This document shows positions 1-37,373 of a DNA stretch of 37,373 nucleotides, piece by piece (the stretch's first letter is position 1; each line of letters opens with the position of its first letter). This stretch comes from a virus (taxonomy: Duplodnaviria > Heunggongvirae > Uroviricota > Caudoviricetes). The DNA lies in the IMG/VR virus record IMGVR_UViG_2565956720_000009. The stretch is one strand, 5' to 3'. Under the pieces are notes generated by a model, which saw only the letters and a list, made by a program, of their open reading frames with translations, ran no database searches and was not told where the DNA came from. The translations under genes were made by a program, and so were the position numbers.

Positions 1-23
1 ACACCAACGGGCAGCGCCGAGCC

Positions 24-49
24 TTCTCCTAAACCAACGTTTTAGTCTT
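24..49. other. putative cix-type crossover site for Cin (Hin/Gin/Cin 26-bp site family)
   Basis: TTCTCCTAAACC-AA-CGTTTTAGTCTT lies about 55 bp upstream of the invertase start; the left half fits the recalled TTnTCnnAAACC half-site, the right half is degenerate. Position fits a site bounding an invertible segment to the left of the window. Confidence 0.4.
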
Positions 50-103
50 AATCCCTACCTATACCAACGATGTATTTTTAACTAAACAAAGAGGTTGTTT
101 TTC

Positions 104-676
104 ATGCAAATTGGCTACATTCGTGTGTCAACAAATGACCAAAACACAGATTTACAAAGAAATGCACTGAACTGCGCAGGATGTGAACTGATTTTTGAAG
201 ATAAAATAAGCGGAACAAAGTCAGCCAGACCAGGCTTGAAAAAGCTGCTCAGAACGTTATCAGAAGGAGATACGCTGGTTGTCTGGAAGCTGGATAGGCT
301 TGGCAGAAGTATGAAACACCTTATCACGCTTATAGAGGAGTTGCGGGAAAAAGGTGTTAATTTCCGTAGTCTGACAGACAGTATTGACACATCAACACCC
401 ATGGGGCGTTTCTTTTTTCATGTCATGGGTGCTTTAGCAGAAATGGAACGTGAATTAATTGTTGAGAGAACACTGGCCGGACTGGCAGCTGCACGCGAAC
501 AGGGACGCATTGGCGGACGTCGCCCGAAGTTGACAAAAGAACAACATGAGCAAATAGCGAGGTTGATCGAAAATGGCTACAGCAGGAAACAGTTGGCAAT
601 TATTTACGATATCGGTGTATCGACGATTTATCGTTATCATCCTGTAGAGAAGCGCCAAACTCAATCTGAGCTGTAA
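104..676 (+). CDS. cin: serine DNA invertase, Cin/Gin/Hin/Pin family
   Basis: Translation MQIGYIRVSTNDQNTDLQRNAL...GRRPKLT has the resolvase/invertase N-terminal catalytic Ser motif and a C-terminal HTH; near-identical to recalled P1 Cin. The first ATG is at 104 (the track ORF starts at an upstream TTG at 95); AAAGAGG RBS lies about 10 nt upstream. Confidence 0.93.
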   Translation: MQIGYIRVSTNDQNTDLQRNALNCAGCELIFEDKISGTKSARPGLKKLLRTLSEGDTLVVWKLDRLGRSMKHLITLIEELREKGVNFRSLTDSIDTSTPMGRFFFHVMGALAEMERELIVERTLAGLAAAREQGRIGGRRPKLTKEQHEQIARLIENGYSRKQLAIIYDIGVSTIYRYHPVEKRQTQSEL

Positions 677-1111
677 TTCTAATGCCGCGTCGGTGTAATT
701 TATCTTGATAGAATAGGTACATTTATCGCGCGGCACATCAATTCGATGTATCTAGCGCCTGCTGGCCGCTAATGAAAACTGTTCTCGAAATGTTGTCCCT
801 AGTCCGAGACTAGGGTATCACCTCTGGAAAGCATACGCAGAACCTTTTTTAACCCAGGGTGCCCAGCTTTTTTGCTGCTCGCCTTATTCGCAAAAATTAG
901 CTCACATCCTGCGCTTTCAAGTGCTTTTCACTGCATAGCTGTGTTTTGTTCATTTGTCTATATGCGTACATAGCCTATTAGCATATTTTCTGCCCACTAT
1001 CGTTATTTATTGCAAGCTACAGGTTTTAATTAACAAAACCAGTGTGTGTGGAAATCACAAAGTGCATACCGTTCTCAAATGTTGTTCAACTTACTGTTGT
1101 ATAGGTAAAAA

Positions 1112-1375
1112 ATGACATTTTATGTACATATCGTGATGTTATCCCTTCTTGGTGGGGTGTATTCGTATTTGAGTGGGCTATGTGAAAACCGTTACGAGTC
1201 TTCATGCAAGAAATTGCTGGCCGAATGTATTTCCGCCGTACTTGCTGGCTTTATTGGCATGTATCTCGCGGAATATAAGGACATGAATGAAAGCCTTCAG
1301 AGCTGCATGGTTCTTATTTTCAGCGCCAATAGCAGGCTTATTATTGAAGGTTCCAAAAGTCGGTTGAATAGGTAA
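1112..1375 (+). CDS. small hydrophobic protein, holin-like (possible lydC-type)
   Basis: 87-aa ORF with two hydrophobic stretches (VHIVMLSLLGGVYSYLSGL, LLAECISAVLAGFIGMYLA), co-oriented directly upstream of the holin/antiholin pair; AGGT RBS. Confidence 0.35.
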   Translation: MTFYVHIVMLSLLGGVYSYLSGLCENRYESSCKKLLAECISAVLAGFIGMYLAEYKDMNESLQSCMVLIFSANSRLIIEGSKSRLNR

Positions 1376-1449
1376 GTCTCTTATGCAACATAACCGGTTG
1401 AGAAGTTACTTTGCATACCATTACCTCCTGACAACGTAGGAGGGAACTT

Positions 1450-1779
1450 GTGCTTGACACACAGGAATTAGCTCCAGTTGCAATTGCGCTCCTGCTTTCA
1501 GTAATTGGTGGGATAGGCACGTTCCTGATGGATGTCCGAGACGGTCGCCAGTCTGGCAATTTGTTGGGATTGGTTACGGAGATCTTTGTTGCAGTGACAG
1601 CTGGCGCGGTGGCGTACCTATTGGGGCAACACGAGGGCTGGGAGTTATCAATTACGTACTTAATGGTAACGATAGCCAGCAATAACGGTCATGAGGTGAT
1701 TTCAGGGATGAAACGAGTGAATATCGATAGCATTCTGAATGTTCTTACAAGTTTGGTGAAAAAGGGAGGCGGGAAATGA
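1450..1779 (+). CDS. lydA: holin (P1 LydA-like)
   Basis: 109-aa membrane protein with three hydrophobic segments; GTG start preceded by AGGAGG; ATGA overlap with the next gene; position upstream of the darA operon as recalled for P1. Confidence 0.6.
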   Translation: MLDTQELAPVAIALLLSVIGGIGTFLMDVRDGRQSGNLLGLVTEIFVAVTAGAVAYLLGQHEGWELSITYLMVTIASNNGHEVISGMKRVNIDSILNVLTSLVKKGGGK

Positions 1780-2219
1780 TTGGCTGGGGTGTATGCGTTC
1801 TTGCGTTAGCCTTAGCCGATCGCTATTTGCTAAAACGCAAGGACATCACGCATTTAGAACTTGGTGATGTGGAAATTAAACCGGGTTTCATCCGGGTGCC
1901 GTTCAAATACCGGTCTAAATTCCCGTTTTTGCGCGGCGCAACGGTCAGATATTGGATCCGCGATGTTCAGAAGCCGACGACAGTGATTGAAGGCGAACAA
2001 CGTTGTTTGACGTCGGCTGAACAGGGCGAAAACAGTGAATGGTTGTACATACCCACTGAATATATGGGTAAAGGAGAGCGACTGTGGCATTTCAACGTCA
2101 TGGTTACGCATGGCGACTCGTTCATTAACCCGTTGTATCGGATTTTCCCTGTTACTCAGCAAATCCGCAGAAGTTACGTAATAAATCTCGCACAGGATGT
2201 GTCAGATGACGAAAAATAA
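1776..2219 (+). CDS. lydB: antiholin (P1 LydB-like)
   Basis: 147-aa ORF translationally coupled to lydA (ATGA overlap) and leading into hdf/darA; assignment is by synteny with recalled P1 gene order. Confidence 0.55.
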   Translation: MIGWGVCVLALALADRYLLKRKDITHLELGDVEIKPGFIRVPFKYRSKFPFLRGATVRYWIRDVQKPTTVIEGEQRCLTSAEQGENSEWLYIPTEYMGKGERLWHFNVMVTHGDSFINPLYRIFPVTQQIRRSYVINLAQDVSDDEK

Positions 2220-2808
2220 GTATGCAACGGTCGATTTTGACCAGGTTAATGAAAAGGGGCTGAAATCCCTTATCGCGGCGATCAATAAAACCGGTGTTAC
2301 GGTAATTGAGGTTGACTCCAGCAACCGCGCAACAACGAAAGATGGCGTTAAAGTTAAAACCGCAAAGCTGGTTCTTAACGACGGACAAATTCTTGCCATA
2401 CAGGTAAACGATACTGGCGATATATCGTCTGTGAGGCTGAATGGAAAAGCTATTCCTAACGCTCAGTCGCCGGATATCAAGACGCTTGGTACCGTCATGG
2501 GGCAAGCGGCCCGCAAAAACTCCGCAAAATTCCAGAAATCACTGATCGCCAAAGCGAAACGTGTTGCCAATCCGGTAGACAAGAAACCGGCAGTAAAATC
2601 CAACTTTCAGCGCCTGCAAGAGGCAAAACAGCGGAATGCTCAGGTGGTTGCCGCTTATAAATCAGCGCAGAACTCGGTGTCTTTCAATCAACAGCAGATC
2701 ACTGATTTGCGGGCGAAGCTGGATAAGGAGACAGGCCGACTCAATAACGAAAAGGCCCGAAATGGCGAACTCAAACGCCGTCTTAAGCAACTGAAAGCAG
2801 GAAATTAA
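2206..2808 (+). CDS. hdf: Hdf-like protein (homolog of DarA fragment), dar operon
   Basis: 200 aa from the ATG at 2206 (AGGA RBS); coiled-coil-rich C-terminus; immediately upstream of the 639-aa darA-like ORF. Confidence 0.55.
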   Translation: MTKNKYATVDFDQVNEKGLKSLIAAINKTGVTVIEVDSSNRATTKDGVKVKTAKLVLNDGQILAIQVNDTGDISSVRLNGKAIPNAQSPDIKTLGTVMGQAARKNSAKFQKSLIAKAKRVANPVDKKPAVKSNFQRLQEAKQRNAQVVAAYKSAQNSVSFNQQQITDLRAKLDKETGRLNNEKARNGELKRRLKQLKAGN

Positions 2809-2809
2809 C

Positions 2810-4729
2810 ATGGAACAGTTCAATATCAATAAAGGGGTGACGATCAAGCCTGGGCTTGACGTGCTTCCCCCGCCAGTGACTGATGATGAATATCGCGCAT
2901 TAATGGCCGGTGAGGACCGCTATCTGATGACGGAATCCAACACCCTGGAGGAAATCGAGGCTACGTTCTTCTATGACACGCCGATCCACTGGTGTGCTAC
3001 GGATTTACTGGAGGCGATTAGTTCTACTCGTTTGCAGTTACACCGGACCATGCAGGCATTTGTCCGGGCATTGAACCAGAAGCTGAATGGTACCGGAATC
3101 TCTGCGGGGAGTGATAAAACGGGGGAGGTGGCCCAGAGCGGCGCGCGCGCGATCGGCGGTGCTGAAATTGGCCGGGCACGTAACGTTAACGGGCTGCCGG
3201 TCCTGCCAGCCATTATTCCGCTCAGTGATGGTCAGACTATCAGCATTCTGTTTCATAGCCCGACAGCGGAAAACCGGATCACCAATAGCGATACGCTGGT
3301 TGCTTTCCAGTTCTTACTGAATAAAAAAGACGTTACTCACACCGTTGCTCCGATGAGTGGACGTGATATGACGCTGGCGCAGGTCACCATGAAACTTGCC
3401 AACCTTGCAGAGAAAAACTCGGCAAAATTCCAGCGTGCGCAGAAGAAGAAAAAAGCCCTGGTTGATGAAATAACCCAACTACAGGCTGACAGTGACCAGA
3501 AAGAGGATGCCATGAGCGACCTCGCGGATCAGGTGGCAGCGGTAGAAGGGCAGAAGGTAGATCTGGAGCAGAAAATTAACGCTGTTGCATCGGAAGCGGA
3601 TTCTCTTTATGAAGAGAATGAGCGTTTGCAGACGGAGATTGATCAGCTCAATCGCACAGGTGGGCGCGATACCATTGATCCAGCGGGGATGACTGGTGGG
3701 CACTCGCGCGCGCTGACGGATCGCCTTGCCAGTATCAAAAATCGTATGCATATGAACGGGGAAGTGACGCTCAGTAATGGAGCATCAATGAAGCAATTCA
3801 TTGGGGGCGGCGAAGGGTATATCCAGTTAACCGATCCGGATGGCAGCGTATACATGATCAAGGCTAAATCCATACAGGGTGTGGACATGGCAGATGCGAT
3901 CGGCAAGCTGTTTAAAGCCTATAAAGCGGGTAATGTATCGGAATACCTGGTCCAACCAGAAGAACATAAACCGGAAAACGTCGAACCTGAACCAGCGGAG
4001 GATACCGGTAGCTCTTCGCCTGAACCAGAAGTCTCTGTAGGTGCATATCGATATGCCCTGCAAATGCGTCCGGCGGCCCCTGGCGCAATACCTGAAGGTA
4101 ACAAAGCAATTCTGCCGCGCCCTGATGAAGGTGACCCGTATTATGAATATGCACGCTACGGCATTGCTACTTACGATACCCCGCTTTCTGATCAGCAAAT
4201 GAGTGAGTACGACCTGAAGTTATTGCCTCGCGAGGATTCTTTCGACTTCCTGGCGAAGACACTTACTAATGGTCCGTTTGGCAAATATGCACAAAAAGCT
4301 CTGGAGCTGGCCACCAGCTCACCAGACGAGTTCCGCGTAATGCTGAAAACTCAGTTTCAAAAAACTTTCCCCAATATTGCGTTTCCTGGGGGCGCTGGCA
4401 CCGAGAAAATGGTGCAGAGCATGATCAATGCATTGCAGGCCGAAGTCGGTGAGATTACTCAGCCAGAACCGGCCCCGGCACAGCCTGATGAAACGGTTAG
4501 CGAAGCAGATGCAGAGGCTAATAAAGCCATTGAATATCTCAATAACGTGATGGATATACAAAGCACTGACATGGCGGAGATCCGTAACGCCCGGGGCAAT
4601 GTCCGGGAAGCGATTGCAGCCCTTCAGGCTGCCGGACGTTTTGAGGAAAACGAAGAGCTGGTTAACGGCGCAGCTCGCCACCTGGCTGATCTGTTGGTAG
4701 CAATCCAGAAAGCGGGGGTAGCGGCATGA
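2810..4729 (+). CDS. darA: DarA-like internal head protein (defence against restriction)
   Basis: 639-aa ORF, the length recalled for P1 DarA; starts 2 nt after the hdf stop and has an ATGA overlap with the next gene; sits in the hdf-darA-ddrA-ddrB synteny block. Confidence 0.7.
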   Translation: MEQFNINKGVTIKPGLDVLPPPVTDDEYRALMAGEDRYLMTESNTLEEIEATFFYDTPIHWCATDLLEAISSTRLQLHRTMQAFVRALNQKLNGTGISAGSDKTGEVAQSGARAIGGAEIGRARNVNGLPVLPAIIPLSDGQTISILFHSPTAENRITNSDTLVAFQFLLNKKDVTHTVAPMSGRDMTLAQVTMKLANLAEKNSAKFQRAQKKKKALVDEITQLQADSDQKEDAMSDLADQVAAVEGQKVDLEQKINAVASEADSLYEENERLQTEIDQLNRTGGRDTIDPAGMTGGHSRALTDRLASIKNRMHMNGEVTLSNGASMKQFIGGGEGYIQLTDPDGSVYMIKAKSIQGVDMADAIGKLFKAYKAGNVSEYLVQPEEHKPENVEPEPAEDTGSSSPEPEVSVGAYRYALQMRPAAPGAIPEGNKAILPRPDEGDPYYEYARYGIATYDTPLSDQQMSEYDLKLLPREDSFDFLAKTLTNGPFGKYAQKALELATSSPDEFRVMLKTQFQKTFPNIAFPGGAGTEKMVQSMINALQAEVGEITQPEPAPAQPDETVSEADAEANKAIEYLNNVMDIQSTDMAEIRNARGNVREAIAALQAAGRFEENEELVNGAARHLADLLVAIQKAGVAA

Positions 4730-5091
4730 CACTATCAGCTATTGAGTTAATGGATCTCAGCGATAAGTTGGATGCTCTGATGTCCAAAGCGGCTACCGCG
4801 AGTGGCATGGAGTTGCTGGATATCAGCGATGAAATTGACCAGATCATGCAACAGATGGGGTACGGTGTGTCCGGCGGCAGTAGTGGCGAGGAAAAACAAC
4901 CTTCGGTACATGATGGTGTGCCAAAACTGGTTGCTGATTTCCTGGCTGATAAATTCGTCGATCAGAGCACCGATGCATTTATCGGTACGTTGCAGGACTT
5001 GAGTCAATATGTTGGCACATACATCGATCTGGACCAGGTTAAACAGCACACGGCGGCATGGATAGCCGCCAACATTAAAGAGGCAGAGTAA
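4726..5091 (+). CDS. ddrA: DdrA-like protein (dar operon)
   Basis: 121-aa ORF coupled to darA by an ATGA overlap; synteny with the P1 dar operon. Confidence 0.55.
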   Translation: MTLSAIELMDLSDKLDALMSKAATASGMELLDISDEIDQIMQQMGYGVSGGSSGEEKQPSVHDGVPKLVADFLADKFVDQSTDAFIGTLQDLSQYVGTYIDLDQVKQHTAAWIAANIKEAE

Positions 5092-5103
5092 GGCGTAACA
5101 GGG

Positions 5104-8091
5104 ATGAGCTTAAGCGATCAGGTGGTAATGGCCACCAGCATAGAAACGCTGATCGAGCTGCTAAAAAACCTGCCCAATTACGGGCGGGTTTCGTATGTGG
5201 TGACAGCGAAGGGAGACGAGGTAAAAACAGCGTTTGATATCGTCGATGCCTCAGCTCTTTTGGTATCCAATACTCTGGACGGGAAAATTAACCCTGACTA
5301 TCCCCAGGAACTTCAGCCGCGCGACCGGACCCGCGCATCCAGTCTTCTTCAGGTCAACCAGATATCCAAGGATTTGCGTCCTGCCCAGCTTACCGATTCC
5401 GGTTTATCCAGCCATGGCGCGCCGATAATTGGTGAGGACAATGCCGTTGAGTCAGGTAATGGACGGACCATGGGGATCATCAAAGCCTATCAGGACGGCA
5501 ATGCGGATCGGTATCGTGAGTACCTGATTGATCATGCGACCGAATTCGGCATACGACCTGAAAAGGTTGAATCAATGGCGGCTCCGGTACTGGTGCGCCG
5601 CCGGTTAACTAAGGTTGACCGCGTTCAGTTTGCCAAGGACTCAAATATTTCTGATCTTCAGGAAATGGCAGCCAGTGAAAAGGCTTTTGTTGATGCTGAC
5701 AGCATAACTCCGGCGATGATGGCGCTGTTTAACCCATCAGAAAGCGGAGATCTGCTTAGCCGCAGTAATGACGCGTTTATTCGCGGATTCATGACGCAAG
5801 TTGGTGCCACACAGGCTGCTGGCCTTGTAACGGAAGATGGGCGACCAACACGGCAACTTGTAGACCGTATACAAAACGCGATCTTTGCCAAGGCATATAA
5901 GGATGCGCGCCTGGTAAGGATGGTTGCAGAAGAACCTGATCCGGATATGCGTAATGTTCTGACGGCGCTTAATGCGGCAGCCAATGATTTTGTCCAGATG
6001 CAGGCTTTATCAGGAGAAGCGCACAAGCAGGCTGTGACAACTATTGTTGATGGCATTGAGACAGCGGATAGCCTCGATAAAAAGGCGCTGGCGGCATTGA
6101 AAGATGCGGTAGACCTGGTAAGGCAATCGAAGGAGTCAGGCCAGCATATTACCGATGTTATTGCTCAGGGGGATATGTTCAGCGAAACGGCCCCGGAAGT
6201 GAAAGCACTCGCGTTGTTCATCGTCGCGAATAACCGTAGCGCGAAGCGTATGGCCACCGCCTTTAAGTTGATGGCTCAACGTATCAATGATGAGTTACAG
6301 CACCAGGGCCAGGCGCTGGGGGATATGTTTGGCGGCGGCGATGTGTCGTTACAGGATATCCTTCGCCAGGTGTCTCAGGAACTGGAAAACGAAGGCATGC
6401 AAGGGATATCCGGCGGTCTTTTCGAGTCCGTTTCCGGCGGTAGTTACAACGGTGTTGCTCCGTATACCAGTTTGCTATTACATCGGGCATCCGGCATCAA
6501 AGACATTATTCATCTGATCAGGCTGCTTTCCCGCACAGATCCCCAGGATGAACAGCTTGTACAAGTGCTTGCGCATTTTGTTCGAATGCCTGTTGCCGAC
6601 GTGAAAAAATGGTGCCGATTATTCGGTATCAGCAATTCGTTACTTCGCGGCTTGTTAAATCACGCATCCTCCCTTGGGCGCGATGGCTTTGACGAGATAG
6701 CGCAGGCGATAAAAAACGGAGATATGCCACCAGCTATTGACTGGTTTTCCATTCGCCCAACCAGGGTGAAAGCATTCCTTAGCGCGGCGCATTCGGCATC
6801 ACCATTGGCAGAAATGGTTCAGAGGTTGTCGCTCATATTCACAGACCATACCGCGTTGGGTGATCTGACTCTGGACGAGATGAAAGAAGCCTCCATTCAG
6901 TGGGCCGATCAACAAAATGAGGTTAACTCTGACTTCTTGCCAGCATTCAGGAAGGCCGTTAGTAAAGCTGATGATGCCCGTGGAATTCTGAAGGCATTTA
7001 AGGCATTGCAAAGTCAGGTTAATAAACATGTCGGTGATATCGATGGGGTAACGGCGGAAGGCAGGGATATCCTTAAAGAGCACGGCATAACGCCAGAGTT
7101 TATTGATGAGATCAGGACGGATATGCAGCGTGAGGTCGTATCGTCCCTGCAAATCGTAGCCAGAGCGTTGGCGGATGCTAATCCGAAGAGTGCGGCCATT
7201 GTTAACCGTGTTATTGGTGATATTGAAGCATCGGAGGGCATGGGGGCGCTGAAACTCTTCCTTTCGCGAGCGTTTAATCCTAACGGCAATATTCTCCCCG
7301 ACATTATTGGTGAGGCTAAAAAGTATGTCAGCGAAGAAGAACTTGAGCATCTTGACCAACTACTTAAGCGATTCTCATATAACCCGCAGACACGCTGGCA
7401 AATGAATCAGCGAAGTATGGGTTCGGTCCACGAGAAAGTGTTATCTGCCATGAATAGTGCGATAGCCAACTCATCCGTATCTGAAGAAAAAGCTCTTGAG
7501 TGGGCCGACTCTTTTATCACGGAAGAAGTGGAAGAAGCCCGCGCTGGACAGAGTGGTGGGATAGACCTGCGCAAGGAACTTGCTGATATTTATCGCCTGA
7601 CCGGCGGGAAAATATCGACCTTATCAAAGGTGGTTCACCACCAGGGAAGGGCATATGCAAATCTTAATGGTGTTGTTGCTGTCAATTTGAACGATGAAAA
7701 TGCAAGTGCACTGTGGCACGAGCTGGGTCATCATCTTGAGTACAGTAACCCTGGTTTGTTAGAGAAAGCCCGGTCATTCCTGAAGGCCAATGTTGAAGGG
7801 GATAAGCCATCTTTCGTTAATATCGGTGGGCGTGGCAAGCCTGAATGGTGCTTCAGATCTCGATTGAGTAATATTTATATGGCGAAGGTATACCCGCCAG
7901 CCTCAGTAAGTAACACCGGGAAAATTCGGCAGAAATCACCGACTATTTCCAAAACGTCAGCAACGGAAGTATTCTCTATGGCTCTTCAGTTGTATCATGA
8001 CAAAGAGGCCGCTGCCGCATCACTGATGAATGGTGACGGATTGCTGGAACTGTTATTAGGTGTGGCAAAGGAGCTAAATAATGCAGATTAA
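5104..8091 (+). CDS. ddrB: DdrB-like large internal head protein (dar operon)
   Basis: 995-aa ORF following ddrA; size and position match recalled P1 DdrB. Confidence 0.6.
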   Translation: MSLSDQVVMATSIETLIELLKNLPNYGRVSYVVTAKGDEVKTAFDIVDASALLVSNTLDGKINPDYPQELQPRDRTRASSLLQVNQISKDLRPAQLTDSGLSSHGAPIIGEDNAVESGNGRTMGIIKAYQDGNADRYREYLIDHATEFGIRPEKVESMAAPVLVRRRLTKVDRVQFAKDSNISDLQEMAASEKAFVDADSITPAMMALFNPSESGDLLSRSNDAFIRGFMTQVGATQAAGLVTEDGRPTRQLVDRIQNAIFAKAYKDARLVRMVAEEPDPDMRNVLTALNAAANDFVQMQALSGEAHKQAVTTIVDGIETADSLDKKALAALKDAVDLVRQSKESGQHITDVIAQGDMFSETAPEVKALALFIVANNRSAKRMATAFKLMAQRINDELQHQGQALGDMFGGGDVSLQDILRQVSQELENEGMQGISGGLFESVSGGSYNGVAPYTSLLLHRASGIKDIIHLIRLLSRTDPQDEQLVQVLAHFVRMPVADVKKWCRLFGISNSLLRGLLNHASSLGRDGFDEIAQAIKNGDMPPAIDWFSIRPTRVKAFLSAAHSASPLAEMVQRLSLIFTDHTALGDLTLDEMKEASIQWADQQNEVNSDFLPAFRKAVSKADDARGILKAFKALQSQVNKHVGDIDGVTAEGRDILKEHGITPEFIDEIRTDMQREVVSSLQIVARALADANPKSAAIVNRVIGDIEASEGMGALKLFLSRAFNPNGNILPDIIGEAKKYVSEEELEHLDQLLKRFSYNPQTRWQMNQRSMGSVHEKVLSAMNSAIANSSVSEEKALEWADSFITEEVEEARAGQSGGIDLRKELADIYRLTGGKISTLSKVVHHQGRAYANLNGVVAVNLNDENASALWHELGHHLEYSNPGLLEKARSFLKANVEGDKPSFVNIGGRGKPEWCFRSRLSNIYMAKVYPPASVSNTGKIRQKSPTISKTSATEVFSMALQLYHDKEAAAASLMNGDGLLELLLGVAKELNNAD

Positions 8092-8389
8092 AATCGCAGC
8101 GCCATTAGGCGGAGATGCCATTATCGAATTTGATGATAATGAAGAAGTTTCCGGGCGTTTAAGCATTATCTCCGGTGACATTACCGAGGACATGATCGCT
8201 GAAGCCATAGCTGGGGCAAATCCCAATAGCTATATGGGATTCGTTAACACCCTTGATGCTCCCGCAAGTGATGTTCTCCGAACGCTGCATCTTTACGCTG
8301 GCTGGTTTGTTGATTGGCCAGCAGTAGATGGTGGCGATGAGGACGACGACGATGATTTTGGTGATCATGCAGACCAGATCGTATATTGA
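8081..8389 (+). CDS. small acidic protein, last gene of the dar operon
   Basis: 102-aa ORF overlapping the ddrB end by 11 nt; poly-Asp C-terminal tail (DGGDEDDDDDFGD); followed by a strong terminator. Confidence 0.45.
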   Translation: MQIKIAAPLGGDAIIEFDDNEEVSGRLSIISGDITEDMIAEAIAGANPNSYMGFVNTLDAPASDVLRTLHLYAGWFVDWPAVDGGDEDDDDDFGDHADQIVY

Positions 8390-8391
8390 AG

Positions 8392-8424
8392 AAATCCCGC
8401 CAATCGGCGGGATTTGTTGTTTAT
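8392..8424. terminator. bidirectional rho-independent terminator between convergent genes
   Basis: Perfect 10-bp stem AAATCCCGCC/GGCGGGATTT with a 4-nt loop followed by GTTGTTTAT; lies between the stop of the dar operon and the stop of the HipA-like gene. Confidence 0.7.
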
Positions 8425-9725
8425 GCCAGGCGGGCTATGCGTATCTTACAATCATCTAGGTGGATGCGTAGCGCTTCTAAACATGGAGTAAAGTTAGCTG
8501 AGAATTTGTCGGACTCACAGGCCAATGCATAAAATTTTTCAGCCAATTCAAGAGATTCATCCCATATTTTTCGACTTACAAAGTCTGGTAGTGCTGTTTT
8601 TCTAAGCTCATTAGATATTGCTCCCCCAGAGCGTGGAGCAAAACCCATAGGTAACATGTCATAGGCTGGAGCAATATGATATGGGCGTCCGTGGCTACTA
8701 ATAAACGATAGGTTACCATTATGCATATCGGTATTGCCTATTAGCAAACCAAAAGACCATAGCCTTGTTGCTATAATAATCGCATCAGGATGGACGCACT
8801 TATTTTTTACCAACTCTTTAACCAGCAAGGGCCATGTTGCTCTTGCATTCCCAACAAATTCTGCATCAAGTGCACGAAGTGAGAATACACCTACCCGACC
8901 TAGTTGACCAACACGATCAAATCGGGGAATTTCCAAGAATCTCTGACCGTTATAATCAAAAACTTCTGTTTCTACCCCCAGAACTTTTAATGCGAGATGT
9001 TCAGCAAACAAGAGATCTCTCCAACGCTCACTTATAGGGGTGTCGTTAGGCGCAGAGAATTTCACTAATACATGTCCACGCTCTGTGAAAGTACAAAATT
9101 TGGGTTGTTCACCTCCAGCAGATGAACCGGGCACATCACCTTCACCAGCAGCTAAAGCTAATACAGGATATTCACTTTCACGATTAACAGGAACAGGAGG
9201 CTGCATCTCTAAAAAATGCGTGCGTGCTTGCTCTCCAATTAACAAATTACCAACAACATCATGCCCATGCTTAAGTAAGGCTTTGATCACGTCAGTATCT
9301 GACCATTGCTCTGGATTTGAGGGAAGGTTAAGTTCAAGAGCATATGCTGATGCATATGCTCTTCCAAGGAAGCCTTGTGGACGCATATCAAATAACCACC
9401 AAGGTAACCCATCGCTATGCCTGTTATTTTTCCCTTCCTCAACCATAACATAGCCTTCTGGCCTCACCGGAATGAGAGTACCAAGAACGCAAATACACCC
9501 CTCTTCAGTTATACGATAAATGGGGACTGATTCGAATCCTCTAAAAGAGTCTCGTAAAGCATATTGAATAGATCTTCCATTTCCGATCCTAACGATTTCA
9601 TCACCAAGATCTCTTAATGCTCTAGATATCGTTGGTTGGCTAACACTTAGTCTTTCAACCAATTGTCTTGGTGTCATAGGACCTTGATTGAGCAAATTAC
9701 GGATTGTTGTTGCATGTATAGCCAT
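8421..9725 (-). CDS. HipA-family Ser/Thr kinase toxin with N-terminal HTH domain (YjjJ/HipH-like)
   Basis: 435 aa from the ATG at 9725 (MAIHATTIRNLL...). N-terminal HTH (MTPRQLVERLSVSQPTISRALRDL); P-loop-like SAGGEQPKF; catalytic-loop-like LIGNTDMHNGNLSF; APAYDMLP motif. AT-rich relative to flanking phage genes. Confidence 0.85.
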   Translation of the reverse strand: MAIHATTIRNLLNQGPMTPRQLVERLSVSQPTISRALRDLGDEIVRIGNGRSIQYALRDSFRGFESVPIYRITEEGCICVLGTLIPVRPEGYVMVEEGKNNRHSDGLPWWLFDMRPQGFLGRAYASAYALELNLPSNPEQWSDTDVIKALLKHGHDVVGNLLIGEQARTHFLEMQPPVPVNRESEYPVLALAAGEGDVPGSSAGGEQPKFCTFTERGHVLVKFSAPNDTPISERWRDLLFAEHLALKVLGVETEVFDYNGQRFLEIPRFDRVGQLGRVGVFSLRALDAEFVGNARATWPLLVKELVKNKCVHPDAIIIATRLWSFGLLIGNTDMHNGNLSFISSHGRPYHIAPAYDMLPMGFAPRSGGAISNELRKTALPDFVSRKIWDESLELAEKFYALACESDKFSANFTPCLEALRIHLDDCKIRIARLA

Positions 9726-9742
9726 AGTTTTAATTACTATTG

Positions 9743-9771
9743 TGAATAGATTAATGAATAGATTCATGAAT
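9743..9771 (-). promoter_or_regulatory. direct-repeat array (TGAATAGATT x2 plus partial third copy), candidate operator upstream of the HipA-like gene
   Basis: TGAATAGATT at 9743 and 9755 and TGAAT at 9767 (12-bp phasing), 18-46 bp upstream of the kinase start codon. Confidence 0.3.
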
Positions 9772-9829
9772 GCGTACAATAGCAAGCAAAACGGGAGGTG
9801 TCACTAATTTAGGTAAGTTAAAAAGACTT

Positions 9830-9836
9830 CTTTAAA
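9830..9836. repeat. target-site duplication (left copy) CTTTAAA
   Basis: Identical 7-mer CTTTAAA directly abuts both IS termini (9830-9836 and 11038-11044). Confidence 0.7.
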
Positions 9837-11037
9837 TGTATTAGTCGCGACTTGATCTGACACTGAGCCTTGAAAGGTTGAGAGTTACCGGTTTTGATAT
9901 GGGTGTCTAATCCTTATACAAAACACGAGGTAACTCTCATGCTTCATACTAACAATCCCATCATCAAACACAAAGTCGGTCTGCTCAACCTCGCCGAAGA
10001 ACTCGGTAACGTATCAAAAGCCTGTAAAATCATGGGGGTGTCACGCGACACATTTTACCGCTATCAGGAACTGGCTGAGGAAGGCGGTATTGATGCTTTG
10101 GTTAATCAGAACCGCAGAGTCCCGAACATAAAGAACCGTGTCGATGAAGCGACTGAACGTGCAGTTGTTGAGTACGCAATTGAGTTTCCGGCTCATGGGC
10201 AGCACCGGACCAGTAATGAACTGCGTAAGAAAGGCGTATTTATCTCCGGCAGCGGCGTACGCTCCATCTGGCAACGACACGACCTGGAGAACTTCCGTAA
10301 ACGTCTGAAAGCACTTGAAGAAAAAGTCGCCAGAGAAGGGATCGTACTCACTGACGCTCAAATCGCAGCGCTAGAAAAGAAAGCCCAGGATGATGAGGCC
10401 AACGGTGAAATCGAAACGGCACATCCGGGGTATCTGGGGTCACAGGACACCTTCTACGTGGGCAACCTGAAAGGTGTTGGCCGTATCTATCAGCAGACGT
10501 TCGTGGATACGTACTCGAAAGTGGCACACTGCAAACTATATACGAGTAAAACGCCGATCACCGCAGCTGATTTGCTCAATGATCGTGTACTGCCGTTCTA
10601 CGAGTCTCAGGGGCTGCCGATGCTGAGAATCATGACCGATAGGGGAACAGAGTACTGTGGTAAAGTTGAGCAGCATGATTATCAGTTGTATCTGGCTATC
10701 AACGACATTGACCATACGAAAACGAAGGCGATGTCTCCGCAGACGAACGGCATCTGCGAGCGCTTCCATAAGACCATTTTGCAGGAGTTTTATCAGGTTA
10801 CGTTCCGTAAAAAGCTATATACAAACCTGGAAAGCCTGCAAATGGATCTGGACAAGTGGTTGTGGCATTACAATAATGAGCGAACTCATCAGGGAAAAAT
10901 GTGCTGTGGGCGTACGCCAATGGAAACGTTACTTGATGGAAAACGCATCTGGGCCGAGAAAAATTTAAGCCAGATGTAATCTGACAGATACCTGTATAAA
11001 TAACCGGTAACTGTCAGATCAGGTCTGAGCTAATACA
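9837..11037 (+). mobile_element. intact insertion sequence (about 1.2 kb, single DDE transposase; IS481-family-like)
   Basis: Imperfect 27-bp terminal inverted repeats TGTATTAG...TGATCTGACA at 9837-9863 and 11011-11037 (ends TGT...ACA); single transposase ORF; flanked by 7-bp direct repeat CTTTAAA. Confidence 0.85.
9939..10979 (+). CDS. IS transposase (N-terminal HTH plus rve-type DDE integrase core)
   Basis: 346 aa from the ATG at 9939 (GAGG RBS); N-terminal HTH region (VSKACKIMGVSRDTFYRYQ) followed by an integrase-core-like C-terminal region ending ...YNNERTHQG; family assignment by architecture only. Confidence 0.85.
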   Translation: MLHTNNPIIKHKVGLLNLAEELGNVSKACKIMGVSRDTFYRYQELAEEGGIDALVNQNRRVPNIKNRVDEATERAVVEYAIEFPAHGQHRTSNELRKKGVFISGSGVRSIWQRHDLENFRKRLKALEEKVAREGIVLTDAQIAALEKKAQDDEANGEIETAHPGYLGSQDTFYVGNLKGVGRIYQQTFVDTYSKVAHCKLYTSKTPITAADLLNDRVLPFYESQGLPMLRIMTDRGTEYCGKVEQHDYQLYLAINDIDHTKTKAMSPQTNGICERFHKTILQEFYQVTFRKKLYTNLESLQMDLDKWLWHYNNERTHQGKMCCGRTPMETLLDGKRIWAEKNLSQM

Positions 11038-11044
11038 CTTTAAA
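11038..11044. repeat. target-site duplication (right copy) CTTTAAA
   Basis: See left copy. Confidence 0.7.
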
Positions 11045-11106
11045 AGATGATGACTAGGCGCTTTAACTGCTAGCTGACATAACAATTGGCCATTTGACGT
11101 GGAGTT

Positions 11107-11129
11107 CCCCGCCAACTGACGGGGTTTTT
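11107..11129 (+). terminator. rho-independent terminator (plus strand) just outside the IS right end
   Basis: Stem CCCCG/CGGGG with an 8-nt loop followed by TTTTT; would stop plus-strand read-through leaving the IS. Confidence 0.45.
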
Positions 11130-11130
11130 A

Positions 11131-11925
11131 TTAGTCACTTTCTGTTTCTTCTGGAATGTTTTCTTGCGGTTCTGTTAATGCAGCACGACACAGGTTCCGG
11201 GCATTGGCTATAGCCACACTTTTGACTTCATCCGTCATCGTGCAGGTAATGTACTGATCGAGTTCTTCAGCGCGGATGATGCTTTTGCCAATCAGAAACT
11301 GTATTTGCCAGAGCAGATCAGCATCCATAATCAGAATTTCTGCCGGGCCTTCAGGACCAGCCGGGAAGGAAACATAAGACTGTTTGCCCAGGCCGATAAC
11401 TCGACAACTTGCTTCAAGAATTGCGCGATTGAGGTCTGACTTTGTAACTGAAACAGGTTGATTTTCACCTGCGATTACGCCGTTGACATGGATGTGGAAT
11501 GGCATGTAGCTTGAAATTCGCTCTACTTTCCATACGCCAGCAAGCGATCCTTCATGCAGCACAATGGGGGTAACCGCGAGTTTCATCTCACCATATAACT
11601 GCTGGCAGATAGCTGGATTGCTGAATACATCCAAAGGTTCACACTCAAACAGCGGCGCAATCTGTATGAGGTCCATCATGGTCATACCAGGGGTACGAGC
11701 AGTAATGAATCTGCGCATGCCAGTATCCATTGTGCGCCAGATAGCTACACCATGCTTTTTGCTCACTTCTTCAGTAAAGCCAAGGTGGCACATGATGGTT
11801 TTTTCGATAGCCAGATCAGAGATCGAAACCTTTTCGCCAGGTACACCATCATTATTGATGGTCACTTCGACACTCTGGCCATTACGCAGGCGGTATTGAA
11901 TTGTTTTAGTATTTTGTGCTGTCAT
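11131..11925 (-). CDS. hypothetical protein (conserved phage protein of unknown function)
   Basis: 264 aa from the ATG at 11925 with a strong AGAGGAAAG RBS (the track ORF extends to a GTG at 12093 without an RBS); no recognisable motif; lies between ssb and the IS. Confidence 0.6.
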   Translation of the reverse strand: MTAQNTKTIQYRLRNGQSVEVTINNDGVPGEKVSISDLAIEKTIMCHLGFTEEVSKKHGVAIWRTMDTGMRRFITARTPGMTMMDLIQIAPLFECEPLDVFSNPAICQQLYGEMKLAVTPIVLHEGSLAGVWKVERISSYMPFHIHVNGVIAGENQPVSVTKSDLNRAILEASCRVIGLGKQSYVSFPAGPEGPAEILIMDADLLWQIQFLIGKSIIRAEELDQYITCTMTDEVKSVAIANARNLCRAALTEPQENIPEETESD

Positions 11926-12122
11926 AGTCTTTCCTCTGCTTAAAACCTGATGTATTGCGCCTTCAGGTGGGGCAGGAATGTTTTCCCACCAGCGAACGCA
12001 ATATCTCGGGGTGTTCTTTTCGTGAAAAGCGTGTGCCATTGCCAACTTTGGCGTTTGTTTGCGAGTTCGTGCTTTTGTCGGCGTCTGGACCACCGCTTTT
12101 CTTTCAGTCGTTTTTTACACAT

Positions 12123-12611
12123 TCAAAACGGAATATCGTCGTCAAAGTCCATTGGAGGTTCGTTATTGGCGCTGCTCTGAGGTTTGCCGCCACCGCTGTA
12201 TTGCTGGTGGTTTTGAGGTTGGTTTGACTGCCCCCAGCCATTTGAGGACTGTGAATCGTCGCGGCGAGTGCCGATCATTTGCATGGTGCCGCCCTGGCTG
12301 ACGATAATTTCCGTCGTGTAACGTTCTACACCGGCGTCATCAGTCCACTTACGGGTTTTAAGTTTCCCTTCGATGTAGACCTGAGAACCTTTTCGTAAAT
12401 ACTCACTCGCAATTTCAGCAAGTTTTCCGAACAAAACGACTTTATGCCATTCTGTTTGCTCTTTCTGTTGGCCCGTTTGCTTATCGCGCCATGATTCATT
12501 CGTTGCGATGCTGAGTCTTCCGACTGCGCCGCCATTTGGTATATACCTGATCTCCGGGTCTTGCCCCAGGGTACCAATCAGGATGACTTTGTTTACACCG
12601 CGTTGTGCCAC
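12123..12611 (-). CDS. ssb: single-stranded DNA-binding protein
   Basis: [30 protein letters not shown]...[30 protein letters not shown] is the classic SSB OB-fold; Gly/Gln-rich tail ending in the acidic DFDDDIPF; GTG start with AGGT RBS. Confidence 0.95.
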
Positions 12612-12630
12612 TTTTCTTACCTAATAAAAT

Positions 12631-12647
12631 AAATTAATTAGAGCAAT
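12631..12647 (-). promoter_or_regulatory. C1 repressor operator-like 17-mer upstream of ssb
   Basis: Reverse complement ATTGCTCTAATTAATTT matches the recalled P1 C1 operator consensus ATTGCTCTAATAAATTT at 16/17; about 20 bp upstream of the ssb start. Confidence 0.55.
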
Positions 12648-12780
12648 AATGTATATCTTTGAAACGTGGCTAACAAGTGATTTGCATTATCCTGTGCCTT
12701 CTAAAGGGATCGAGTCAGTCGGTATTGGCTGTGAATGAGTGTTTGTCCTGGAGCGTAAAAAATTCGCTTATGAGGTCTTT

Positions 12781-13338
12781 ATGAAGGGAAAAACAGCCGC
12801 AGGAGGCGGTGCAATTTGCGCTATCGCGGTGATGATTACCATCGTGATGGGTAATGGCAATGTGCGAACCAACCAGGCGGGGCTTGAGCTGATTGGTAAC
12901 GCTGAAGGTTGCCGACGTGATCCATACATGTGCCCGGCGGGGGTATGGACTGACGGGATCGGTAATACACACGGGGTAACGCCGGGTGTGCGAAAAACCG
13001 ACCAGCAAATCGCCGCTGATTGGGAAAAGAATATCCTGATCGCTGAACGCTGTATTAATCAGCACTTCCGGGGCAAAGACATGCCCGATAATGCCTTCAG
13101 TGCAATGACAAGCGCGGCATTCAATATGGGATGCAATAGCTTACGGACCTACTACAGCAAAGCGCGAGGCATGCGAGTAGAAACGTCCATCCACAAGTGG
13201 GCGCAGAAAGGGGAATGGGTGAATATGTGTAACCATCTCCCTGATTTCGTGAACAGTAACGGCGTGCCCCTGCGAGGTTTAAAGATTCGCCGTGAAAAAG
13301 AACGCCAGCTTTGCCTGACGGGGCTTGTCAATGAATAA
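12781..13338 (+). CDS. lyz: SAR endolysin (T4-lysozyme fold with N-terminal signal-arrest-release segment)
   Basis: MKGKTAAGGGAICAIAVMITIVMGNGNVRTNQAGLELIGNAEGC... matches recalled P1 Lyz; Gly/Ala-rich SAR helix then lysozyme domain; ATG at 12781 with GAGG RBS. Confidence 0.93.
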   Translation: MKGKTAAGGGAICAIAVMITIVMGNGNVRTNQAGLELIGNAEGCRRDPYMCPAGVWTDGIGNTHGVTPGVRKTDQQIAADWEKNILIAERCINQHFRGKDMPDNAFSAMTSAAFNMGCNSLRTYYSKARGMRVETSIHKWAQKGEWVNMCNHLPDFVNSNGVPLRGLKIRREKERQLCLTGLVNE

Positions 13339-13585
13339 ACTCCGGCAGCTCCGCCGACTTTCGACAATGAAGTTATCGCTGGCGGCGATAGTTTTTGACT
13401 CGATTTTCATGGCGGTATATGTGCTCAATGAGACGTGGCCACTGGAACCGCTATTGTATGCCGGGCTTCGGCTGTGCCTGACATTTTTGAGCATGGCTGC
13501 GAGATTGATGCAGCAGAAAGAAACCGCTTCAGATTGTCCACGCCGCGCGGTGCGCAAATATATGGCACGAAGGCGAAGGCGATAA
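13331..13585 (+). CDS. small membrane protein with highly basic C-terminus (possible lysis accessory protein)
   Basis: 84-aa ORF whose ATG overlaps the lyz stop (ATGAATAA); two hydrophobic segments and C-terminal RKYMARRRRR; followed by a terminator. Confidence 0.35.
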   Translation: MNKLRQLRRLSTMKLSLAAIVFDSIFMAVYVLNETWPLEPLLYAGLRLCLTFLSMAARLMQQKETASDCPRRAVRKYMARRRRR

Positions 13586-13598
13586 TAGTTAACGAGAA

Positions 13599-13626
13599 CC
13601 CCGGCAGCTGCCGGGGTTATTTTTGG
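13599..13626 (+). terminator. rho-independent terminator downstream of the lyz unit
   Basis: Perfect palindrome CCCCGGCAGCTGCCGGGG followed by TTATTTTT; the convergent pro gene stops 4 nt beyond. Confidence 0.65.
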
Positions 13627-13629
13627 TGG

Positions 13630-16360
<2,731 letters not shown>

Positions 16361-16426
16361 TTAATTAGAATAATTCGCATCGTGTTTGAACGGAATTTAA
16401 CACTAGTCACTTGTTAAGGATTACCA

Positions 16427-19400
16427 ATGAACAAGCTATCTATGGGGGTGTTTCGCTGTTCAAGTGTCAGCGAAATATTGAAATACATTAGGGCAATAAC
16501 ATCTCACCGAGCGCCGATTAGATACGGCGTGGAAAAGGTGGAAGGCAAAAGCTATGACCGACTACGCCGGGAGGCGAATCAGAAGGCGATAGATTTGCTT
16601 AATTCGCTGGTGGACGGCGCGACACTGACAGATGAACAGCGCCAGATCCTGGCTGGGTACACCGGCGAAGGCGGCATTGGCGGGTCCGTCTCCGAATATT
16701 ACACACCAAAGCCGATCGCTGAAGGTGTCTGGGAGATCATGAAGCTCTACGGCGCGGACGTAGGTAACACTCTGGAACCATCGGCGGGAACCGGCGTTTT
16801 TAATGAGACAAAACCGGTTGGTACGGTGATGACCGCGACTGAGATCAGCAGTGTTTCCGGTCGTATAAACCAGCTGTTGCACCCGGAAGACAGCGTACAG
16901 ATTTCTCCGTTCGAACAACTGGCTGTAAGCACGCCTAACGATTCATTCGACCATGTTGTGGGTAACGTTCCGTTCGGTGGTCGTGATAACACACGCAACA
17001 TCGATAAGCCTTACGCAGAAGAAACGGACATGGGTTCTTACTTCATGCTCCGCATGCTGGACAAGATAAAGCCAGGCGGATTCATGTGCGTGATTGTGCC
17101 GCCGTCCATTGTTTCAGGTTCAAACATGAAGCGGTTACGCCTGCGCCTATCACGGAAAGCTGAATTTCTTGGTGCCCACCGCTTGCCTACCGGTACTTTT
17201 GACGCTAACGGGACCAGTACGGTCGTAGATGTGGTGCTGATGCGCAAACATCCGGCAGAGATGGCTGAGAAAATCCCCCTGGTGGATGAAAGCACTCTCG
17301 AATCGGCAAATGTGCTTTGGCCAACGTTTATTTCTGGCAAGTGGTTTGAAAAGGACGGTCGCCGGTTTGTTCATGGCACCCAGGAGAAGGGATTCCAGGG
17401 GCGTATTGAGGTTCGTGCCGACGGGCAGATTGATAACCAGGCTCTTAAAGCGAAGCTGATTCATCGTTTCGAAAGTCGTATCGACTGGTCTTTGCTCAAT
17501 ATGGCTGAACCGTCACCGACCGCAGACGTTGTTGATGAAGGGGAAATGCGCCTGATTAATGGCGTATGGCAAAAATATGCTGGTGGTCGCTGGATTGAAT
17601 CTGATGCAGGGAAGGAGCTGAAGATTGATGTTGCCAGTTATGGCGCGGACAGCTGGGAGGCTCTTCAGCGTAACCTGACTACAACAGAAGGCCGTCTCGG
17701 TATGACATTTACCCAGATGGCAAATGTCCGCGATAAATACACCACATCAATCAGCGACGATATGGTGCAGCTGGTGGACTGGATTAACAGCCAGCCTGAA
17801 AAATACCGTGAACGCTTGTATCGCGGGGCGATGATTGGCCGGATGTTAATTGAATATCAGGACATGAAGGCCGCCGGGCATAGTGCTGAACAAATCGAAC
17901 AGCAGCGCCTTTCTCTGGTATCCCGTTTGCAGGCAGAGATTGACCGTTTTGGTAACCCCGGTCGCGGTCCGATAGCGAAATTATCGGGGAGCGGTGCGCG
18001 CGCCTGGTTTGCTTTCCGTGGTGCAATTAAGCTGGATGGCACTATTTCTGACGAGCTGACAGGAAAACTGGTTACGCATGATTCCAGCGCCAGTTATGAC
18101 TCCACCAGCTATCAGGACACCCTGCGTTATCTCTACAGTGATCTCACTCGCGATCCAATCCAGCTCGATGATTTCCGCCTTGCGTTTACCGGCGAACTGC
18201 CAGCCAGTGATGACGAGTTGCTTAATTTATTGGCCAGCACCCCTGGCATTGCGGTTTCACCGTATGGCGGGATTTTTCCGTTCGCCCGCGCCACCAGCGG
18301 CGACATTAACGAGATAGTGGCACCAAAACAGGAATTCCTTGCCACACTCCCCGACGGTCCAGTAAAGAACAACGTCCTTAATCAGCTGGCAGCTATCGAA
18401 GAGAAGCGCATCAAGACGCCAGCAGAGAATATCCGGTTTAAGCTCAATAGCCGTTGGTTCGACCGTTCCGTCATTCTGGAATTTTTGCAGGAAAACGGCT
18501 ATCCGGATCTGCGCTATGTGCAGTCAGTGCAGCTGGAAGGCGACGAAATGGTTTCTGACACCTATCACGGTGGTGATGGTCTGTTCGTCGGGCACCGATA
18601 CGGTGTCGTCCAGCGCAAGGATAAAGAAACAGGTGAGATTCGCTACGAGTGGGACCGTAAATCAGGTGAAAACGCGACCGGGTTCCCGGCGCAGCTGGAA
18701 AAGTATCTCAATGGTGCGCGTATCGGTGGCAAAGATAGCGCGACGGCGAACGGCTACCGCGAGCAGATGGCACTGCTTGAGGACCAGTTCAATAAGTGGA
18801 TCAAGACGCACGATCGCTACGATGAGCTGGTTGCCAAATACAACGATGTGTTCAATAGCAATATCCCGTATGAACACTCTGGCGATCCGCTTGGGTTGAA
18901 GGGATTAAGCGGTAAGCGCCAGCCATTTGATTACCAGAATAGCGAGGTGCGCCGACTGTCCGAAGATGGGCGCGGCATCCTGGGCTTCGGCACCGGGCTG
19001 GGTAAAACCACGACCGCGCTGGCGCTTGAGGCGTTCAACTATGAGAACGGTCGCTCCACCCGTACTGCGTATGTAGTGCCTAAATCAGTGCTGGAAAACT
19101 GGTATTACGAAGCAAAAGAATTCCTGAGTGAAGAGGCATTCAGTAACTACCTGTTCGTCGGTCTTGATGTGCTGATGGATGGCGATCAGATTCGCCAGGT
19201 GCAGGTGCTCGATGAGAACGGTAAACCTGTTCTTGGTACTGATGGCACTCCAGTTATGCGCGATGCTCTTAAGCTGGCAGATGAAGCCACTATCACGGCG
19301 CGGATGAACGCGATCCCGCACTCAAATTACCGTGCAGTCGTGTTTACCAAAGAACAATACGCCCGCATTCCGCTACGTGATGACACCGTAGATGAGCATG

Positions 19401-22400
19401 CACAGGATATGCTTTATGACTTCGTTGCCGCCGGACGCGTAGCCAGCGCAATGGACTCCGACTCCCACCGCAAAGAGGCCGCGCGTCGCCGGGTATTGTC
19501 GGAGTATTCAGATACCGGCACCGAAAAAGCAGAGAAGTATCCGTACTTTGAGGATATGGGCTTCGATAGTGTGATCGCTGACGAAGGTCACAACTACCGC
19601 AATAGCTATAAAAATGGTCGCGAAGCGTCACAACTGGCCTATCTGCCCACCAGCGCGGTGGCGCAATCGGCGCGAGATATGGCAATTAAAAACGCGTACC
19701 TGATGAAAAAGAATGGTGGGCGCGGGCCGGTTCTCCTGACTGCAACGCCAGTCGTTAACACCCCGATCGATGCATACAACATGCTTTCTCATGTTCTGCC
19801 GAAGGAATACTGGCAGAACATGGGGATCTACGGTCCTGATGACTTCGTTAAATTCTTCGGCAAGACCAGGCTGGAAACGGTACAGAAAATTAGCGGTGAA
19901 GTTGAAGAAAAAATGGCGCTGGTGGGCTTTGAAAACCTTGATGCGCTGCGCGGTATATTCCATCGCTGGGTAACGCTTAAAACGGCGGAAGACGTTAAGG
20001 ATACCGTGGAGATCCCGGAGCTGGACGAACACCAGCAGGATGCACCACTTACTGAAGAACAACTGGCGGCGTATGAAGAATTGCGTCAGCAGGCGGAAGC
20101 GGCGGCCAAAGCCAACAATGGCGTAACGACCTCGGTCAATGAAGACGGCGTGATTGAGCACGAGAAAGCCCGTCCGATCTTCTCAATAATCAGGGATATG
20201 GACCGCGTATGTACTGACATGGACCTGTACTATCGCCGGATCACCTATCGTTTCCTGCCGGAGTACGCCGATGCGGTGCAGCAGCTGGCGGACAGTTTGC
20301 CTAAACAAGCCACCAGCGAAGACGACGACAGTGATGATTCAATCACGCAGCAATCGCAATACTCCCTGATAGATAAGGGCGAGTTTATTCAGTTGCAGGT
20401 TCCGGAAGCGTTCGAGCAGGAAGTGAATAAGCGCCTGGCCAGGTTTGGCATTGACGAACAGACCGTAACTCACCCCGTTACGCCCAAATACGCGAAGCTG
20501 ATTGCCACGCTGAAGGAGTTTTTCCCGGAAGGTAAGCAAATCATCTTCACCGATGAAAAAACGCAGCACCAGAAGCTCAAGCGCATTATCTGCAATGCTC
20601 TTAACCTTGAACCTTCAAAGGTGGGGATACTGAATGCTCAGACGGTTGCCGAGGCAGGTAAAACCGGTAAGAAACTGAAAGCGGTTAAACCGCCGAAAGA
20701 GTTACCGGATGAACCAACAGATGCACAGATAGCGAAATACAACGAGCAAATGGCTCTGTATGACGCCTATATCGCGCAGCAAAATGAAATGTCGTTGGGC
20801 GGTCTGGAAAAGATTGCAGCCGACTTCCAGGAGGGCCGGACTCCGATCATCATCTGCAACAAAAAGGCAGAGGTGGGTATCAACCTGCATCGAGGAACGA
20901 CTGACATCCATCATCTGACGTTGCCATGGACTCCAGCCAGTATTGCGCAACGAAACGGTCGCGGTGCCCGAGTTGGCTCCAACCGTGCAAGCGTTCGCGT
21001 TCACTACTACTGCGGCAAGGGGTCTTTCGATGAATACCGACTGAAGACGCTGAAGCGTAAAGCAGGCTGGATCTCCGATATCCTCCGTTCAGATAAGTCA
21101 GAAATGGAGAACGCCGACGCCAACGATATGATCGAAATGCAGATGTATACCGCGAAGGATGACGGCGAACGTCTGGCAATGATGCAGGTTCAAATGGATA
21201 AGGCGAAAGCTGCGAAACGCGCTCGCCAGAAAGAACAGGCTACTATCGACCTTCAGAACTACATCAAGGCGCAGCACGCAGCTGGTGAGGATGTGGAGGT
21301 ACTTACCGCTGAATTGGAGCGAAGCAAAGCGGAACTTGAAAAGACCACCGCCGACGTCGCCAAATTCAAACAGGCGGTAATGGCCAAAGCAGCTGATAAC
21401 GCAGACTGGAAAGCCCGCTGGGGTAGCGTCCATCACACAGACCGTATGTTGTTAGCACAGTATCGCGCGTCGTTGAAAAGCGCCATTCAGCGCAAGGCTA
21501 ATATCTCTCAGGCCATCTCCCGCTATGAGAAATTATTGAACCGTACTCAGAAGGCCGCGACGGATATCAAACGCCTGCGCCCGCTGGTGGAGGATGCAAT
21601 AAATAAAGGCATTCTGGATGTTGATCCTGATCTGGTTAACCATGCGAATGAGTTCCTTGTTATCGGCGATCGCTCATGGCGTGTAGGCCAATACTATGAT
21701 TGTGCCGGTGATATCGTTCGCATTAAGTCGCTGGACTTCGACAGCCAGCGCGCAGACGTGGAGATCATCTTTACCTTCAAAGGCACCAAATCGGGTAACT
21801 GGGATGTGAAGACGCTGGATAAACAGGTTGATGTAACTCCCGATGAAGATGCTGTTATGCAGAAAATCAGTGGTGGCGTCTCCATCGCCGGGATTAACGA
21901 CATCGTTTCCTGTGACGATTTCTACCGTTTCCAGCAGCGCGGCATGATCAAAATCACTGACTCATACGGCGTTCAGACTACAGAGTCAGGCTATAGCATT
22001 GATTTTGTTGGTACCTATACGGACCCACTGAAGCATGCGGTTTACCCGGATCGCCGTGACGGCGCGCTGAAGTCGTCAATTGCAAAATGGGTGCTTGGTA
22101 TGATGTCGGAAGGGAATAACCGCCAGATCCGTTCGGCAGAAGCATTCCTGGTTGAACTGTTTGGCTCCAATTATGGCGATGTAATCGCGTCATACGGAGA
22201 TACGCTATCCCCTGAAGCAATTCAGGAGAAAATAGCGGATGCGATCGCCAGAATGCCGGAGAAAACAAGCCAGGGGGCTACTCGTAACGGGGATTCTGAA
22301 CTTGAAGTCACCAATGCCATTTTCGGTACCAATGAGTTCCGGGCGTCAGATTATGAGATCACCACAGCACAGTTTGGCACCATTGGCATTTACAGCAATA

Positions 22401-23194
22401 AAGCCGAGATCAAGCAGGCAATGGACGCAGCAAGCGCGCGCATCGCAGCAGAACGGGAAGCCAATCTGAATCATGCAGTCGCCGCGCTGACTCAATCGTG
22501 GGTAACAGCAATCAGGGAGGCCGCCACCACAGGGAAAATCACACCTGCAATAGCGGATGTCGTAAACGACGGCTCTAAATTTATGGATGCCTATCAAATG
22601 GATGCGGTGAAGTTGCCATCAGCCTATGGTCAACTCAGCTATCGCATGACCTACAACCTGGTATCAATGTTTTCCGACCTTGCCATCCTTGGGCTGGTGG
22701 ATCTTAACGAGGTTACGCCGGAATTGCTCAGCATGCGCAAGAATCATGTGGAGATATTGCAGAGAATTAACACGGTTCTTGCCGGGCGCACCGATGAAGA
22801 GAAACAGGCCGACGCTGATCGGATAAACCTGGCCCTTGGCAACATCACGGAGGAAGAGATTGCCGCCAGAAACGAGAAACAAGAAGAGTTATCATCAATA
22901 CAGGGTGATGCCACCAGCATAGCTCAGTCTCTTGGTCTGAATTATCGCGTATCCACCGCCGACCTGAAGATGATGTACGCACCAAAATTCGCCGCTGGCG
23001 AGGTATTTGGGCTTCAGGAAGCCTCAGGCATGAAAGGCGTTCTTTTCCGTGCGAAAGACGCAATCAAGGCGAAATTCGGCGCTCGCTGGCTGCCAGCGAA
23101 GGCGAAGAACAGCGATTTCCCGGGTAACTGGTGGATTATCGAGACAAAACACAACGTGGCGGACGTTCTGGCCGTCATCCAACAATACGCATAA
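16427..23194 (+). CDS. darB: DarB-like giant antirestriction protein (N6-adenine methyltransferase plus SF2 helicase domains)
   Basis: 2255 aa, the length recalled for P1 DarB; N-terminal MTase motif I (EPSAGTGVF) and motif IV-like (VVGNVPFGG); helicase Walker A (GFGTGLGKTTTA) and DExH-like (ADEGHNYRN). Confidence 0.9.
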   Translation: MNKLSMGVFRCSSVSEILKYIRAITSHRAPIRYGVEKVEGKSYDRLRREANQKAIDLLNSLVDGATLTDEQRQILAGYTGEGGIGGSVSEYYTPKPIAEGVWEIMKLYGADVGNTLEPSAGTGVFNETKPVGTVMTATEISSVSGRINQLLHPEDSVQISPFEQLAVSTPNDSFDHVVGNVPFGGRDNTRNIDKPYAEETDMGSYFMLRMLDKIKPGGFMCVIVPPSIVSGSNMKRLRLRLSRKAEFLGAHRLPTGTFDANGTSTVVDVVLMRKHPAEMAEKIPLVDESTLESANVLWPTFISGKWFEKDGRRFVHGTQEKGFQGRIEVRADGQIDNQALKAKLIHRFESRIDWSLLNMAEPSPTADVVDEGEMRLINGVWQKYAGGRWIESDAGKELKIDVASYGADSWEALQRNLTTTEGRLGMTFTQMANVRDKYTTSISDDMVQLVDWINSQPEKYRERLYRGAMIGRMLIEYQDMKAAGHSAEQIEQQRLSLVSRLQAEIDRFGNPGRGPIAKLSGSGARAWFAFRGAIKLDGTISDELTGKLVTHDSSASYDSTSYQDTLRYLYSDLTRDPIQLDDFRLAFTGELPASDDELLNLLASTPGIAVSPYGGIFPFARATSGDINEIVAPKQEFLATLPDGPVKNNVLNQLAAIEEKRIKTPAENIRFKLNSRWFDRSVILEFLQENGYPDLRYVQSVQLEGDEMVSDTYHGGDGLFVGHRYGVVQRKDKETGEIRYEWDRKSGENATGFPAQLEKYLNGARIGGKDSATANGYREQMALLEDQFNKWIKTHDRYDELVAKYNDVFNSNIPYEHSGDPLGLKGLSGKRQPFDYQNSEVRRLSEDGRGILGFGTGLGKTTTALALEAFNYENGRSTRTAYVVPKSVLENWYYEAKEFLSEEAFSNYLFVGLDVLMDGDQIRQVQVLDENGKPVLGTDGTPVMRDALKLADEATITARMNAIPHSNYRAVVFTKEQYARIPLRDDTVDEHAQDMLYDFVAAGRVASAMDSDSHRKEAARRRVLSEYSDTGTEKAEKYPYFEDMGFDSVIADEGHNYRNSYKNGREASQLAYLPTSAVAQSARDMAIKNAYLMKKNGGRGPVLLTATPVVNTPIDAYNMLSHVLPKEYWQNMGIYGPDDFVKFFGKTRLETVQKISGEVEEKMALVGFENLDALRGIFHRWVTLKTAEDVKDTVEIPELDEHQQDAPLTEEQLAAYEELRQQAEAAAKANNGVTTSVNEDGVIEHEKARPIFSIIRDMDRVCTDMDLYYRRITYRFLPEYADAVQQLADSLPKQATSEDDDSDDSITQQSQYSLIDKGEFIQLQVPEAFEQEVNKRLARFGIDEQTVTHPVTPKYAKLIATLKEFFPEGKQIIFTDEKTQHQKLKRIICNALNLEPSKVGILNAQTVAEAGKTGKKLKAVKPPKELPDEPTDAQIAKYNEQMALYDAYIAQQNEMSLGGLEKIAADFQEGRTPIIICNKKAEVGINLHRGTTDIHHLTLPWTPASIAQRNGRGARVGSNRASVRVHYYCGKGSFDEYRLKTLKRKAGWISDILRSDKSEMENADANDMIEMQMYTAKDDGERLAMMQVQMDKAKAAKRARQKEQATIDLQNYIKAQHAAGEDVEVLTAELERSKAELEKTTADVAKFKQAVMAKAADNADWKARWGSVHHTDRMLLAQYRASLKSAIQRKANISQAISRYEKLLNRTQKAATDIKRLRPLVEDAINKGILDVDPDLVNHANEFLVIGDRSWRVGQYYDCAGDIVRIKSLDFDSQRADVEIIFTFKGTKSGNWDVKTLDKQVDVTPDEDAVMQKISGGVSIAGINDIVSCDDFYRFQQRGMIKITDSYGVQTTESGYSIDFVGTYTDPLKHAVYPDRRDGALKSSIAKWVLGMMSEGNNRQIRSAEAFLVELFGSNYGDVIASYGDTLSPEAIQEKIADAIARMPEKTSQGATRNGDSELEVTNAIFGTNEFRASDYEITTAQFGTIGIYSNKAEIKQAMDAASARIAAEREANLNHAVAALTQSWVTAIREAATTGKITPAIADVVNDGSKFMDAYQMDAVKLPSAYGQLSYRMTYNLVSMFSDLAILGLVDLNEVTPELLSMRKNHVEILQRINTVLAGRTDEEKQADADRINLALGNITEEEIAARNEKQEELSSIQGDATSIAQSLGLNYRVSTADLKMMYAPKFAAGEVFGLQEASGMKGVLFRAKDAIKAKFGARWLPAKAKNSDFPGNWWIIETKHNVADVLAVIQQYA

Positions 23195-23227
23195 CAGGAG
23201 CGCCCGGTTCGCCGGGCGTCGCATAAT

Positions 23228-23668
23228 ATGGCCACACTATCTGATACAATAAAACCGAATAAAACATATCTTGAGGCGGTACTCCGTACAGCGTTGTTAG
23301 GAAAGACAGAAGACGAATACGTTGATTTCTTCCTGTCAGGGCTACGCGGGCGATTACTGAAAAATCCCCGCCTGTACCGCAGCTATGGTCCATACTGGCC
23401 GGAAATTAAAAAATTATTACTGGAGCGCGGTTATGGTAATTTCGGTCGTCTCGTTGACCGTGACGTTCGCAAAATTTACCGTTATGACCGCCCGGCGCTA
23501 ACACTCATAGCCGCGACGCTCTACAGCCAGGAGCGTTTTGATAATGGTCAGATATACTCAGCCTGGCATTTACTGCCAGTGCCTGAAGAAGTTGACGACC
23601 AGGACTATGAGTTTGAGTCTTACGATTTGGAAGTTGAAGCCTTGGCACAGGCTGGAGAGAAAACTTGA
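23228..23668 (+). CDS. ulx: Ulx-like protein (downstream partner of darB)
   Basis: 146-aa ORF directly after darB and overlapping the next ORF; assignment by synteny with recalled P1 darB-ulx-lxc. Confidence 0.5.
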   Translation: MATLSDTIKPNKTYLEAVLRTALLGKTEDEYVDFFLSGLRGRLLKNPRLYRSYGPYWPEIKKLLLERGYGNFGRLVDRDVRKIYRYDRPALTLIAATLYSQERFDNGQIYSAWHLLPVPEEVDDQDYEFESYDLEVEALAQAGEKT

Positions 23669-23913
23669 AAAAGCGATACTACACAGTAAAGCATGGGACG
23701 CTACGAGCATTACAAGAGTTTGCTGATAAGCATAACGTTGAGGTGCGCAGGGAAGGGGGAAGTAAAGCTCTGCGCATGTACCGTCCGGACGGGAAATGGC
23801 GTACGGTCGTCGATTTCAAAACTAACAGCGTTCCCCAGGGCGTCCGCGACCGGGCATTCGAAGAATGGGAGCAGATCATCATAGATAACGCATTGCTCCT
23901 GAATGCTGATTAA
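23665..23913 (+). CDS. lxc: Lxc/Bof-like C1 co-repressor
   Basis: 82-aa ORF with TTG start and GGAGAG RBS; P1 bof/lxc is recalled to start at TTG; position upstream of the res/mod-equivalent slot. Confidence 0.5.
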   Translation: MKKRYYTVKHGTLRALQEFADKHNVEVRREGGSKALRMYRPDGKWRTVVDFKTNSVPQGVRDRAFEEWEQIIIDNALLLNAD

Positions 23914-23921
23914 ATCTTTGG

Positions 23922-23946
23922 CTATGCCTGGCTAAGCCAGGCATAG
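23922..23946. terminator. hairpin between convergent lxc and toxSAS genes (probable bidirectional terminator)
   Basis: Perfect inverted repeat CTATGCCTGGC-TAA-GCCAGGCATAG; only modest U-tracts on either side. Confidence 0.5.
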
Positions 23947-23950
23947 GAAT

Positions 23951-25081
23951 TTACACAGTATCAATGTGTCTGCTAAGGAATCTCCCGAACTGATTTGTTG
24001 ACCCAAAATAGTTAGGATAAGCCTTTTTAAGAGATTTAATGTTGTTAGTGGCAAGCAGCACCGCAATTAATACTTCAGGATCCGCATCATCCTTATTAAG
24101 TTCCTGGAGGGCTTGTTCCGATTCTTTTTTCCTAAAAGGTTTCACAGAAACAAGAAACTTTCCAGTATCCTTGCCATTTTTTGTTATGGCGTTTCTCATC
24201 CTCACCAAAAAGAATCCATTATGGTTTTTGGGCAGGCTTTTCTTTAGGTTTGCATCTGATGTCAGCTTCATTGCAAATGTATATGTACTTAATTTTGAGC
24301 GAACAGATAAAGCCTCCTCCAATGTTTTAAGCTCTGTTTGATAATTTTTGATGGTTTCATCATCAAGAATACAGGCACCTTCATCATGAGCAACTAGGCA
24401 TCCAGAAAGATAAAAAAATCTTCTCCACTCAGGGTGACCTTCATTAGAAGTTTTCAGCTTAATATTTTCAAGTGTATCTATTATCTCCAGACTTGTTGCC
24501 CAAGCATGTTGGAGTTCTGTTCTTAGTTGTACTTCGATTTTAGTTTTACTCCACGGATTGTTACCGTTTTCTTCATCAAAACAACTATATGCAAGGTGAA
24601 TGCCACTATATCCGCTTGGCTTTGGAGTTAAATAGTCATATTCCTTTAAGATTTTATGCTTGGAGCGACTTTTAACTAGTCGGTCTTTTAGTTTCTTTAG
24701 TTGTTCGATGTTTCTAACTATAGCTCTACATCCGCCAATATCCTGCATTCTAGTAAGGGCTATTGCATTATTTGTTGCGCCGCCGTCAAGACTTGGACGC
24801 TCCAGTTTATCAATTATTGTGCTAAGTCTTTTTAGGCGTCTTGCAACAATAATCTTATTCTCTTTATCAACTTTTTTTGCAGCCCTATCAAGATGATTTT
24901 TCATTAGCATCAATGGATATAAATGAAGCTCGCGGAAATTTTGAATCATTTTAATTGCTTCTTCTCGCTCTGCGCCCTCACAACCATGTCTAATTTTTCT
25001 GGCTGCTTTTTCTATTTGAGATTTCGAATATTTAAGTTCGCATTTTTGGCTTTGATATACTTCACTGCCCATTACTAACAT
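23951..25081 (-). CDS. RelA/SpoT-homologue synthetase-domain protein; fused toxSAS toxin-antitoxin (CapRel-like)
   Basis: Synthetase motifs ARRLKRLSTIIDKLER, DIGGCRAIV, GYSGIHLAY and EVQLRTELQHAWA in the N-terminal half, plus a ~170-aa C-terminal extension. Monocistronic and AT-rich. First ATG at 25081; alternative ATG at 25072 gives 373 aa; the track ORF begins at a TTG at 25090. Confidence 0.85.
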   Translation of the reverse strand: MLVMGSEVYQSQKCELKYSKSQIEKAARKIRHGCEGAEREEAIKMIQNFRELHLYPLMLMKNHLDRAAKKVDKENKIIVARRLKRLSTIIDKLERPSLDGGATNNAIALTRMQDIGGCRAIVRNIEQLKKLKDRLVKSRSKHKILKEYDYLTPKPSGYSGIHLAYSCFDEENGNNPWSKTKIEVQLRTELQHAWATSLEIIDTLENIKLKTSNEGHPEWRRFFYLSGCLVAHDEGACILDDETIKNYQTELKTLEEALSVRSKLSTYTFAMKLTSDANLKKSLPKNHNGFFLVRMRNAITKNGKDTGKFLVSVKPFRKKESEQALQELNKDDADPEVLIAVLLATNNIKSLKKAYPNYFGSTNQFGRFLSRHIDTV

Positions 25082-25137
25082 CCAGTTCAAATGATTAATG
25101 TGTTGTTACATATAATAACAAATCAAGCTAGAAATCA

Positions 25138-25164
25138 ATGGGTATGAAAATGAAACATACCCAT
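25138..25164 (-). terminator. hairpin downstream of mat / upstream of toxSAS gene
   Basis: 9-bp perfect inverted repeat ATGGGTATG-N9-CATACCCAT followed on the minus strand by a T-rich stretch; could terminate mat and insulate the toxSAS promoter. Confidence 0.4.
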
Positions 25165-25184
25165 AATGTTACCTAACGTAACTA

Positions 25185-25826
25185 TTATAAATAGTTCTGT
25201 TTACCTGTTAATTCTCCTTGCGGCACTTGTTTTTGCGTTAGTGTTTGAGTTCCGCGAATTATGTTAATCAGGGGACTTAGTAATGATGGTTCCTGATGGG
25301 CCTCAACTTCTCCAGCCATTGCCCTGATGTAGTCGGCGCTGGCAACGTTGTTGTATTCCGTCGCAAAGCAACATAGTAACGTCAGAACATGTTCTGTCGT
25401 TATTTCGCTCCAGTTGATGTTGAAAAATTCATCGCCTTTTTTATCGTGTTCGGAATCGAAGATGCTTTGGTGAAGGATGTATTTGCCGGATTCCTTGCGC
25501 GGTAACTTGATCGCTTTCTGGCGTTCCAATTCCTTGTAAATCTGCATTGCTTCAATCAGTACCGGTCTGCCGTTCATGAAGGGATCATGCAACCTTACAC
25601 GCTGGCCAACTCGACCGGTAATAAAGCTGTTTTCCTCTTCCACCAGCACGATAAAACCCTTTTCCTCTTTTTCTCGCAATTCGCGCAGCAGCTGGAGTTC
25701 CATATCGCGGCGGCGTTCAGGGTAGCTGGTCCGCTCAGCCATTATCAGCTCATTGTTGATCCATGCAGCAGTCATTGACGCCGGTTTGCCGACGCTCATT
25801 GAAACAACGCATATTTTCTTATCCAT
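25185..25826 (-). CDS. mat: Mat-like protein (particle maturation control), assigned by position
   Basis: 213 aa from the ATG at 25826 (MDKKICVV...), downstream of ref as recalled for P1 cre-cra-ref-mat; no motif recognised. Confidence 0.45.
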   Translation of the reverse strand: MDKKICVVSMSVGKPASMTAAWINNELIMAERTSYPERRRDMELQLLRELREKEEKGFIVLVEEENSFITGRVGQRVRLHDPFMNGRPVLIEAMQIYKELERQKAIKLPRKESGKYILHQSIFDSEHDKKGDEFFNINWSEITTEHVLTLLCCFATEYNNVASADYIRAMAGEVEAHQEPSLLSPLINIIRGTQTLTQKQVPQGELTGKQNYL

Positions 25827-25837
25827 AGCGCCCCTAC

Positions 25838-25865
25838 AAAAAAGAAAAGCCACCAGCGGCGGCTT
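25838..25865 (-). terminator. rho-independent terminator between ref and mat
   Basis: On the minus strand AAGCCGCC-GCT-GGTGGCTT followed by TTCTTTTTT, ending about 12 nt before the mat start codon. Confidence 0.55.
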
Positions 25866-26014
25866 AGCAATACAACTGAAGGTAGCGCCCGGTACTCAGA
25901 CTGTGCCGTCCATGGAATATTTGAAAAGGGATCCATCCGTACCGGGCGTGTGATGATTCTGACTCAAGTCACTTGTCAGTTGTCAATCATTTAAGATTAA
26001 AAATAATATATTTA

Positions 26015-26575
26015 TTAGTGCATGATGTTTGCCATTTCATAGGCGTCAGCCAGCAACTCCATCTCTGACTTGTTCAACAAGGTGAATTCTTTCTTGCCTC
26101 CTACCACGCCATCTGCATGAACAGGGACCAGCCAAGGGTATTTTTCTCTTACTTCAGCCGGTGCTGCATGCTGGTGGTGCCATCTGCAAAGGGGCAATTG
26201 CTTTTTGTGACAACCCGGCGCGGTACGACCGGAGATATGGTGCAGAGACACCTCTTCAGATATTACTCCATGCATGTAGCAGGCAATGCAGGGGAGAGTG
26301 CCAAGAGCATTGGCGATGGTCCGTTCCTCCGCCGTCGGTGTTCGCCCCTTCAAGCCACGAGATTTTATTTTTACCGCACTTTTCCGCGTTTTGCTGGCTG
26401 GTGGGCGCTCTTTCTGTTTAGCGATACGGCGGTCGATAGAATCCCGCATTTTCTGATATTGCGATTCTCGCCAGGCGGGGTCAGCCAACTTTTCCCGTTG
26501 CCGAGCGATCGCTCGTTCTCTGGCTGCCTTCTGCCACTCGCGGCGCTGTTCAAGTTTTTGTTCGATTGTTTTCAT
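26015..26575 (-). CDS. ref: Ref HNH endonuclease (recombination enhancement function)
   Basis: 186 aa from the ATG at 26575 (MKTIEQKLEQRREWQKAARE...); C-terminal HNH-like Cys/His cluster (CIACYMHG...HHISGR...CHKKQLPLCRWHHQH); matches recalled P1 Ref. Confidence 0.9.
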   Translation of the reverse strand: MKTIEQKLEQRREWQKAARERAIARQREKLADPAWRESQYQKMRDSIDRRIAKQKERPPASKTRKSAVKIKSRGLKGRTPTAEERTIANALGTLPCIACYMHGVISEEVSLHHISGRTAPGCHKKQLPLCRWHHQHAAPAEVREKYPWLVPVHADGVVGGKKEFTLLNKSEMELLADAYEMANIMH

Positions 26576-26580
26576 ATGGC

Positions 26581-26606
26581 AAAAAAAAGGCGGCCTAATG
26601 GCCGCC
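26581..26606 (-). promoter_or_regulatory. GC hairpin plus U8 in the ref leader (terminator-like attenuator)
   Basis: Minus strand GGCGGCC-ATTA-GGCCGCC followed by TTTTTTTT, ending 5 nt before the ref ATG and leaving no room for an SD. Confidence 0.5.
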
Positions 26607-26673
26607 AATGATGTCAAGGAGTGAAGTAATGGCAACGTCTTCGTAGTTGACAAAAACTGCGGCTAAATTATAG

Positions 26674-26690
26674 CAATCAATTAGAGCAAT
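26674..26690 (-). promoter_or_regulatory. C1 operator-like site (Op2-like) upstream of ref, with an adjacent degenerate second copy
   Basis: Reverse complement ATTGCTCTAATTGATTG (14/17 to consensus); next to it ATTGCTATAATT on the same strand, which also contains a TATAAT -10-like hexamer. Confidence 0.55.
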
Positions 26691-26796
26691 GGCAGATATT
26701 TTGTTTATCGCGAATCACATTTTTTCACTTCAGTACCTGTGTGCTATACTCCTTCTTGATTGATTGGATGCGGAATACAAACCCGCTCTTTTGTGC

Positions 26797-26826
26797 AGCC
26801 TGGCTCCTTGCCAGGCTTTTTTTTAT
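26797..26826 (+). terminator. plus-strand rho-independent terminator overlapping the cra 3' end
   Basis: GCCTGGC-TCCTT-GCCAGGC followed by T9 on the plus strand. Confidence 0.5.
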
Positions 26827-27134
26827 TTCATCATGGAAGCTGTTAACGCTTTGGACCTTGCTGAACTGATTGAAAGGGCATTGTTTACCTTACCCAGGAG
26901 TTCGCCAAATTCCCCCATCACTCTAGTAAGCCCGCGCCGCGCTTCCTCCTCCGTTGCATTCATCACAAAATGTTCAGCACTCCGCATGCTTTTAACGGGG
27001 AACGCAACAGATATCGAGTCGATATCAGGCATCCTATCGCTCAACTTTACGGTGACAATGACAGATGGTGACAGAATATTAGTGCTTACAGACAGCACTA
27101 CATATTTTCCGTCGATGTTGAAATCCTTTCTCAT
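26823..27134 (-). CDS. cra: Cra-like small protein (cre-associated), assigned by position
   Basis: 103-aa ORF immediately downstream of cre on the same strand; weak RBS; no motif recognised. Confidence 0.35.
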   Translation of the reverse strand: MRKDFNIDGKYVVLSVSTNILSPSVIVTVKLSDRMPDIDSISVAFPVKSMRSAEHFVMNATEEEARRGLTRVMGEFGELLGKVNNALSISSARSKALTASMMK

Positions 27135-27150
27135 ATGCCACCATAAATAT

Positions 27151-27167
27151 CAAAGAATTAGAGCAAT
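27151..27167 (-). promoter_or_regulatory. C1 operator-like site between cre and cra
   Basis: Reverse complement ATTGCTCTAATTCTTTG (13/17 to consensus). Confidence 0.4.
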
Positions 27168-27184
27168 CATTTACGCGTTAATGG

Positions 27185-28216
27185 CTAATCGCCATCTTCC
27201 AGCAGGCGCACCATTGCCCCTGTTTCACTATCCAGGTTACGGATATAGTTCATGACAATATTTACATTGGTCCAGCCACCAGCTTGCATGATCTCCGGTA
27301 TTGAAACTCCAGCGCGGGCCATATCTCGCGCGGCTCCGACACGGGCACTGTGTCCAGACCAGGCCAGGTATCTCTGACCAGAGTCATCCTTAGCGCCGTA
27401 AATCAATCGATGAGTTGCTTCAAAAATCCCTTCCAGGGCGCGAGTTGATAGCTGGCTGGTGGCAGATGGCGCGGCAACACCATTTTTTCTGACCCGGCAA
27501 AACAGGTAGTTATTAGGATCATCAGCTACACCAGAGACAGAAATCCATCGCTCGACCAGTTTAGTTACCCCCAGGCTAAGTGCCTTCTCTACACCTGCGG
27601 CGCTAACCAGCGTTTTCGTTCTGCCAATATGGATTAACATTCTCCCACCGTCAGTACGTGAGATATCTTTAACCCTGATCCTGGCAATTTCTGCTATACG
27701 TAGCAGGGTATTATAAGCAATCCCAAGAAATGCCAGATTACGTATATCCTGGCAGCGATCGCTATTTTCCATGAGTGAACGAACCTGGTCGAAATCAGTG
27801 CGTTCGAACGCCAATGCCTGTTTTGCACGCTCACCGGCATCAACGTTTTCTTTTCGGATCCGTCGCATGACCAGTGAAACAGCATTGCTGTCACTTGGTC
27901 GTGGCAGCCCGGACCGACGATGAAGCATATTTAGCTGGCCCAAATGTTGCTGGATAGTTTTTACTGCCAGACCGCGCGCCTGAAGATATAGAAGATAATC
28001 GCGAACATCTTCAGGTTCTGCGGGAAACCATTTCCGGTTATTCAACTTGCACCATGCCGCCCACGACCGGCAAACGGACAGAAGCATTTTCCAGGTATGC
28101 TCAGAAAACGCCTGGCGATCCCTGAACATGTCCATCAGGTTCTTGCGAACCTCATCACTCGTTGCATCGACCGGTAATGCAGGCAAATTTTGGTGTACGG
28201 TCAGTAAATTGGACAT
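27185..28216 (-). CDS. cre: Cre tyrosine recombinase
   Basis: 343 aa, MSNLLTVHQNLPALPVDATSDEVRKNLMDMFRDRQAFSEHTWKMLLSVCRSW... is recognisably P1 Cre; cognate loxP lies 418 bp upstream. Confidence 0.97.
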   Translation of the reverse strand: MSNLLTVHQNLPALPVDATSDEVRKNLMDMFRDRQAFSEHTWKMLLSVCRSWAAWCKLNNRKWFPAEPEDVRDYLLYLQARGLAVKTIQQHLGQLNMLHRRSGLPRPSDSNAVSLVMRRIRKENVDAGERAKQALAFERTDFDQVRSLMENSDRCQDIRNLAFLGIAYNTLLRIAEIARIRVKDISRTDGGRMLIHIGRTKTLVSAAGVEKALSLGVTKLVERWISVSGVADDPNNYLFCRVRKNGVAAPSATSQLSTRALEGIFEATHRLIYGAKDDSGQRYLAWSGHSARVGAARDMARAGVSIPEIMQAGGWTNVNIVMNYIRNLDSETGAMVRLLEDGD

Positions 28217-28542
28217 TTAACACTCAGATAATGGTTTTAAGTAAAGTGTACAGGATCGGCTCTGCCTTTACCTGTTTATGGTTCTCGTCATAGAAACGCC
28301 AGCGACCGCGCGTGCGTTCTATTTTCTCTTCACCGCGCGATAATGACAGTTGACAACTATCACGATCAAACCCTTTTGCCCGCCAGTAACCACGGTTTTT
28401 CTCAAGCTCAAGATGAGTGGACACTTTAGCAGCTGAATATCCCATTTTTCACCTCTGATTGATTGGTGGTGCTAAGTGCGCTACGCGAAATCTGGAGCAC
28501 AAACACTGCCAACATTTCACAGATTTTACGTAGCGCAACCTT

Positions 28543-28562
28543 GATCAAATGATCAAGTGATC
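28543..28562. promoter_or_regulatory. cluster of three Dam GATC sites (each within TGATCA) in the cre promoter region
   Basis: TTGATCAAATGATCAAGTGATCAC; P1 cre transcription is recalled to be Dam-methylation sensitive. Confidence 0.5.
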
Positions 28563-28634
28563 ACTATTTGACCTGATAAGGTATTGAACTGTATGGATTT
28601 ACAGGTAAATTGATCATGTTCAATAACCCTTAAG

Positions 28635-28668
28635 ATAACTTCGTATAATGTATGCTATACGAAGTTAT
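28635..28668. other. loxP: loxP site
   Basis: Exact canonical 34-bp loxP: ATAACTTCGTATA-ATGTATGC-TATACGAAGTTAT. Confidence 0.98.
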
Positions 28669-28711
28669 TAGGTCTGAAGAGGAGTTTACGTCCAGCTGCG
28701 CATAAAAATCA

Positions 28712-28728
28712 AGAATTATTAGAGCAAT
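28712..28728 (-). promoter_or_regulatory. C1 operator-like site (ImmC)
   Basis: Reverse complement ATTGCTCTAATAATTCT (about 14/17 to consensus). Confidence 0.5.
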
Positions 28729-28788
28729 AAATTTTGAGAGAAAAATCCCACTCCACCAGCCAAAAACTGGATTGTTTTTCATAGTTGT

Positions 28789-28815
28789 TTGACAATTGCT
28801 CTAATAAATTATAGT
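28789..28815 (+). promoter_or_regulatory. ImmC promoter with overlapping C1 operator
   Basis: TTGACA at 28789-28794 followed directly by ATTGCTCTAATAAATTA (16/17 to consensus, 28795-28811) and a TATAGT -10-like hexamer; oriented toward coi and c1. Confidence 0.6.
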
Positions 28816-29049
28816 TTTGCCGCCGTTTCGTAATACGACTTTGGATTCACTATTTAATGTGTCTTCAGCGTTGTAGAGCGGCTCAGAAGGAAATGAGCAA
28901 ACAGGGAAACCTTATACAACGGCATTACAGCTATGCATTGCTCATCTTACACACAGCGCAATGTTGTTAGATTACCCCAGCATGGATCATGGGTGAAACA
29001 GTAGGTCAGAGCTTCAGGCTCTGTGTTGTCAATACAGTGAGGCATAATT

Positions 29050-29259
29050 ATGGCTTTCATTCCACCAACCATCGACGACGTTAGACATTGCTCTAACGCT
29101 TTATCTGTAGACCCCGCCGAAACCGACGCTGCCCGCGCCATTGCTGAACACTACTCAAAGATATCCAATCAGGAGTACCGCATCACCCAAGACGACCTGG
29201 ATGATCTCACTGACACAATCGAATATCTCATGGCCACTAACCAGCCAGACTCACAATAA
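29050..29259 (+). CDS. coi: Coi-like C1 inactivator
   Basis: 69-aa ORF (the size recalled for P1 Coi) immediately upstream of c1 on the same strand; GAGG RBS. Confidence 0.65.
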   Translation: MAFIPPTIDDVRHCSNALSVDPAETDAARAIAEHYSKISNQEYRITQDDLDDLTDTIEYLMATNQPDSQ

Positions 29260-29369
29260 ATGCACTAATAAATCTATTATTTTCGTTGGATCCTTCTATA
29301 ATGGTGGCCAACAACTCCCAGTGTAATCCGCTGTGAGTTGTTGGCCATGTCAATTCTGGAGGAGGATCA

Positions 29370-30221
29370 ATGATAAATTATGTCTACGGCGAACAACTGT
29401 ACCAGGAGTTCGTCAGCTTCAGGGATCTCTTTCTAAAAAAAGCTGTTGCACGCGCCCAACACGTTGATGCCGCCAGCGACGGTCGTCCTGTACGCCCGGT
29501 TGTCGTTCTGCCGTTCAAAGAAACTGACAGCATTCAGGCTGAAATTGATAAATGGACTTTAATGGCGCGGGAACTGGAACAGTACCCAGACCTCAATATC
29601 CCAAAGACTATTTTATATCCAGTGCCTAACATCCTTCGCGGTGTGCGTAAGGTTACGACTTATCAGACAGAAGCTGTGAACAGCGTCAACATGACCGCTG
29701 GCCGCATTATTCATCTGATTGATAAGGACATTCGCATCCAGAAAAGCGCAGGGATCAATGAGCACAGTGCGAAATACATAGAGAACCTGGAAGCAACAAA
29801 AGAGCTAATGAAGCAGTACCCGGAGGATGAAAAATTCCGTATGCGCGTACACGGCTTTAGCGAAACAATGCTGCGCGTCCATTACATTTCTAGTAGCCCT
29901 AACTACAATGATGGTAAATCAGTTAGTTACCATGTGCCGCTATGTGGTGTGTTTATCTGCGATGAAACTCTCCGTGATGGAATTATCATCAACGGTGAAT
30001 TCGAGAAAGCAAAATTTAGCCTTTATGACTCTATAGAACCGATCATCTGCGACCGCTGGCCGCAGGCAAAAATATATCGCCTGGCAGATATTGAAAATGT
30101 AAAAAAACAAATTGCCATCACTCGCGAAGAGAAAAAGGTCAAATCAGCCGCATCAGTTACGCGCAGCCGTAAAACTAAGAAAGGGCATCCAGTAAACGAC
30201 AACCCCGAAAGCGCGCAATAG
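29370..30221 (+). CDS. c1: C1 master repressor of lysogeny
   Basis: 283 aa (the P1 C1 size), MINYVYGEQLYQEFVSFRDLFLKK...; strong GGAGGAGG RBS; multiple cognate 17-mer operators across the window. Confidence 0.88.
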   Translation: MINYVYGEQLYQEFVSFRDLFLKKAVARAQHVDAASDGRPVRPVVVLPFKETDSIQAEIDKWTLMARELEQYPDLNIPKTILYPVPNILRGVRKVTTYQTEAVNSVNMTAGRIIHLIDKDIRIQKSAGINEHSAKYIENLEATKELMKQYPEDEKFRMRVHGFSETMLRVHYISSSPNYNDGKSVSYHVPLCGVFICDETLRDGIIINGEFEKAKFSLYDSIEPIICDRWPQAKIYRLADIENVKKQIAITREEKKVKSAASVTRSRKTKKGHPVNDNPESAQ

Positions 30222-30245
30222 TTTCCATCCGGCATGGTCAATGAG

Positions 30246-31730
30246 TTATTCATTAAGCCATGCCAGAGCTTCATCAACCTGCGCTTCGTCTTCGACGCTA
30301 AGCACTTCATCCTGGGGAACATAATCCGCCAGCATAGCGAAACAATATGTATCCCAATGGTCTGGTGAGTGCAGGTTGAGTTTTTTCTTCATATCCTCCT
30401 TACTCATCACCTTCCATTGACCTGCGGAGTTAATCCCTACAGGGATTTTCGACGCTTCCTCAATAGTTTCATTACCCTTATCCAGTCTCATACGACCTGA
30501 TTTTACGGCCTCTGCGGCTTGAACGTTGGCATAAGCACGTTTATCAAAGTACAGGCTCTTATCTTCACGGCTATGCATCTTTTTACCCCAGCGTATACGC
30601 TGTACGGTAATACCATAATACTCGTACATCAGATCCGCCGTTGCTTTACCCAGCCCATCGCCGTCTATCGCTATGGTGATATTTGGGAATCGCTCAGGAT
30701 TACATTCTGCGAAAATTTTGGCGGCAAGCTGCGTTTCTGTAACGTCTGTGTATTCCAGCATTCGATAGTTGATTACACGGCGTTTATTTCTCTGGCCGGA
30801 CACCATCATGATATTGATAACGGACTTATCCCGTCCCGTACCACCAGCAACGTCCACACATGCAAGCCAGCCCCATCCTTTGGCAATCTTGACTTTCCGC
30901 CGCGTCGCACGTTCAACCTCATCACGTCCAAGAAGGAAACCATCCTGTGATTTAGGGAATAGGCCGCGTACCTTAATCATGTACATAGGGTTATCACGCC
31001 CGCCGTACTCCGCCAGCTTCATTTTGATAAATGCTGGCGTTACCAACGGTGATTCCTCACTGTTAAGCGTGATCGCCGTATAAACACCATCAGGGTTACC
31101 AGGACGCTTGGCCAGTTTATGGTGTGTATCGTAGAAATAGCCGCTTGGGCGTGTAGGCTGTGACAGCAATAAGATGCGGTTATCCTGTCCGGTAAGAGCA
31201 CCGGTGATGATACCGAAAGCTCTATCACTGACACCGGAGGCTTCATCGATAATATACAGAAGATGATCTGCGTGTTCACCGGCGAGAGCTTCTTCACTTC
31301 CCAGACGAAAGCCCTTCGGTACTACAGTCCATACACCTTTACCAGTAACCTCATAGAAAGCGGTTTCTGTCAGAACAAAATAATCAGCAAGCCATGGAAA
31401 ACGGCTGGTGGCAGTAGCCCAGTTTATCTTGATGTACTTGAATATACCGGTCATTACCTGCTGAATTTTGTTCGCAACGATAATGGCGCGGGCACCAGGA
31501 TACATGATTATGAACAACATGATCATGATAGAAGTCATGTCTGATTTCCCGGTACCGTGACCAGACGAAACAGATGTCTTGCTACCCTGTTCCTGCACAG
31601 ACTCAATAATCAGATCCTGCTGCCAGGTAGGTGTTTTGCCGAACAAAACATCAGCGGCAGCAATCCAGTCATAACGATATAGCGCCACCAGCTCGCGCCA
31701 ACGTGGATCCGTTACGCAACTTCTGGCCAT
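30246..31730 (-). CDS. pacB: terminase large subunit (PacB-like)
   Basis: 494-aa ORF; ATPase Walker A-like GHGTGKSD; stop/start overlap with the upstream pacA; size matches recalled P1 PacB. Confidence 0.85.
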
Positions 31731-32923
31731 TAATCATCATCCCCGTACAGTTTGCGGGTAACTTCTTCGTCTTCCTCCTCGTCTTCGTCCAGATCCTGTT
31801 CAAGCCATGCTTCGTTTGATATGCCTTCCGCATCGACATCACCATAACCACCTGTATCGACGATATCGGCAATTTCTTCTCTACGATGCTCAATCCACAA
31901 TGCGGCATCAGCGCGGCGGCTGGCGGCCCGTTCTCGCGCGATTTTATCCAGATCTTCAAGTGATGGAGCGCCAGATGCTGTTTGGTTTTCCTCATCATCG
32001 GTATTGGTCTTAGGAGCACGCAGATCGGCTTTGATTTGCTCCAGCATCAGGGGAGGCACTTTTCCTCCATGCGCCTCGATGAATTCAGCCGCTTCCAGCA
32101 CTGACCAGTTATTTTCACGCTTTCGTTCGTATGCCAGCTTAACAATGCCAGCTTGCCCCATAGATAAAGCGTGCTTTTCCGCCTCCCGGCTTTCTTTTCG
32201 ATAGTTATTCCGGATGCTGTAAATGGTGTTGATCAGGCTGCTTATCTGCGCGGAACAGCTGTTTAGCATGCTCGCGATACGGTATTCAGGCGGAGTACCT
32301 TCATCATCGTCTTTTTGCTGATCGCGCATTTCCTGCACCAGGCGAATACACGTATCCCTGGCGTTCTCCAGCATAAGGAGATGAGAAAGAGACTTTTCCA
32401 GAAGAGTGGTTTCCAGAACATCGGCCCCGGACCGACGCAACATAGCGCGCGCGGCCTTCCGCGCTTCAACGTTATCTATCAGGTAATCGCCAGCTTCGAA
32501 TTCAAAGCGTTCACCATCATCATCCAGGGTGTCGCGTTCCAGGCGATCACGTAAGGTACGGTGGGCGCGGGTGATCACGTCATGATCATCAGAACGATCA
32601 TTTATGCGCTTATTTTGGCGCTTAGCGTTCTCGACTGCGGCACTGACAACAGCATTAACTCTTTGTTTTTCAGCCATTTCAGCCACAATGTGATCACATG
32701 CACGTTGATCATTAGCGTGATCAATGATCATGCTTTTTAGAGGCTTCCTGACTGGCTTATTTGGCTTGCGGCTGTCCGCTGTCCTGGTGTCTTCTTTGAA
32801 GGCACGGAGATAACGACGTGCGGTATTAGGGTTAAGATTAAACTCGGCGGCATACTGTGCGATGGTGTAACCACCATCTCGCGCCAGGCGAGCAAAATTC
32901 TTCTTGTGATCGTCCCAGGTCAC
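31730..32923 (-). CDS. pacA: terminase small subunit / pac-recognition subunit (PacA-like); contains the pac site
   Basis: 397-aa ORF with N-terminal HTH-like region, carrying the 4+3 TGATCA hexamer pac cluster; size matches recalled P1 PacA. Confidence 0.85.
32571..32730. other. pac: pac packaging site (two clusters of TGATCA/CGATCA hexamers, 3 + 4)
   Basis: Hexamers at 32572, 32583, 32596 and at 32691, 32706, 32718, 32725, about 90 bp apart, inside the 5' part of pacA as recalled for the P1 pac site. Confidence 0.75.
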
Positions 32924-33008
32924 TTATGCTTCCTTTCGTAAAAACTCTTTTTGACGCGAGGGTAACGAAAGTCACATGTCAAAAGGCCCGGAACGGGCAA
33001 GCAATCAA

Positions 33009-33461
33009 TCAGATACGTGCGGATGTGGCATTACCGTAATGACGGTGCTGACGGGCCACCTTATTGAAAAGTTGACGCGCCATTACCCAAGGCTGGTGCT
33101 CCCGGCGTTCCTTTTCGTCCTGCGTCATATAGAGTTCGTTCTGGAGTTTTTCATCAAACCGGCGCGGAGCGCGGCTACGGCGAAAGAATTCAGGATTCAG
33201 AGAGTGGATCTGAAATCTACGTGGGCGTGTACTGTCATCAATCAAAACAGACGAATACTTAGACACAGCGATAGCCTTTAAGCGCAGATAAACATCGCGC
33301 TTATCGACATCCAGATGCGGGTATTCCTTTTCAAGAATTGCTGCGAGTTCTTTCGCTGATAGAAGAGATTTAGTGCGGATCATGTAATCCGCAATCTCGT
33401 ACGATGTTATTCGTGAGTGTTTTATTTCCATGAAGTGGCGTCCCTGCCAGTTAAGTAACAT
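33009..33461 (-). CDS. lpa: late promoter activator (Lpa / gp10-like)
   Basis: 150-aa ORF upstream of pacA with AGGTGA RBS and a C1 operator about 70 bp upstream; position as recalled for P1 lpa. Confidence 0.65.
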   Translation of the reverse strand: MLLNWQGRHFMEIKHSRITSYEIADYMIRTKSLLSAKELAAILEKEYPHLDVDKRDVYLRLKAIAVSKYSSVLIDDSTRPRRFQIHSLNPEFFRRSRAPRRFDEKLQNELYMTQDEKERREHQPWVMARQLFNKVARQHRHYGNATSARI

Positions 33462-33530
33462 CCTGTCACCTACTGATTAGCCCATGTCAACTAATCAACG
33501 TGGAATATAATACCCTCGATTAAAGAAATA

Positions 33531-33547
33531 GCAATACATTAGAGCAA
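33531..33547 (-). promoter_or_regulatory. C1 operator-like site upstream of lpa
   Basis: Reverse complement ATTGCTCTAATGTATTG (14/17 to consensus). Confidence 0.55.
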
Positions 33548-33549
33548 TT

Positions 33550-34593
33550 TTATCTAACGCTCGACGAGTGACTTGTGATAGCGCCGACTCCAAGCGCGTA
33601 ATCAAAGAACAATCGTTGATGCATCGCCAGCCTACCGTGCGTCTTCTCCCAATTATCGCGGTCACGCTCAATATCACGCTGGCATGACTGGCACAGAGGA
33701 ATTGCGTAAATGTCATGCGCGCATAATCGACTATGACGAACGATATAAGGCGTAATGTGAGCGCCAGCTCCCGCCGCTCCACACCCACAGCATGGACGGG
33801 AAGCAACAAAGTCCATGTACTCAGGTAATTTTAGCGATTGCAGTTTTGGTATTTTGAAATGCGCCATGCCAGGGTCGGAGTCAACATCCACAGAGCATAC
33901 TTTTGCACGCATCGGCGCGGCGCGTTCTTCCATCATCTGAACATATGCTGTAGCGCGATCGTCATACGGGCGAATATCTGCCTCTTTCAGAGGTCCGCTA
34001 TCCTGCGTTGCGGCTTTCATCTTATTTATTGATATACGGCAAACTTCTTCCGGCATCAGGTGCATCATGTTGCGCATGAAAGCCCACCAGCACAGTTCCT
34101 GAATACTTAAATCATGGCCATCTGAAAGCCCCATTTCCTGACGGGCGACATCCAGTATCCAGTTAACGCGATTATTGTGCAGCGTTTCTTTCAGCTCATT
34201 AAAACCACGCATCCGGTAATGGTTATCGTGATGCCAGCACAACAACACCGCGCTATTGTCTCGTTCAGCGTGGACAATATGGTTGTCACACCAACTACGA
34301 TCTGCGGCCTGGCATTGACCCTCTTTCCTACGCAACCACGCCACCAGCGAGTCAATTCCACCAATACGGCGAAACAGTTCATCGCTGTTAAAAAACGGCT
34401 GCAACGCCTCATTTGTTGCCATGGTTTGCTCGGTAACAACGAGGCCGTCTTCCATGTGCTCGATTAACTCACGCGGCACCGGCTCCATAATAAATTTACG
34501 GCCAGCCTCCACCAGCTTTCTGACCTCCTGATCCACTTTGAACGTGGCGAGGCCAAGCTCTTTCTGTACAAAGGGAGTAATTATGGCTTTCAC
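33550..34593 (-). CDS. pdcB: PdcB-like protein (post-doc), Cys/His-rich
   Basis: 347-aa ORF downstream of doc/pdcA; contains [12 protein letters not shown]...C..C..C and HH clusters suggestive of metal binding; assignment by synteny. Confidence 0.5.
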
Positions 34594-34620
34594 ATCACAC
34601 CTTTAATCACTGATTGGGCT

Positions 34621-34800
34621 TTATCTGCTGCCCGGCATTCTCTGTTTAAGCACAACCATTTCCTGACGGCATAACACAGCAATAGCGGTCCTGACTCCAA
34701 TTTGCTTACCAACCAGGTATTGCTTTACCTTGCGGCGGCTCACGCCATCAAGAAGCATCTTTAACGCTTCACGGGACAACTTGTTGTATTTACGTGCCAT
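34621..34800 (-). CDS. pdcA: PdcA-like small basic protein (post-doc)
   Basis: 59 aa from the ATG at 34800 (GGAG RBS), starting 5 nt after the doc stop; basic, HTH-like. Confidence 0.4.
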   Translation of the reverse strand: MARKYNKLSREALKMLLDGVSRRKVKQYLVGKQIGVRTAIAVLCRQEMVVLKQRMPGSR

Positions 34801-34804
34801 TAAT

Positions 34805-35185
34805 CTACTCCGCAGAACCATACAATCTACGTAACGTGTCGGCGACAGAAGATACAGATATCTCGCCAGTCGCAGCGCCTACGGTAAGGTCTGCCAGTTC
34901 AGGTGAATCAAATACCTGCACCCCGTTACGGCGTAGAAATAGCAGCGCACTGTTTAGCGCGGTACGCTTATTGGCATCATTGAATATATGCCCTCTCGCT
35001 GTAGCCACCAGGTAGGTGGCGGAGACTTCGAAAAGGTCGGTGATCTCTTCGTAGGCAACTCTGGCCTGAACTCTCCCGATAATGGCCTCTGCCCTACCCG
35101 GATCAGACATTCCCGGCAGGCCGCCGTAGCGGCTTATATTCGCATCATGAAGCGCAACAAGTTCTTCCGGTGATATATGTCTCAT
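34805..35185 (-). CDS. doc: Doc toxin (Fic-fold kinase), death on curing
   Basis: 126 aa, [25 protein letters not shown]...; Fic-like [11 protein letters not shown] motif; 1-nt TAATG overlap with phd. Confidence 0.95.
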
Positions 35186-35406
35186 TATCGGTTAACCAGT
35201 TCCTTGTTGGTGGAGTCCAGGGTGTCAAACAGGGATGCAAATTCAGCATCCAGCGCCGCTTTTTTGTAGGCTTCGAAAGTAGCCTTGCTGACAATTACTG
35301 CTGGCTCACGGCCTCTGCGGGTGATTTCAACCTCTTCCCCGGCTTCAACATTGTTGAGCACTTCAGAAAGGTTGCCGCGCGCGGTACGGAAGTTAATGGA
35401 TTGCAT
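35185..35406 (-). CDS. phd: Phd antitoxin
   Basis: 73 aa from the ATG at 35406, [40 protein letters not shown]... (YefM/Phd fold). Confidence 0.95.
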
Positions 35407-35413
35407 AAACACC

Positions 35414-35436
35414 TCGTGTACTCGTTATGTGTACAC
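35414..35436 (-). promoter_or_regulatory. phd-doc operator region (GTGTAC-containing palindromes)
   Basis: CGTGTAC...TGTGTACAC immediately upstream of phd, consistent with the autoregulatory Phd/Doc operator. Confidence 0.45.
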
Positions 35437-35478
35437 AATTATAAACTTCACAGGCATAAAGCACCAGCACTTTGCAGC

Positions 35479-35868
35479 TTAAATAACCGGACAATCATCA
35501 AATTCCCCACTTCGGGCATCATTGATGACATGAGTGATCACACCAAAAACAGCATTACTGCCCGTGTATCCATCGTCATCTACTGGTAACGCCTCTTTCT
35601 TCCCGGTGCTTAAGTCCTCCAGGTGCTGGCGCGGATACTTCCTGTATCTCTTTATGCGATATTCACCCTCCATAGCGCACACAAGCAGAGAACCATCAAC
35701 CGGAGTAAGCGAGGAATCAACCACCAGCAAAGCTCCCTGCAATATTCCCTCACGGTGATGGCTATCAGCTGCCCGCATGAAGTAGGTCGCTGAAGGATGT
35801 CTAATTATCTGCTGATCAAGAGAAATTCGGCTTTCAACATAATCCGCCGCAGGAGAAGGGAAGCCCAT
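35479..35868 (-). CDS. humD: UmuD'-like protein (HumD)
   Basis: 129 aa, GFPSPAADYVE...HPSATYF...FGVITHV aligns with the E. coli UmuD C-terminal domain while lacking the N-terminal arm, i.e. pre-processed UmuD'-like. Confidence 0.85.
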   Translation of the reverse strand: MGFPSPAADYVESRISLDQQIIRHPSATYFMRAADSHHREGILQGALLVVDSSLTPVDGSLLVCAMEGEYRIKRYRKYPRQHLEDLSTGKKEALPVDDDGYTGSNAVFGVITHVINDARSGEFDDCPVI

Positions 35869-35886
35869 AGCGTTTTACCTCAATGA

Positions 35887-35906
35887 TACTGTTTATTCAT
35901 ACAGTA
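35887..35906. promoter_or_regulatory. LexA (SOS) box upstream of humD
   Basis: TACTGTTTATTCATACAGTA fits CTGT-N8-ACAG perfectly, about 20 bp upstream of the humD start. Confidence 0.75.
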
Positions 35907-35991
35907 TACATTGAAAAGGCATAGTTTGTGAAAGCGGGGTTTGTAGGCGCGCCACGCTGGGGGCTAATCACATTTCTCCCCCATCTTGCCG

Positions 35992-36243
35992 TTATTTTTT
36001 TGGTGCATCCTCGTTCTGATACACCGGATCGCTCCCTTTTGGCAACTGGAGGCTTAACTGCCGGTAGTGCCGTAGCCGTTCCATGAAATAGGCGCGCAGG
36101 TTTTCCGGTTGCTCACGGGCCACCTGCTCTGCAATCACAGGTATATTCAGCCGTTCTTTGTAAGCAACGCCGCTGGCGGCAAGGTCTACGTTCACCTTGT
36201 CTCGCTCTTCCTGGCTTTTAGCTGCTATATTTCGATCTGACAC
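35992..36243 (-). CDS. hot: DNA polymerase III theta-subunit homolog (Hot)
   Basis: 83 aa, ...[43 protein letters not shown]... resembles E. coli HolE (theta); GTG start with GGAGG RBS. Confidence 0.8.
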
Positions 36244-36275
36244 AAGAAACCTCCAGGAGTTAGTGGATCAGGCAC

Positions 36276-36626
36276 ATGCACAATAACGTTCTCAATGTTA
36301 GCCGTTCAATTCAGACAATCAGAGACTGCACCAGTGTGGTGGCATCAATCCCATTGCGAAACAGCATAGACGAACTGCAAATTCGTGTATTGAATCCGAA
36401 TCAGGCTAATAAGCAATTGCGCTTTATTTTGACGCTGAAAAGTGAAACAGAGGGGATAAAGCACAGCGTAAAAGTGTTTTCTGAGGCCATTCTGCTTAAT
36501 GGGAAGCTCCGGCATCTGGTAAGGCCAGAACGTCAATATCCTGACGTCCTGGCGCGTGAAAAAGACCTTCTTTCTGAAGTTCAGGATAGGGTGATCGATT
36601 TCGTCAAATGCTATCCCCTGCATTGA
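36276..36626 (+). CDS. hypothetical protein
   Basis: 116-aa ORF divergent from hot; competes with an antisense 92-aa ORF; no motif recognised. Confidence 0.3.
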   Translation: MHNNVLNVSRSIQTIRDCTSVVASIPLRNSIDELQIRVLNPNQANKQLRFILTLKSETEGIKHSVKVFSEAILLNGKLRHLVRPERQYPDVLAREKDLLSEVQDRVIDFVKCYPLH

Positions 36627-36895
36627 GGGCAGGTGTTCCCTTCCGCAAAGTAGGGAAAATTGCTATCAAGTTCATCACACCATCTGCGATGGTCGTAGCA
36701 CCAAAACGCCTCCCACGGTGCACGGAAATACTTCATCCACCAGGACACTCGATCAGGTATATCTGCTGGTGGCAGTTCTTCTGGCAATAATTTGCCTGAT
36801 AATTCCCTTTCCGCCCGCGACAGCATTTTTTTGAGGCTCGCGTTCTCTTTTTCAAGCTCATCTACGCGCACCTGTAATTCAGCTTTCGTTGGCAT
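36611..36895 (-). CDS. hypothetical coiled-coil protein with C-terminal CxxC
   Basis: 94 aa from the ATG at 36895 (GAGGTGG RBS); leucine-zipper-like AELQVRVDELEKENASLKKMLSRAERELS, C-terminal ...CPQCRG. Confidence 0.4.
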   Translation of the reverse strand: MPTKAELQVRVDELEKENASLKKMLSRAERELSGKLLPEELPPADIPDRVSWWMKYFRAPWEAFWCYDHRRWCDELDSNFPYFAEGNTCPQCRG

Positions 36896-37331
36896 GGTCC
36901 ACCTCATGCTTTTCAGCCACCAGCGGCAATAAAGCCCTGGCCATCTTATGAACCAATAGTGCATCAATAATGCCAAGCGTATGCCCCGGCTTAATGTTTA
37001 ATGCCGCCTCAAGGCGACACCTTTCCAGGCCACTTTTCTCGGCTTGTTTATGATGATCTGGTGTAATAACGTCGCCCAAAACACGGCTAATTCTTTCTCG
37101 TAATTGCTGGGTGCCAGCACACTTGATCGCTGTATCGTGGAGACGGTTAACCAGTTCGCGATAAACATGCGGCTTAATTCGGATACGTTCACCGGTGACG
37201 CCCTTTCCTGGTGCTGGCACCGAACTATCCGGAATATCCGGATAGTTGCCAGCCAGTCTACGCAAAACAGCCTTAACAGCCTCAATACGGTCATCATCGC
37301 AACTTTCCAGCGTATCTATGCGATCGAGCAT
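36879..37331 (-). CDS. hypothetical protein (may be 5'-truncated by the window edge)
   Basis: 150-aa ORF co-oriented and overlapping the downstream gene by 17 nt; the reading frame may continue beyond the window end. Confidence 0.4.
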   Translation of the reverse strand: MLDRIDTLESCDDDRIEAVKAVLRRLAGNYPDIPDSSVPAPGKGVTGERIRIKPHVYRELVNRLHDTAIKCAGTQQLRERISRVLGDVITPDHHKQAEKSGLERCRLEAALNIKPGHTLGIIDALLVHKMARALLPLVAEKHEVDHANES

Positions 37332-37373
37332 GATGATGGCGTTATCAATATCAGGATTGCCGGTCCACTCATT

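Follow-up and report, generated by a model that had tools for sequence, protein, structure and literature searches.

The stretch of DNA analysed here (the window) comprises 37,373 nucleotides of IMG/VR virus record IMGVR_UViG_2565956720_000009, assigned to the Caudoviricetes, and its first letters read acACCAACGggcagcgccgagccttctcctaaACCAACGttttagtcttaatccctacctatACCAACGatg. At this end the window carries the edge of a tail-fibre coding segment, a recombination site, a short leader and the gene of a serine DNA invertase, min (Table 1). The Min protein matches the Pfam Resolvase (PF00239, E = 2e-51) and HTH_7 (PF02796, E = 3e-15) domains, is 74% identical to Cin of phage P1 at the amino-acid level, and recurs without a single substitution on at least 1000 contigs, where it is named DNA-invertase (UniRef Q05517_ECOLX). 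Positions 1–1200 of the window are 99.8% identical to more than 100 IncY P1-like phage-plasmids from E. coli, Salmonella and Klebsiella; their identity to a Punavirus phage is 98.7%. Within this part, likeness to P1 itself is found only from about position 808 onward.

Table 1 Features assigned at the left end of the window (window coordinates)
Feature	Position	Strand	Remarks
5' end of invertible tail-fibre variable segment	1–36	-	Inner flank of crossover site; contains copy 1
min-proximal mix crossover site	24–49	+	26 bp, TTCTCCTAAACC AA CGTTTTAGTCTT; contains copy 2 (33–39)
Leader, probable promoter region of invertase gene	50–103	+	54 nt; contains copy 3
Copy 3, ACCAACG	63–69	+	Lineage-specific resemblance to site core; no evidence of function
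-10-like TATTTT (weak)	73–78	+	Leader sequence
Shine-Dalgarno GAGG	91–94	+	Leader sequence
min, serine DNA invertase	104–676	+	ATG at 104; 190 aa plus stop
Recombinational enhancer (sis) homolog	122–193	+	Inside 5' end of min

The first-pass annotation of this DNA had drawn attention to three copies of ACCAACG spaced 30 bp apart, the middle one forming the core of what was called a cix-like site. Comparison with cix, gix and hix sites places the 26-bp imperfect dyad at 24–49 within the Din family: it scores 12/15 on the Din consensus TTCNNNNAAACN-NA-NGTTTNNNNGAA, where published hix, gix, cix, pix and mix sites reach 12–14/15 (site table of PMC3241671). Copy 2 is composed of the end of the inner half-site (ACC), the presumed exchange dinucleotide (AA) and the start of the outer half-site (CG). 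The outer half (positions 38–49, CGTTTTAGTCTT) is identical to that of the published p15B site mixMI''L', which reads TTCCCCCAAACC AA CGTTTTAGTCTT (PMC3241671). A genuine Din-family crossover site therefore lies beside the invertase gene, as had been supposed, but to judge from its sequence it is a mix site and not a cix site, namely the invertase-proximal mix site of a p15B-type Min multiple-inversion system. For annotation this means that 24–49 should be labelled the min-proximal mix site and the gene min rather than cin. Strand exchange is inferred, by analogy with related invertases, to take place at the AA at 36–37; similarity between cassettes breaks at this AA core, which is comparative evidence for exchange there. 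Elsewhere in the window, Din-like 26-mers were also encountered at 4623, 7777, 17664 and 32935 (11–12/15); they have no invertase-site context and were regarded as chance matches.

The window begins 23 nt left of the crossover site and any partner sites lie outside it. The upstream context was therefore read from pLAO48 (L001, NZ_OP242270.1), a 99.8%-identical plasmid in which window positions correspond to plasmid positions minus 9000. The first-pass annotation had expected a partner site and an invertible tail-fibre segment upstream, and the near-identical plasmids indeed have seven further sites and an invertible tail-fibre region directly upstream. pLAO48 carries seven exact copies of AAACCAACGTTT, four on one strand and three on the other, the last being the site of the window, along with an Sc-linked ACCAAGG variant whose outer half, GGTAATCAAG, corresponds to the published mixQ''R' (PMC3241671). 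At the position of copy 2 only the outer half of this Sc-linked site differs. Relative to the site of the window, four internal sites and the Sc-linked site are inverted and two are direct. Each site is accompanied on its inner side by a 230–280-bp repeat, and in six segments, those whose ORF is intact and 100 aa or longer, a frame of about 150 aa ends in ...RPRNIAFNYIVRAA; the segment at 5072–5530 of pLAO48 was assigned to the Pfam Collar domain (E = 3e-15). The invertible region has a tail-fibre assembly gene in its middle, and min reads away from that region. Loci with identical leader and invertase gene carry at least six different inner flanks, which indicates that inversion has occurred and that copy 1, lying on the inner flank, changes with the inversion state. 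These comparisons place the start of the window within the multiple-inversion module for tail fibres of a P1-like (IncY, p15B-type) phage-plasmid.

Several further observations concern this region and related contigs. The interval 4545–9042 of pLAO48 holds eight crossover sites and eight alternative Collar-domain segments, against six mix sites listed for p15B. The Sc-linked site of NZ_OP242270.1 has GGG where GGGG is found elsewhere, which leaves the S gene frameshifted, either through a sequencing error or because it is a pseudogene. Many genome contigs (L016, L020, L021, L023, L025, L027, L031, L038 and others) end 60–130 nt upstream of the invertase ATG, at or just past the crossover site, much like the start of the window, probably owing to assembly breakage at a repeated and invertible region.

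The 5' end of min contains a block related to the recombinational enhancer. Positions 122–193 match the enhancer annotated within P1 cin (NC_005856, 31678–31749) at 58 of 72 positions (81%), compared with 66% for the rest of the gene, and conservation of its DNA sequence was seen across five invertase genes. A scan of 101–214 returned two Fis-like G-N13-C 15-mers, at 125–139 and 174–188, about 49 bp apart. The ACCAACG copies had been considered as possible Fis sites; the Fis-binding enhancer of this system, however, is predicted from its homology to lie elsewhere, at about 122–193. The distance from the site core (36–37) to the proximal Fis-like site is about 95 bp, and the equivalent segment between hixL and the enhancer of the Hin system forms a loop of about 100 bp assisted by HU (PMC3798978).

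The distance between site and gene appears quantised across about 110 distinct Din-invertase cassettes (L003–L170; 36 to 104 in the window). Measured from core to ATG, it amounts to 57 nt in 2 cassettes, 65–67 nt in 81, 75–78 nt in 19 and 87–88 nt in 2, with eight window-type alleles at 65–67 nt counted apart from the 81 as the site pattern mis-scored them. The steps correspond to approximately one helical turn, even where the leaders share no sequence similarity, and the pattern is consistent with a helical-phase constraint that links the site to the intragenic enhancer. In phage vB_EcoM-673R5 (L002, 9100–9671), the invertase is annotated as two CDSs, 'Hin2' and 'Hin1', implying a frameshift. 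A P88-type cassette on the conjugative IncI-gamma plasmid pNDM5_LS003 (L007, NZ_OP290546.1, 2960–3660) adjoins an R64-type Rci shufflon; it comprises about 40 bp of tail-fibre inner flank plus the crossover site, overlaps a CDS annotated as shufflon protein A, and looks like a transplanted Din cassette. Cassettes of enterobacterial type also occur on short contigs assigned to Moraxella osloensis (L012, 1268 bp) and to a Chitinophaga MAG (L054, 2350 bp), where the taxon assignment probably reflects contamination or mis-binning.

Sequence inspection and a motif search confirmed the three copies of ACCAACG on the plus strand at 3–9, 33–39 and 63–69, each preceded by A-N. The motif as such is unremarkable in abundance, with six copies in the 37-kb window against 4.3 expected, but its arrangement is unusual: ACCAACG is the sole 7-mer in the window that forms an equally spaced triple (spacings of 8–60 considered; here exactly 30/30), and any such triple appeared in only 1.7% of 300 windows simulated under a first-order Markov model. 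The earlier remark that the outer copies lack flanking half-sites also held, as the 26-mers around copies 1 and 3 each score 6/15 on the Din consensus, a value reached or exceeded by 15% of all 26-mers in the window.

Copy 1 can be accounted for by protein coding. The minus strand of positions 1–41 translates to NVGLGEGSALPVG (N-V-G-L-G-E-G-S-A-L-P-V-G), and in pLAO48 this frame runs for 146 codons before reaching a stop. The Collar domain opens with the conserved tail-collar motif LPVGVPVPWP, whose Pro-Val-Gly is encoded by copy 1, while the crossover site itself encodes x-Val-Gly (C GTT GGT) on the same strand. The same GTT GGT codons recur in LPVGVPVPWP ten codons after the site, and the 30-nt spacing is consequently an in-frame one. 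At the place of copy 1, other segments read ACCAACA, GCCAACG or GCCAACA and other elements read CCCAACC or ACCTACG, all of which are third-codon changes within Pro-Val-Gly-Val. Variation restricted to wobble positions points to constraint on the protein and not on a DNA-binding motif; conservation of copy 1 as a DNA motif independent of its coding was looked for among these segments and elements and was not found, in line with its low Din score. Periodic short motifs beside invertase sites can thus stem from in-frame tail-fibre coding, here of Val-Gly pairs ten codons apart.

Copy 3 lies on the opposite, fixed side of the exchange point, in the leader of min, and its resemblance to the crossover site extends beyond the heptamer. 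The corresponding 26-mer (54–79, CCTACCTATACC AA CGATGTATTTTT) shares 17 of 26 positions with the true site, and only 4 of about 74,700 other positions of the window reach as many; outside the 7-mer, 10 of 19 positions match (P about 0.009). One reading of this resemblance treats 54–79 as a weak pseudo-site for Min, its centre 30 bp from that of the true site, which would bind a Min subunit or dimer and which could serve in repression of the min promoter (autoregulation), in modulation of synapsis or as a rare quasi-crossover site. The two 26-mers share the central AA and CCTAnACCAACG, copy 3 is located just upstream of the -10-like TATTTT, and quasi-sites are documented for Cin in the works listed as references 50 and 51 in PMC4134206. 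However, the outer TTC/GAA positions, 0 of 6 of which are matched, are absent from both halves, and a Din score of this size is common in the window. Copy 3 is moreover in direct orientation, and the 30 bp that separate it from the true site are too few for looping.

For comparison of leaders, the DNA upstream of each invertase gene was collected from 160 related loci in GTDB genomes and IMG/VR. Among the five leader alleles of the Min class, copy 3 reads ACCAACG in one (that of the window), ACCAACT in three and ACCAGCT in one. The share of variable positions, 2 of 7 in copy 3 vs 14 of 66 in the whole leader, gives no sign of extra constraint on the copy, although these alleles are close relatives and their shared similarity is not independent evidence either way. 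In the sister alleles the substituted bases are the G of the CG step and, within the AA core, the second A, with no sign of constraint. At an offset of +30 the self-similarity amounts to 17/26 in the allele of the window and 14–15 in its sisters, so that all Min-class alleles keep 14–17/26, compared with 5–6 in other classes. The P88-class leader is homologous to that of the window (39 of 66 positions, or 59%, identical in an ungapped alignment; 0 of 2000 shuffles aligned as well), but reads ATTATCT at the place of copy 3; its self-similarity at +30 is 11, not above that at neighbouring offsets, and no +30 peak was seen outside the Min class. The pGMI14, pSJ_98/P2-like, Fels-2 and Enterobacter leader classes hold nothing similar to copy 3.

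Use of copy 3 as a crossover site would leave recombinant junctions. Searches of IMG/VR for AAACCAACGATGTATTTTT and CCTATACCAACGTTTT returned 2 and 37 hits, all in unrelated contexts and, by our estimate, roughly as many as chance alone would yield in a collection of this size. In PLSDB, the deletion-product junction found no contiguous match at 100% identity, only two-piece matches to the normal arrangement, and the inversion-product junction query likewise gave tied two-piece matches to the normal arrangement. The motif is also lacking in the homologous leader of the P88 class and in every other leader class compared. We consider a Min-binding pseudo-site at copy 3 unlikely. Its narrower form, in which 54–79 would act in the p15B-type Min lineage only, damping min transcription or relocating the min promoter region by occasional quasi-crossover, is quite improbable.

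Alternatively, the repeats could stem from a tandem duplication of 30 bp in the crossover-site region, followed by divergence. The spacing is exact, and units 31–60 and 61–90 share 16 of their first 21 positions, but their similarity stops abruptly after these 21 nt. Unit 1–30 is tail-fibre coding sequence and hence bears no other relation to unit 31–60. The leader is furthermore of standard length, within the 65–67-nt class that comprises 81 distinct cassettes and the eight window-type alleles, and its ungapped alignment with the P88-class leader leaves no place for a 30-bp insertion. On the strength of that alignment and the standard leader length, a duplication origin was rejected, and we regard it as extremely unlikely.

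A further possibility is that copy 3 belongs to the min promoter or to a binding site through which Fis, HU or IHF shapes the short loop between crossover site and enhancer, its likeness to the site core being incidental. Copy 3 does lie within the segment of about 95 bp between the site core and the proximal Fis-like site, whose Hin equivalent is looped with the help of HU (PMC3798978); Min alleles hardly vary in the block CCTACCTATACCA and in TGTATTTTT, and in other leader classes a conserved TGGCAT(C/G)AT follows a few bases after the position of copy 3. A scan of positions 1–1200 for sigma-70 consensus promoters found none, however, and inspection by eye revealed no Fis G-N13-C 15-mer over 63–69. 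The bases that make copy 3 core-like are precisely those that vary, and such a role, even if true, would not make the three copies a functional array. We judge it very improbable.

Other properties of the leader were noted on the way. TATACC (60–65) and TATTTT (73–78) are weak guesses at promoter elements. Folding of the leader gave no RNA structure, the sequence being less stable than its shuffles (z = +1.4). In most leader classes outside the Min class (L013–L170), TGGCAT(C/G)AT is located at about -36 to -28 from the invertase ATG and resembles an extended -10 element (TGn + CATCAT); the Min class has TGTATTTTT 2–3 nt downstream instead. This block may be a common invertase promoter. A/T tracts recognized by eye recur every ~10–11 bp at 75–110 of the window (T5 at 75–79, AAA at 84–86 and 88–90, T5 at 98–102, AAA at 108–110) and could confer intrinsic curvature that aids a short loop from site to enhancer.

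Overall, we consider it likely that the three copies have three causes, namely the core of the mix site, tail-fibre coding sequence and a non-conserved piece of the leader, and do not form one device. The resemblance of copy 3 to the site, which together with the exact spacing is more than expected a priori, is attributed to chance in a C/T- and A/T-rich leader, noticed post hoc. The proposal of an array of quasi-sites or accessory invertase sites finds no support in either outer copy, as copy 1 is coding sequence on the mobile side of the site and copy 3 is non-conserved with a score of 6/15. Phased promoter architecture is likewise not supported, with copy 1 varying at wobble positions of a tail-fibre frame and copy 3 missing from the homologous P88 leader. 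The finding matters little beyond correct annotation, although loose site patterns may mis-call the leader copy as a crossover site. Should copy 3 bind Min, this would add a little to the picture of invertase autoregulation but would not amount to a new kind of system.

By homology with Hin, Gin and Cin, the switch would operate from the crossover site around the middle copy. A Min dimer is expected to bind the mix site at 24–49, and the bound site would pair with an inverted mix site upstream. The Min-bound sites would assemble on the enhancer inside the 5' end of min (about 122–193), which, when bound by Fis, is predicted to activate strand exchange. Strands would then be exchanged at the central AA (36–37), and the resulting inversion would fuse a different C-terminal segment to the constant part of the tail fibre.

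Among known systems, the res sites of Tn3 and gamma-delta are the model behind the accessory-site reading, with accessory dimer-binding subsites II and III beside crossover site I. To our knowledge, this is the only serine-recombinase architecture with extra recombinase-binding sites tens of bp from the crossover site. The present locus differs from it in that copies 1 and 3 lack the half-site determinants (6/15), that copy 1 moves off on inversion, and that the system has a predicted Fis enhancer, the hallmark of the invertases. We know of no report that Hin/hix, Gin/gix or Pin/pix need flanking copies of the core sequence, and no such need was found here either. Likeness to Hin, Gin and Pin is seen in the pair of Fis-like sites about 49 bp apart, and likeness to Hin also in the distance from site to enhancer (about 95 bp here vs about 100 bp from hixL); Hin differs in controlling a promoter and not a gene fusion. 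In the Pin system, pixR shares the ACC AA CG centre (PMC3241671).

P1 Cin belongs to the same recombinase subfamily (74% amino-acid identity), and Cin/cix shares with the present system the 26-bp site plan with its AA core, an enhancer, here a predicted one, within the 5' end of the gene (81% identical) and the role in switching the C-terminus of the tail fibre. P1 has only two sites and one invertible segment, however, and its cin is oriented toward that segment with its 3' end overlapping cixL, whereas the site of the window is located 54 nt upstream of the start codon of the invertase gene. The outer half-sites also differ (GGTTTAGGATTG in P1 vs CGTTTTAGTCTT here).

The closest counterpart is the Min multiple DNA inversion system of p15B, composed of the min gene and mix sites (Iida 1990 and Sandmeier 1990/1991, as cited in the literature), with which the locus was compared through the published table of mix sites (PMC3241671). 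Also on record is a P1-like plasmid whose invertase shares 98.5% identity with p15B Min (PMC6906374). The inner half of the site in the window contains TTCTCC where the listed p15B sites have TTCCCC, a natural variant that is also present in L111 and L115, and the number of sites differs (eight in the near-identical pLAO48 vs six listed for p15B). The two systems agree in the outer half CGTTTTAGTCTT and, within pLAO48, in the internal outer halves CGTTTTTATGCC and CGTTTTTATGTG and the Sc-linked half GGTAATCAAGAA, as well as in a P1-like IncY host plasmid on which overlapping invertible tail-fibre segments form a cluster and the invertase reads away from it. The array of three ACCAACG copies is probably not a functional unit, and the switch at this locus is the Min/mix switch already known from p15B, described in 1990–91.

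Follow-up and report, generated by a model that had tools for sequence, protein, structure and literature searches.

A hipH (yjjJ)-family kinase gene with an operator-like repeat array in the hxr-isaA slot of a P1-like phage-plasmid

The stretch of DNA analysed here (the window; 37,373 nucleotides, IMG/VR record IMGVR_UViG_2565956720_000009) belongs to a P1-like phage-plasmid that carries hipH as accessory cargo in the variable slot between hxr and isaA. Judged from its sequence, the locus holds a monocistronic gene of the hipH (yjjJ) family, intact and preceded by an array of direct repeats that accompanies the family from one genomic context to another. The best explanation of the locus, which we consider probable, is that it encodes a self-regulated HipH kinase toxin carried as cargo of the element, with autorepression by the protein's own helix-turn-helix (HTH) as the best-supported mechanism proposed for its control.

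The hipH gene and its product

The gene and the motifs of its product are located as follows.

8421-9725, minus strand: hipH/yjjJ-family gene; 434 aa, with a winged HTH (about residues 1-60) and a HipT-like Ser/Thr kinase core
9546-9725, minus strand: winged HTH domain, residues 1-60 (Pfam HTH_5, MarR_2 and related, residues 4-47)
9096-9128, minus strand: Gly-rich (ATP-binding) loop GSSAGGEQPKF, residues 200-210, from the translation
8712-8735, minus strand: catalytic motif N331-TDMHNGN-338 (D333 catalytic Asp, H335, N338), read from the sequence
8649-8666, minus strand: Mg-binding motif A354-YDMLP-359 (D356), read from the sequence

The gene extends on the minus strand from an ATG at 9725 to a stop codon at 8421-8423 (435 codons including the stop). 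In the ORF listing the frame is open further, to a TTG at 9785; because the homologues and the RefSeq annotation begin at the ATG, this codon was taken as the start. A previous sequence-only reading of the window had proposed a 435-aa protein here, of which the open reading frame stands and the length is corrected to 434 aa, 435 being the number of codons with the stop. That reading had also described an orphan kinase of the HipA family whose N-terminus carries a fused HTH, and had proposed an HMM search and a comparison with YjjJ/HipH. Pfam, the NCBIfam model NF007297 and the alignment with K-12 HipH agree with the description. NF007297 ('HipA family toxin YjjJ'), an equivalog model curated by NCBI with a cut-off of 401 bits, was passed with 531.7 bits over residues 4-434, and K-12 HipH aligned over the full length (35% identity, E = 5e-90). 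Pfam further detected a HipA_C domain in the window protein (3e-15) and gave no match to Couple_hipA, indicating that the HipA N-subdomain-1 is lacking. The proteins named 'YjjJ' in Pantoea, Serratia and Enterobacter are 68-72% identical to the window protein, which, unlike K-12 HipH, belongs to their subfamily, and RefSeq annotates the identical gene on plasmids under the label yjjJ. When PDB was searched by sequence, only Legionella HipT-type chains matched (E about 8e-6). An AF2 model built from 26 sequences reached a mean pLDDT of 56, with the winged HTH and the C-terminal helices as its only confident parts.

Conservation was evaluated in an alignment of 77 proteins. Nearly all residues of the Gly-rich loop, which is identical in K-12 HipH, are conserved at >=95% and the others at >=80%. 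S201 and S202 reach >=95%; two conserved serines at the Gly-rich loop of HipH have been proposed as autophosphorylation sites (PMC8262856). The VLVKF motif with K222 is present and conserved, as are NTDMHNGN and AYDMLP. D333 and D356 align to D342 and D364 of K-12, the residues whose replacement gave the published kinase-dead YjjJ (PMC9948734). The catalytic residues, whose loss the earlier reading had named as evidence against its proposal, are thus intact. The N-terminal extension of about 100 aa with an HTH, typical of the HipH/YjjJ family, is present. Its winged HTH is modelled as three helices plus a beta-hairpin (pLDDT 72-88), and in the recognition helix, V28-SQPTISRAL-37, S29-Q30-P31-T32 and R35 are conserved at >=95% among the 77 proteins.

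The closest experimentally studied counterpart is K-12 HipH (b4385), of the HipA-homologous clade X (Gerdes et al. 2021, PMC8262856), which like the window gene is single, with no adjacent antitoxin. The two proteins share the N-terminal HTH, the HipT-like core with GSSAGGEQPKF, and the catalytic (N-[ST]-DMH-x-GN) and Mg-binding (YDMLPM) motifs. They differ in length (443 aa in K-12, 434 aa in the window) and in location, the K-12 gene lying between deoD and lplA and the window gene on a phage-plasmid. Within the HipH/YjjJ family, growth inhibition on overproduction and Ser/Thr kinase activity have been demonstrated for K-12 HipH only (PMC9948734), and its phosphorylation targets are RpmE/L31, CsrA and HipH itself. 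In another study, HipH was concluded to be toxic not through the kinase but through a DNase activity that depends on the HTH, with c-di-GMP as the antitoxin (PMC11452175). Since the identity to K-12 HipH, the sole experimentally studied HipH, is only 35%, the substrates and toxicity of the window protein are extrapolated.

Location in a variable cargo slot and distribution

The flanks of hipH contain the following elements.

8392-8415, both strands: G+C-rich, terminator-like hairpin between the convergent genes hxr and hipH; left boundary of the slot
9837-11037, plus strand: IS481-family (ISSod13-like) insertion sequence of 1,201 bp; DDE transposase ORF 9894-10979 with HTH_29 and rve/rve_3
11038-11129, no strand assigned: rest of the hipH-isaA spacer (hairpin at 11107-11124), closing the cassette on the right

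The gene order is ddrB-hxr-(hipH)-(IS)-isaA-ssb, compared with ddrB-hxr-isaB-IS1-isaA-ssb in P1. This agrees with the earlier placement of the gene next to an IS, in the position where P1 has IS1 (isaB plus IS1, to be complete). Homology to P1, RCS47, SJ46 and p1303_95 stops at 8387-8423, and P1 homology resumes at 11130, the isaA stop. The window and P1 share the flanks of the same hxr-ssb interval (up to 8387/8415 and from 11130) and an IS between the cargo gene and isaA, while differing in that hipH takes the place of isaB and the IS is of the IS481 family, not IS1. The locus had also been called AT-rich, which is true in a mild form (38-44% G+C versus 46-53% in the flanks).

The IS has terminal inverted repeats TGTATTAG... 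and is bordered by a 7-bp target duplication, CTTTAAA, at 9830-9836 and 11038-11044. Plasmid pE2-2 carries hipH without the IS, the flanks joining exactly as an empty site, and a metagenome scaffold carries the IS and hipH together. The IS481-family element is independent of hipH. We considered whether RCS47 might be a hipH deletion derivative sharing this insertion, as shared junctions suggested by BLAST would imply, and rejected it: the IS of RCS47 lies at a different site, directly behind the hxr hairpin in an SJ46-like arrangement, which indicates independent insertions.

The hxr-isaA slot is known as 'variable region 2', one of eight variable cargo regions of P1-like elements (PMC9603915). 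Elsewhere it holds IS1 (P1), an IS481-family element with IS26/blaSHV (RCS47) or a porin (P7), and in sibling phages its cargo includes a dGTPase matching a PADLOC defence model with 290 bits. At another place in the window, 23951-25090, lies a RelA/SpoT toxSAS gene matching PADLOC PDC-S33.

The label yjjJ occurs in RefSeq on about 29 of about 480 P1-like plasmids (about 6%). The exact protein is recorded in 672 assembly blocks, and all ten of the contexts listed were the same P1-like slot. Between two plasmid alleles, 14 codons show synonymous and 9 non-synonymous differences, with no disruption (pN/pS 0.19); hipH on the phage-plasmid is under purifying selection. These data bear on another account, in which recombination in an AT-rich hot spot brought in a chromosomal hipH that persists as a passenger without benefit to the element. 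The slot does gather unrelated DNA and ISs, and only a minority of plasmids carry the gene, as such an account would expect. Against it stand the pN/pS value, the frame and motifs intact in both alleles, the retention of the cores of the upstream repeats, the occurrence in hundreds of assemblies, and the nearest chromosomal relative being only 72% identical, which speaks against recent acquisition from any sampled donor. We regard the passenger account as improbable.

The earlier reading overrated the novelty of the locus, given that the family has been described and that RefSeq names the gene yjjJ on dozens of plasmids. The gene family is known, and the addition made here concerns the repeats upstream of it; should nothing come of these or of the plasmid setting, the locus would be simply another accessory toxin gene on a phage-plasmid. 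A literature search of incomplete coverage yielded no description of a HipH operator or of a P1-borne hipH.

Absence of a partner gene

The absence of a HipB-like partner, already asserted from the sequence, was borne out by the neighbouring genes. At the locus these are the convergent hxr downstream and the IS and isaA upstream: no HTH or HipB/HipS-like domain was found in any of the three, and no Pfam domain of any kind in hxr or isaA. At five chromosomal loci the homologues have unrelated housekeeping neighbours which differ between genera, none of them conserved, consistent with the description of the HipH family as monocistronic (PMC8262856). Hxr was considered as a hidden HipB-like partner and rejected: Pfam detects no HTH in it, its gene is transcribed towards hipH, and every P1-like element has it, with or without hipH. 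The P1 annotation names Hxr an Xre homologue. A separate linked protein antitoxin, which defines type II toxin-antitoxin systems, was found neither in the window nor at the homologous loci. The RefSeq product name, type II toxin-antitoxin, reflects HipA homology and not a two-gene module.

The lack of a partner weighs on the idea that hipH is a plasmid-addiction module stabilising the P1-like plasmid prophage by post-segregational killing. Toxins of the HipA family can stabilise the plasmids that carry them, and a hipBA on a plasmid has been reported to act in stabilisation (PMC11487325). P1-like elements, which are plasmids of low copy number, already depend on phd-doc (PMC9603915). Addiction, however, needs an unstable antidote apart from a stable toxin, and here there is one polypeptide with no partner gene; moreover, the element already possesses phd-doc, and hipH is missing from about 94% of P1-like plasmids. 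Such a role appears very improbable.

A conserved repeat array upstream of hipH

Three further features concern the control of the gene.

9743-9776, minus strand: operator-like array of three 12-bp-phased direct repeats, sense strand CGCATTCA / TCTATTCA / TCTATTCA
9776-9804, minus strand: promoter-like site, -35 GTGACA (9804-9799) and TG-extended -10 TATTGT (9781-9776), by consensus match only
9563-9574, minus strand: intragenic repeat unit AGA TCT ATT CAA, codons R51-S52-I53-Q54

Read on the plus strand, the array consists of TGAATAGATT at 9743-9752 and 9755-9764 and a third, degenerate copy, TGAATGCGTA, at 9767-9776. The two phased direct repeats and partial third reported earlier are thereby recovered, in exact 12-bp phase throughout. 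The array begins right behind the -10 of the predicted promoter, whose spacer is 17 bp, and ends 17 nt ahead of the ATG. The IS, located 33 bp upstream of this promoter, has left the -35 and -10 intact. In the second plasmid allele the ATTCA cores of the array are kept, as are the promoter hexamers (with TATGGT as the -10), the TG element and the spacer, unchanged in length and sequence. No other operator array, such as would point to a HipH regulon on the phage, was found in the 37-kb window outside the hipH locus.

Within the window alone the repeat is weakly significant, since 8 of 100 shuffles gave >=2 hits at <=3 mismatches. Across the family, in Gamma- and Betaproteobacteria, 66 of 77 hipH loci have the array wATCTATTCAww upstream of the gene, compared with 1 of 10,281 control windows; it is overwhelmingly non-random, even though such counts overstate independence because the compared loci share descent. 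Spacing was 12 bp in 111 of 141 successive repeat pairs, and the modal copy number was three. A -10-like hexamer, TAnnnT, adjoins the first repeat in 36 of 67 family arrays, and in many loci the first unit overlaps or adjoins the -10. The array is the sole feature that accompanies hipH across genomic contexts and onto the plasmid. The motif co-varies with the HipH recognition helix, changing where the helix changes: at one locus (L074) the helix reads DRSTVTR and the upstream repeats TATTGA, and at two others (L079 and L081) the helix reads SRPSLMR and the upstream sequence is ATCGTTAC, without ATTCA.

Upstream of K-12 hipH, TCTATTCA repeats occur with the same sequence and 12-bp phase as in the window, and an extra copy lies about 65 bp upstream of the array. 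Published Reg-Seq data for K-12 yjjJ report a repressor site at +30 to +45 to which no factor was assigned, and an adjacent site at -24 to +18 assigned to MarA. The +30 to +45 site, TCTATTCACGAATCTA, is K-12 repeats 2-3, truncated by the end of the library; the repeat element would hence account for the unassigned repressor site. ChIP-exo of myc-tagged YjjJ in K-12 gave no binding sites at all (PMC8464067); possibly YjjJ was present in too small an amount, or was not active, in that experiment.

A further copy lies within the window gene, 178 bp from the proximal unit of the array; K-12 hipH lacks this copy at codons 51-54 and has the distal upstream copy instead. In the intragenic unit, the synonymous positions of the codons are conserved. 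At this site all 61 Ile codons are ATT, all 59 Ser codons are TCT or TCC, and 46 of 47 Arg codons are AGA or CGA; at other positions of the same genes the respective shares are 37%, 25% and 12%. The median G+C of these hipH genes is 63%. Distances between array and intragenic copy cluster at 166 and 176-178 bp; since protein length and common descent limit these distances, their phasing is given no weight.

Proposed autorepression and an alternative role of the repeats

The guess that the repeats form an autoregulatory operator has gained strong comparative support from their conservation, their co-variation with the helix, the intragenic copy and the overlap with the Reg-Seq site, while HipH as the repeat-binding protein, repression on binding, the kinase as the toxic activity, and the trigger are what we infer. 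In the mechanism we propose, the N-terminal winged HTH would stand in for the separate HipB of hipBA and bind the 12-bp-phased ATCTATTCA repeats head-to-tail, from the -10/transcription start across the leader, with the copy at codons 51-54 possibly aiding binding. Binding would repress the hipH promoter and keep the toxin level low in the lysogen; once repression or inhibition is relieved, the kinase would phosphorylate host proteins and thereby arrest growth.

Alternatively, the repeats may be conserved without being a HipH operator, either as the binding site of another host factor or through a role in the mRNA leader, where they and the codon 51-54 copy would serve an RNA-binding protein, an sRNA or translation without a Shine-Dalgarno sequence. 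All copies lie on the sense strand, either in the stretch from the -10 to the start codon or within the coding sequence, and are probably transcribed. In the window, in K-12 and in most loci, no Shine-Dalgarno sequence separates the last repeat from the ATG. The ChIP-exo result also points in this direction, and Reg-Seq, which measures RNA, cannot separate DNA-level from RNA-level effects. Another host factor, however, would need to be equally universal, as the element follows hipH through Gamma- and Betaproteobacteria and onto the plasmid whatever the neighbours, and neither variant sits well with a motif that shifts along with the recognition helix of HipH. An RNA-level role is further opposed by the first unit overlapping or adjoining the -10 in many loci, so that it would be only partly transcribed, by the extra upstream copy in K-12, by the strict head-to-tail phase, typical of an oligomeric DNA binder, and by the absence of known Rfam RNA families in 8000-12700. 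We therefore judge a function other than that of a HipH operator unlikely.

The autorepression model has a known parallel. In HipBA, an HTH-mediated operator array at the promoter provides autoregulation (PMC8262856). Like the window protein, the HipBA toxin of K-12 is a Ser/Thr kinase of the HipA fold; the window differs in having neither HipB nor the HipA N-subdomain-1 and in fusing the DNA-binding domain to the kinase. HipB operators are palindromic, unlike the window repeats, which are direct and recur every 12 bp. HipBST (E. coli O127) and Legionella HipT resemble the window protein in the kinase core, which aligns best to HipT, and in the two serines of the Gly-rich loop, and differ from it in that the window has no HipS or HipB gene and carries the HTH fused N-terminally.

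The candidate HipH operator (wATCTATTCAww in 12-bp phase, plus a codon-embedded copy) is now precisely defined family-wide. How HipH/YjjJ is controlled and what purpose it serves are stated open questions, both of which become testable with this cis-element and the plasmid setting.

A possible role in phage defence or exclusion

Compatible with autorepression is a role as a one-protein abortive-infection or superinfection-exclusion system, in which infection by another phage would relieve autorepression or cis-inhibition, and the kinase would shut the cell down. Cis-inhibition of HipH by its HTH domain has been put forward as a suggestion only (PMC8262856). The slot is a recognised variable cargo region (PMC9603915) that holds the dGTPase defence match in siblings, the same window encodes the RelA/SpoT toxSAS (PADLOC PDC-S33), and hipH is under purifying selection on the element. 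HipAD/DS-6, a HipA-family kinase system whose catalytic residue is required for its phage-defence phenotype (PMC13092281), offers a precedent, although it comprises two genes with a DUF3037/DUF1829 partner and has no homology link to the window gene. A further resemblance concerns architecture. The window gene combines a toxin and a regulatory domain in one polypeptide on a P1-like phage-plasmid, as does CapRel, of another enzyme family and in another slot. CapRel of phage SJ46 is said to have been described by Zhang et al. in 2022 as a fused single-protein toxin-antitoxin on a P1-like element, and the RelA/SpoT protein encoded at 23951-25090 in the window is of that type.

Several observations tell against a defence role. 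The window protein had no significant match in PADLOC-DB v2: a WYL match to the HTH (7e-4) is marginal, and the best match in the kinase region, PDC-M03A (E about 1e-3), covers 33 residues of the catalytic loop. Chromosomal hipH lies in housekeeping contexts (in K-12, deoD-lplA), unlike typical defence genes, and only about 6% of P1-like plasmids carry the gene. Overall, a defensive function has a rather low probability. Somewhat less likely still is a specific form of it, a self-contained immunity/exclusion module in which the winged HTH would act both as an autorepressor, on the phased array and looped to the intragenic copy, and as a cis-inhibitor or sensor, whose titration or displacement by an invading phage or plasmid would release an abortive-infection kinase. 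On that reading the element might in addition rewire the host's own hipH, given the operator core that chromosomal and P1-borne HipH have in common. In any event, a divergent hipH is kept in a cargo-exchanging slot of a widespread P1-like lineage, so that a selectable phenotype (defence, exclusion or lysogen persistence) could be measurable.

As a further point against defence, tblastn found no homologue among 50,697 deposited phage records. IMG/VR contained 14 loci, six of which are the same P1-like allele; of the others, two were inspected and are ambiguous: one has dnaB as its neighbour, and the other, at the end of a contig, adjoins the integrase of a prophage and is probably host flank.

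A HipA-family kinase with a fused winged helix

Database searches bore out the sequence-only reading of the gene as a HipA-family kinase with a fused N-terminal HTH. Pfam detected a HipA_C kinase domain and an ArsR/MarR-type HTH (residues 4-47), the curated NCBI equivalog model NF007297 ('HipA family toxin YjjJ') matched end to end (531.7 bits, cut-off 401), and K-12 HipH/YjjJ (b4385) aligned over the full length (35% identity, E 5e-90). K-12 HipH shares the VLVKF lysine and every residue of the Gly-rich loop GSSAGGEQPKF (residues 200-210). In the motifs for catalysis (NTDMHNGN, with D333) and Mg binding (AYDMLP, with D356) the catalytic residues are kept. The two aspartates align with D342 and D364 of K-12, which were altered in the published kinase-dead YjjJ (PMC9948734). 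The kinase motifs rank among the best-conserved columns in an alignment of 77 family proteins from genomes, and the catalytic residues, on whose retention the first reading depended, are therefore intact both there and against K-12. AlphaFold2 gave a model of low overall quality (mean pLDDT 56), in which residues 1-60 were nevertheless folded with confidence as a three-helix, beta-hairpin winged helix; solved relatives identified by sequence were HipT-type kinases only. The gene is almost certainly a member of the HipH/YjjJ family.

The hxr-isaA interval as a cargo slot

The window carries the P1-like phage-plasmid markers darA/ddrA/ddrB, ssb, lyz, pro, prt and darB. Homology to P1 extends up to 8387, at the end of hxr, and resumes from 11130, at the isaA stop; between these points P1 has isaB and IS1. 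The P1 layout assumed in the first reading is correct, and hipH stands where P1 has isaB, with IS1 alongside.

Features of the hipH locus
8081-8389, convergent to hipH: hxr, downstream neighbour
8392-8415, both strands: G+C-rich, terminator-like hairpin between hxr and hipH
8421-9725, - strand: hipH ORF, 434 aa (ATG at 9725, stop at 8421-8423)
9837-11037: IS481-family element, 1,201 bp, upstream of hipH
11131-12093, - strand: isaA, upstream, beyond the IS
12123-12611, - strand: ssb, beyond isaA

The absence of a HipB-like partner was also upheld: the neighbours are hxr, the IS and isaA, and a Pfam search found no domain in either Hxr or IsaA, so hipH has no HipB- or HipS-like partner. G+C content is 38-44% over hipH and 46-53% in the flanks. 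The interval has been described as 'variable region 2' of P1-like phage-plasmids (PMC9603915), and its content differs between elements.

Content of the hxr-isaA slot in other P1-like elements
SJ46: nothing extra
p1303_95: 364-aa protein, function unknown
vB_EcoM-673R5: dGTPase matching a PADLOC defence model
P7: nmpC porin
RCS47: the same IS at another site, then IS26/blaSHV-2

The nature of this slot, together with the precedent of the HipAD kinase system, would fit a defensive, abortive-infection role of hipH on the element, a role compatible with an autorepressed kinase. PADLOC returned no match for HipH, however, and its chromosomal homologues lie in housekeeping contexts, and we consider such a role unlikely. 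The dGTPase of vB_EcoM-673R5 (2673-4026) is split over two ORFs, in or beside the slot, and in SJ46 a protein with a Tad2-like (Thoeris anti-defence) domain (2712-3557) adjoins ssb.

Inverted ends (TGTATTAG...) mark the IS481-family element, and the 7-bp target sequence CTTTAAA is duplicated on either side of it, at 9830-9836 and 11038-11044. In plasmid pE2-2 the hipH locus lacks the IS and its flanks meet exactly at a single CTTTAAA copy, indicating that the IS is a later, independent insertion. Lying upstream of the promoter-like -35 at a distance of 33 bp, it does not disrupt the promoter-like site of hipH. RCS47 carries an IS 99.6% identical to it (4400-5640) at a different site of the slot, with no hipH; counting P1 IS1, this short AT-rich interval has therefore received an IS three times independently. 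The left end of the IS (window 9830-9900; target duplication plus left inverted repeat, ~70 bp) has 95-99% identical matches in some 3,000 E. coli chromosomes. No feature is annotated at these matches, which look like a solitary IS-end remnant fixed in E. coli. In a consensus scan, the hairpin after isaA (11107-11124) had a T-run on the + strand only, so that C1-controlled ssb-isaA transcription might enter hipH in IS-free plasmids. The same scan placed - strand terminator-like sites within the IS (10985-10969 and 10740-10722), by which the IS in the window might insulate hipH from such read-through.

Phased repeats upstream of hipH

The 80-nt stretch preceding the hipH ATG reads, on the sense strand, GTGACA-(17 nt)-TATTGT-ACGCATTCATGAATCTATTCATTAATCTATTCACAATAGTAATTAAAACT, a consensus match to a -35 and a TG-extended -10, with three 12-bp-phased units, the first degenerate, directly after the -10-like hexamer. 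The phased direct repeats noticed from the sequence are present. Judged within the window alone they are weak evidence of non-randomness; judged across the family, the comparison makes the evidence very strong. K-12 hipH has AATCTATTCAAGTATCTATTCACGAATCTATTCATTA immediately before its ATG, and the same unit and phase recur upstream of hipH in Mangrovibacter, Tatumella, Rosenbergiella and some 60 betaproteobacterial loci (48-69% protein identity). At least one ATTCA pair 11-13 bp apart was found within 90 nt upstream in 66 of 77 hipH loci, versus 1 of 10,281 control windows drawn from the hipH loci themselves. Successive spacing is exactly 12 bp in 111/141 pairs, the consensus unit is wATCTATTCAww and the modal copy number three. 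Of 67 arrays, 36 have a TAnnnT hexamer immediately next to the first unit, and the gap between the last unit and the start codon is usually 5 or 15-17 nt.

Four observations point to the HTH of HipH itself as the predicted binder. Wherever hipH lies, whether on the plasmid or among unrelated neighbours (amylase, MCP, SecF, GGT, LysR and others), nothing but the array goes with it. The recognition helix, (V/I)SQPT(L/V/I)SR, is conserved as strongly as the catalytic loop. In Alkalimonas (L074), with the helix DRSTVTR, TATTGA repeats at 12-bp phase stand instead, and in two Burkholderiaceae MAGs (L079, L081), with SRPSLMR, ATCGTTAC occurs twice upstream and ATTCA is absent. In these exceptional loci the upstream repeats co-vary with the recognition helix. 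The three are natural specificity variants, combining a divergent helix with different upstream repeats.

The fourth observation comes from the Reg-Seq supplementary tables (PMC7567609), where K-12 yjjJ has two repressor sites: one at -24..+18, attributed to MarA, and one at +30..+45, to which no factor is assigned. When the coordinates were mapped, the latter fell on TCTATTCACGAATCTA, which covers repeat 2 and runs into repeat 3 until the mutagenised library stops, at +45. Against HipH as the binder counts ChIP-exo of tagged YjjJ, in which no binding sites were detected (PMC8464067). Moreover, every copy lies on the sense strand and is probably transcribed, so a role at the RNA level is possible. 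Weighed against the four observations, the alternative that the repeats serve another factor or work in the mRNA seems improbable to us, and autoregulation of hipH likely.

A repeat copy embedded in the coding sequence

A further copy, TCTATTCA (9565-9572), lies within the HTH wing, at codons R51-S52-I53-Q54 (AGA TCT ATT CAA). Codon use was compared with the rest of the same genes in 61 family genes with Ile at the site (median G+C 63%).

Codon use at the intragenic copy
Arg51: AGA or CGA in 46/47 at the site, 12% elsewhere in the same genes
Ser52: TCT or TCC in 59/59 at the site, 25% elsewhere in the same genes
Ile53: ATT in 61/61 at the site, 37% elsewhere in the same genes

The skew indicates that the DNA word GATCTATTCA is held at synonymous sites, a conservation that reads as the signature of an embedded cis-element. 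In most loci the copy and the proximal array unit are 166 or 176-178 bp apart, a spacing on which we put no weight. K-12 hipH lacks the intragenic copy and has instead one ~65 bp upstream of its three-unit array, a fourth CTATTCA (genome 4621670-4621676) just after the deoD terminator. Like its intragenic counterpart in the 434-aa subfamily, this is possibly a distal auxiliary site.

The structural interpretation made from sequence is supported overall. The best-supported reading, which we hold to be probable, is that hipH is a monocistronic cargo gene for a kinase toxin that represses its own expression. Its wHTH would bind the phased array head-to-tail at the transcription start, perhaps with a contribution from the auxiliary site, and would hold hipH expression low; once repression or inhibition is relieved, the kinase would act on host targets. 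Toxicity may stem either from the kinase or from the reported DNase activity. The family-wide operator-like element, its codon-embedded copy and the match to an orphan K-12 repressor site are what these comparisons add to a known family; none is described in the papers searched, and together they offer a direct experimental handle on HipH regulation.

Occurrence, relatives and selection

Copies of hipH at 97.7-100% identity occur on 29 plasmids of PLSDB and in 25 complete E. coli genomes, already under the RefSeq label 'yjjJ: type II toxin-antitoxin system HipA family toxin YjjJ'. Since the ddrB-hxr segment occurs on ~480 PLSDB plasmids, roughly 6% of P1-like plasmids carry hipH. The exact protein is recorded in 672 assembly blocks; among the contexts shown, 10/10 are the hxr-isaA slot, one of them, a metagenome scaffold, having the IS as in the window. 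No homologue was found among 50,697 deposited phage genomes, and IMG/VR holds six contigs of the window's lineage and a few ambiguous others. [quoted passage not shown] The window gene is a divergent, phage-plasmid-borne allele of this known, already annotated family.

Apart from these copies, the protein is closest to chromosomal 'YjjJ' of Pantoea, Gibbsiella, Serratia and Enterobacter (68-72% identity), and none of the donors sampled is close. Between the two plasmid alleles there are 14 synonymous and 9 non-synonymous codon differences (pN/pS 0.19), indicating purifying selection. This disfavours hipH as a neutral passenger, which we judge quite unlikely; a function in plasmid addiction is more doubtful still.

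A 99.9% identical hipH cassette lies at 4437568-4439014 of NZ_CM148631.1 (E. coli PK-F-10122, typed as chromosome), suggesting an integrated P1-like element or an assembly join. The window has a second cargo position after darB, where a 379-aa RelA_SpoT-domain protein (23951-25090, - strand) scores 290 bits against PDC-S33, a candidate defence model of PADLOC. The protein is a CapRel/toxSAS-type small alarmone-synthetase toxin, and sibling plasmids carry a RelA/SpoT gene at the same place.

Follow-up and report, generated by a model that had tools for sequence, protein, structure and literature searches.

An active IS481-family insertion sequence upstream of a predicted HipH-type kinase gene in a P1-like phage-plasmid

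An insertion sequence (IS) that lies between a predicted toxin-kinase gene and its upstream neighbour raises the question of whether it has changed the expression of that kinase or has simply come to rest in a spacer. We consider this question for a copy in the window, the whole stretch of DNA analysed here: 37,373 nt, one strand, of IMGVR_UViG_2565956720_000009, with coordinates counted from its first letter. The window is a P1-like phage-plasmid that carries darA/ddrA/ddrB as well as hxr, isaA, ssb and lyz, and the element stands in it with the kinase gene yjjJ/hipH downstream and isaA upstream on the minus strand. Overall, we believe it highly probable that this is an intact, active IS of the IS481 family that entered an AT-rich spacer by one simple transposition and is neutral, or almost so, for the kinase. 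Public databases already contain the element, its family assignment and an insertion at exactly this place; all of this is ordinary, and no new type of system is involved. The significance is mostly one of bookkeeping, in that a call of IS boundaries, target duplication (TSD) and recency made from the sequence alone proved accurate.

The element and its family

The principal features of the locus are these:

8421-9725, minus strand: yjjJ/hipH, 434 aa, predicted Ser/Thr kinase toxin of the HipA family, HTH at the N-terminus (NCBIfam, Pfam, RefSeq)
9830-9836, unstranded: left TSD copy, CTTTAAA (read from the sequence; single copy in empty-site plasmids)
9837-11037, plus strand: complete IS481-family IS, 1201 bp (read from the sequence; 100% identical copies elsewhere)
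9837-9862, plus strand: left inverted repeat, IRL, TGTATTAGTCGCGACTTGATCTGACA (repeat search; kept in relatives of 83-90% identity)
9874-9944, plus strand: leader hairpin, in which the arm 9874-9889 pairs with 9929-9944 (16 nt, 88% complementary)
9879-9893 and 11002-11016, unstranded: subterminal 15-nt inverted pair TGAGAGTTACCGGTT / AACCGGTAACTGTCA (AACCGGTAAC...), 93% complementary
9939-10979, plus strand: transposase gene, 346 aa, N-terminal HTH and rve (DDE) core (Pfam, NCBIfam, RefSeq)
11012-11037, minus strand: right inverted repeat, IRR, TGTATTAGCTCAGACCTGATCTGACA in minus-strand reading (repeat search and pattern scan)
11038-11044, unstranded: right TSD copy, CTTTAAA (read from the sequence; single copy in empty-site plasmids)
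11131-11925, minus strand: isaA homologue, 264 aa as annotated in relatives (ORF and relatives' annotation)

In direct reading the IS runs from TGTATTAG at its 5' end to CTAATACA at its 3' end. The terminal inverted repeats (IRs) are 26 nt long and imperfect, with 21 of 26 positions matching; both begin TGTATTAG, and position 27 is a mismatch. Together they form the longest inverted repeat of the region in the repeat search, and a degenerate IR pattern allowing up to three mismatches found these two repeats and nothing else across the 37-kb window, the same pattern giving no match in 100 shuffles. The chance that a perfect 7-bp repeat would abut both ends is about 4^-7 (6e-5), and the insertion point is a local GC minimum (35%). 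An earlier note on this DNA had described a 1201-bp element with TGT...ACA ends, '27-bp imperfect' terminal IRs and a perfect 7-bp CTTTAAA duplication abutting both ends. The boundaries (9837-11037) and the duplication (9830-9836 and 11038-11044) are confirmed, and the length given for the IRs was essentially right.

Two further structures lie within these ends. The leader hairpin (MFE -32.9 kcal/mol, z = -2.4) contains the ribosome-binding site and ATG of the transposase gene in its 3' arm, 9929-9944, and, by analogy with other ISs, would be expected to block translation of transcripts that enter the IS from outside. This hairpin, and a plus-strand terminator located past the right end, look like standard IS housekeeping. 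The subterminal inverted pair sits inside both IS ends, distinct from the terminal IRs, and is possibly a second motif for transposase binding.

The transposase is encoded by a single, uninterrupted ORF (ATG at 9939, stop at 10979) that is free of frameshifts and contains both the HTH and the rve regions. Pfam matches to the protein are HTH_29 (2.8e-19), rve_3 (2.2e-11, residues 256-319) and rve (residues 162-267), and inspection of the motifs QDTFYV, TDRGTE and NGICERF points to D170, D234 and E274, respectively, as a putative catalytic triad. Against the NCBIfam model NF033577 (transpos_IS481) the protein scores 289.2 bits, where the cut-off is 224, over profile positions 2-283 of 284, whereas the IS3 profile gives 83.9 bits, under its cut-off of 160. 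The single ORF also sets the element apart from IS3, since members of the IS481 family have one ORF without a programmed frameshift and those of the IS3 family have two, joined by a -1 frameshift. Finally, the protein is identical to RefSeq WP_023352515.1, 'IS481 family transposase'. With the IS481 model above its cut-off, the IS3 model below its own, and Pfam and RefSeq in agreement, we regard the family assignment as decisive. IS481-family elements have TGT termini, a DDE/D transposase and a TSD that, by the ISfinder account, ranges over 2-15 bp and is most often 6 bp (PMC10045372); the element described here combines a profile score above the cut-off, a single ORF, an RNase-H-fold DDE core, TGT...ACA IRs and a short TSD. 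Thus the uninterrupted 346-aa HTH+rve transposase reported in the earlier note is borne out by ORF and Pfam analysis, and the IRs, TSD and transposase, when checked against IS families, all fit IS481. The note's statement that the element is not IS1 was also correct, the IS1 model being absent among the NCBIfam matches of the transposase.

Two points of nomenclature belong here. A mechanical ORF list extends genes to upstream TTG codons and so gives 361 aa for the transposase and 454 aa for the kinase, where the lengths annotated by RefSeq are 346 and 434 aa. The annotators of phage RCS47, which carries an identical IS, labelled its protein 'ISSod13 family transposase' (CDN90769.1); naming the element through the 'ISSod13' literature was tried and set aside, as such papers treat Francisella and other unrelated genomes.

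Arrival at the site and present mobility

How the element came to this position can be read from relatives that lack it. The empty site was reconstructed by joining both flanks with one CTTTAAA, and a search with this sequence returned one uninterrupted match in each of 30 records of P1-like plasmids and in each of 26 complete genomes of E. coli, the matches being 95.6%, 92.3% or 91.6% identical to the window. In an alignment of four empty-site records, exactly one CTTTAAA is present in each. The closest counterpart is plasmid pE2-2 (NZ_CP048917), which is empty and shows zero differences from the window over 7939-9836 and 11045-11932, amounting to 1.9 kb of left flank and 0.9 kb of right flank; in effect it preserves the allele from before the insertion. 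An exact-protein index led to the occupied site in a draft assembly, GCA_009790285.1 (hereafter L009), and in a few similar contigs. L009 is identical to the window over 6939-11932. Among complete records, the phage, plasmid and E. coli collections contain no example of the occupied allele, against about 30 empty sites. Since no complete record is occupied and L009 shares the site, the insertion is recent and confined to a narrow lineage, yet not restricted to this one molecule.

Beyond the right flank, all differences of the window from both pE2-2 and L009 begin abruptly at 11933 and continue through ssb and lyz at about 2-3%. This segment, 11933-13750, looks like a recombination tract with a boundary just upstream of isaA.

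The opposite history, in which the IS is ancestral here and the plasmids with a single CTTTAAA have lost it by precise excision, strikes us as extremely improbable. A perfect TSD does in principle permit precise excision by recombination between the repeats, and nothing else speaks specifically for such a loss. Precise excision across a 7-bp repeat is, however, a rare event, and it would have to account for uninterrupted empty sites in at least three diverged backbone lineages (95.6%, 92.3% and 91.6%). The occupied allele was found in just a narrow lineage, which matches pE2-2 exactly in the vicinity of the insertion, and an old resident would have diverged from copies elsewhere, to which this one is identical. 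We therefore favour a recent gain over an ancient presence, on the grounds of identity with ten other copies, a perfect TSD, flanks that show no divergence from those of pE2-2, and the rarity of the occupied allele. The earlier note had read the locus as a recent single transposition and had proposed a comparison with relatives to recover an empty site with one CTTTAAA copy. Both expectations are upheld, by these same four observations and by relatives with a single CTTTAAA, among them pE2-2 with flanks identical to those of the window.

The other copies of the element tell us that it still moves. Copies at 11 distinct sites have 0 mismatches over 1201 bp; the sites comprise that shared by the window and L009, one in phage RCS47, two in E. 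coli MEW (one chromosomal, one on a plasmid), and those in eight further contigs to which the exact-protein index led. At ten of the 11 sites the copy is flanked by a perfect 7-bp TSD of its own. Because identical copies occupy this many sites, ten of them with separate duplications, we conclude that the element is currently active. The TSDs recorded are CTTTAAA, TTTAATC, GCTTAGT, ATTTATT, CTATATT, TATCAGA, GTTCAGT, GTAAATC, ATTCATT, CATTAAG and TTTTATG. Relatives that are 83-90% identical occur in Serratia, Erwinia, Salmonella, Klebsiella and E. coli and have kept the same IRs, and perfect 7-bp TSDs flank three of the six such relatives examined. Across 14 sites with a perfect TSD, the duplicated bases are 78.6% AT, where the window as a whole has 51.4%; all 14 have A at position 5, and 12 of them have T at position 3, which gives a consensus target of nTTnAnn to which CTTTAAA conforms. 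The element is thus a clean, dated example of an active IS481-family IS, with a 7-bp TSD and an nTTnAnn target, moving among E. coli phages, prophages and plasmids.

Several observations bear on the wider distribution of the element. P1-like phage-plasmids account for five of the 11 independent sites at which the identical IS occurs: the window, RCS47, the MEW plasmid, and two others (L015 and L016, the latter being plasmid CAXJRM010000004.1 of GCA_964044855.1). The other sites are in P22-like or lambda-like prophages, other plasmids or chromosomal islands. P1-like phage-plasmids may be a main vehicle that spreads the IS among E. coli; alternatively, their share may reflect an AT-rich target preference together with sampling. 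The copy in the MEW plasmid (NZ_JCATIJ010000003.1; 4001-5201 of the extracted locus L006) has no TSD and abuts a DNA primase gene without its C-terminus, and an IS1B lies 0.6 kb away. This arrangement suggests an IS-mediated deletion or rearrangement, or recombination between two copies. Partial matches to the IS, mostly of 80-90% identity, are present in 3427 of 5426 complete E. coli genomes, and related IS481-family copies or remnants are therefore widespread; copy number is low, at no more than nine matching places per E. coli genome with partial matches counted. In phage Evi (LR597642.1, 32917-32967) a 51-bp stretch matches the right end of the IS with 98% identity.

Consequences for the kinase gene

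The gene beyond the left end of the IS, which the earlier note had called HipA-like, is predicted to encode a YjjJ/HipH kinase. Its product scores 531.7 bits against NF007297 (YjjJ equivalog; cut-off 401), and Pfam places HipA_C at residues 221-383 and an N-terminal HTH (HTH_5/MarR) at about residues 24-63, both in the numbering of the 454-aa ORF, from which 20 is to be subtracted for the 434-aa protein. The position that the note gave for the element, some 110 bp upstream of the kinase start and between two co-oriented minus-strand genes, is accurate as well, with 111 bp between the left end and ATG 9725 (the start annotated in relatives) and yjjJ/hipH and isaA as the two genes. HipH kinases are described as monocistronic HipA homologues that lack an adjacent antitoxin gene and inhibit growth when over-produced, and their regulation is reported as unknown (PMC8262856). 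When an antitoxin gene was sought, no small ORF was found annotated adjoining yjjJ in relatives, in keeping with a monocistronic arrangement.

With the IS subtracted, the region from about 8416 to 11156, made up of yjjJ/hipH, its upstream region and the plus-strand terminator, amounts to an accessory cassette of about 1.5 kb. On one side it borders the terminator of hxr and on the other the 3' end of isaA; about 30 P1-like plasmids have it, whereas P1 and RCS47 do not. The isaA-IS1-isaB region has been described as a variable, low-GC hot spot of P1-like phage-plasmids (PMC9603915).

What the insertion could have changed depends on the sites to either side of it:

9743-9766, minus strand: tandem 12-bp palindromic repeats TGAATCTATTCA and TTAATCTATTCA (repeat search)
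9776-9804, minus strand: best sigma-70-like candidate for a yjjJ promoter, GTGACA, 17-nt spacer with TG, TATTGT (consensus match only)
11107-11124, plus strand: intrinsic terminator, CCCCGCCAACTGACGGGG and then TTTTT, located 70 bp past the right end of the IS

The candidate promoter is intact, with a -35 hexamer that begins 32 bp from the IS end, and it is retained in four empty-site relatives, two of which have one substitution in the -10. The tandem palindromes (TGAATCTATTCA/TTAATCTATTCA) sit between the predicted -10 and the yjjJ ATG, untouched by the IS, and may serve as an operator for the HTH domain of HipH. The YjjJ protein is identical in the window, pE2-2 and L009, and so at occupied and empty sites alike. 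Because the core promoter candidate and the operator-like palindromes are intact and the kinase protein is unchanged, we infer, from matches to the promoter consensus only, that the insertion would be neutral or nearly so for the kinase. When the entire window was scanned against Rfam there were no matches, so no known RNA family is disrupted by the insertion.

The events at the locus can be summarised as follows. One simple transposition brought an IS481-family element into a P1-like phage-plasmid at CTTTAAA, in the spacer that separates isaA, at its 3' end, from the promoter of yjjJ/hipH, the accessory toxin-kinase gene. The main effect to be expected is that yjjJ would be insulated from any read-through out of isaA. 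On the other side, the terminator at 11107-11124, which is original to the target locus since the empty sites also carry it, would halt transcripts of the transposase gene before they could enter isaA in the antisense direction.

Consider the same locus before the insertion. The hairpin at 11107-11124 is a canonical terminator on the plus strand only; in the minus-strand direction the next bases are AACTCC, with no U-tract. As the hairpin between isaA and yjjJ lacks a minus-strand U-tract, read-through from isaA may have aided yjjJ before the insertion, and an IS located between the two genes must interrupt any such read-through. On this basis the IS might lower the expression of yjjJ/hipH, by severing the gene from isaA transcripts that could have reached it at the empty site, or from an upstream promoter or activator located beyond about -68. 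The element does add 1.2 kb with terminator-like hairpins on the minus strand (10985-10969 and 10740-10722). Nonetheless, a complete promoter-like site with an extended -10 is still attached to yjjJ, as is the AT-rich DNA preceding that site; genes of the YjjJ type have been described as monocistronic (PMC8262856); and the minus strand of the 70 bp that separate the hairpin from the insertion point contains no promoter-like site reaching 9 of 12 consensus matches. Lowered expression is, in our view, unlikely, if not strikingly so.

The converse effect, activation of yjjJ/hipH by an outward or hybrid promoter acting through the left IR, has a precedent in Bordetella pertussis, where the outward promoter Pout of IS481 leaves via the left IR and activates the co-oriented genes katA and bteA (PMC6161684). 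The geometry here is the same, with yjjJ placed past the left IR and pointing the way that a Pout transcript would run. Two weak candidates were found: a hybrid one, GTGTCA-17-TACATT at 9863-9835, which matches at 8 of 12 positions and has a -10 hexamer that spans the junction of IS and target, and an internal one at 9940-9913 with about 8 of 12 matches. A scan for outward promoters on the minus strand of the left end of the IS gave no site reaching 9 of 12, however, and the element is a distant relative of IS481 itself, so that Pout cannot be assumed. Strong activation would moreover be selected against, given that the over-produced kinase inhibits growth (PMC8262856), and the kinase ORF is unchanged. 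We consider activation improbable, more so than a loss of expression.

Much the same low probability attaches to the more general proposal that the IS, about 68 bp upstream of the predicted hipH transcription start, rewires HipH expression, whether by a hybrid or outward promoter or by insulation from phage-driven read-through of isaA. If it were true, lysogen growth arrest, persistence or plasmid maintenance could be altered. We continue to prefer a near-neutral insertion. Its near-neutrality is drawn from the predicted promoter only, and the element's identity and arrival stand uncontradicted. The suggestion in the earlier note, that the IS probably separates the kinase from upstream transcription and may supply or destroy promoter elements, stays a hypothesis in its regulatory part, and any effect on yjjJ expression is probably small. 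The window (or L009) and pE2-2 provide a natural isogenic pair, occupied and empty, for yjjJ expression.

Comparison with known systems

Among named elements of the same family, ISKpn28 of Klebsiella pneumoniae is likewise an IS481-family element of Enterobacterales that inserts in or near genes (PMC6101004, PMC7841143). Its IRs, ATATTGCAATT and AATTGCAATAT, and its length of about 1100 bp do not match the element in the window (PMC6101004); identity with ISKpn28 is ruled out by IR sequence and length, and RefSeq does not give that name to WP_023352515.1.

With IS481 itself, the founder of the family in B. pertussis, the element shares the transposase profile, the single ORF without a frameshift, the TGT...ACA termini and a short TSD, and also the placement of a gene beyond the left IR in the direction of the outward promoter (PMC6161684). 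Nonetheless, it is a distant relative in sequence, has a low copy number, and has no convincing outward promoter detected here. The family mostly makes 6-bp TSDs (PMC10045372), whereas this element makes 7-bp ones at an AT-rich nTTnAnn target.

In phage P1, the IS1 at isaA/isaB is likewise an IS in the variable, low-GC region beside isaA (PMC9603915). It belongs to a different family, with insA/insB and a programmed frameshift, and the IS in the window is on the other side of isaA.

The closest parallel is phage RCS47 (FO818745.1, 26607-27807; 6001-7201 of the extracted locus L001), which carries an identical IS over 1201 bp, oriented as in the window with respect to the P1 backbone and located, as there, in the intergenic hot spot of hxr and isaA. 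Elsewhere in RCS47, an IS605-family insertion (insQ) lies between ddrA and ddrB (L001 1326-2662), where the corresponding junction of the window, 5086-5089, is uninterrupted. The surroundings of the shared element differ: in RCS47 the IS immediately follows the terminator of hxr, it has the TSD TTTAATC, which overlaps the stop codon of isaA, and the yjjJ cassette is missing. Given that position and a TSD of its own, the RCS47 copy represents an independent event, and the same IS has thus entered the same hot spot of P1-like phage-plasmids on separate occasions.

Follow-up and report, generated by a model that had tools for sequence, protein, structure and literature searches.

capRel-SJ46 as a one-gene cassette between mat and lxc of a P1-like phage-plasmid

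In phage P1, the EcoP1I res and mod genes lie between mat and lxc. What, then, is the single AT-rich gene that occupies this position in a related element, and what does it do there? The gene was found in a 37,373-nucleotide stretch of viral DNA (IMG/VR record IMGVR_UViG_2565956720_000009; called the window below), and its product contains a RelA/SpoT synthetase domain. An earlier note, drawn from the sequence alone, had assigned it to the CapRel class of fused toxin-antitoxins and had judged it probably a member or variant of a known system rather than a new one. That judgement was sound, and the match is closer than was supposed: the encoded protein is identical, residue for residue, to a characterised one. 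The gene is almost certainly capRel-SJ46 itself, the founding fused toxSAS toxin-antitoxin anti-phage system, present here as the only gene of a cassette that fills the slot between mat and lxc in a P1-like phage-plasmid.

The gene is already known, and nothing in the gene itself is new. Its discovery value is correspondingly small: no anti-phage toxSAS has been studied more than CapRel-SJ46, for which two crystal structures and two triggers are known, and the presence of CapRel in P1-like phage-plasmids is already documented. The sections below treat the gene and its protein; the published behaviour that identity brings with it; the signals that flank the gene and its probable working in this element; and the slot in which it sits.

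Identity of the gene and its product

The encoded protein matches two solved structures: PDB 7ZTB_A, with 373/373 residues identical to the encoded protein (E 1.6e-250); and PDB 9ERV_A, with 372/372 (E about 1e-250). According to the data statement of PMC11578894, 9ERV is the complex of CapRel-SJ46 with Gp54 of Bas11, and 7ZTB is the earlier structure. A 2026 preprint also cites 7ZTB as CapRel-SJ46. The protein likewise matches PADLOC PDC-S33 (E 5.1e-87).

At the DNA level, positions 23200-26043 (2,844 bp), which include the whole region upstream of capRel, are 99.93% identical to Salmonella phage SJ46 (NC_031129). The two mismatches are at 25037, a synonymous difference in codon 12 of capRel, and at 25588, in mat. 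The cassette, its lxc and mat flanks, the upstream region and both flanking hairpins are the same as in SJ46, where CapRel-SJ46 is gp058 (YP_009293515.1; Zhang et al., Nature 2022 and 2024). No evidence contradicts the identification as capRel-SJ46, and the gaps concern native context only.

The gene is an open reading frame on the minus strand that ends in a TAA stop at 23953-23951. Its longest reading begins at TTG 25090 (379 aa). The earlier note had placed the end of the gene at 25081, where an in-frame ATG would yield 376 aa; the accepted start is instead ATG 25072, which yields 373 aa, is used by RefSeq and the published work, and alone reproduces the published numbering of R79, R116 and Y155. 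The capRel coding sequence is accordingly placed at 23951..25072, minus strand (373 aa plus stop; WP_001749390.1 / YP_009293515.1). The Shine-Dalgarno sequence ahead of ATG 25072 is weak, and the in-frame alternatives at 25081 and 25090 lie just upstream. The gene is annotated at the same place in SJ46 and in the E. coli plasmid p1303_95; the SJ46 annotation of the equivalent 1,122-nt CDS reads 'RelA/SpoT family protein'. GC3 is 0.29 in capRel versus 0.58 in darB.

The set of small-alarmone-synthetase motifs reported earlier was found in full: DIGGCRAIV at residues 111-119; GYSGIHLAY at residues 154-162; and EVQLRTELQHAWA at residues 180-192 (all in the 373-aa numbering). The sole Pfam domain matched is PF04607 RelA_SpoT (E 3.1e-13; 50.4 bits against a cut-off of 27). 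This match stops at about residue 193, and ~180 aa remain after it. Solved small alarmone synthetases (RelP, RelQ, YwaC/YjbM) show distant similarity to the core, with E from 2e-7 to 2e-4 over about residues 65-201, and leave 170-180 further residues uncovered. The C-terminal extension of ~170 aa claimed for the protein thus holds as the length beyond the synthetase match, but the antitoxin and sensor fragment is shorter, at ~100 aa (residues 273-373, PMC9712102).

With the fragment boundaries of PMC9712102, residues 1-272 (24257..25072, minus strand) form the toxic N-terminal fragment with the toxSYNTH (RelA/SpoT) pyrophosphotransferase domain, the part matched by PF04607. Residues 273-373 (23954..24256, minus strand) form the antitoxin and sensor, with the pseudo-zinc-finger, the anchor helices and the YXXY motif. 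The catalytic residues, whose absence had been named as grounds for abandoning the CapRel reading, are all in place: R79, R116 and the G-loop residue Y155. So are L280, L307 and the YXXY motif itself (Y352-P-N-Y355); the roles of all these residues are those defined in PMC9712102. The trigger-contact residues L280 and L307 fall within fragment 273-373, and the full C-terminal region is the same as in the crystallised protein.

A separate antitoxin gene, which the earlier note had also failed to see, was sought between lxc and mat: the 1,271-bp cassette contains no independent open reading frame of at least 20 aa, and all others overlap capRel. Judged by its sequence, the protein is a fused CapRel, having every defining feature of the class that a sequence can test. 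It is not a housekeeping small alarmone synthetase, defined as a stand-alone enzyme of ~210-255 aa that makes (p)ppGpp and has no fused antitoxin.

Published behaviour of CapRel-SJ46 and its relatives

Because the protein is identical to the characterised CapRel-SJ46, the published mechanism and triggers apply to it. Work on this very protein already covers the toxicity of the N-terminal part, rescue in trans, phage challenge and docking of the C-terminal domain (PMC9712102). Fragment 1-272 is toxic, fragment 273-373 supplied in trans neutralises it, and full-length CapRel-SJ46 is harmless without a phage trigger (PMC9712102). In the closed state predicted by AlphaFold, the pseudo-zinc-finger domain covers the ATP site and the YXXY motif is placed between R79 and R116. 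This model of autoinhibition is backed by substitutions in the YXXY motif and in interface residues; the 2.3 Å crystal structure of CapRel-SJ46 represents the open state (PMC9712102).

The specificity of the trigger had been thought unreadable from the sequence. Through identity it is known: Gp57 of SECphi27; the major capsid proteins of Bas5 and Bas8; and Gp54 of Bas11. The pseudo-zinc-finger domain is the binding site of Gp57, the SECphi27 major capsid protein, which is both necessary and sufficient for tRNA pyrophosphorylation in vitro and for the block of cell-free translation (PMC9712102). Escape mutations map to L114 and I115 of Gp57 and to the equivalent region in Bas8 (PMC9712102). The capsid proteins of Bas5 and Bas8 are triggers, but that of Bas4 is not, owing to Y113 (PMC9712102). 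The second trigger, the small and unrelated protein Gp54 of Bas11, binds the same domain (PMC11578894).

Defence by CapRel-SJ46 lowers the plating efficiency of T2, T4, T6, RB69 and SECphi27 by 10- to 1,000-fold, and is lost in the Y155A mutant (PMC9712102). These assays were made with the gene on pBR322 or as a single copy in the chromosome (PMC9712102). Variants of L280 lose the response to SECphi27 but keep protection against T2 and T4 (PMC9712102). Protection against T4 was seen solely at low multiplicity of infection, and the authors consider abortive infection probable (PMC9712102). For infection by T2, T4, T6 and RB69, the published CapRel-SJ46 work names no trigger (PMC9712102, PMC11578894).

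Several relatives share the toxSYNTH fold and tRNA pyrophosphorylation: CapRel-Ebc of Enterobacter chengduensis; PhRel/ATphRel of mycobacteriophage Phrann; and FaRel2 (PMC9712102). PhRel and FaRel2 have their antitoxin as a separate gene, unlike CapRel-SJ46, and the C-terminal region of the fused CapRel proteins is homologous to the separate antitoxins of bicistronic toxSAS (PMC9712102). Identity between CapRel-Ebc and CapRel-SJ46 is 70% over the whole protein but 47% over the C-terminal region. CapRel-Ebc protects against T7; a 2026 paper reports that it senses Gp0.4 by a route in which FtsZ takes part.

Expression signals and working in this element

The gene had been credited with its own promoter region, and a good candidate is present. 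At 25184..25211 on the minus strand (read 25211->25184) stands TTAACA-16 nt-TATAAT, a sigma-70 promoter-like site that matches the consensus at 11 of 12 positions. Its -35 hexamer falls in the last mat codons and its -10 hexamer overlaps the mat stop, so that the leader would be ~105 nt. The claim is weaker for the region as a whole, which contains three promoter-like sites against 4.6 expected from shuffled sequence and thus shows no excess. Possible promoters 3' of the leader hairpin described below were considered and rejected: two TTGATT hexamers, read by eye, have no acceptable -10 at 16-18 nt and are weaker than the site at 25211->25184.

The sequence of the 25211->25184 site is identical upstream of capRel in SJ46. 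For native expression, 100-200 bp of the DNA ahead of the gene was placed in a vector that lacked a promoter, and this native region gave functional expression both from that vector and from a single chromosomal copy (PMC9712102). Since the DNA upstream of capRel is the same as in SJ46, the native-expression sequence is present in the window. From its consensus match, the 25211->25184 site is probably the capRel promoter in the lysogen.

These observations bear on the idea that capRel is a silent passenger, intact yet unexpressed in this element. A silent gene would fit a promoter known only by consensus match, a weak ribosome-binding site and a hairpin in the predicted leader. The coding sequence is nevertheless intact, its upstream region is identical to the SJ46 region that drove functional expression, and the allele is at least 99.7% conserved across plasmids of E. 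coli, Salmonella and Klebsiella. Silence is therefore very improbable.

Hairpins had been noted on both sides of the gene, and both are confirmed. The leader hairpin, in the mat-capRel intergenic region (25138..25164, minus strand), is a perfect inverted repeat whose 9-bp stem closes a loop of 9 nt and is followed by a U-rich tail. Its fold has z = -4.9 in a 65-nt context, and it may serve in termination or attenuation of read-through from mat. The downstream hairpin lies at 23922..23946, where lxc and capRel converge with 37 nt between them, and is a perfect palindrome of two fully complementary 12-nt arms, 1 nt apart. Its 11-bp stem closes a 3-nt loop; in a 56-nt context the folding energies of the two strands are -23.9 and -23.6 kcal/mol (z = -5.3 and -4.4), and neither strand shows a clear U-tract. 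RCS47 and P1 have other sequence at this position, so the downstream hairpin belongs to the cargo and not to the backbone.

The two hairpins were also considered as canonical intrinsic terminators, and this assignment was rejected. A scan for intrinsic terminators with a loop limit of 8 nt, which the upstream loop exceeds, called neither of them, and the downstream stem has no U-tract; any terminator role is putative. An Rfam search of 23600-25400 gave no match at E up to 1.

Control of capRel by the C1 repressor is likewise unsupported. The C1-operator 17-mer ATTGCTCTAATAAATTT, allowing up to 3 mismatches over the whole window, gave seven sites against 0.19 expected, none of them near the gene. 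The site nearest to capRel, at 26674-26690, is equivalent to the P1 ref operator. The absence of an operator nearby suggests that capRel expression in the lysogen is independent of the repressor.

The published mechanism of this very protein runs as follows. While no phage is present, the C-terminal pseudo-zinc-finger domain is folded back onto the toxSYNTH domain; Y352 and Y355 then lie between R79 and R116, and the ATP site is blocked. Upon infection, a phage protein that has just been made binds the pseudo-zinc-finger domain and keeps the enzyme open. Pyrophosphate is then transferred from ATP to tRNA, and translation halts. Phage yield drops, with protection at low multiplicity of infection only, which the authors take as probable abortive infection. 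For this element in particular, the likely source of capRel expression in the lysogen is the promoter-like site overlapping the mat stop, and the carrier population, hence the resident prophage, would be shielded from unrelated lytic phages.

The prediction for a lysogen of this element is resistance to SECphi27, Bas5, Bas8 and Bas11, and partial resistance to the T-even phages. It matters when phages are chosen to treat or to type such strains. That the element's own capsid might act as a trigger found no support at the sequence level: a tblastn search with SECphi27 Gp57 against the complete close relative p1303_95 and the window gave no homologue (best E 0.5).

Might the main native role instead be plasmid addiction through post-segregational killing, with phage defence secondary? 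The setting is suggestive, for this is a toxin-antitoxin on a low-copy plasmid prophage, and 15 of the 15 E. coli copies found are on plasmids. Toxin and antitoxin, however, form one polypeptide, which leaves a mechanism of labile antitoxin and stable toxin without an obvious basis, and the untriggered full-length protein is not toxic (PMC9712102). Moreover, the element already has a phd/doc pair (a 126-aa open reading frame of the window, 34805-35185, aligns to doc of p1303_95, with phd adjoining), and many P1-like elements have no capRel at the mat-lxc slot. Addiction is about as improbable as silence, and anti-phage defence is much to be preferred.

Least credible of all is that the gene encodes an ordinary small alarmone synthetase, making (p)ppGpp or (p)ppApp and acting by nucleotide signalling rather than tRNA modification: the database labels 'GTP pyrophosphokinase' and '(p)ppGpp synthetase' and the remote resemblance of its core to solved RelP, RelQ and YwaC/YjbM (E from 2e-7 to 2e-4) point that way, but the identical protein, once triggered, pyrophosphorylates tRNA and blocks cell-free translation (PMC9712102), a later (2026) preprint sets CapRel-SJ46 against an alarmone-producing toxSAS and notes a positively charged tRNA-binding pocket, and the housekeeping enzymes, at ~210-255 aa, carry no fused antitoxin domain. 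These two labels, and a third in public records, 'RelA/SpoT domain-containing protein', miss the function of the protein, and the identification as capRel-SJ46 has its value for annotation here.

The mat-lxc slot and its cargoes

The cargo cassette is the 1,271 bp (23914..25184) between the stop codons of lxc (23911-23913) and mat (25185-25187); it replaces the res/mod genes of P1 and a 39-nt spacer of phage RCS47. Its junctions were read base by base in alignments to RCS47 and P1. Homology to these two ends at 23918/23919 on the left and at 25200/25230 on the right, and the best promoter-like site of the cassette lies across its boundary with the mat 3' end. The cassette had been described as clearly more AT-rich than the backbone; its GC content is indeed 0.366 versus 0.490 for the rest of the window, and it is the lowest-GC stretch of its size there.

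Both borders are backbone genes. The left border is lxc (bof), on the plus strand at 23665..23913, with 97.6-98.9% identity to P1 and RCS47 up to its stop. The right border is mat, on the minus strand at 25185..25826, in the 213-aa form also present in RCS47 and SJ46; it is annotated in SJ46, RCS47 and p1303_95. The C-terminal Mat peptide GELTGK(Q/G)NYL is common to the window and RCS47.

That P1 carries res-mod between mat and lxc, as the earlier note had said, was verified in NC_005856. The order there is mat (2716-3468, +), res (3544-6456, -), mod (-, interrupted by IS5) and lxc (9750-9998, -). RCS47, with 39 nt between the converging stops of lxc and mat, represents the empty site. EcoP1I res/mod and capRel thus share the mat-lxc position, and both are defence cargo of a prophage. 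They differ as follows: the proteins and their mechanism are unrelated; res/mod comprises two genes and about 5.1 kb (6.3 kb with IS5), against 1.27 kb for capRel; and capRel is transcribed in the direction of mat, whereas P1 res/mod is transcribed in the direction of lxc. The locus is a clean case of a defence cassette swapped against type III restriction-modification at a fixed prophage site.

The capRel-SJ46 allele is uncommon but widely spread. Of ~700 plasmid records with matching flanks, 21 carry it, and these come from E. coli, Salmonella and Klebsiella; among 5,426 complete E. coli genomes it is present in 14, on a plasmid every time. A second CapRel allele, WP_032313380.1, occupies the same slot in NZ_CP102949.1. 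It has the same architecture and orientation and also matches PADLOC PDC-S33 (E 5e-86), but its protein is only 75% identical, so its trigger specificity is not set by the SJ46 work. In vB_EcoM-673R5, the CapRel allele in the slot is annotated as two CDS.

Other genomes hold other cargoes at mat-lxc: a PIN-domain protein in JL22; a DUF2971 protein resembling PADLOC PDC-S31 in MH422554; and an AraC-type regulator with an EAL-domain protein in both Ro157c2YLVW and the P1 'del res del mod' isolate. Across the slot examples (res/mod, two CapRel alleles, others and empty), the flanking backbone genes are ~95-99% identical. It is possible, if on balance doubtful, that the mat-lxc junction is a sharply bounded exchange site between converging stops, which takes one cassette at a time and alternates between anti-phage cargoes; the examples behind this reading number seven or eight, against ~700 matching plasmid records. 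In a survey preprint, the main defences named for P1-like phage-plasmids are type III restriction-modification, dGTPase, PrrC and CapRel; it contains none of the words mat, lxc or 'variable region', and leaves the slot unmentioned.

The element as a whole is a P1-like phage-plasmid of a close E. coli type. From left to right, the window carries cin, lydB, the darA operon, ssb, pro, prt, darB (16427-23194), ulx, lxc and capRel; to the right of capRel follow mat, ref, c8, cre, c1, pacAB, lpa and phd/doc. SJ46 is excluded as the element itself. SJ46 has Tn1721 inserted beside mat, from the point that matches window position 26043, whereas the window has intact ref, c8 and cre. Likewise, darB is annotated as two CDS in SJ46 but is a single gene of 2,255 aa in the window. 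The nearest complete relatives are E. coli plasmids such as p1303_95 (CP009168), with 99.0-99.3% identity over most of the window. A second cargo site is present in the window at 8416-11129.

Cargo carried between mat and lxc

Among seven other P1-like genomes (L002, L003, L005 and L007 through L010), the stretch separating the stop codons of lxc and mat holds varying cargo. P1 itself (L002) carries the EcoP1I res/mod genes, and RCS47 (L003) has no cargo, only 39 nt. Elsewhere the slot holds one of two CapRel alleles, 100% and 75% identical, a protein with a PIN domain, a DUF2971 protein similar to the PADLOC family PDC-S31, or a pair comprising an AraC-type regulator and an EAL-domain protein. 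The slot appears to be a site for the exchange of single cassettes. In a survey preprint that lists defences of P1-like elements, the mat-lxc slot itself goes unnamed.

Escherichia phage vB_EcoM-673R5 also has a capRel homologue in this slot (L004:1277-2376); the annotation divides it into two CDS in succession, 543 and 549 nt long. The whole locus is about 90% identical to the window in DNA, and the split gene is either a frameshifted pseudogene or the result of a sequencing error.

Relation to SJ46 and to the published trigger

In Salmonella phage SJ46 (L001), the insertion point of transposon Tn1721 (tnpA, tnpR) coincides with the end of its identity to the window. This point, at 26043, is close to the 3' end of ref, which is uninterrupted in the window. 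SJ46 has two annotated darB CDS, whereas the window encodes a darB of 2,255 residues (16427-23194). Because ref is uninterrupted and darB spans 2,255 residues, the window represents the form without the SJ46 disruptions.

A published CapRel trigger is Gp57, phage SECphi27's major capsid protein. At the sequence level, tblastn detected no Gp57 homologue in the window or in its close relative, the complete E. coli plasmid p1303_95 (best E 0.5). This absence is consistent with a resident CapRel that would not be triggered by the capsid of its own element.

The capRel promoter-like site and C1 operators

The best promoter-like site for capRel (23951-25072, minus strand) lies at 25184-25211 and straddles the junction between cargo and backbone (mat end, 25185-25199). 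Its −10 element shares bases with the mat stop codon. Its −35 element falls within mat codons whose protein sequence is conserved with RCS47 (GELTGK[Q/G]NYL) and whose DNA has diverged. The P1 mat product is longer (250 aa), and the gene has a different 3' end.

Allowing up to three mismatches, the 17-mer operator of the P1 C1 repressor matches seven sites in the window (12631, 16481, 26674, 28712, 28795, 29259, and 33532), against 0.19 expected by chance. The match at 26674-26690 is the counterpart of the ref operator. All seven are more than 1.4 kb away from the promoter-like site of capRel.

Second site of variable cargo

Variable cargo also occupies window positions 8416-11129, where P1 has its IS1/isaA region, between ddrB and hxr/ssb. 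In the product of a minus-strand ORF of 454 aa (8421-9785), a winged-helix DNA-binding domain at the N terminus is joined to a HipA_C kinase domain (Pfam PF07804, E 3e-15; PDB HipT, E 8e-6). No PADLOC family matched this ORF convincingly; this HipA-like kinase, encoded by one gene, may be a further cargo of the toxin or defence type. Adjoining it is an rve-family transposase (9894-10979), which aligns to an RCS47 CDS annotated as an ISSod13-family transposase. At the corresponding position, p1303_95 carries an unrelated 1,091 bp.

Follow-up and report, generated by a model that had tools for sequence, protein, structure and literature searches.

The 37,373-nt stretch of DNA analyzed here (the window) is a phage-plasmid of the P1 family. 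Over 501 bp around the hairpin described below, it shares 99.8% identity with phiW39 and SJ46, and 96.8% with P1. The region from cre to ref carries the following features, given in the order in which the minus strand is read:

27185-28216, minus strand: cre, coding
26823-27134, minus strand: c8, coding
26667..26695, minus strand: promoter P2ref, with -35 CTGCCA (26695-26690), a 17-nt spacer, and TGc followed by -10 TATAAT (26672-26667)
26674..26690, minus strand: Oref, a single C1 operator, ATTGCTCTAATTGATTG, with 3 mismatches to the consensus; annotated in the P1 record
26607..26660, minus strand: body of the ref leader, non-coding; presumed transcription start near G26660
26608..26635, minus strand: P1ref, a predicted promoter, with -35 TTGCCA (26635-26630), a 16-nt spacer, and TGa followed by -10 CATCAT (26613-26608)
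26606-26589, minus strand: terminator hairpin GGCGGCC-ATTA-GGCCGCC, 7 G-C pairs closed by a tetraloop
26606-26600, minus strand: hairpin 5′ arm, GGCGGCC, by direct reading
26599-26596, minus strand: hairpin loop, ATTA, by direct reading
26595-26589, minus strand: hairpin 3′ arm, GGCCGCC, by direct reading
26588-26581, minus strand: U8 tract (T8), directly 3′ of the stem; a U-rich unstructured stretch 5′ of the ref start
26580-26576, minus strand: spacer GCCAT between U8 and the ref ATG, by direct reading
26015..26575, minus strand: ref, coding for a 186-aa RecA-dependent HNH nuclease (3PLW, PF16786); ATG at 26575-26573

The product of ref was identified by alignment of its residues 1-186 with residues 1-186 of PDB 3PLW chain A (‘Recombination enhancement function protein’; E=2e-118), and its homologues bear PF16786.

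Operator, promoters and terminator upstream of ref

Upstream of ref, the P1 record (AF234172) lists a monovalent C1 operator (Oref), promoter P2ref and a predicted sigma 70 promoter, P1ref; it annotates no terminator there. The leader of the window is 100% identical to that of P1 between approximately the transcription start and the ATG, hairpin included, and one base differs just 3′ of the -10 box.

C1 operators were scored against the 17-bp consensus ATTGCTCTAATAAATTT, with a cut-off of ≤3 mismatches. Seven sites were found in the window vs. 0.19 expected. The initial annotation had placed tandem C1 operators upstream of ref, but only ATTGCTCTAATTGATTG (26690-26674) falls within 3 mismatches of the consensus. 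The candidate second operator, ATTGCTATAATTTAGCC, carries 6 mismatches, is variable or deleted in relatives and is absent from the Salmonella and Klebsiella cassettes described below (lineage B); it is the site of the extended -10 (TGcTATAAT) of P2ref. The operator is not bivalent, in keeping with the term ‘monovalent’ in the P1 record, and the operator count is corrected to one. In that record the old name Op2b denotes Omat, which is located downstream of ref.

The 13-nt imperfect direct repeat ATTGCT(C/A)TAATTG (window 26661-26690) is present as a single copy in L003 (1240-1260) owing to a 13-bp deletion, which takes out the copy supposed to be the second operator; a TCTAAT-type -10 box remains. 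In L021 and L059, foreign sequence is joined within Oref (...GACGACCCC|TAATTGGTTGCTATAAT). The C1 operator is lost from these two loci, so ref may escape C1 control there, and the -10 box, leader, hairpin and ref are still present.

P2ref was recovered by a promoter scan (10/12 matches, with TG) as well as being listed in the P1 record, and its -10 box is retained in nearly all relatives. The hairpin lies ∼55 nt downstream of the presumed P2ref start, that is, in the ref leader. On the minus strand the P2ref -10 box (26672-26667) and a presumed transcription start are followed by the hairpin (26606-26589) and then by the ATG (26575), which is the order expected of an attenuator.

Direct reading of the sequence and a terminator scan agree with the initial annotation that a hairpin followed by U8 lies 5 nt before the ref ATG. 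Its ΔG is ∼-15 kcal/mol, with 7 of 7 pairs G-C and a 4-nt loop. In the strict scan (perfect stem of ≥7 bp, ≥5 GC pairs, loop of 3-8 nt and ≥6 T in the next 8 nt) both strands of the 37-kb window yielded 4 sites, when compared with a mean of 0.03 in 30 Markov simulations; the ref-leader hairpin is thus non-random. Besides the pair in the c8-ref gap, the strict sites are at 8393-8414 and 13598-13617, both on the plus strand. When the hairpin is read on the opposite strand, A8 precedes the stem and AATGATG follows it. The T8 tract is on the ref strand, and the predicted terminator is therefore unidirectional.

Conservation of the leader hairpin with and without ref

Two pattern scans and a protein-guided scan gave >90 P1-type loci (lineage A), which reduce to 22 distinct leaders; a scan of genome contigs contributed only 2 loci. 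The stem is retained in all 22 distinct leaders, with loops ATTA, ATCA, TAAA or GAAA. Four one-sided stem changes all lead to G·U pairs, and one locus has an A·C mismatch. When the 22 leaders were folded together with RNAalifold, the terminator helix alone was retained, with 99.4% of stem cells paired. In the most diverged relatives, no segment of cre-c8-ref is less conserved than the leader body (70-79% identity vs. 87-98% in the flanks), which has 1-nt indels; the stem is intact. No conserved secondary structure apart from the terminator was found in the leader body of the 22 P1-type leaders. A 5′ hairpin predicted for the P1 leader was rejected: it is broken in 5-6 of the 22, was dropped by RNAalifold and did not exceed its shuffle control.

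Across these relatives the T-run is 6-10 nt long, and GCCAT, GACCAT or ACCTT separates it from the ATG. Homopolymer assembly errors may account for part of this length variation; the GACCAT insertion recurs in at least 10 loci.

A protein search recovered Ref-family members down to ∼44% identity, and the upstream DNA of several was taken. At 61-66% Ref identity, the operator, -10 box, leader, terminator and start occur in the same order, with different stems:

Lineage A, the P1-type reference (the window and >90 loci): ATTGCTCTAATTGATTG and TATAAT; hairpin GGCGGCC-ATTA-GGCCGCC with T8; 5 nt to the start
Lineage B, Salmonella and Klebsiella (L187, L188, L194-L196; Ref identity 65-66%): ATTGCTCTAATA.TTAT and GTATAAT, degenerate in L188; hairpin GACGGTC-T(T/A)CG-G(G/A)CCGTC with T7-T8; 10-13 nt to the start
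Lineage C, Pantoea (L189, L274; Ref identity 61%): TTTGCTCTAATAAATTT; hairpin GCCGCC-TCCG-GGCGGC with T7; 101 nt before the called ATG

The operator ATTGCTCTAAT is retained in lineage B, and a close variant, TTTGCTCTAAT, is found in lineage C. Cassettes of both lineages reside in genomic contexts unlike cre-c8-ref-mat. The lineage B leaders are ∼45-50 nt long and differ greatly between copies.

Three of the 7 stem pairs are compensatory across lineages A, B and C (G-C to A-U, C-G to U-A via a U·G intermediate, and G-C to C-G), and pairing is retained in 97.6% of cells. In this positional alignment of about three independent lineages, the covariation score was reached by none of 500 shuffles, and no slid register came close. 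Such changes are the expected signature of a selected helix, here seen across few independent lineages. Ref genes at 45-56% identity have neither a C1 operator nor a leader terminator; the terminator is thus specific to C1-operator cassettes and not universal to ref. The ref homologues of L280-L291 (Ref identity ∼48-51%) carry a perfect or near-perfect 13-bp inverted repeat, TGTTAGAAAATCA-ATTT-TGATTTTCTAACA, ∼50-80 nt upstream. It replaces the C1 operator and the terminator, and may be the operator of a different repressor.

A GC-rich stem, a short loop, an uninterrupted U-tract and a structure kept in evolution are all found here, as expected of an intrinsic terminator. These data indicate that (i) the hairpin and U8 of the ref leader form a genuine transcription terminator that has been conserved in evolution; and (ii) this terminator is under selection in C1-controlled ref cassettes, with compensatory changes among Escherichia, Salmonella, Klebsiella and Pantoea elements.

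The terminator also occurs where ref does not. The gene is missing from at least 11 P1-like loci (L003-L006, L041, L077, L096, L097, L100, L104 and L105), which retain Oref, the -10 box, the leader, the hairpin and T6. T6 is followed by AA, by the stop codon of the convergent ant/KilAC antirepressor gene, and then by icd. In these E. coli and E. albertii plasmids and viral contigs, the immI region abuts the ref leader terminator. The terminator closes what appears to be a unit of 80 nt and would keep antisense transcripts out of ant; by position, this arrangement shows a putative terminator used as a terminator. Since ref-less plasmids retain the promoter, leader and terminator, part of the role of the unit may be independent of ref.

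This retention raises an alternative, in which P2ref and the terminator form a stand-alone, C1-controlled small RNA gene with a trans-acting product of ∼80 nt, and ref merely lies downstream. Invariant leader blocks (CAACTAC, GCCATTA and a C/U-rich CUCC motif before the hairpin) are in keeping with such a gene. However, the leader body is the least conserved segment and has no structure beyond the terminator, and the lineage B leaders are very different from one another. Against Rfam 15, nothing reached the gathering threshold in the whole window, and the sub-threshold matches were generic sRNA models sharing a terminator only. No antisense target of the conserved leader core was found within the window. 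The ref-less retention itself is equally explained by a terminator that protects ant from antisense transcription, or by recent loss of ref. A small RNA gene of this type is very unlikely.

Start codon of ref and transcription routes across the leader

The published Ref protein is 21 kDa and 186 aa long (PMC4330346). As the initial annotation recorded, the six-frame ORF extends upstream to a TTG, at 26653, and the ATG lacks a Shine-Dalgarno (SD) sequence: the best anti-SD duplex over -20..-1 is -1.5 kcal/mol. The duplexes of ref starts in relatives are also weak (-1.9 to -4.0 kcal/mol), and SD-poor starts are apparently not rare in this phage, as judged against a crude background. The frame that is open from the TTG to the ATG in the window, the ATG without SD and an ATGA overlap with an upstream frame could point to a translational element, with Ref made from the TTG (212 aa) or coupled to the upstream frame, and the hairpin acting on translation.

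The comparative data are against both forms of this proposal. Of 84 ref-bearing loci, 20 have the TTG in a different frame from ref; the breaks come from the T-run length (T7-T10), from GCCAT vs. GACCAT spacers and from a GTTGCC-to-GTGCC deletion, and only 6-13 codons are open before the ATG in these 20 loci. The upstream frame of the ATGA overlap is open only from TGA 26616-26614 onward and contains no ATG, GTG or TTG with which coupling could begin. Purified and crystallized Ref is 186 aa, as is the PDB chain, and the N-terminus (MK...) aligns at the ATG or GTG start in the other lineages. The longer protein and coupling are effectively refuted by these comparisons, and one would hardly expect either to hold. 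We assign the ref start codon to ATG 26575, and regard the start as settled in favor of the 186-aa form that had been proposed. Of the earlier suggestion that ref is attenuated and/or translationally coupled to the structure, the first part stands as far as the sequence can tell, by virtue of a terminator between a C1-controlled promoter and the ATG, of the compensatory stems and of a title from 1988 (see below); coupling falls for want of a start codon in the upstream frame.

P1ref would offer another way around the terminator. Its start is predicted at ∼26603-26599, within the 5′ arm or the loop of the hairpin. Its -10 box ends 2 nt before the 5′ arm, and transcripts that start inside the hairpin would be unable to form it. 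In an alternative reading the terminator is an insulator that blocks essentially all transcription from P2ref and cre-c8, and ref mRNA comes from P1ref. The P1 record annotates P1ref as a prediction (-10 at record positions 2039-2044, hairpin 5′ arm at 2046-2052), our scan finds TTGCCA-16-CATCAT with an upstream TG, and TGA.ATCAT, which includes the P1ref -10, is invariant in the 22 P1-type leaders. This motif is, however, also invariant in the ref-less elements, which have no gene for it to serve. The score of P1ref (9/12 matches, with TG) is statistically indistinguishable from chance promoter-like hits (7 in 1.6 kb vs. 2.1 expected), and many leaders have a degraded -35 (TGGCCA, GTGCCA or GAGCCA). 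Lineage B has the terminator but no P1ref -10 box, so that its ref would be reachable solely through the terminator. A C1-free promoter would also leave the C1-dependent induction of ref unexplained. We consider this reading unlikely. A combined proposal is quite unlikely: the promoter, leader and terminator would be a self-standing C1-controlled unit (an ∼80-nt RNA or an insulator) that outlasts ref, and ref of P1 would be expressed mainly from the embedded promoter by transcripts that start inside the stem.

We favor attenuation. The candidate antiterminator pairings (GUUGCCA·UGGCGGC in P1 and ACUGUC·GACGGU in lineage B) are less stable than the terminator fold by 3-9 kcal/mol, occur about as expected by chance and are broken in 6 of the 22 P1-type leaders. 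No conserved or covarying antiterminator helix was found among the alternative pairings examined, one of which relies on 5′ bases that are perhaps not transcribed. On the ref strand the leader has no SD-preceded start codon, and its frames are broken by indels among relatives, which argues against a leader peptide; the leader is not an attenuator of the trp leader-peptide type.

Probable attenuation of ref, earlier work and neighboring units

Attenuator control of ref was already proposed in 1988, and a ref leader attenuator is in that sense known: by its title, the study of Windle, Laufer and Hays (1988; cited via PMC4713147) presents evidence for attenuator-antiterminator control of ref and names a promoter-operator. 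We take the attenuator of that title to be the hairpin described here, since the leader is identical in the window and in P1; as far as the title defines the earlier study, the gene is the same and there is no structural difference. Our additions are modest. Covariation across lineages, and retention of the promoter-terminator unit by ref-less relatives, were seen in genome data that did not exist then. A literature search for mapped transcription starts or terminators of P1 gave nothing relevant, and the main text of PMC8201110 does not mention ref.

Ronayne (2016) described ref as a C1-controlled lytic gene that is 73-fold up after C1 inactivation, to a level lower and slightly later than that of ssb, dmt and kilA; ref is harmful to the host, and H-NS binds ref at CGATAAA (PMC4713147), which corresponds to window positions 26710-26704. 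With a 73-fold induction of ref, termination at the hairpin cannot be complete.

The hairpin and U8 are probably a working Rho-independent terminator in the ref 5′ leader that serves as an attenuator and an insulator. RNA polymerase would come from P2ref, which is repressed by C1 via Oref, or would read through from cre-c8, which lies upstream in the same orientation. Transcripts of c8 would not end at the hairpin that follows this gene, as the T-run of that hairpin is on the opposite strand. Most polymerases would halt 5-13 nt before the start codon and release an ∼80-nt leader RNA, and ref mRNA would be made only by the read-through fraction, which antitermination may raise if the 1988 title is a guide. 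In P1 proper, transcripts from the predicted P1ref that start inside the hairpin may contribute. Translation from ATG 26575 would be SD-independent, on a U/A-rich unstructured stretch. Together with repression by C1, Bof and H-NS, attenuation would keep a toxic RecA-dependent nuclease low and delayed. We infer that termination occurs in vivo, that some polymerases read through and that toxicity is the rationale; most likely, the terminator limits the production of the toxic nuclease Ref. Ref sensitizes lysogens to ciprofloxacin and has been used as a programmable DNA cutter, so the tightness of its gating would matter for phage-antibiotic synergy and for P1-based tools.

At λ pR′-tR′, a 194-nt 6S RNA is made, and RNA polymerase passes the terminator only once it has been modified by Q. 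The ref leader resembles this system in having a strong intrinsic terminator shortly after a phage promoter, with a short RNA, gating the genes beyond. In contrast, no Q- or N-like antiterminator, qut or nut site or put-like RNA was identified for P1 ref, and λ gates a late operon, whereas the P1 leader would gate a single accessory nuclease. Like the trp, his and pyrBI leader-peptide attenuators, the ref leader has an intrinsic terminator downstream of the promoter and ahead of the first codon, but it is without a leader peptide ORF and without a conserved, mutually exclusive antiterminator helix. The P1 C4 and P4 CI RNAs are small regulatory RNAs with their own promoter and terminator. Like them, the ref unit is a short promoter and terminator in a P1-type element, kept without the downstream gene in some relatives; unlike them, it is without a conserved fold, an identified target or an Rfam match. 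C4 itself was not detected in the window at the Rfam gathering threshold.

The c8-ref gap is filled by two putative promoter-to-terminator units, the second of which is short, divergent from P2ref and on the plus strand:

26722-26825, plus strand: second short unit, divergent from P2ref
26722-26750, plus strand: promoter-like TTTTCA-17-TGc-TATACT, ∼45 nt before the terminator
26797-26817, plus strand: strong terminator AGCCTGGC-TCCTT-GCCAGGCT followed by T8, abutting the c8 stop codon

The T-run of this terminator is on the plus strand, so it is not that of c8. The putative RNA of this unit, 70 nt long, would begin near CUCCUUCUUGAUUG (fold z=-2.9), and is unannotated in the P1 record.

An antisense mini-ORF was also seen on the plus strand at 26616-26646 (AAGGAG, 7 nt, then ATG GCA ACG TCT TCG TAG; MATSS*). 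The invariant leader islands CTCC, GCCATTAC and CAACTAC are its SD, start and stop. An SD and a tiny ORF are kept in 20 of the 22 distinct P1-type leaders, with varying peptides; they are present in L187 (MLL*), and absent from L195 and L188. The mini-ORF has no known promoter. A promoter-like sequence, TTGTCA-16-AATAAT (10/12 matches), lies on the plus strand at 25980-26007, at the 3′ end of ref, and adjoins the oppositely oriented Omat of the P1 record. Transcripts from it would be antisense to ref and the leader, and would extend to the plus-strand terminator at 26797-26825.
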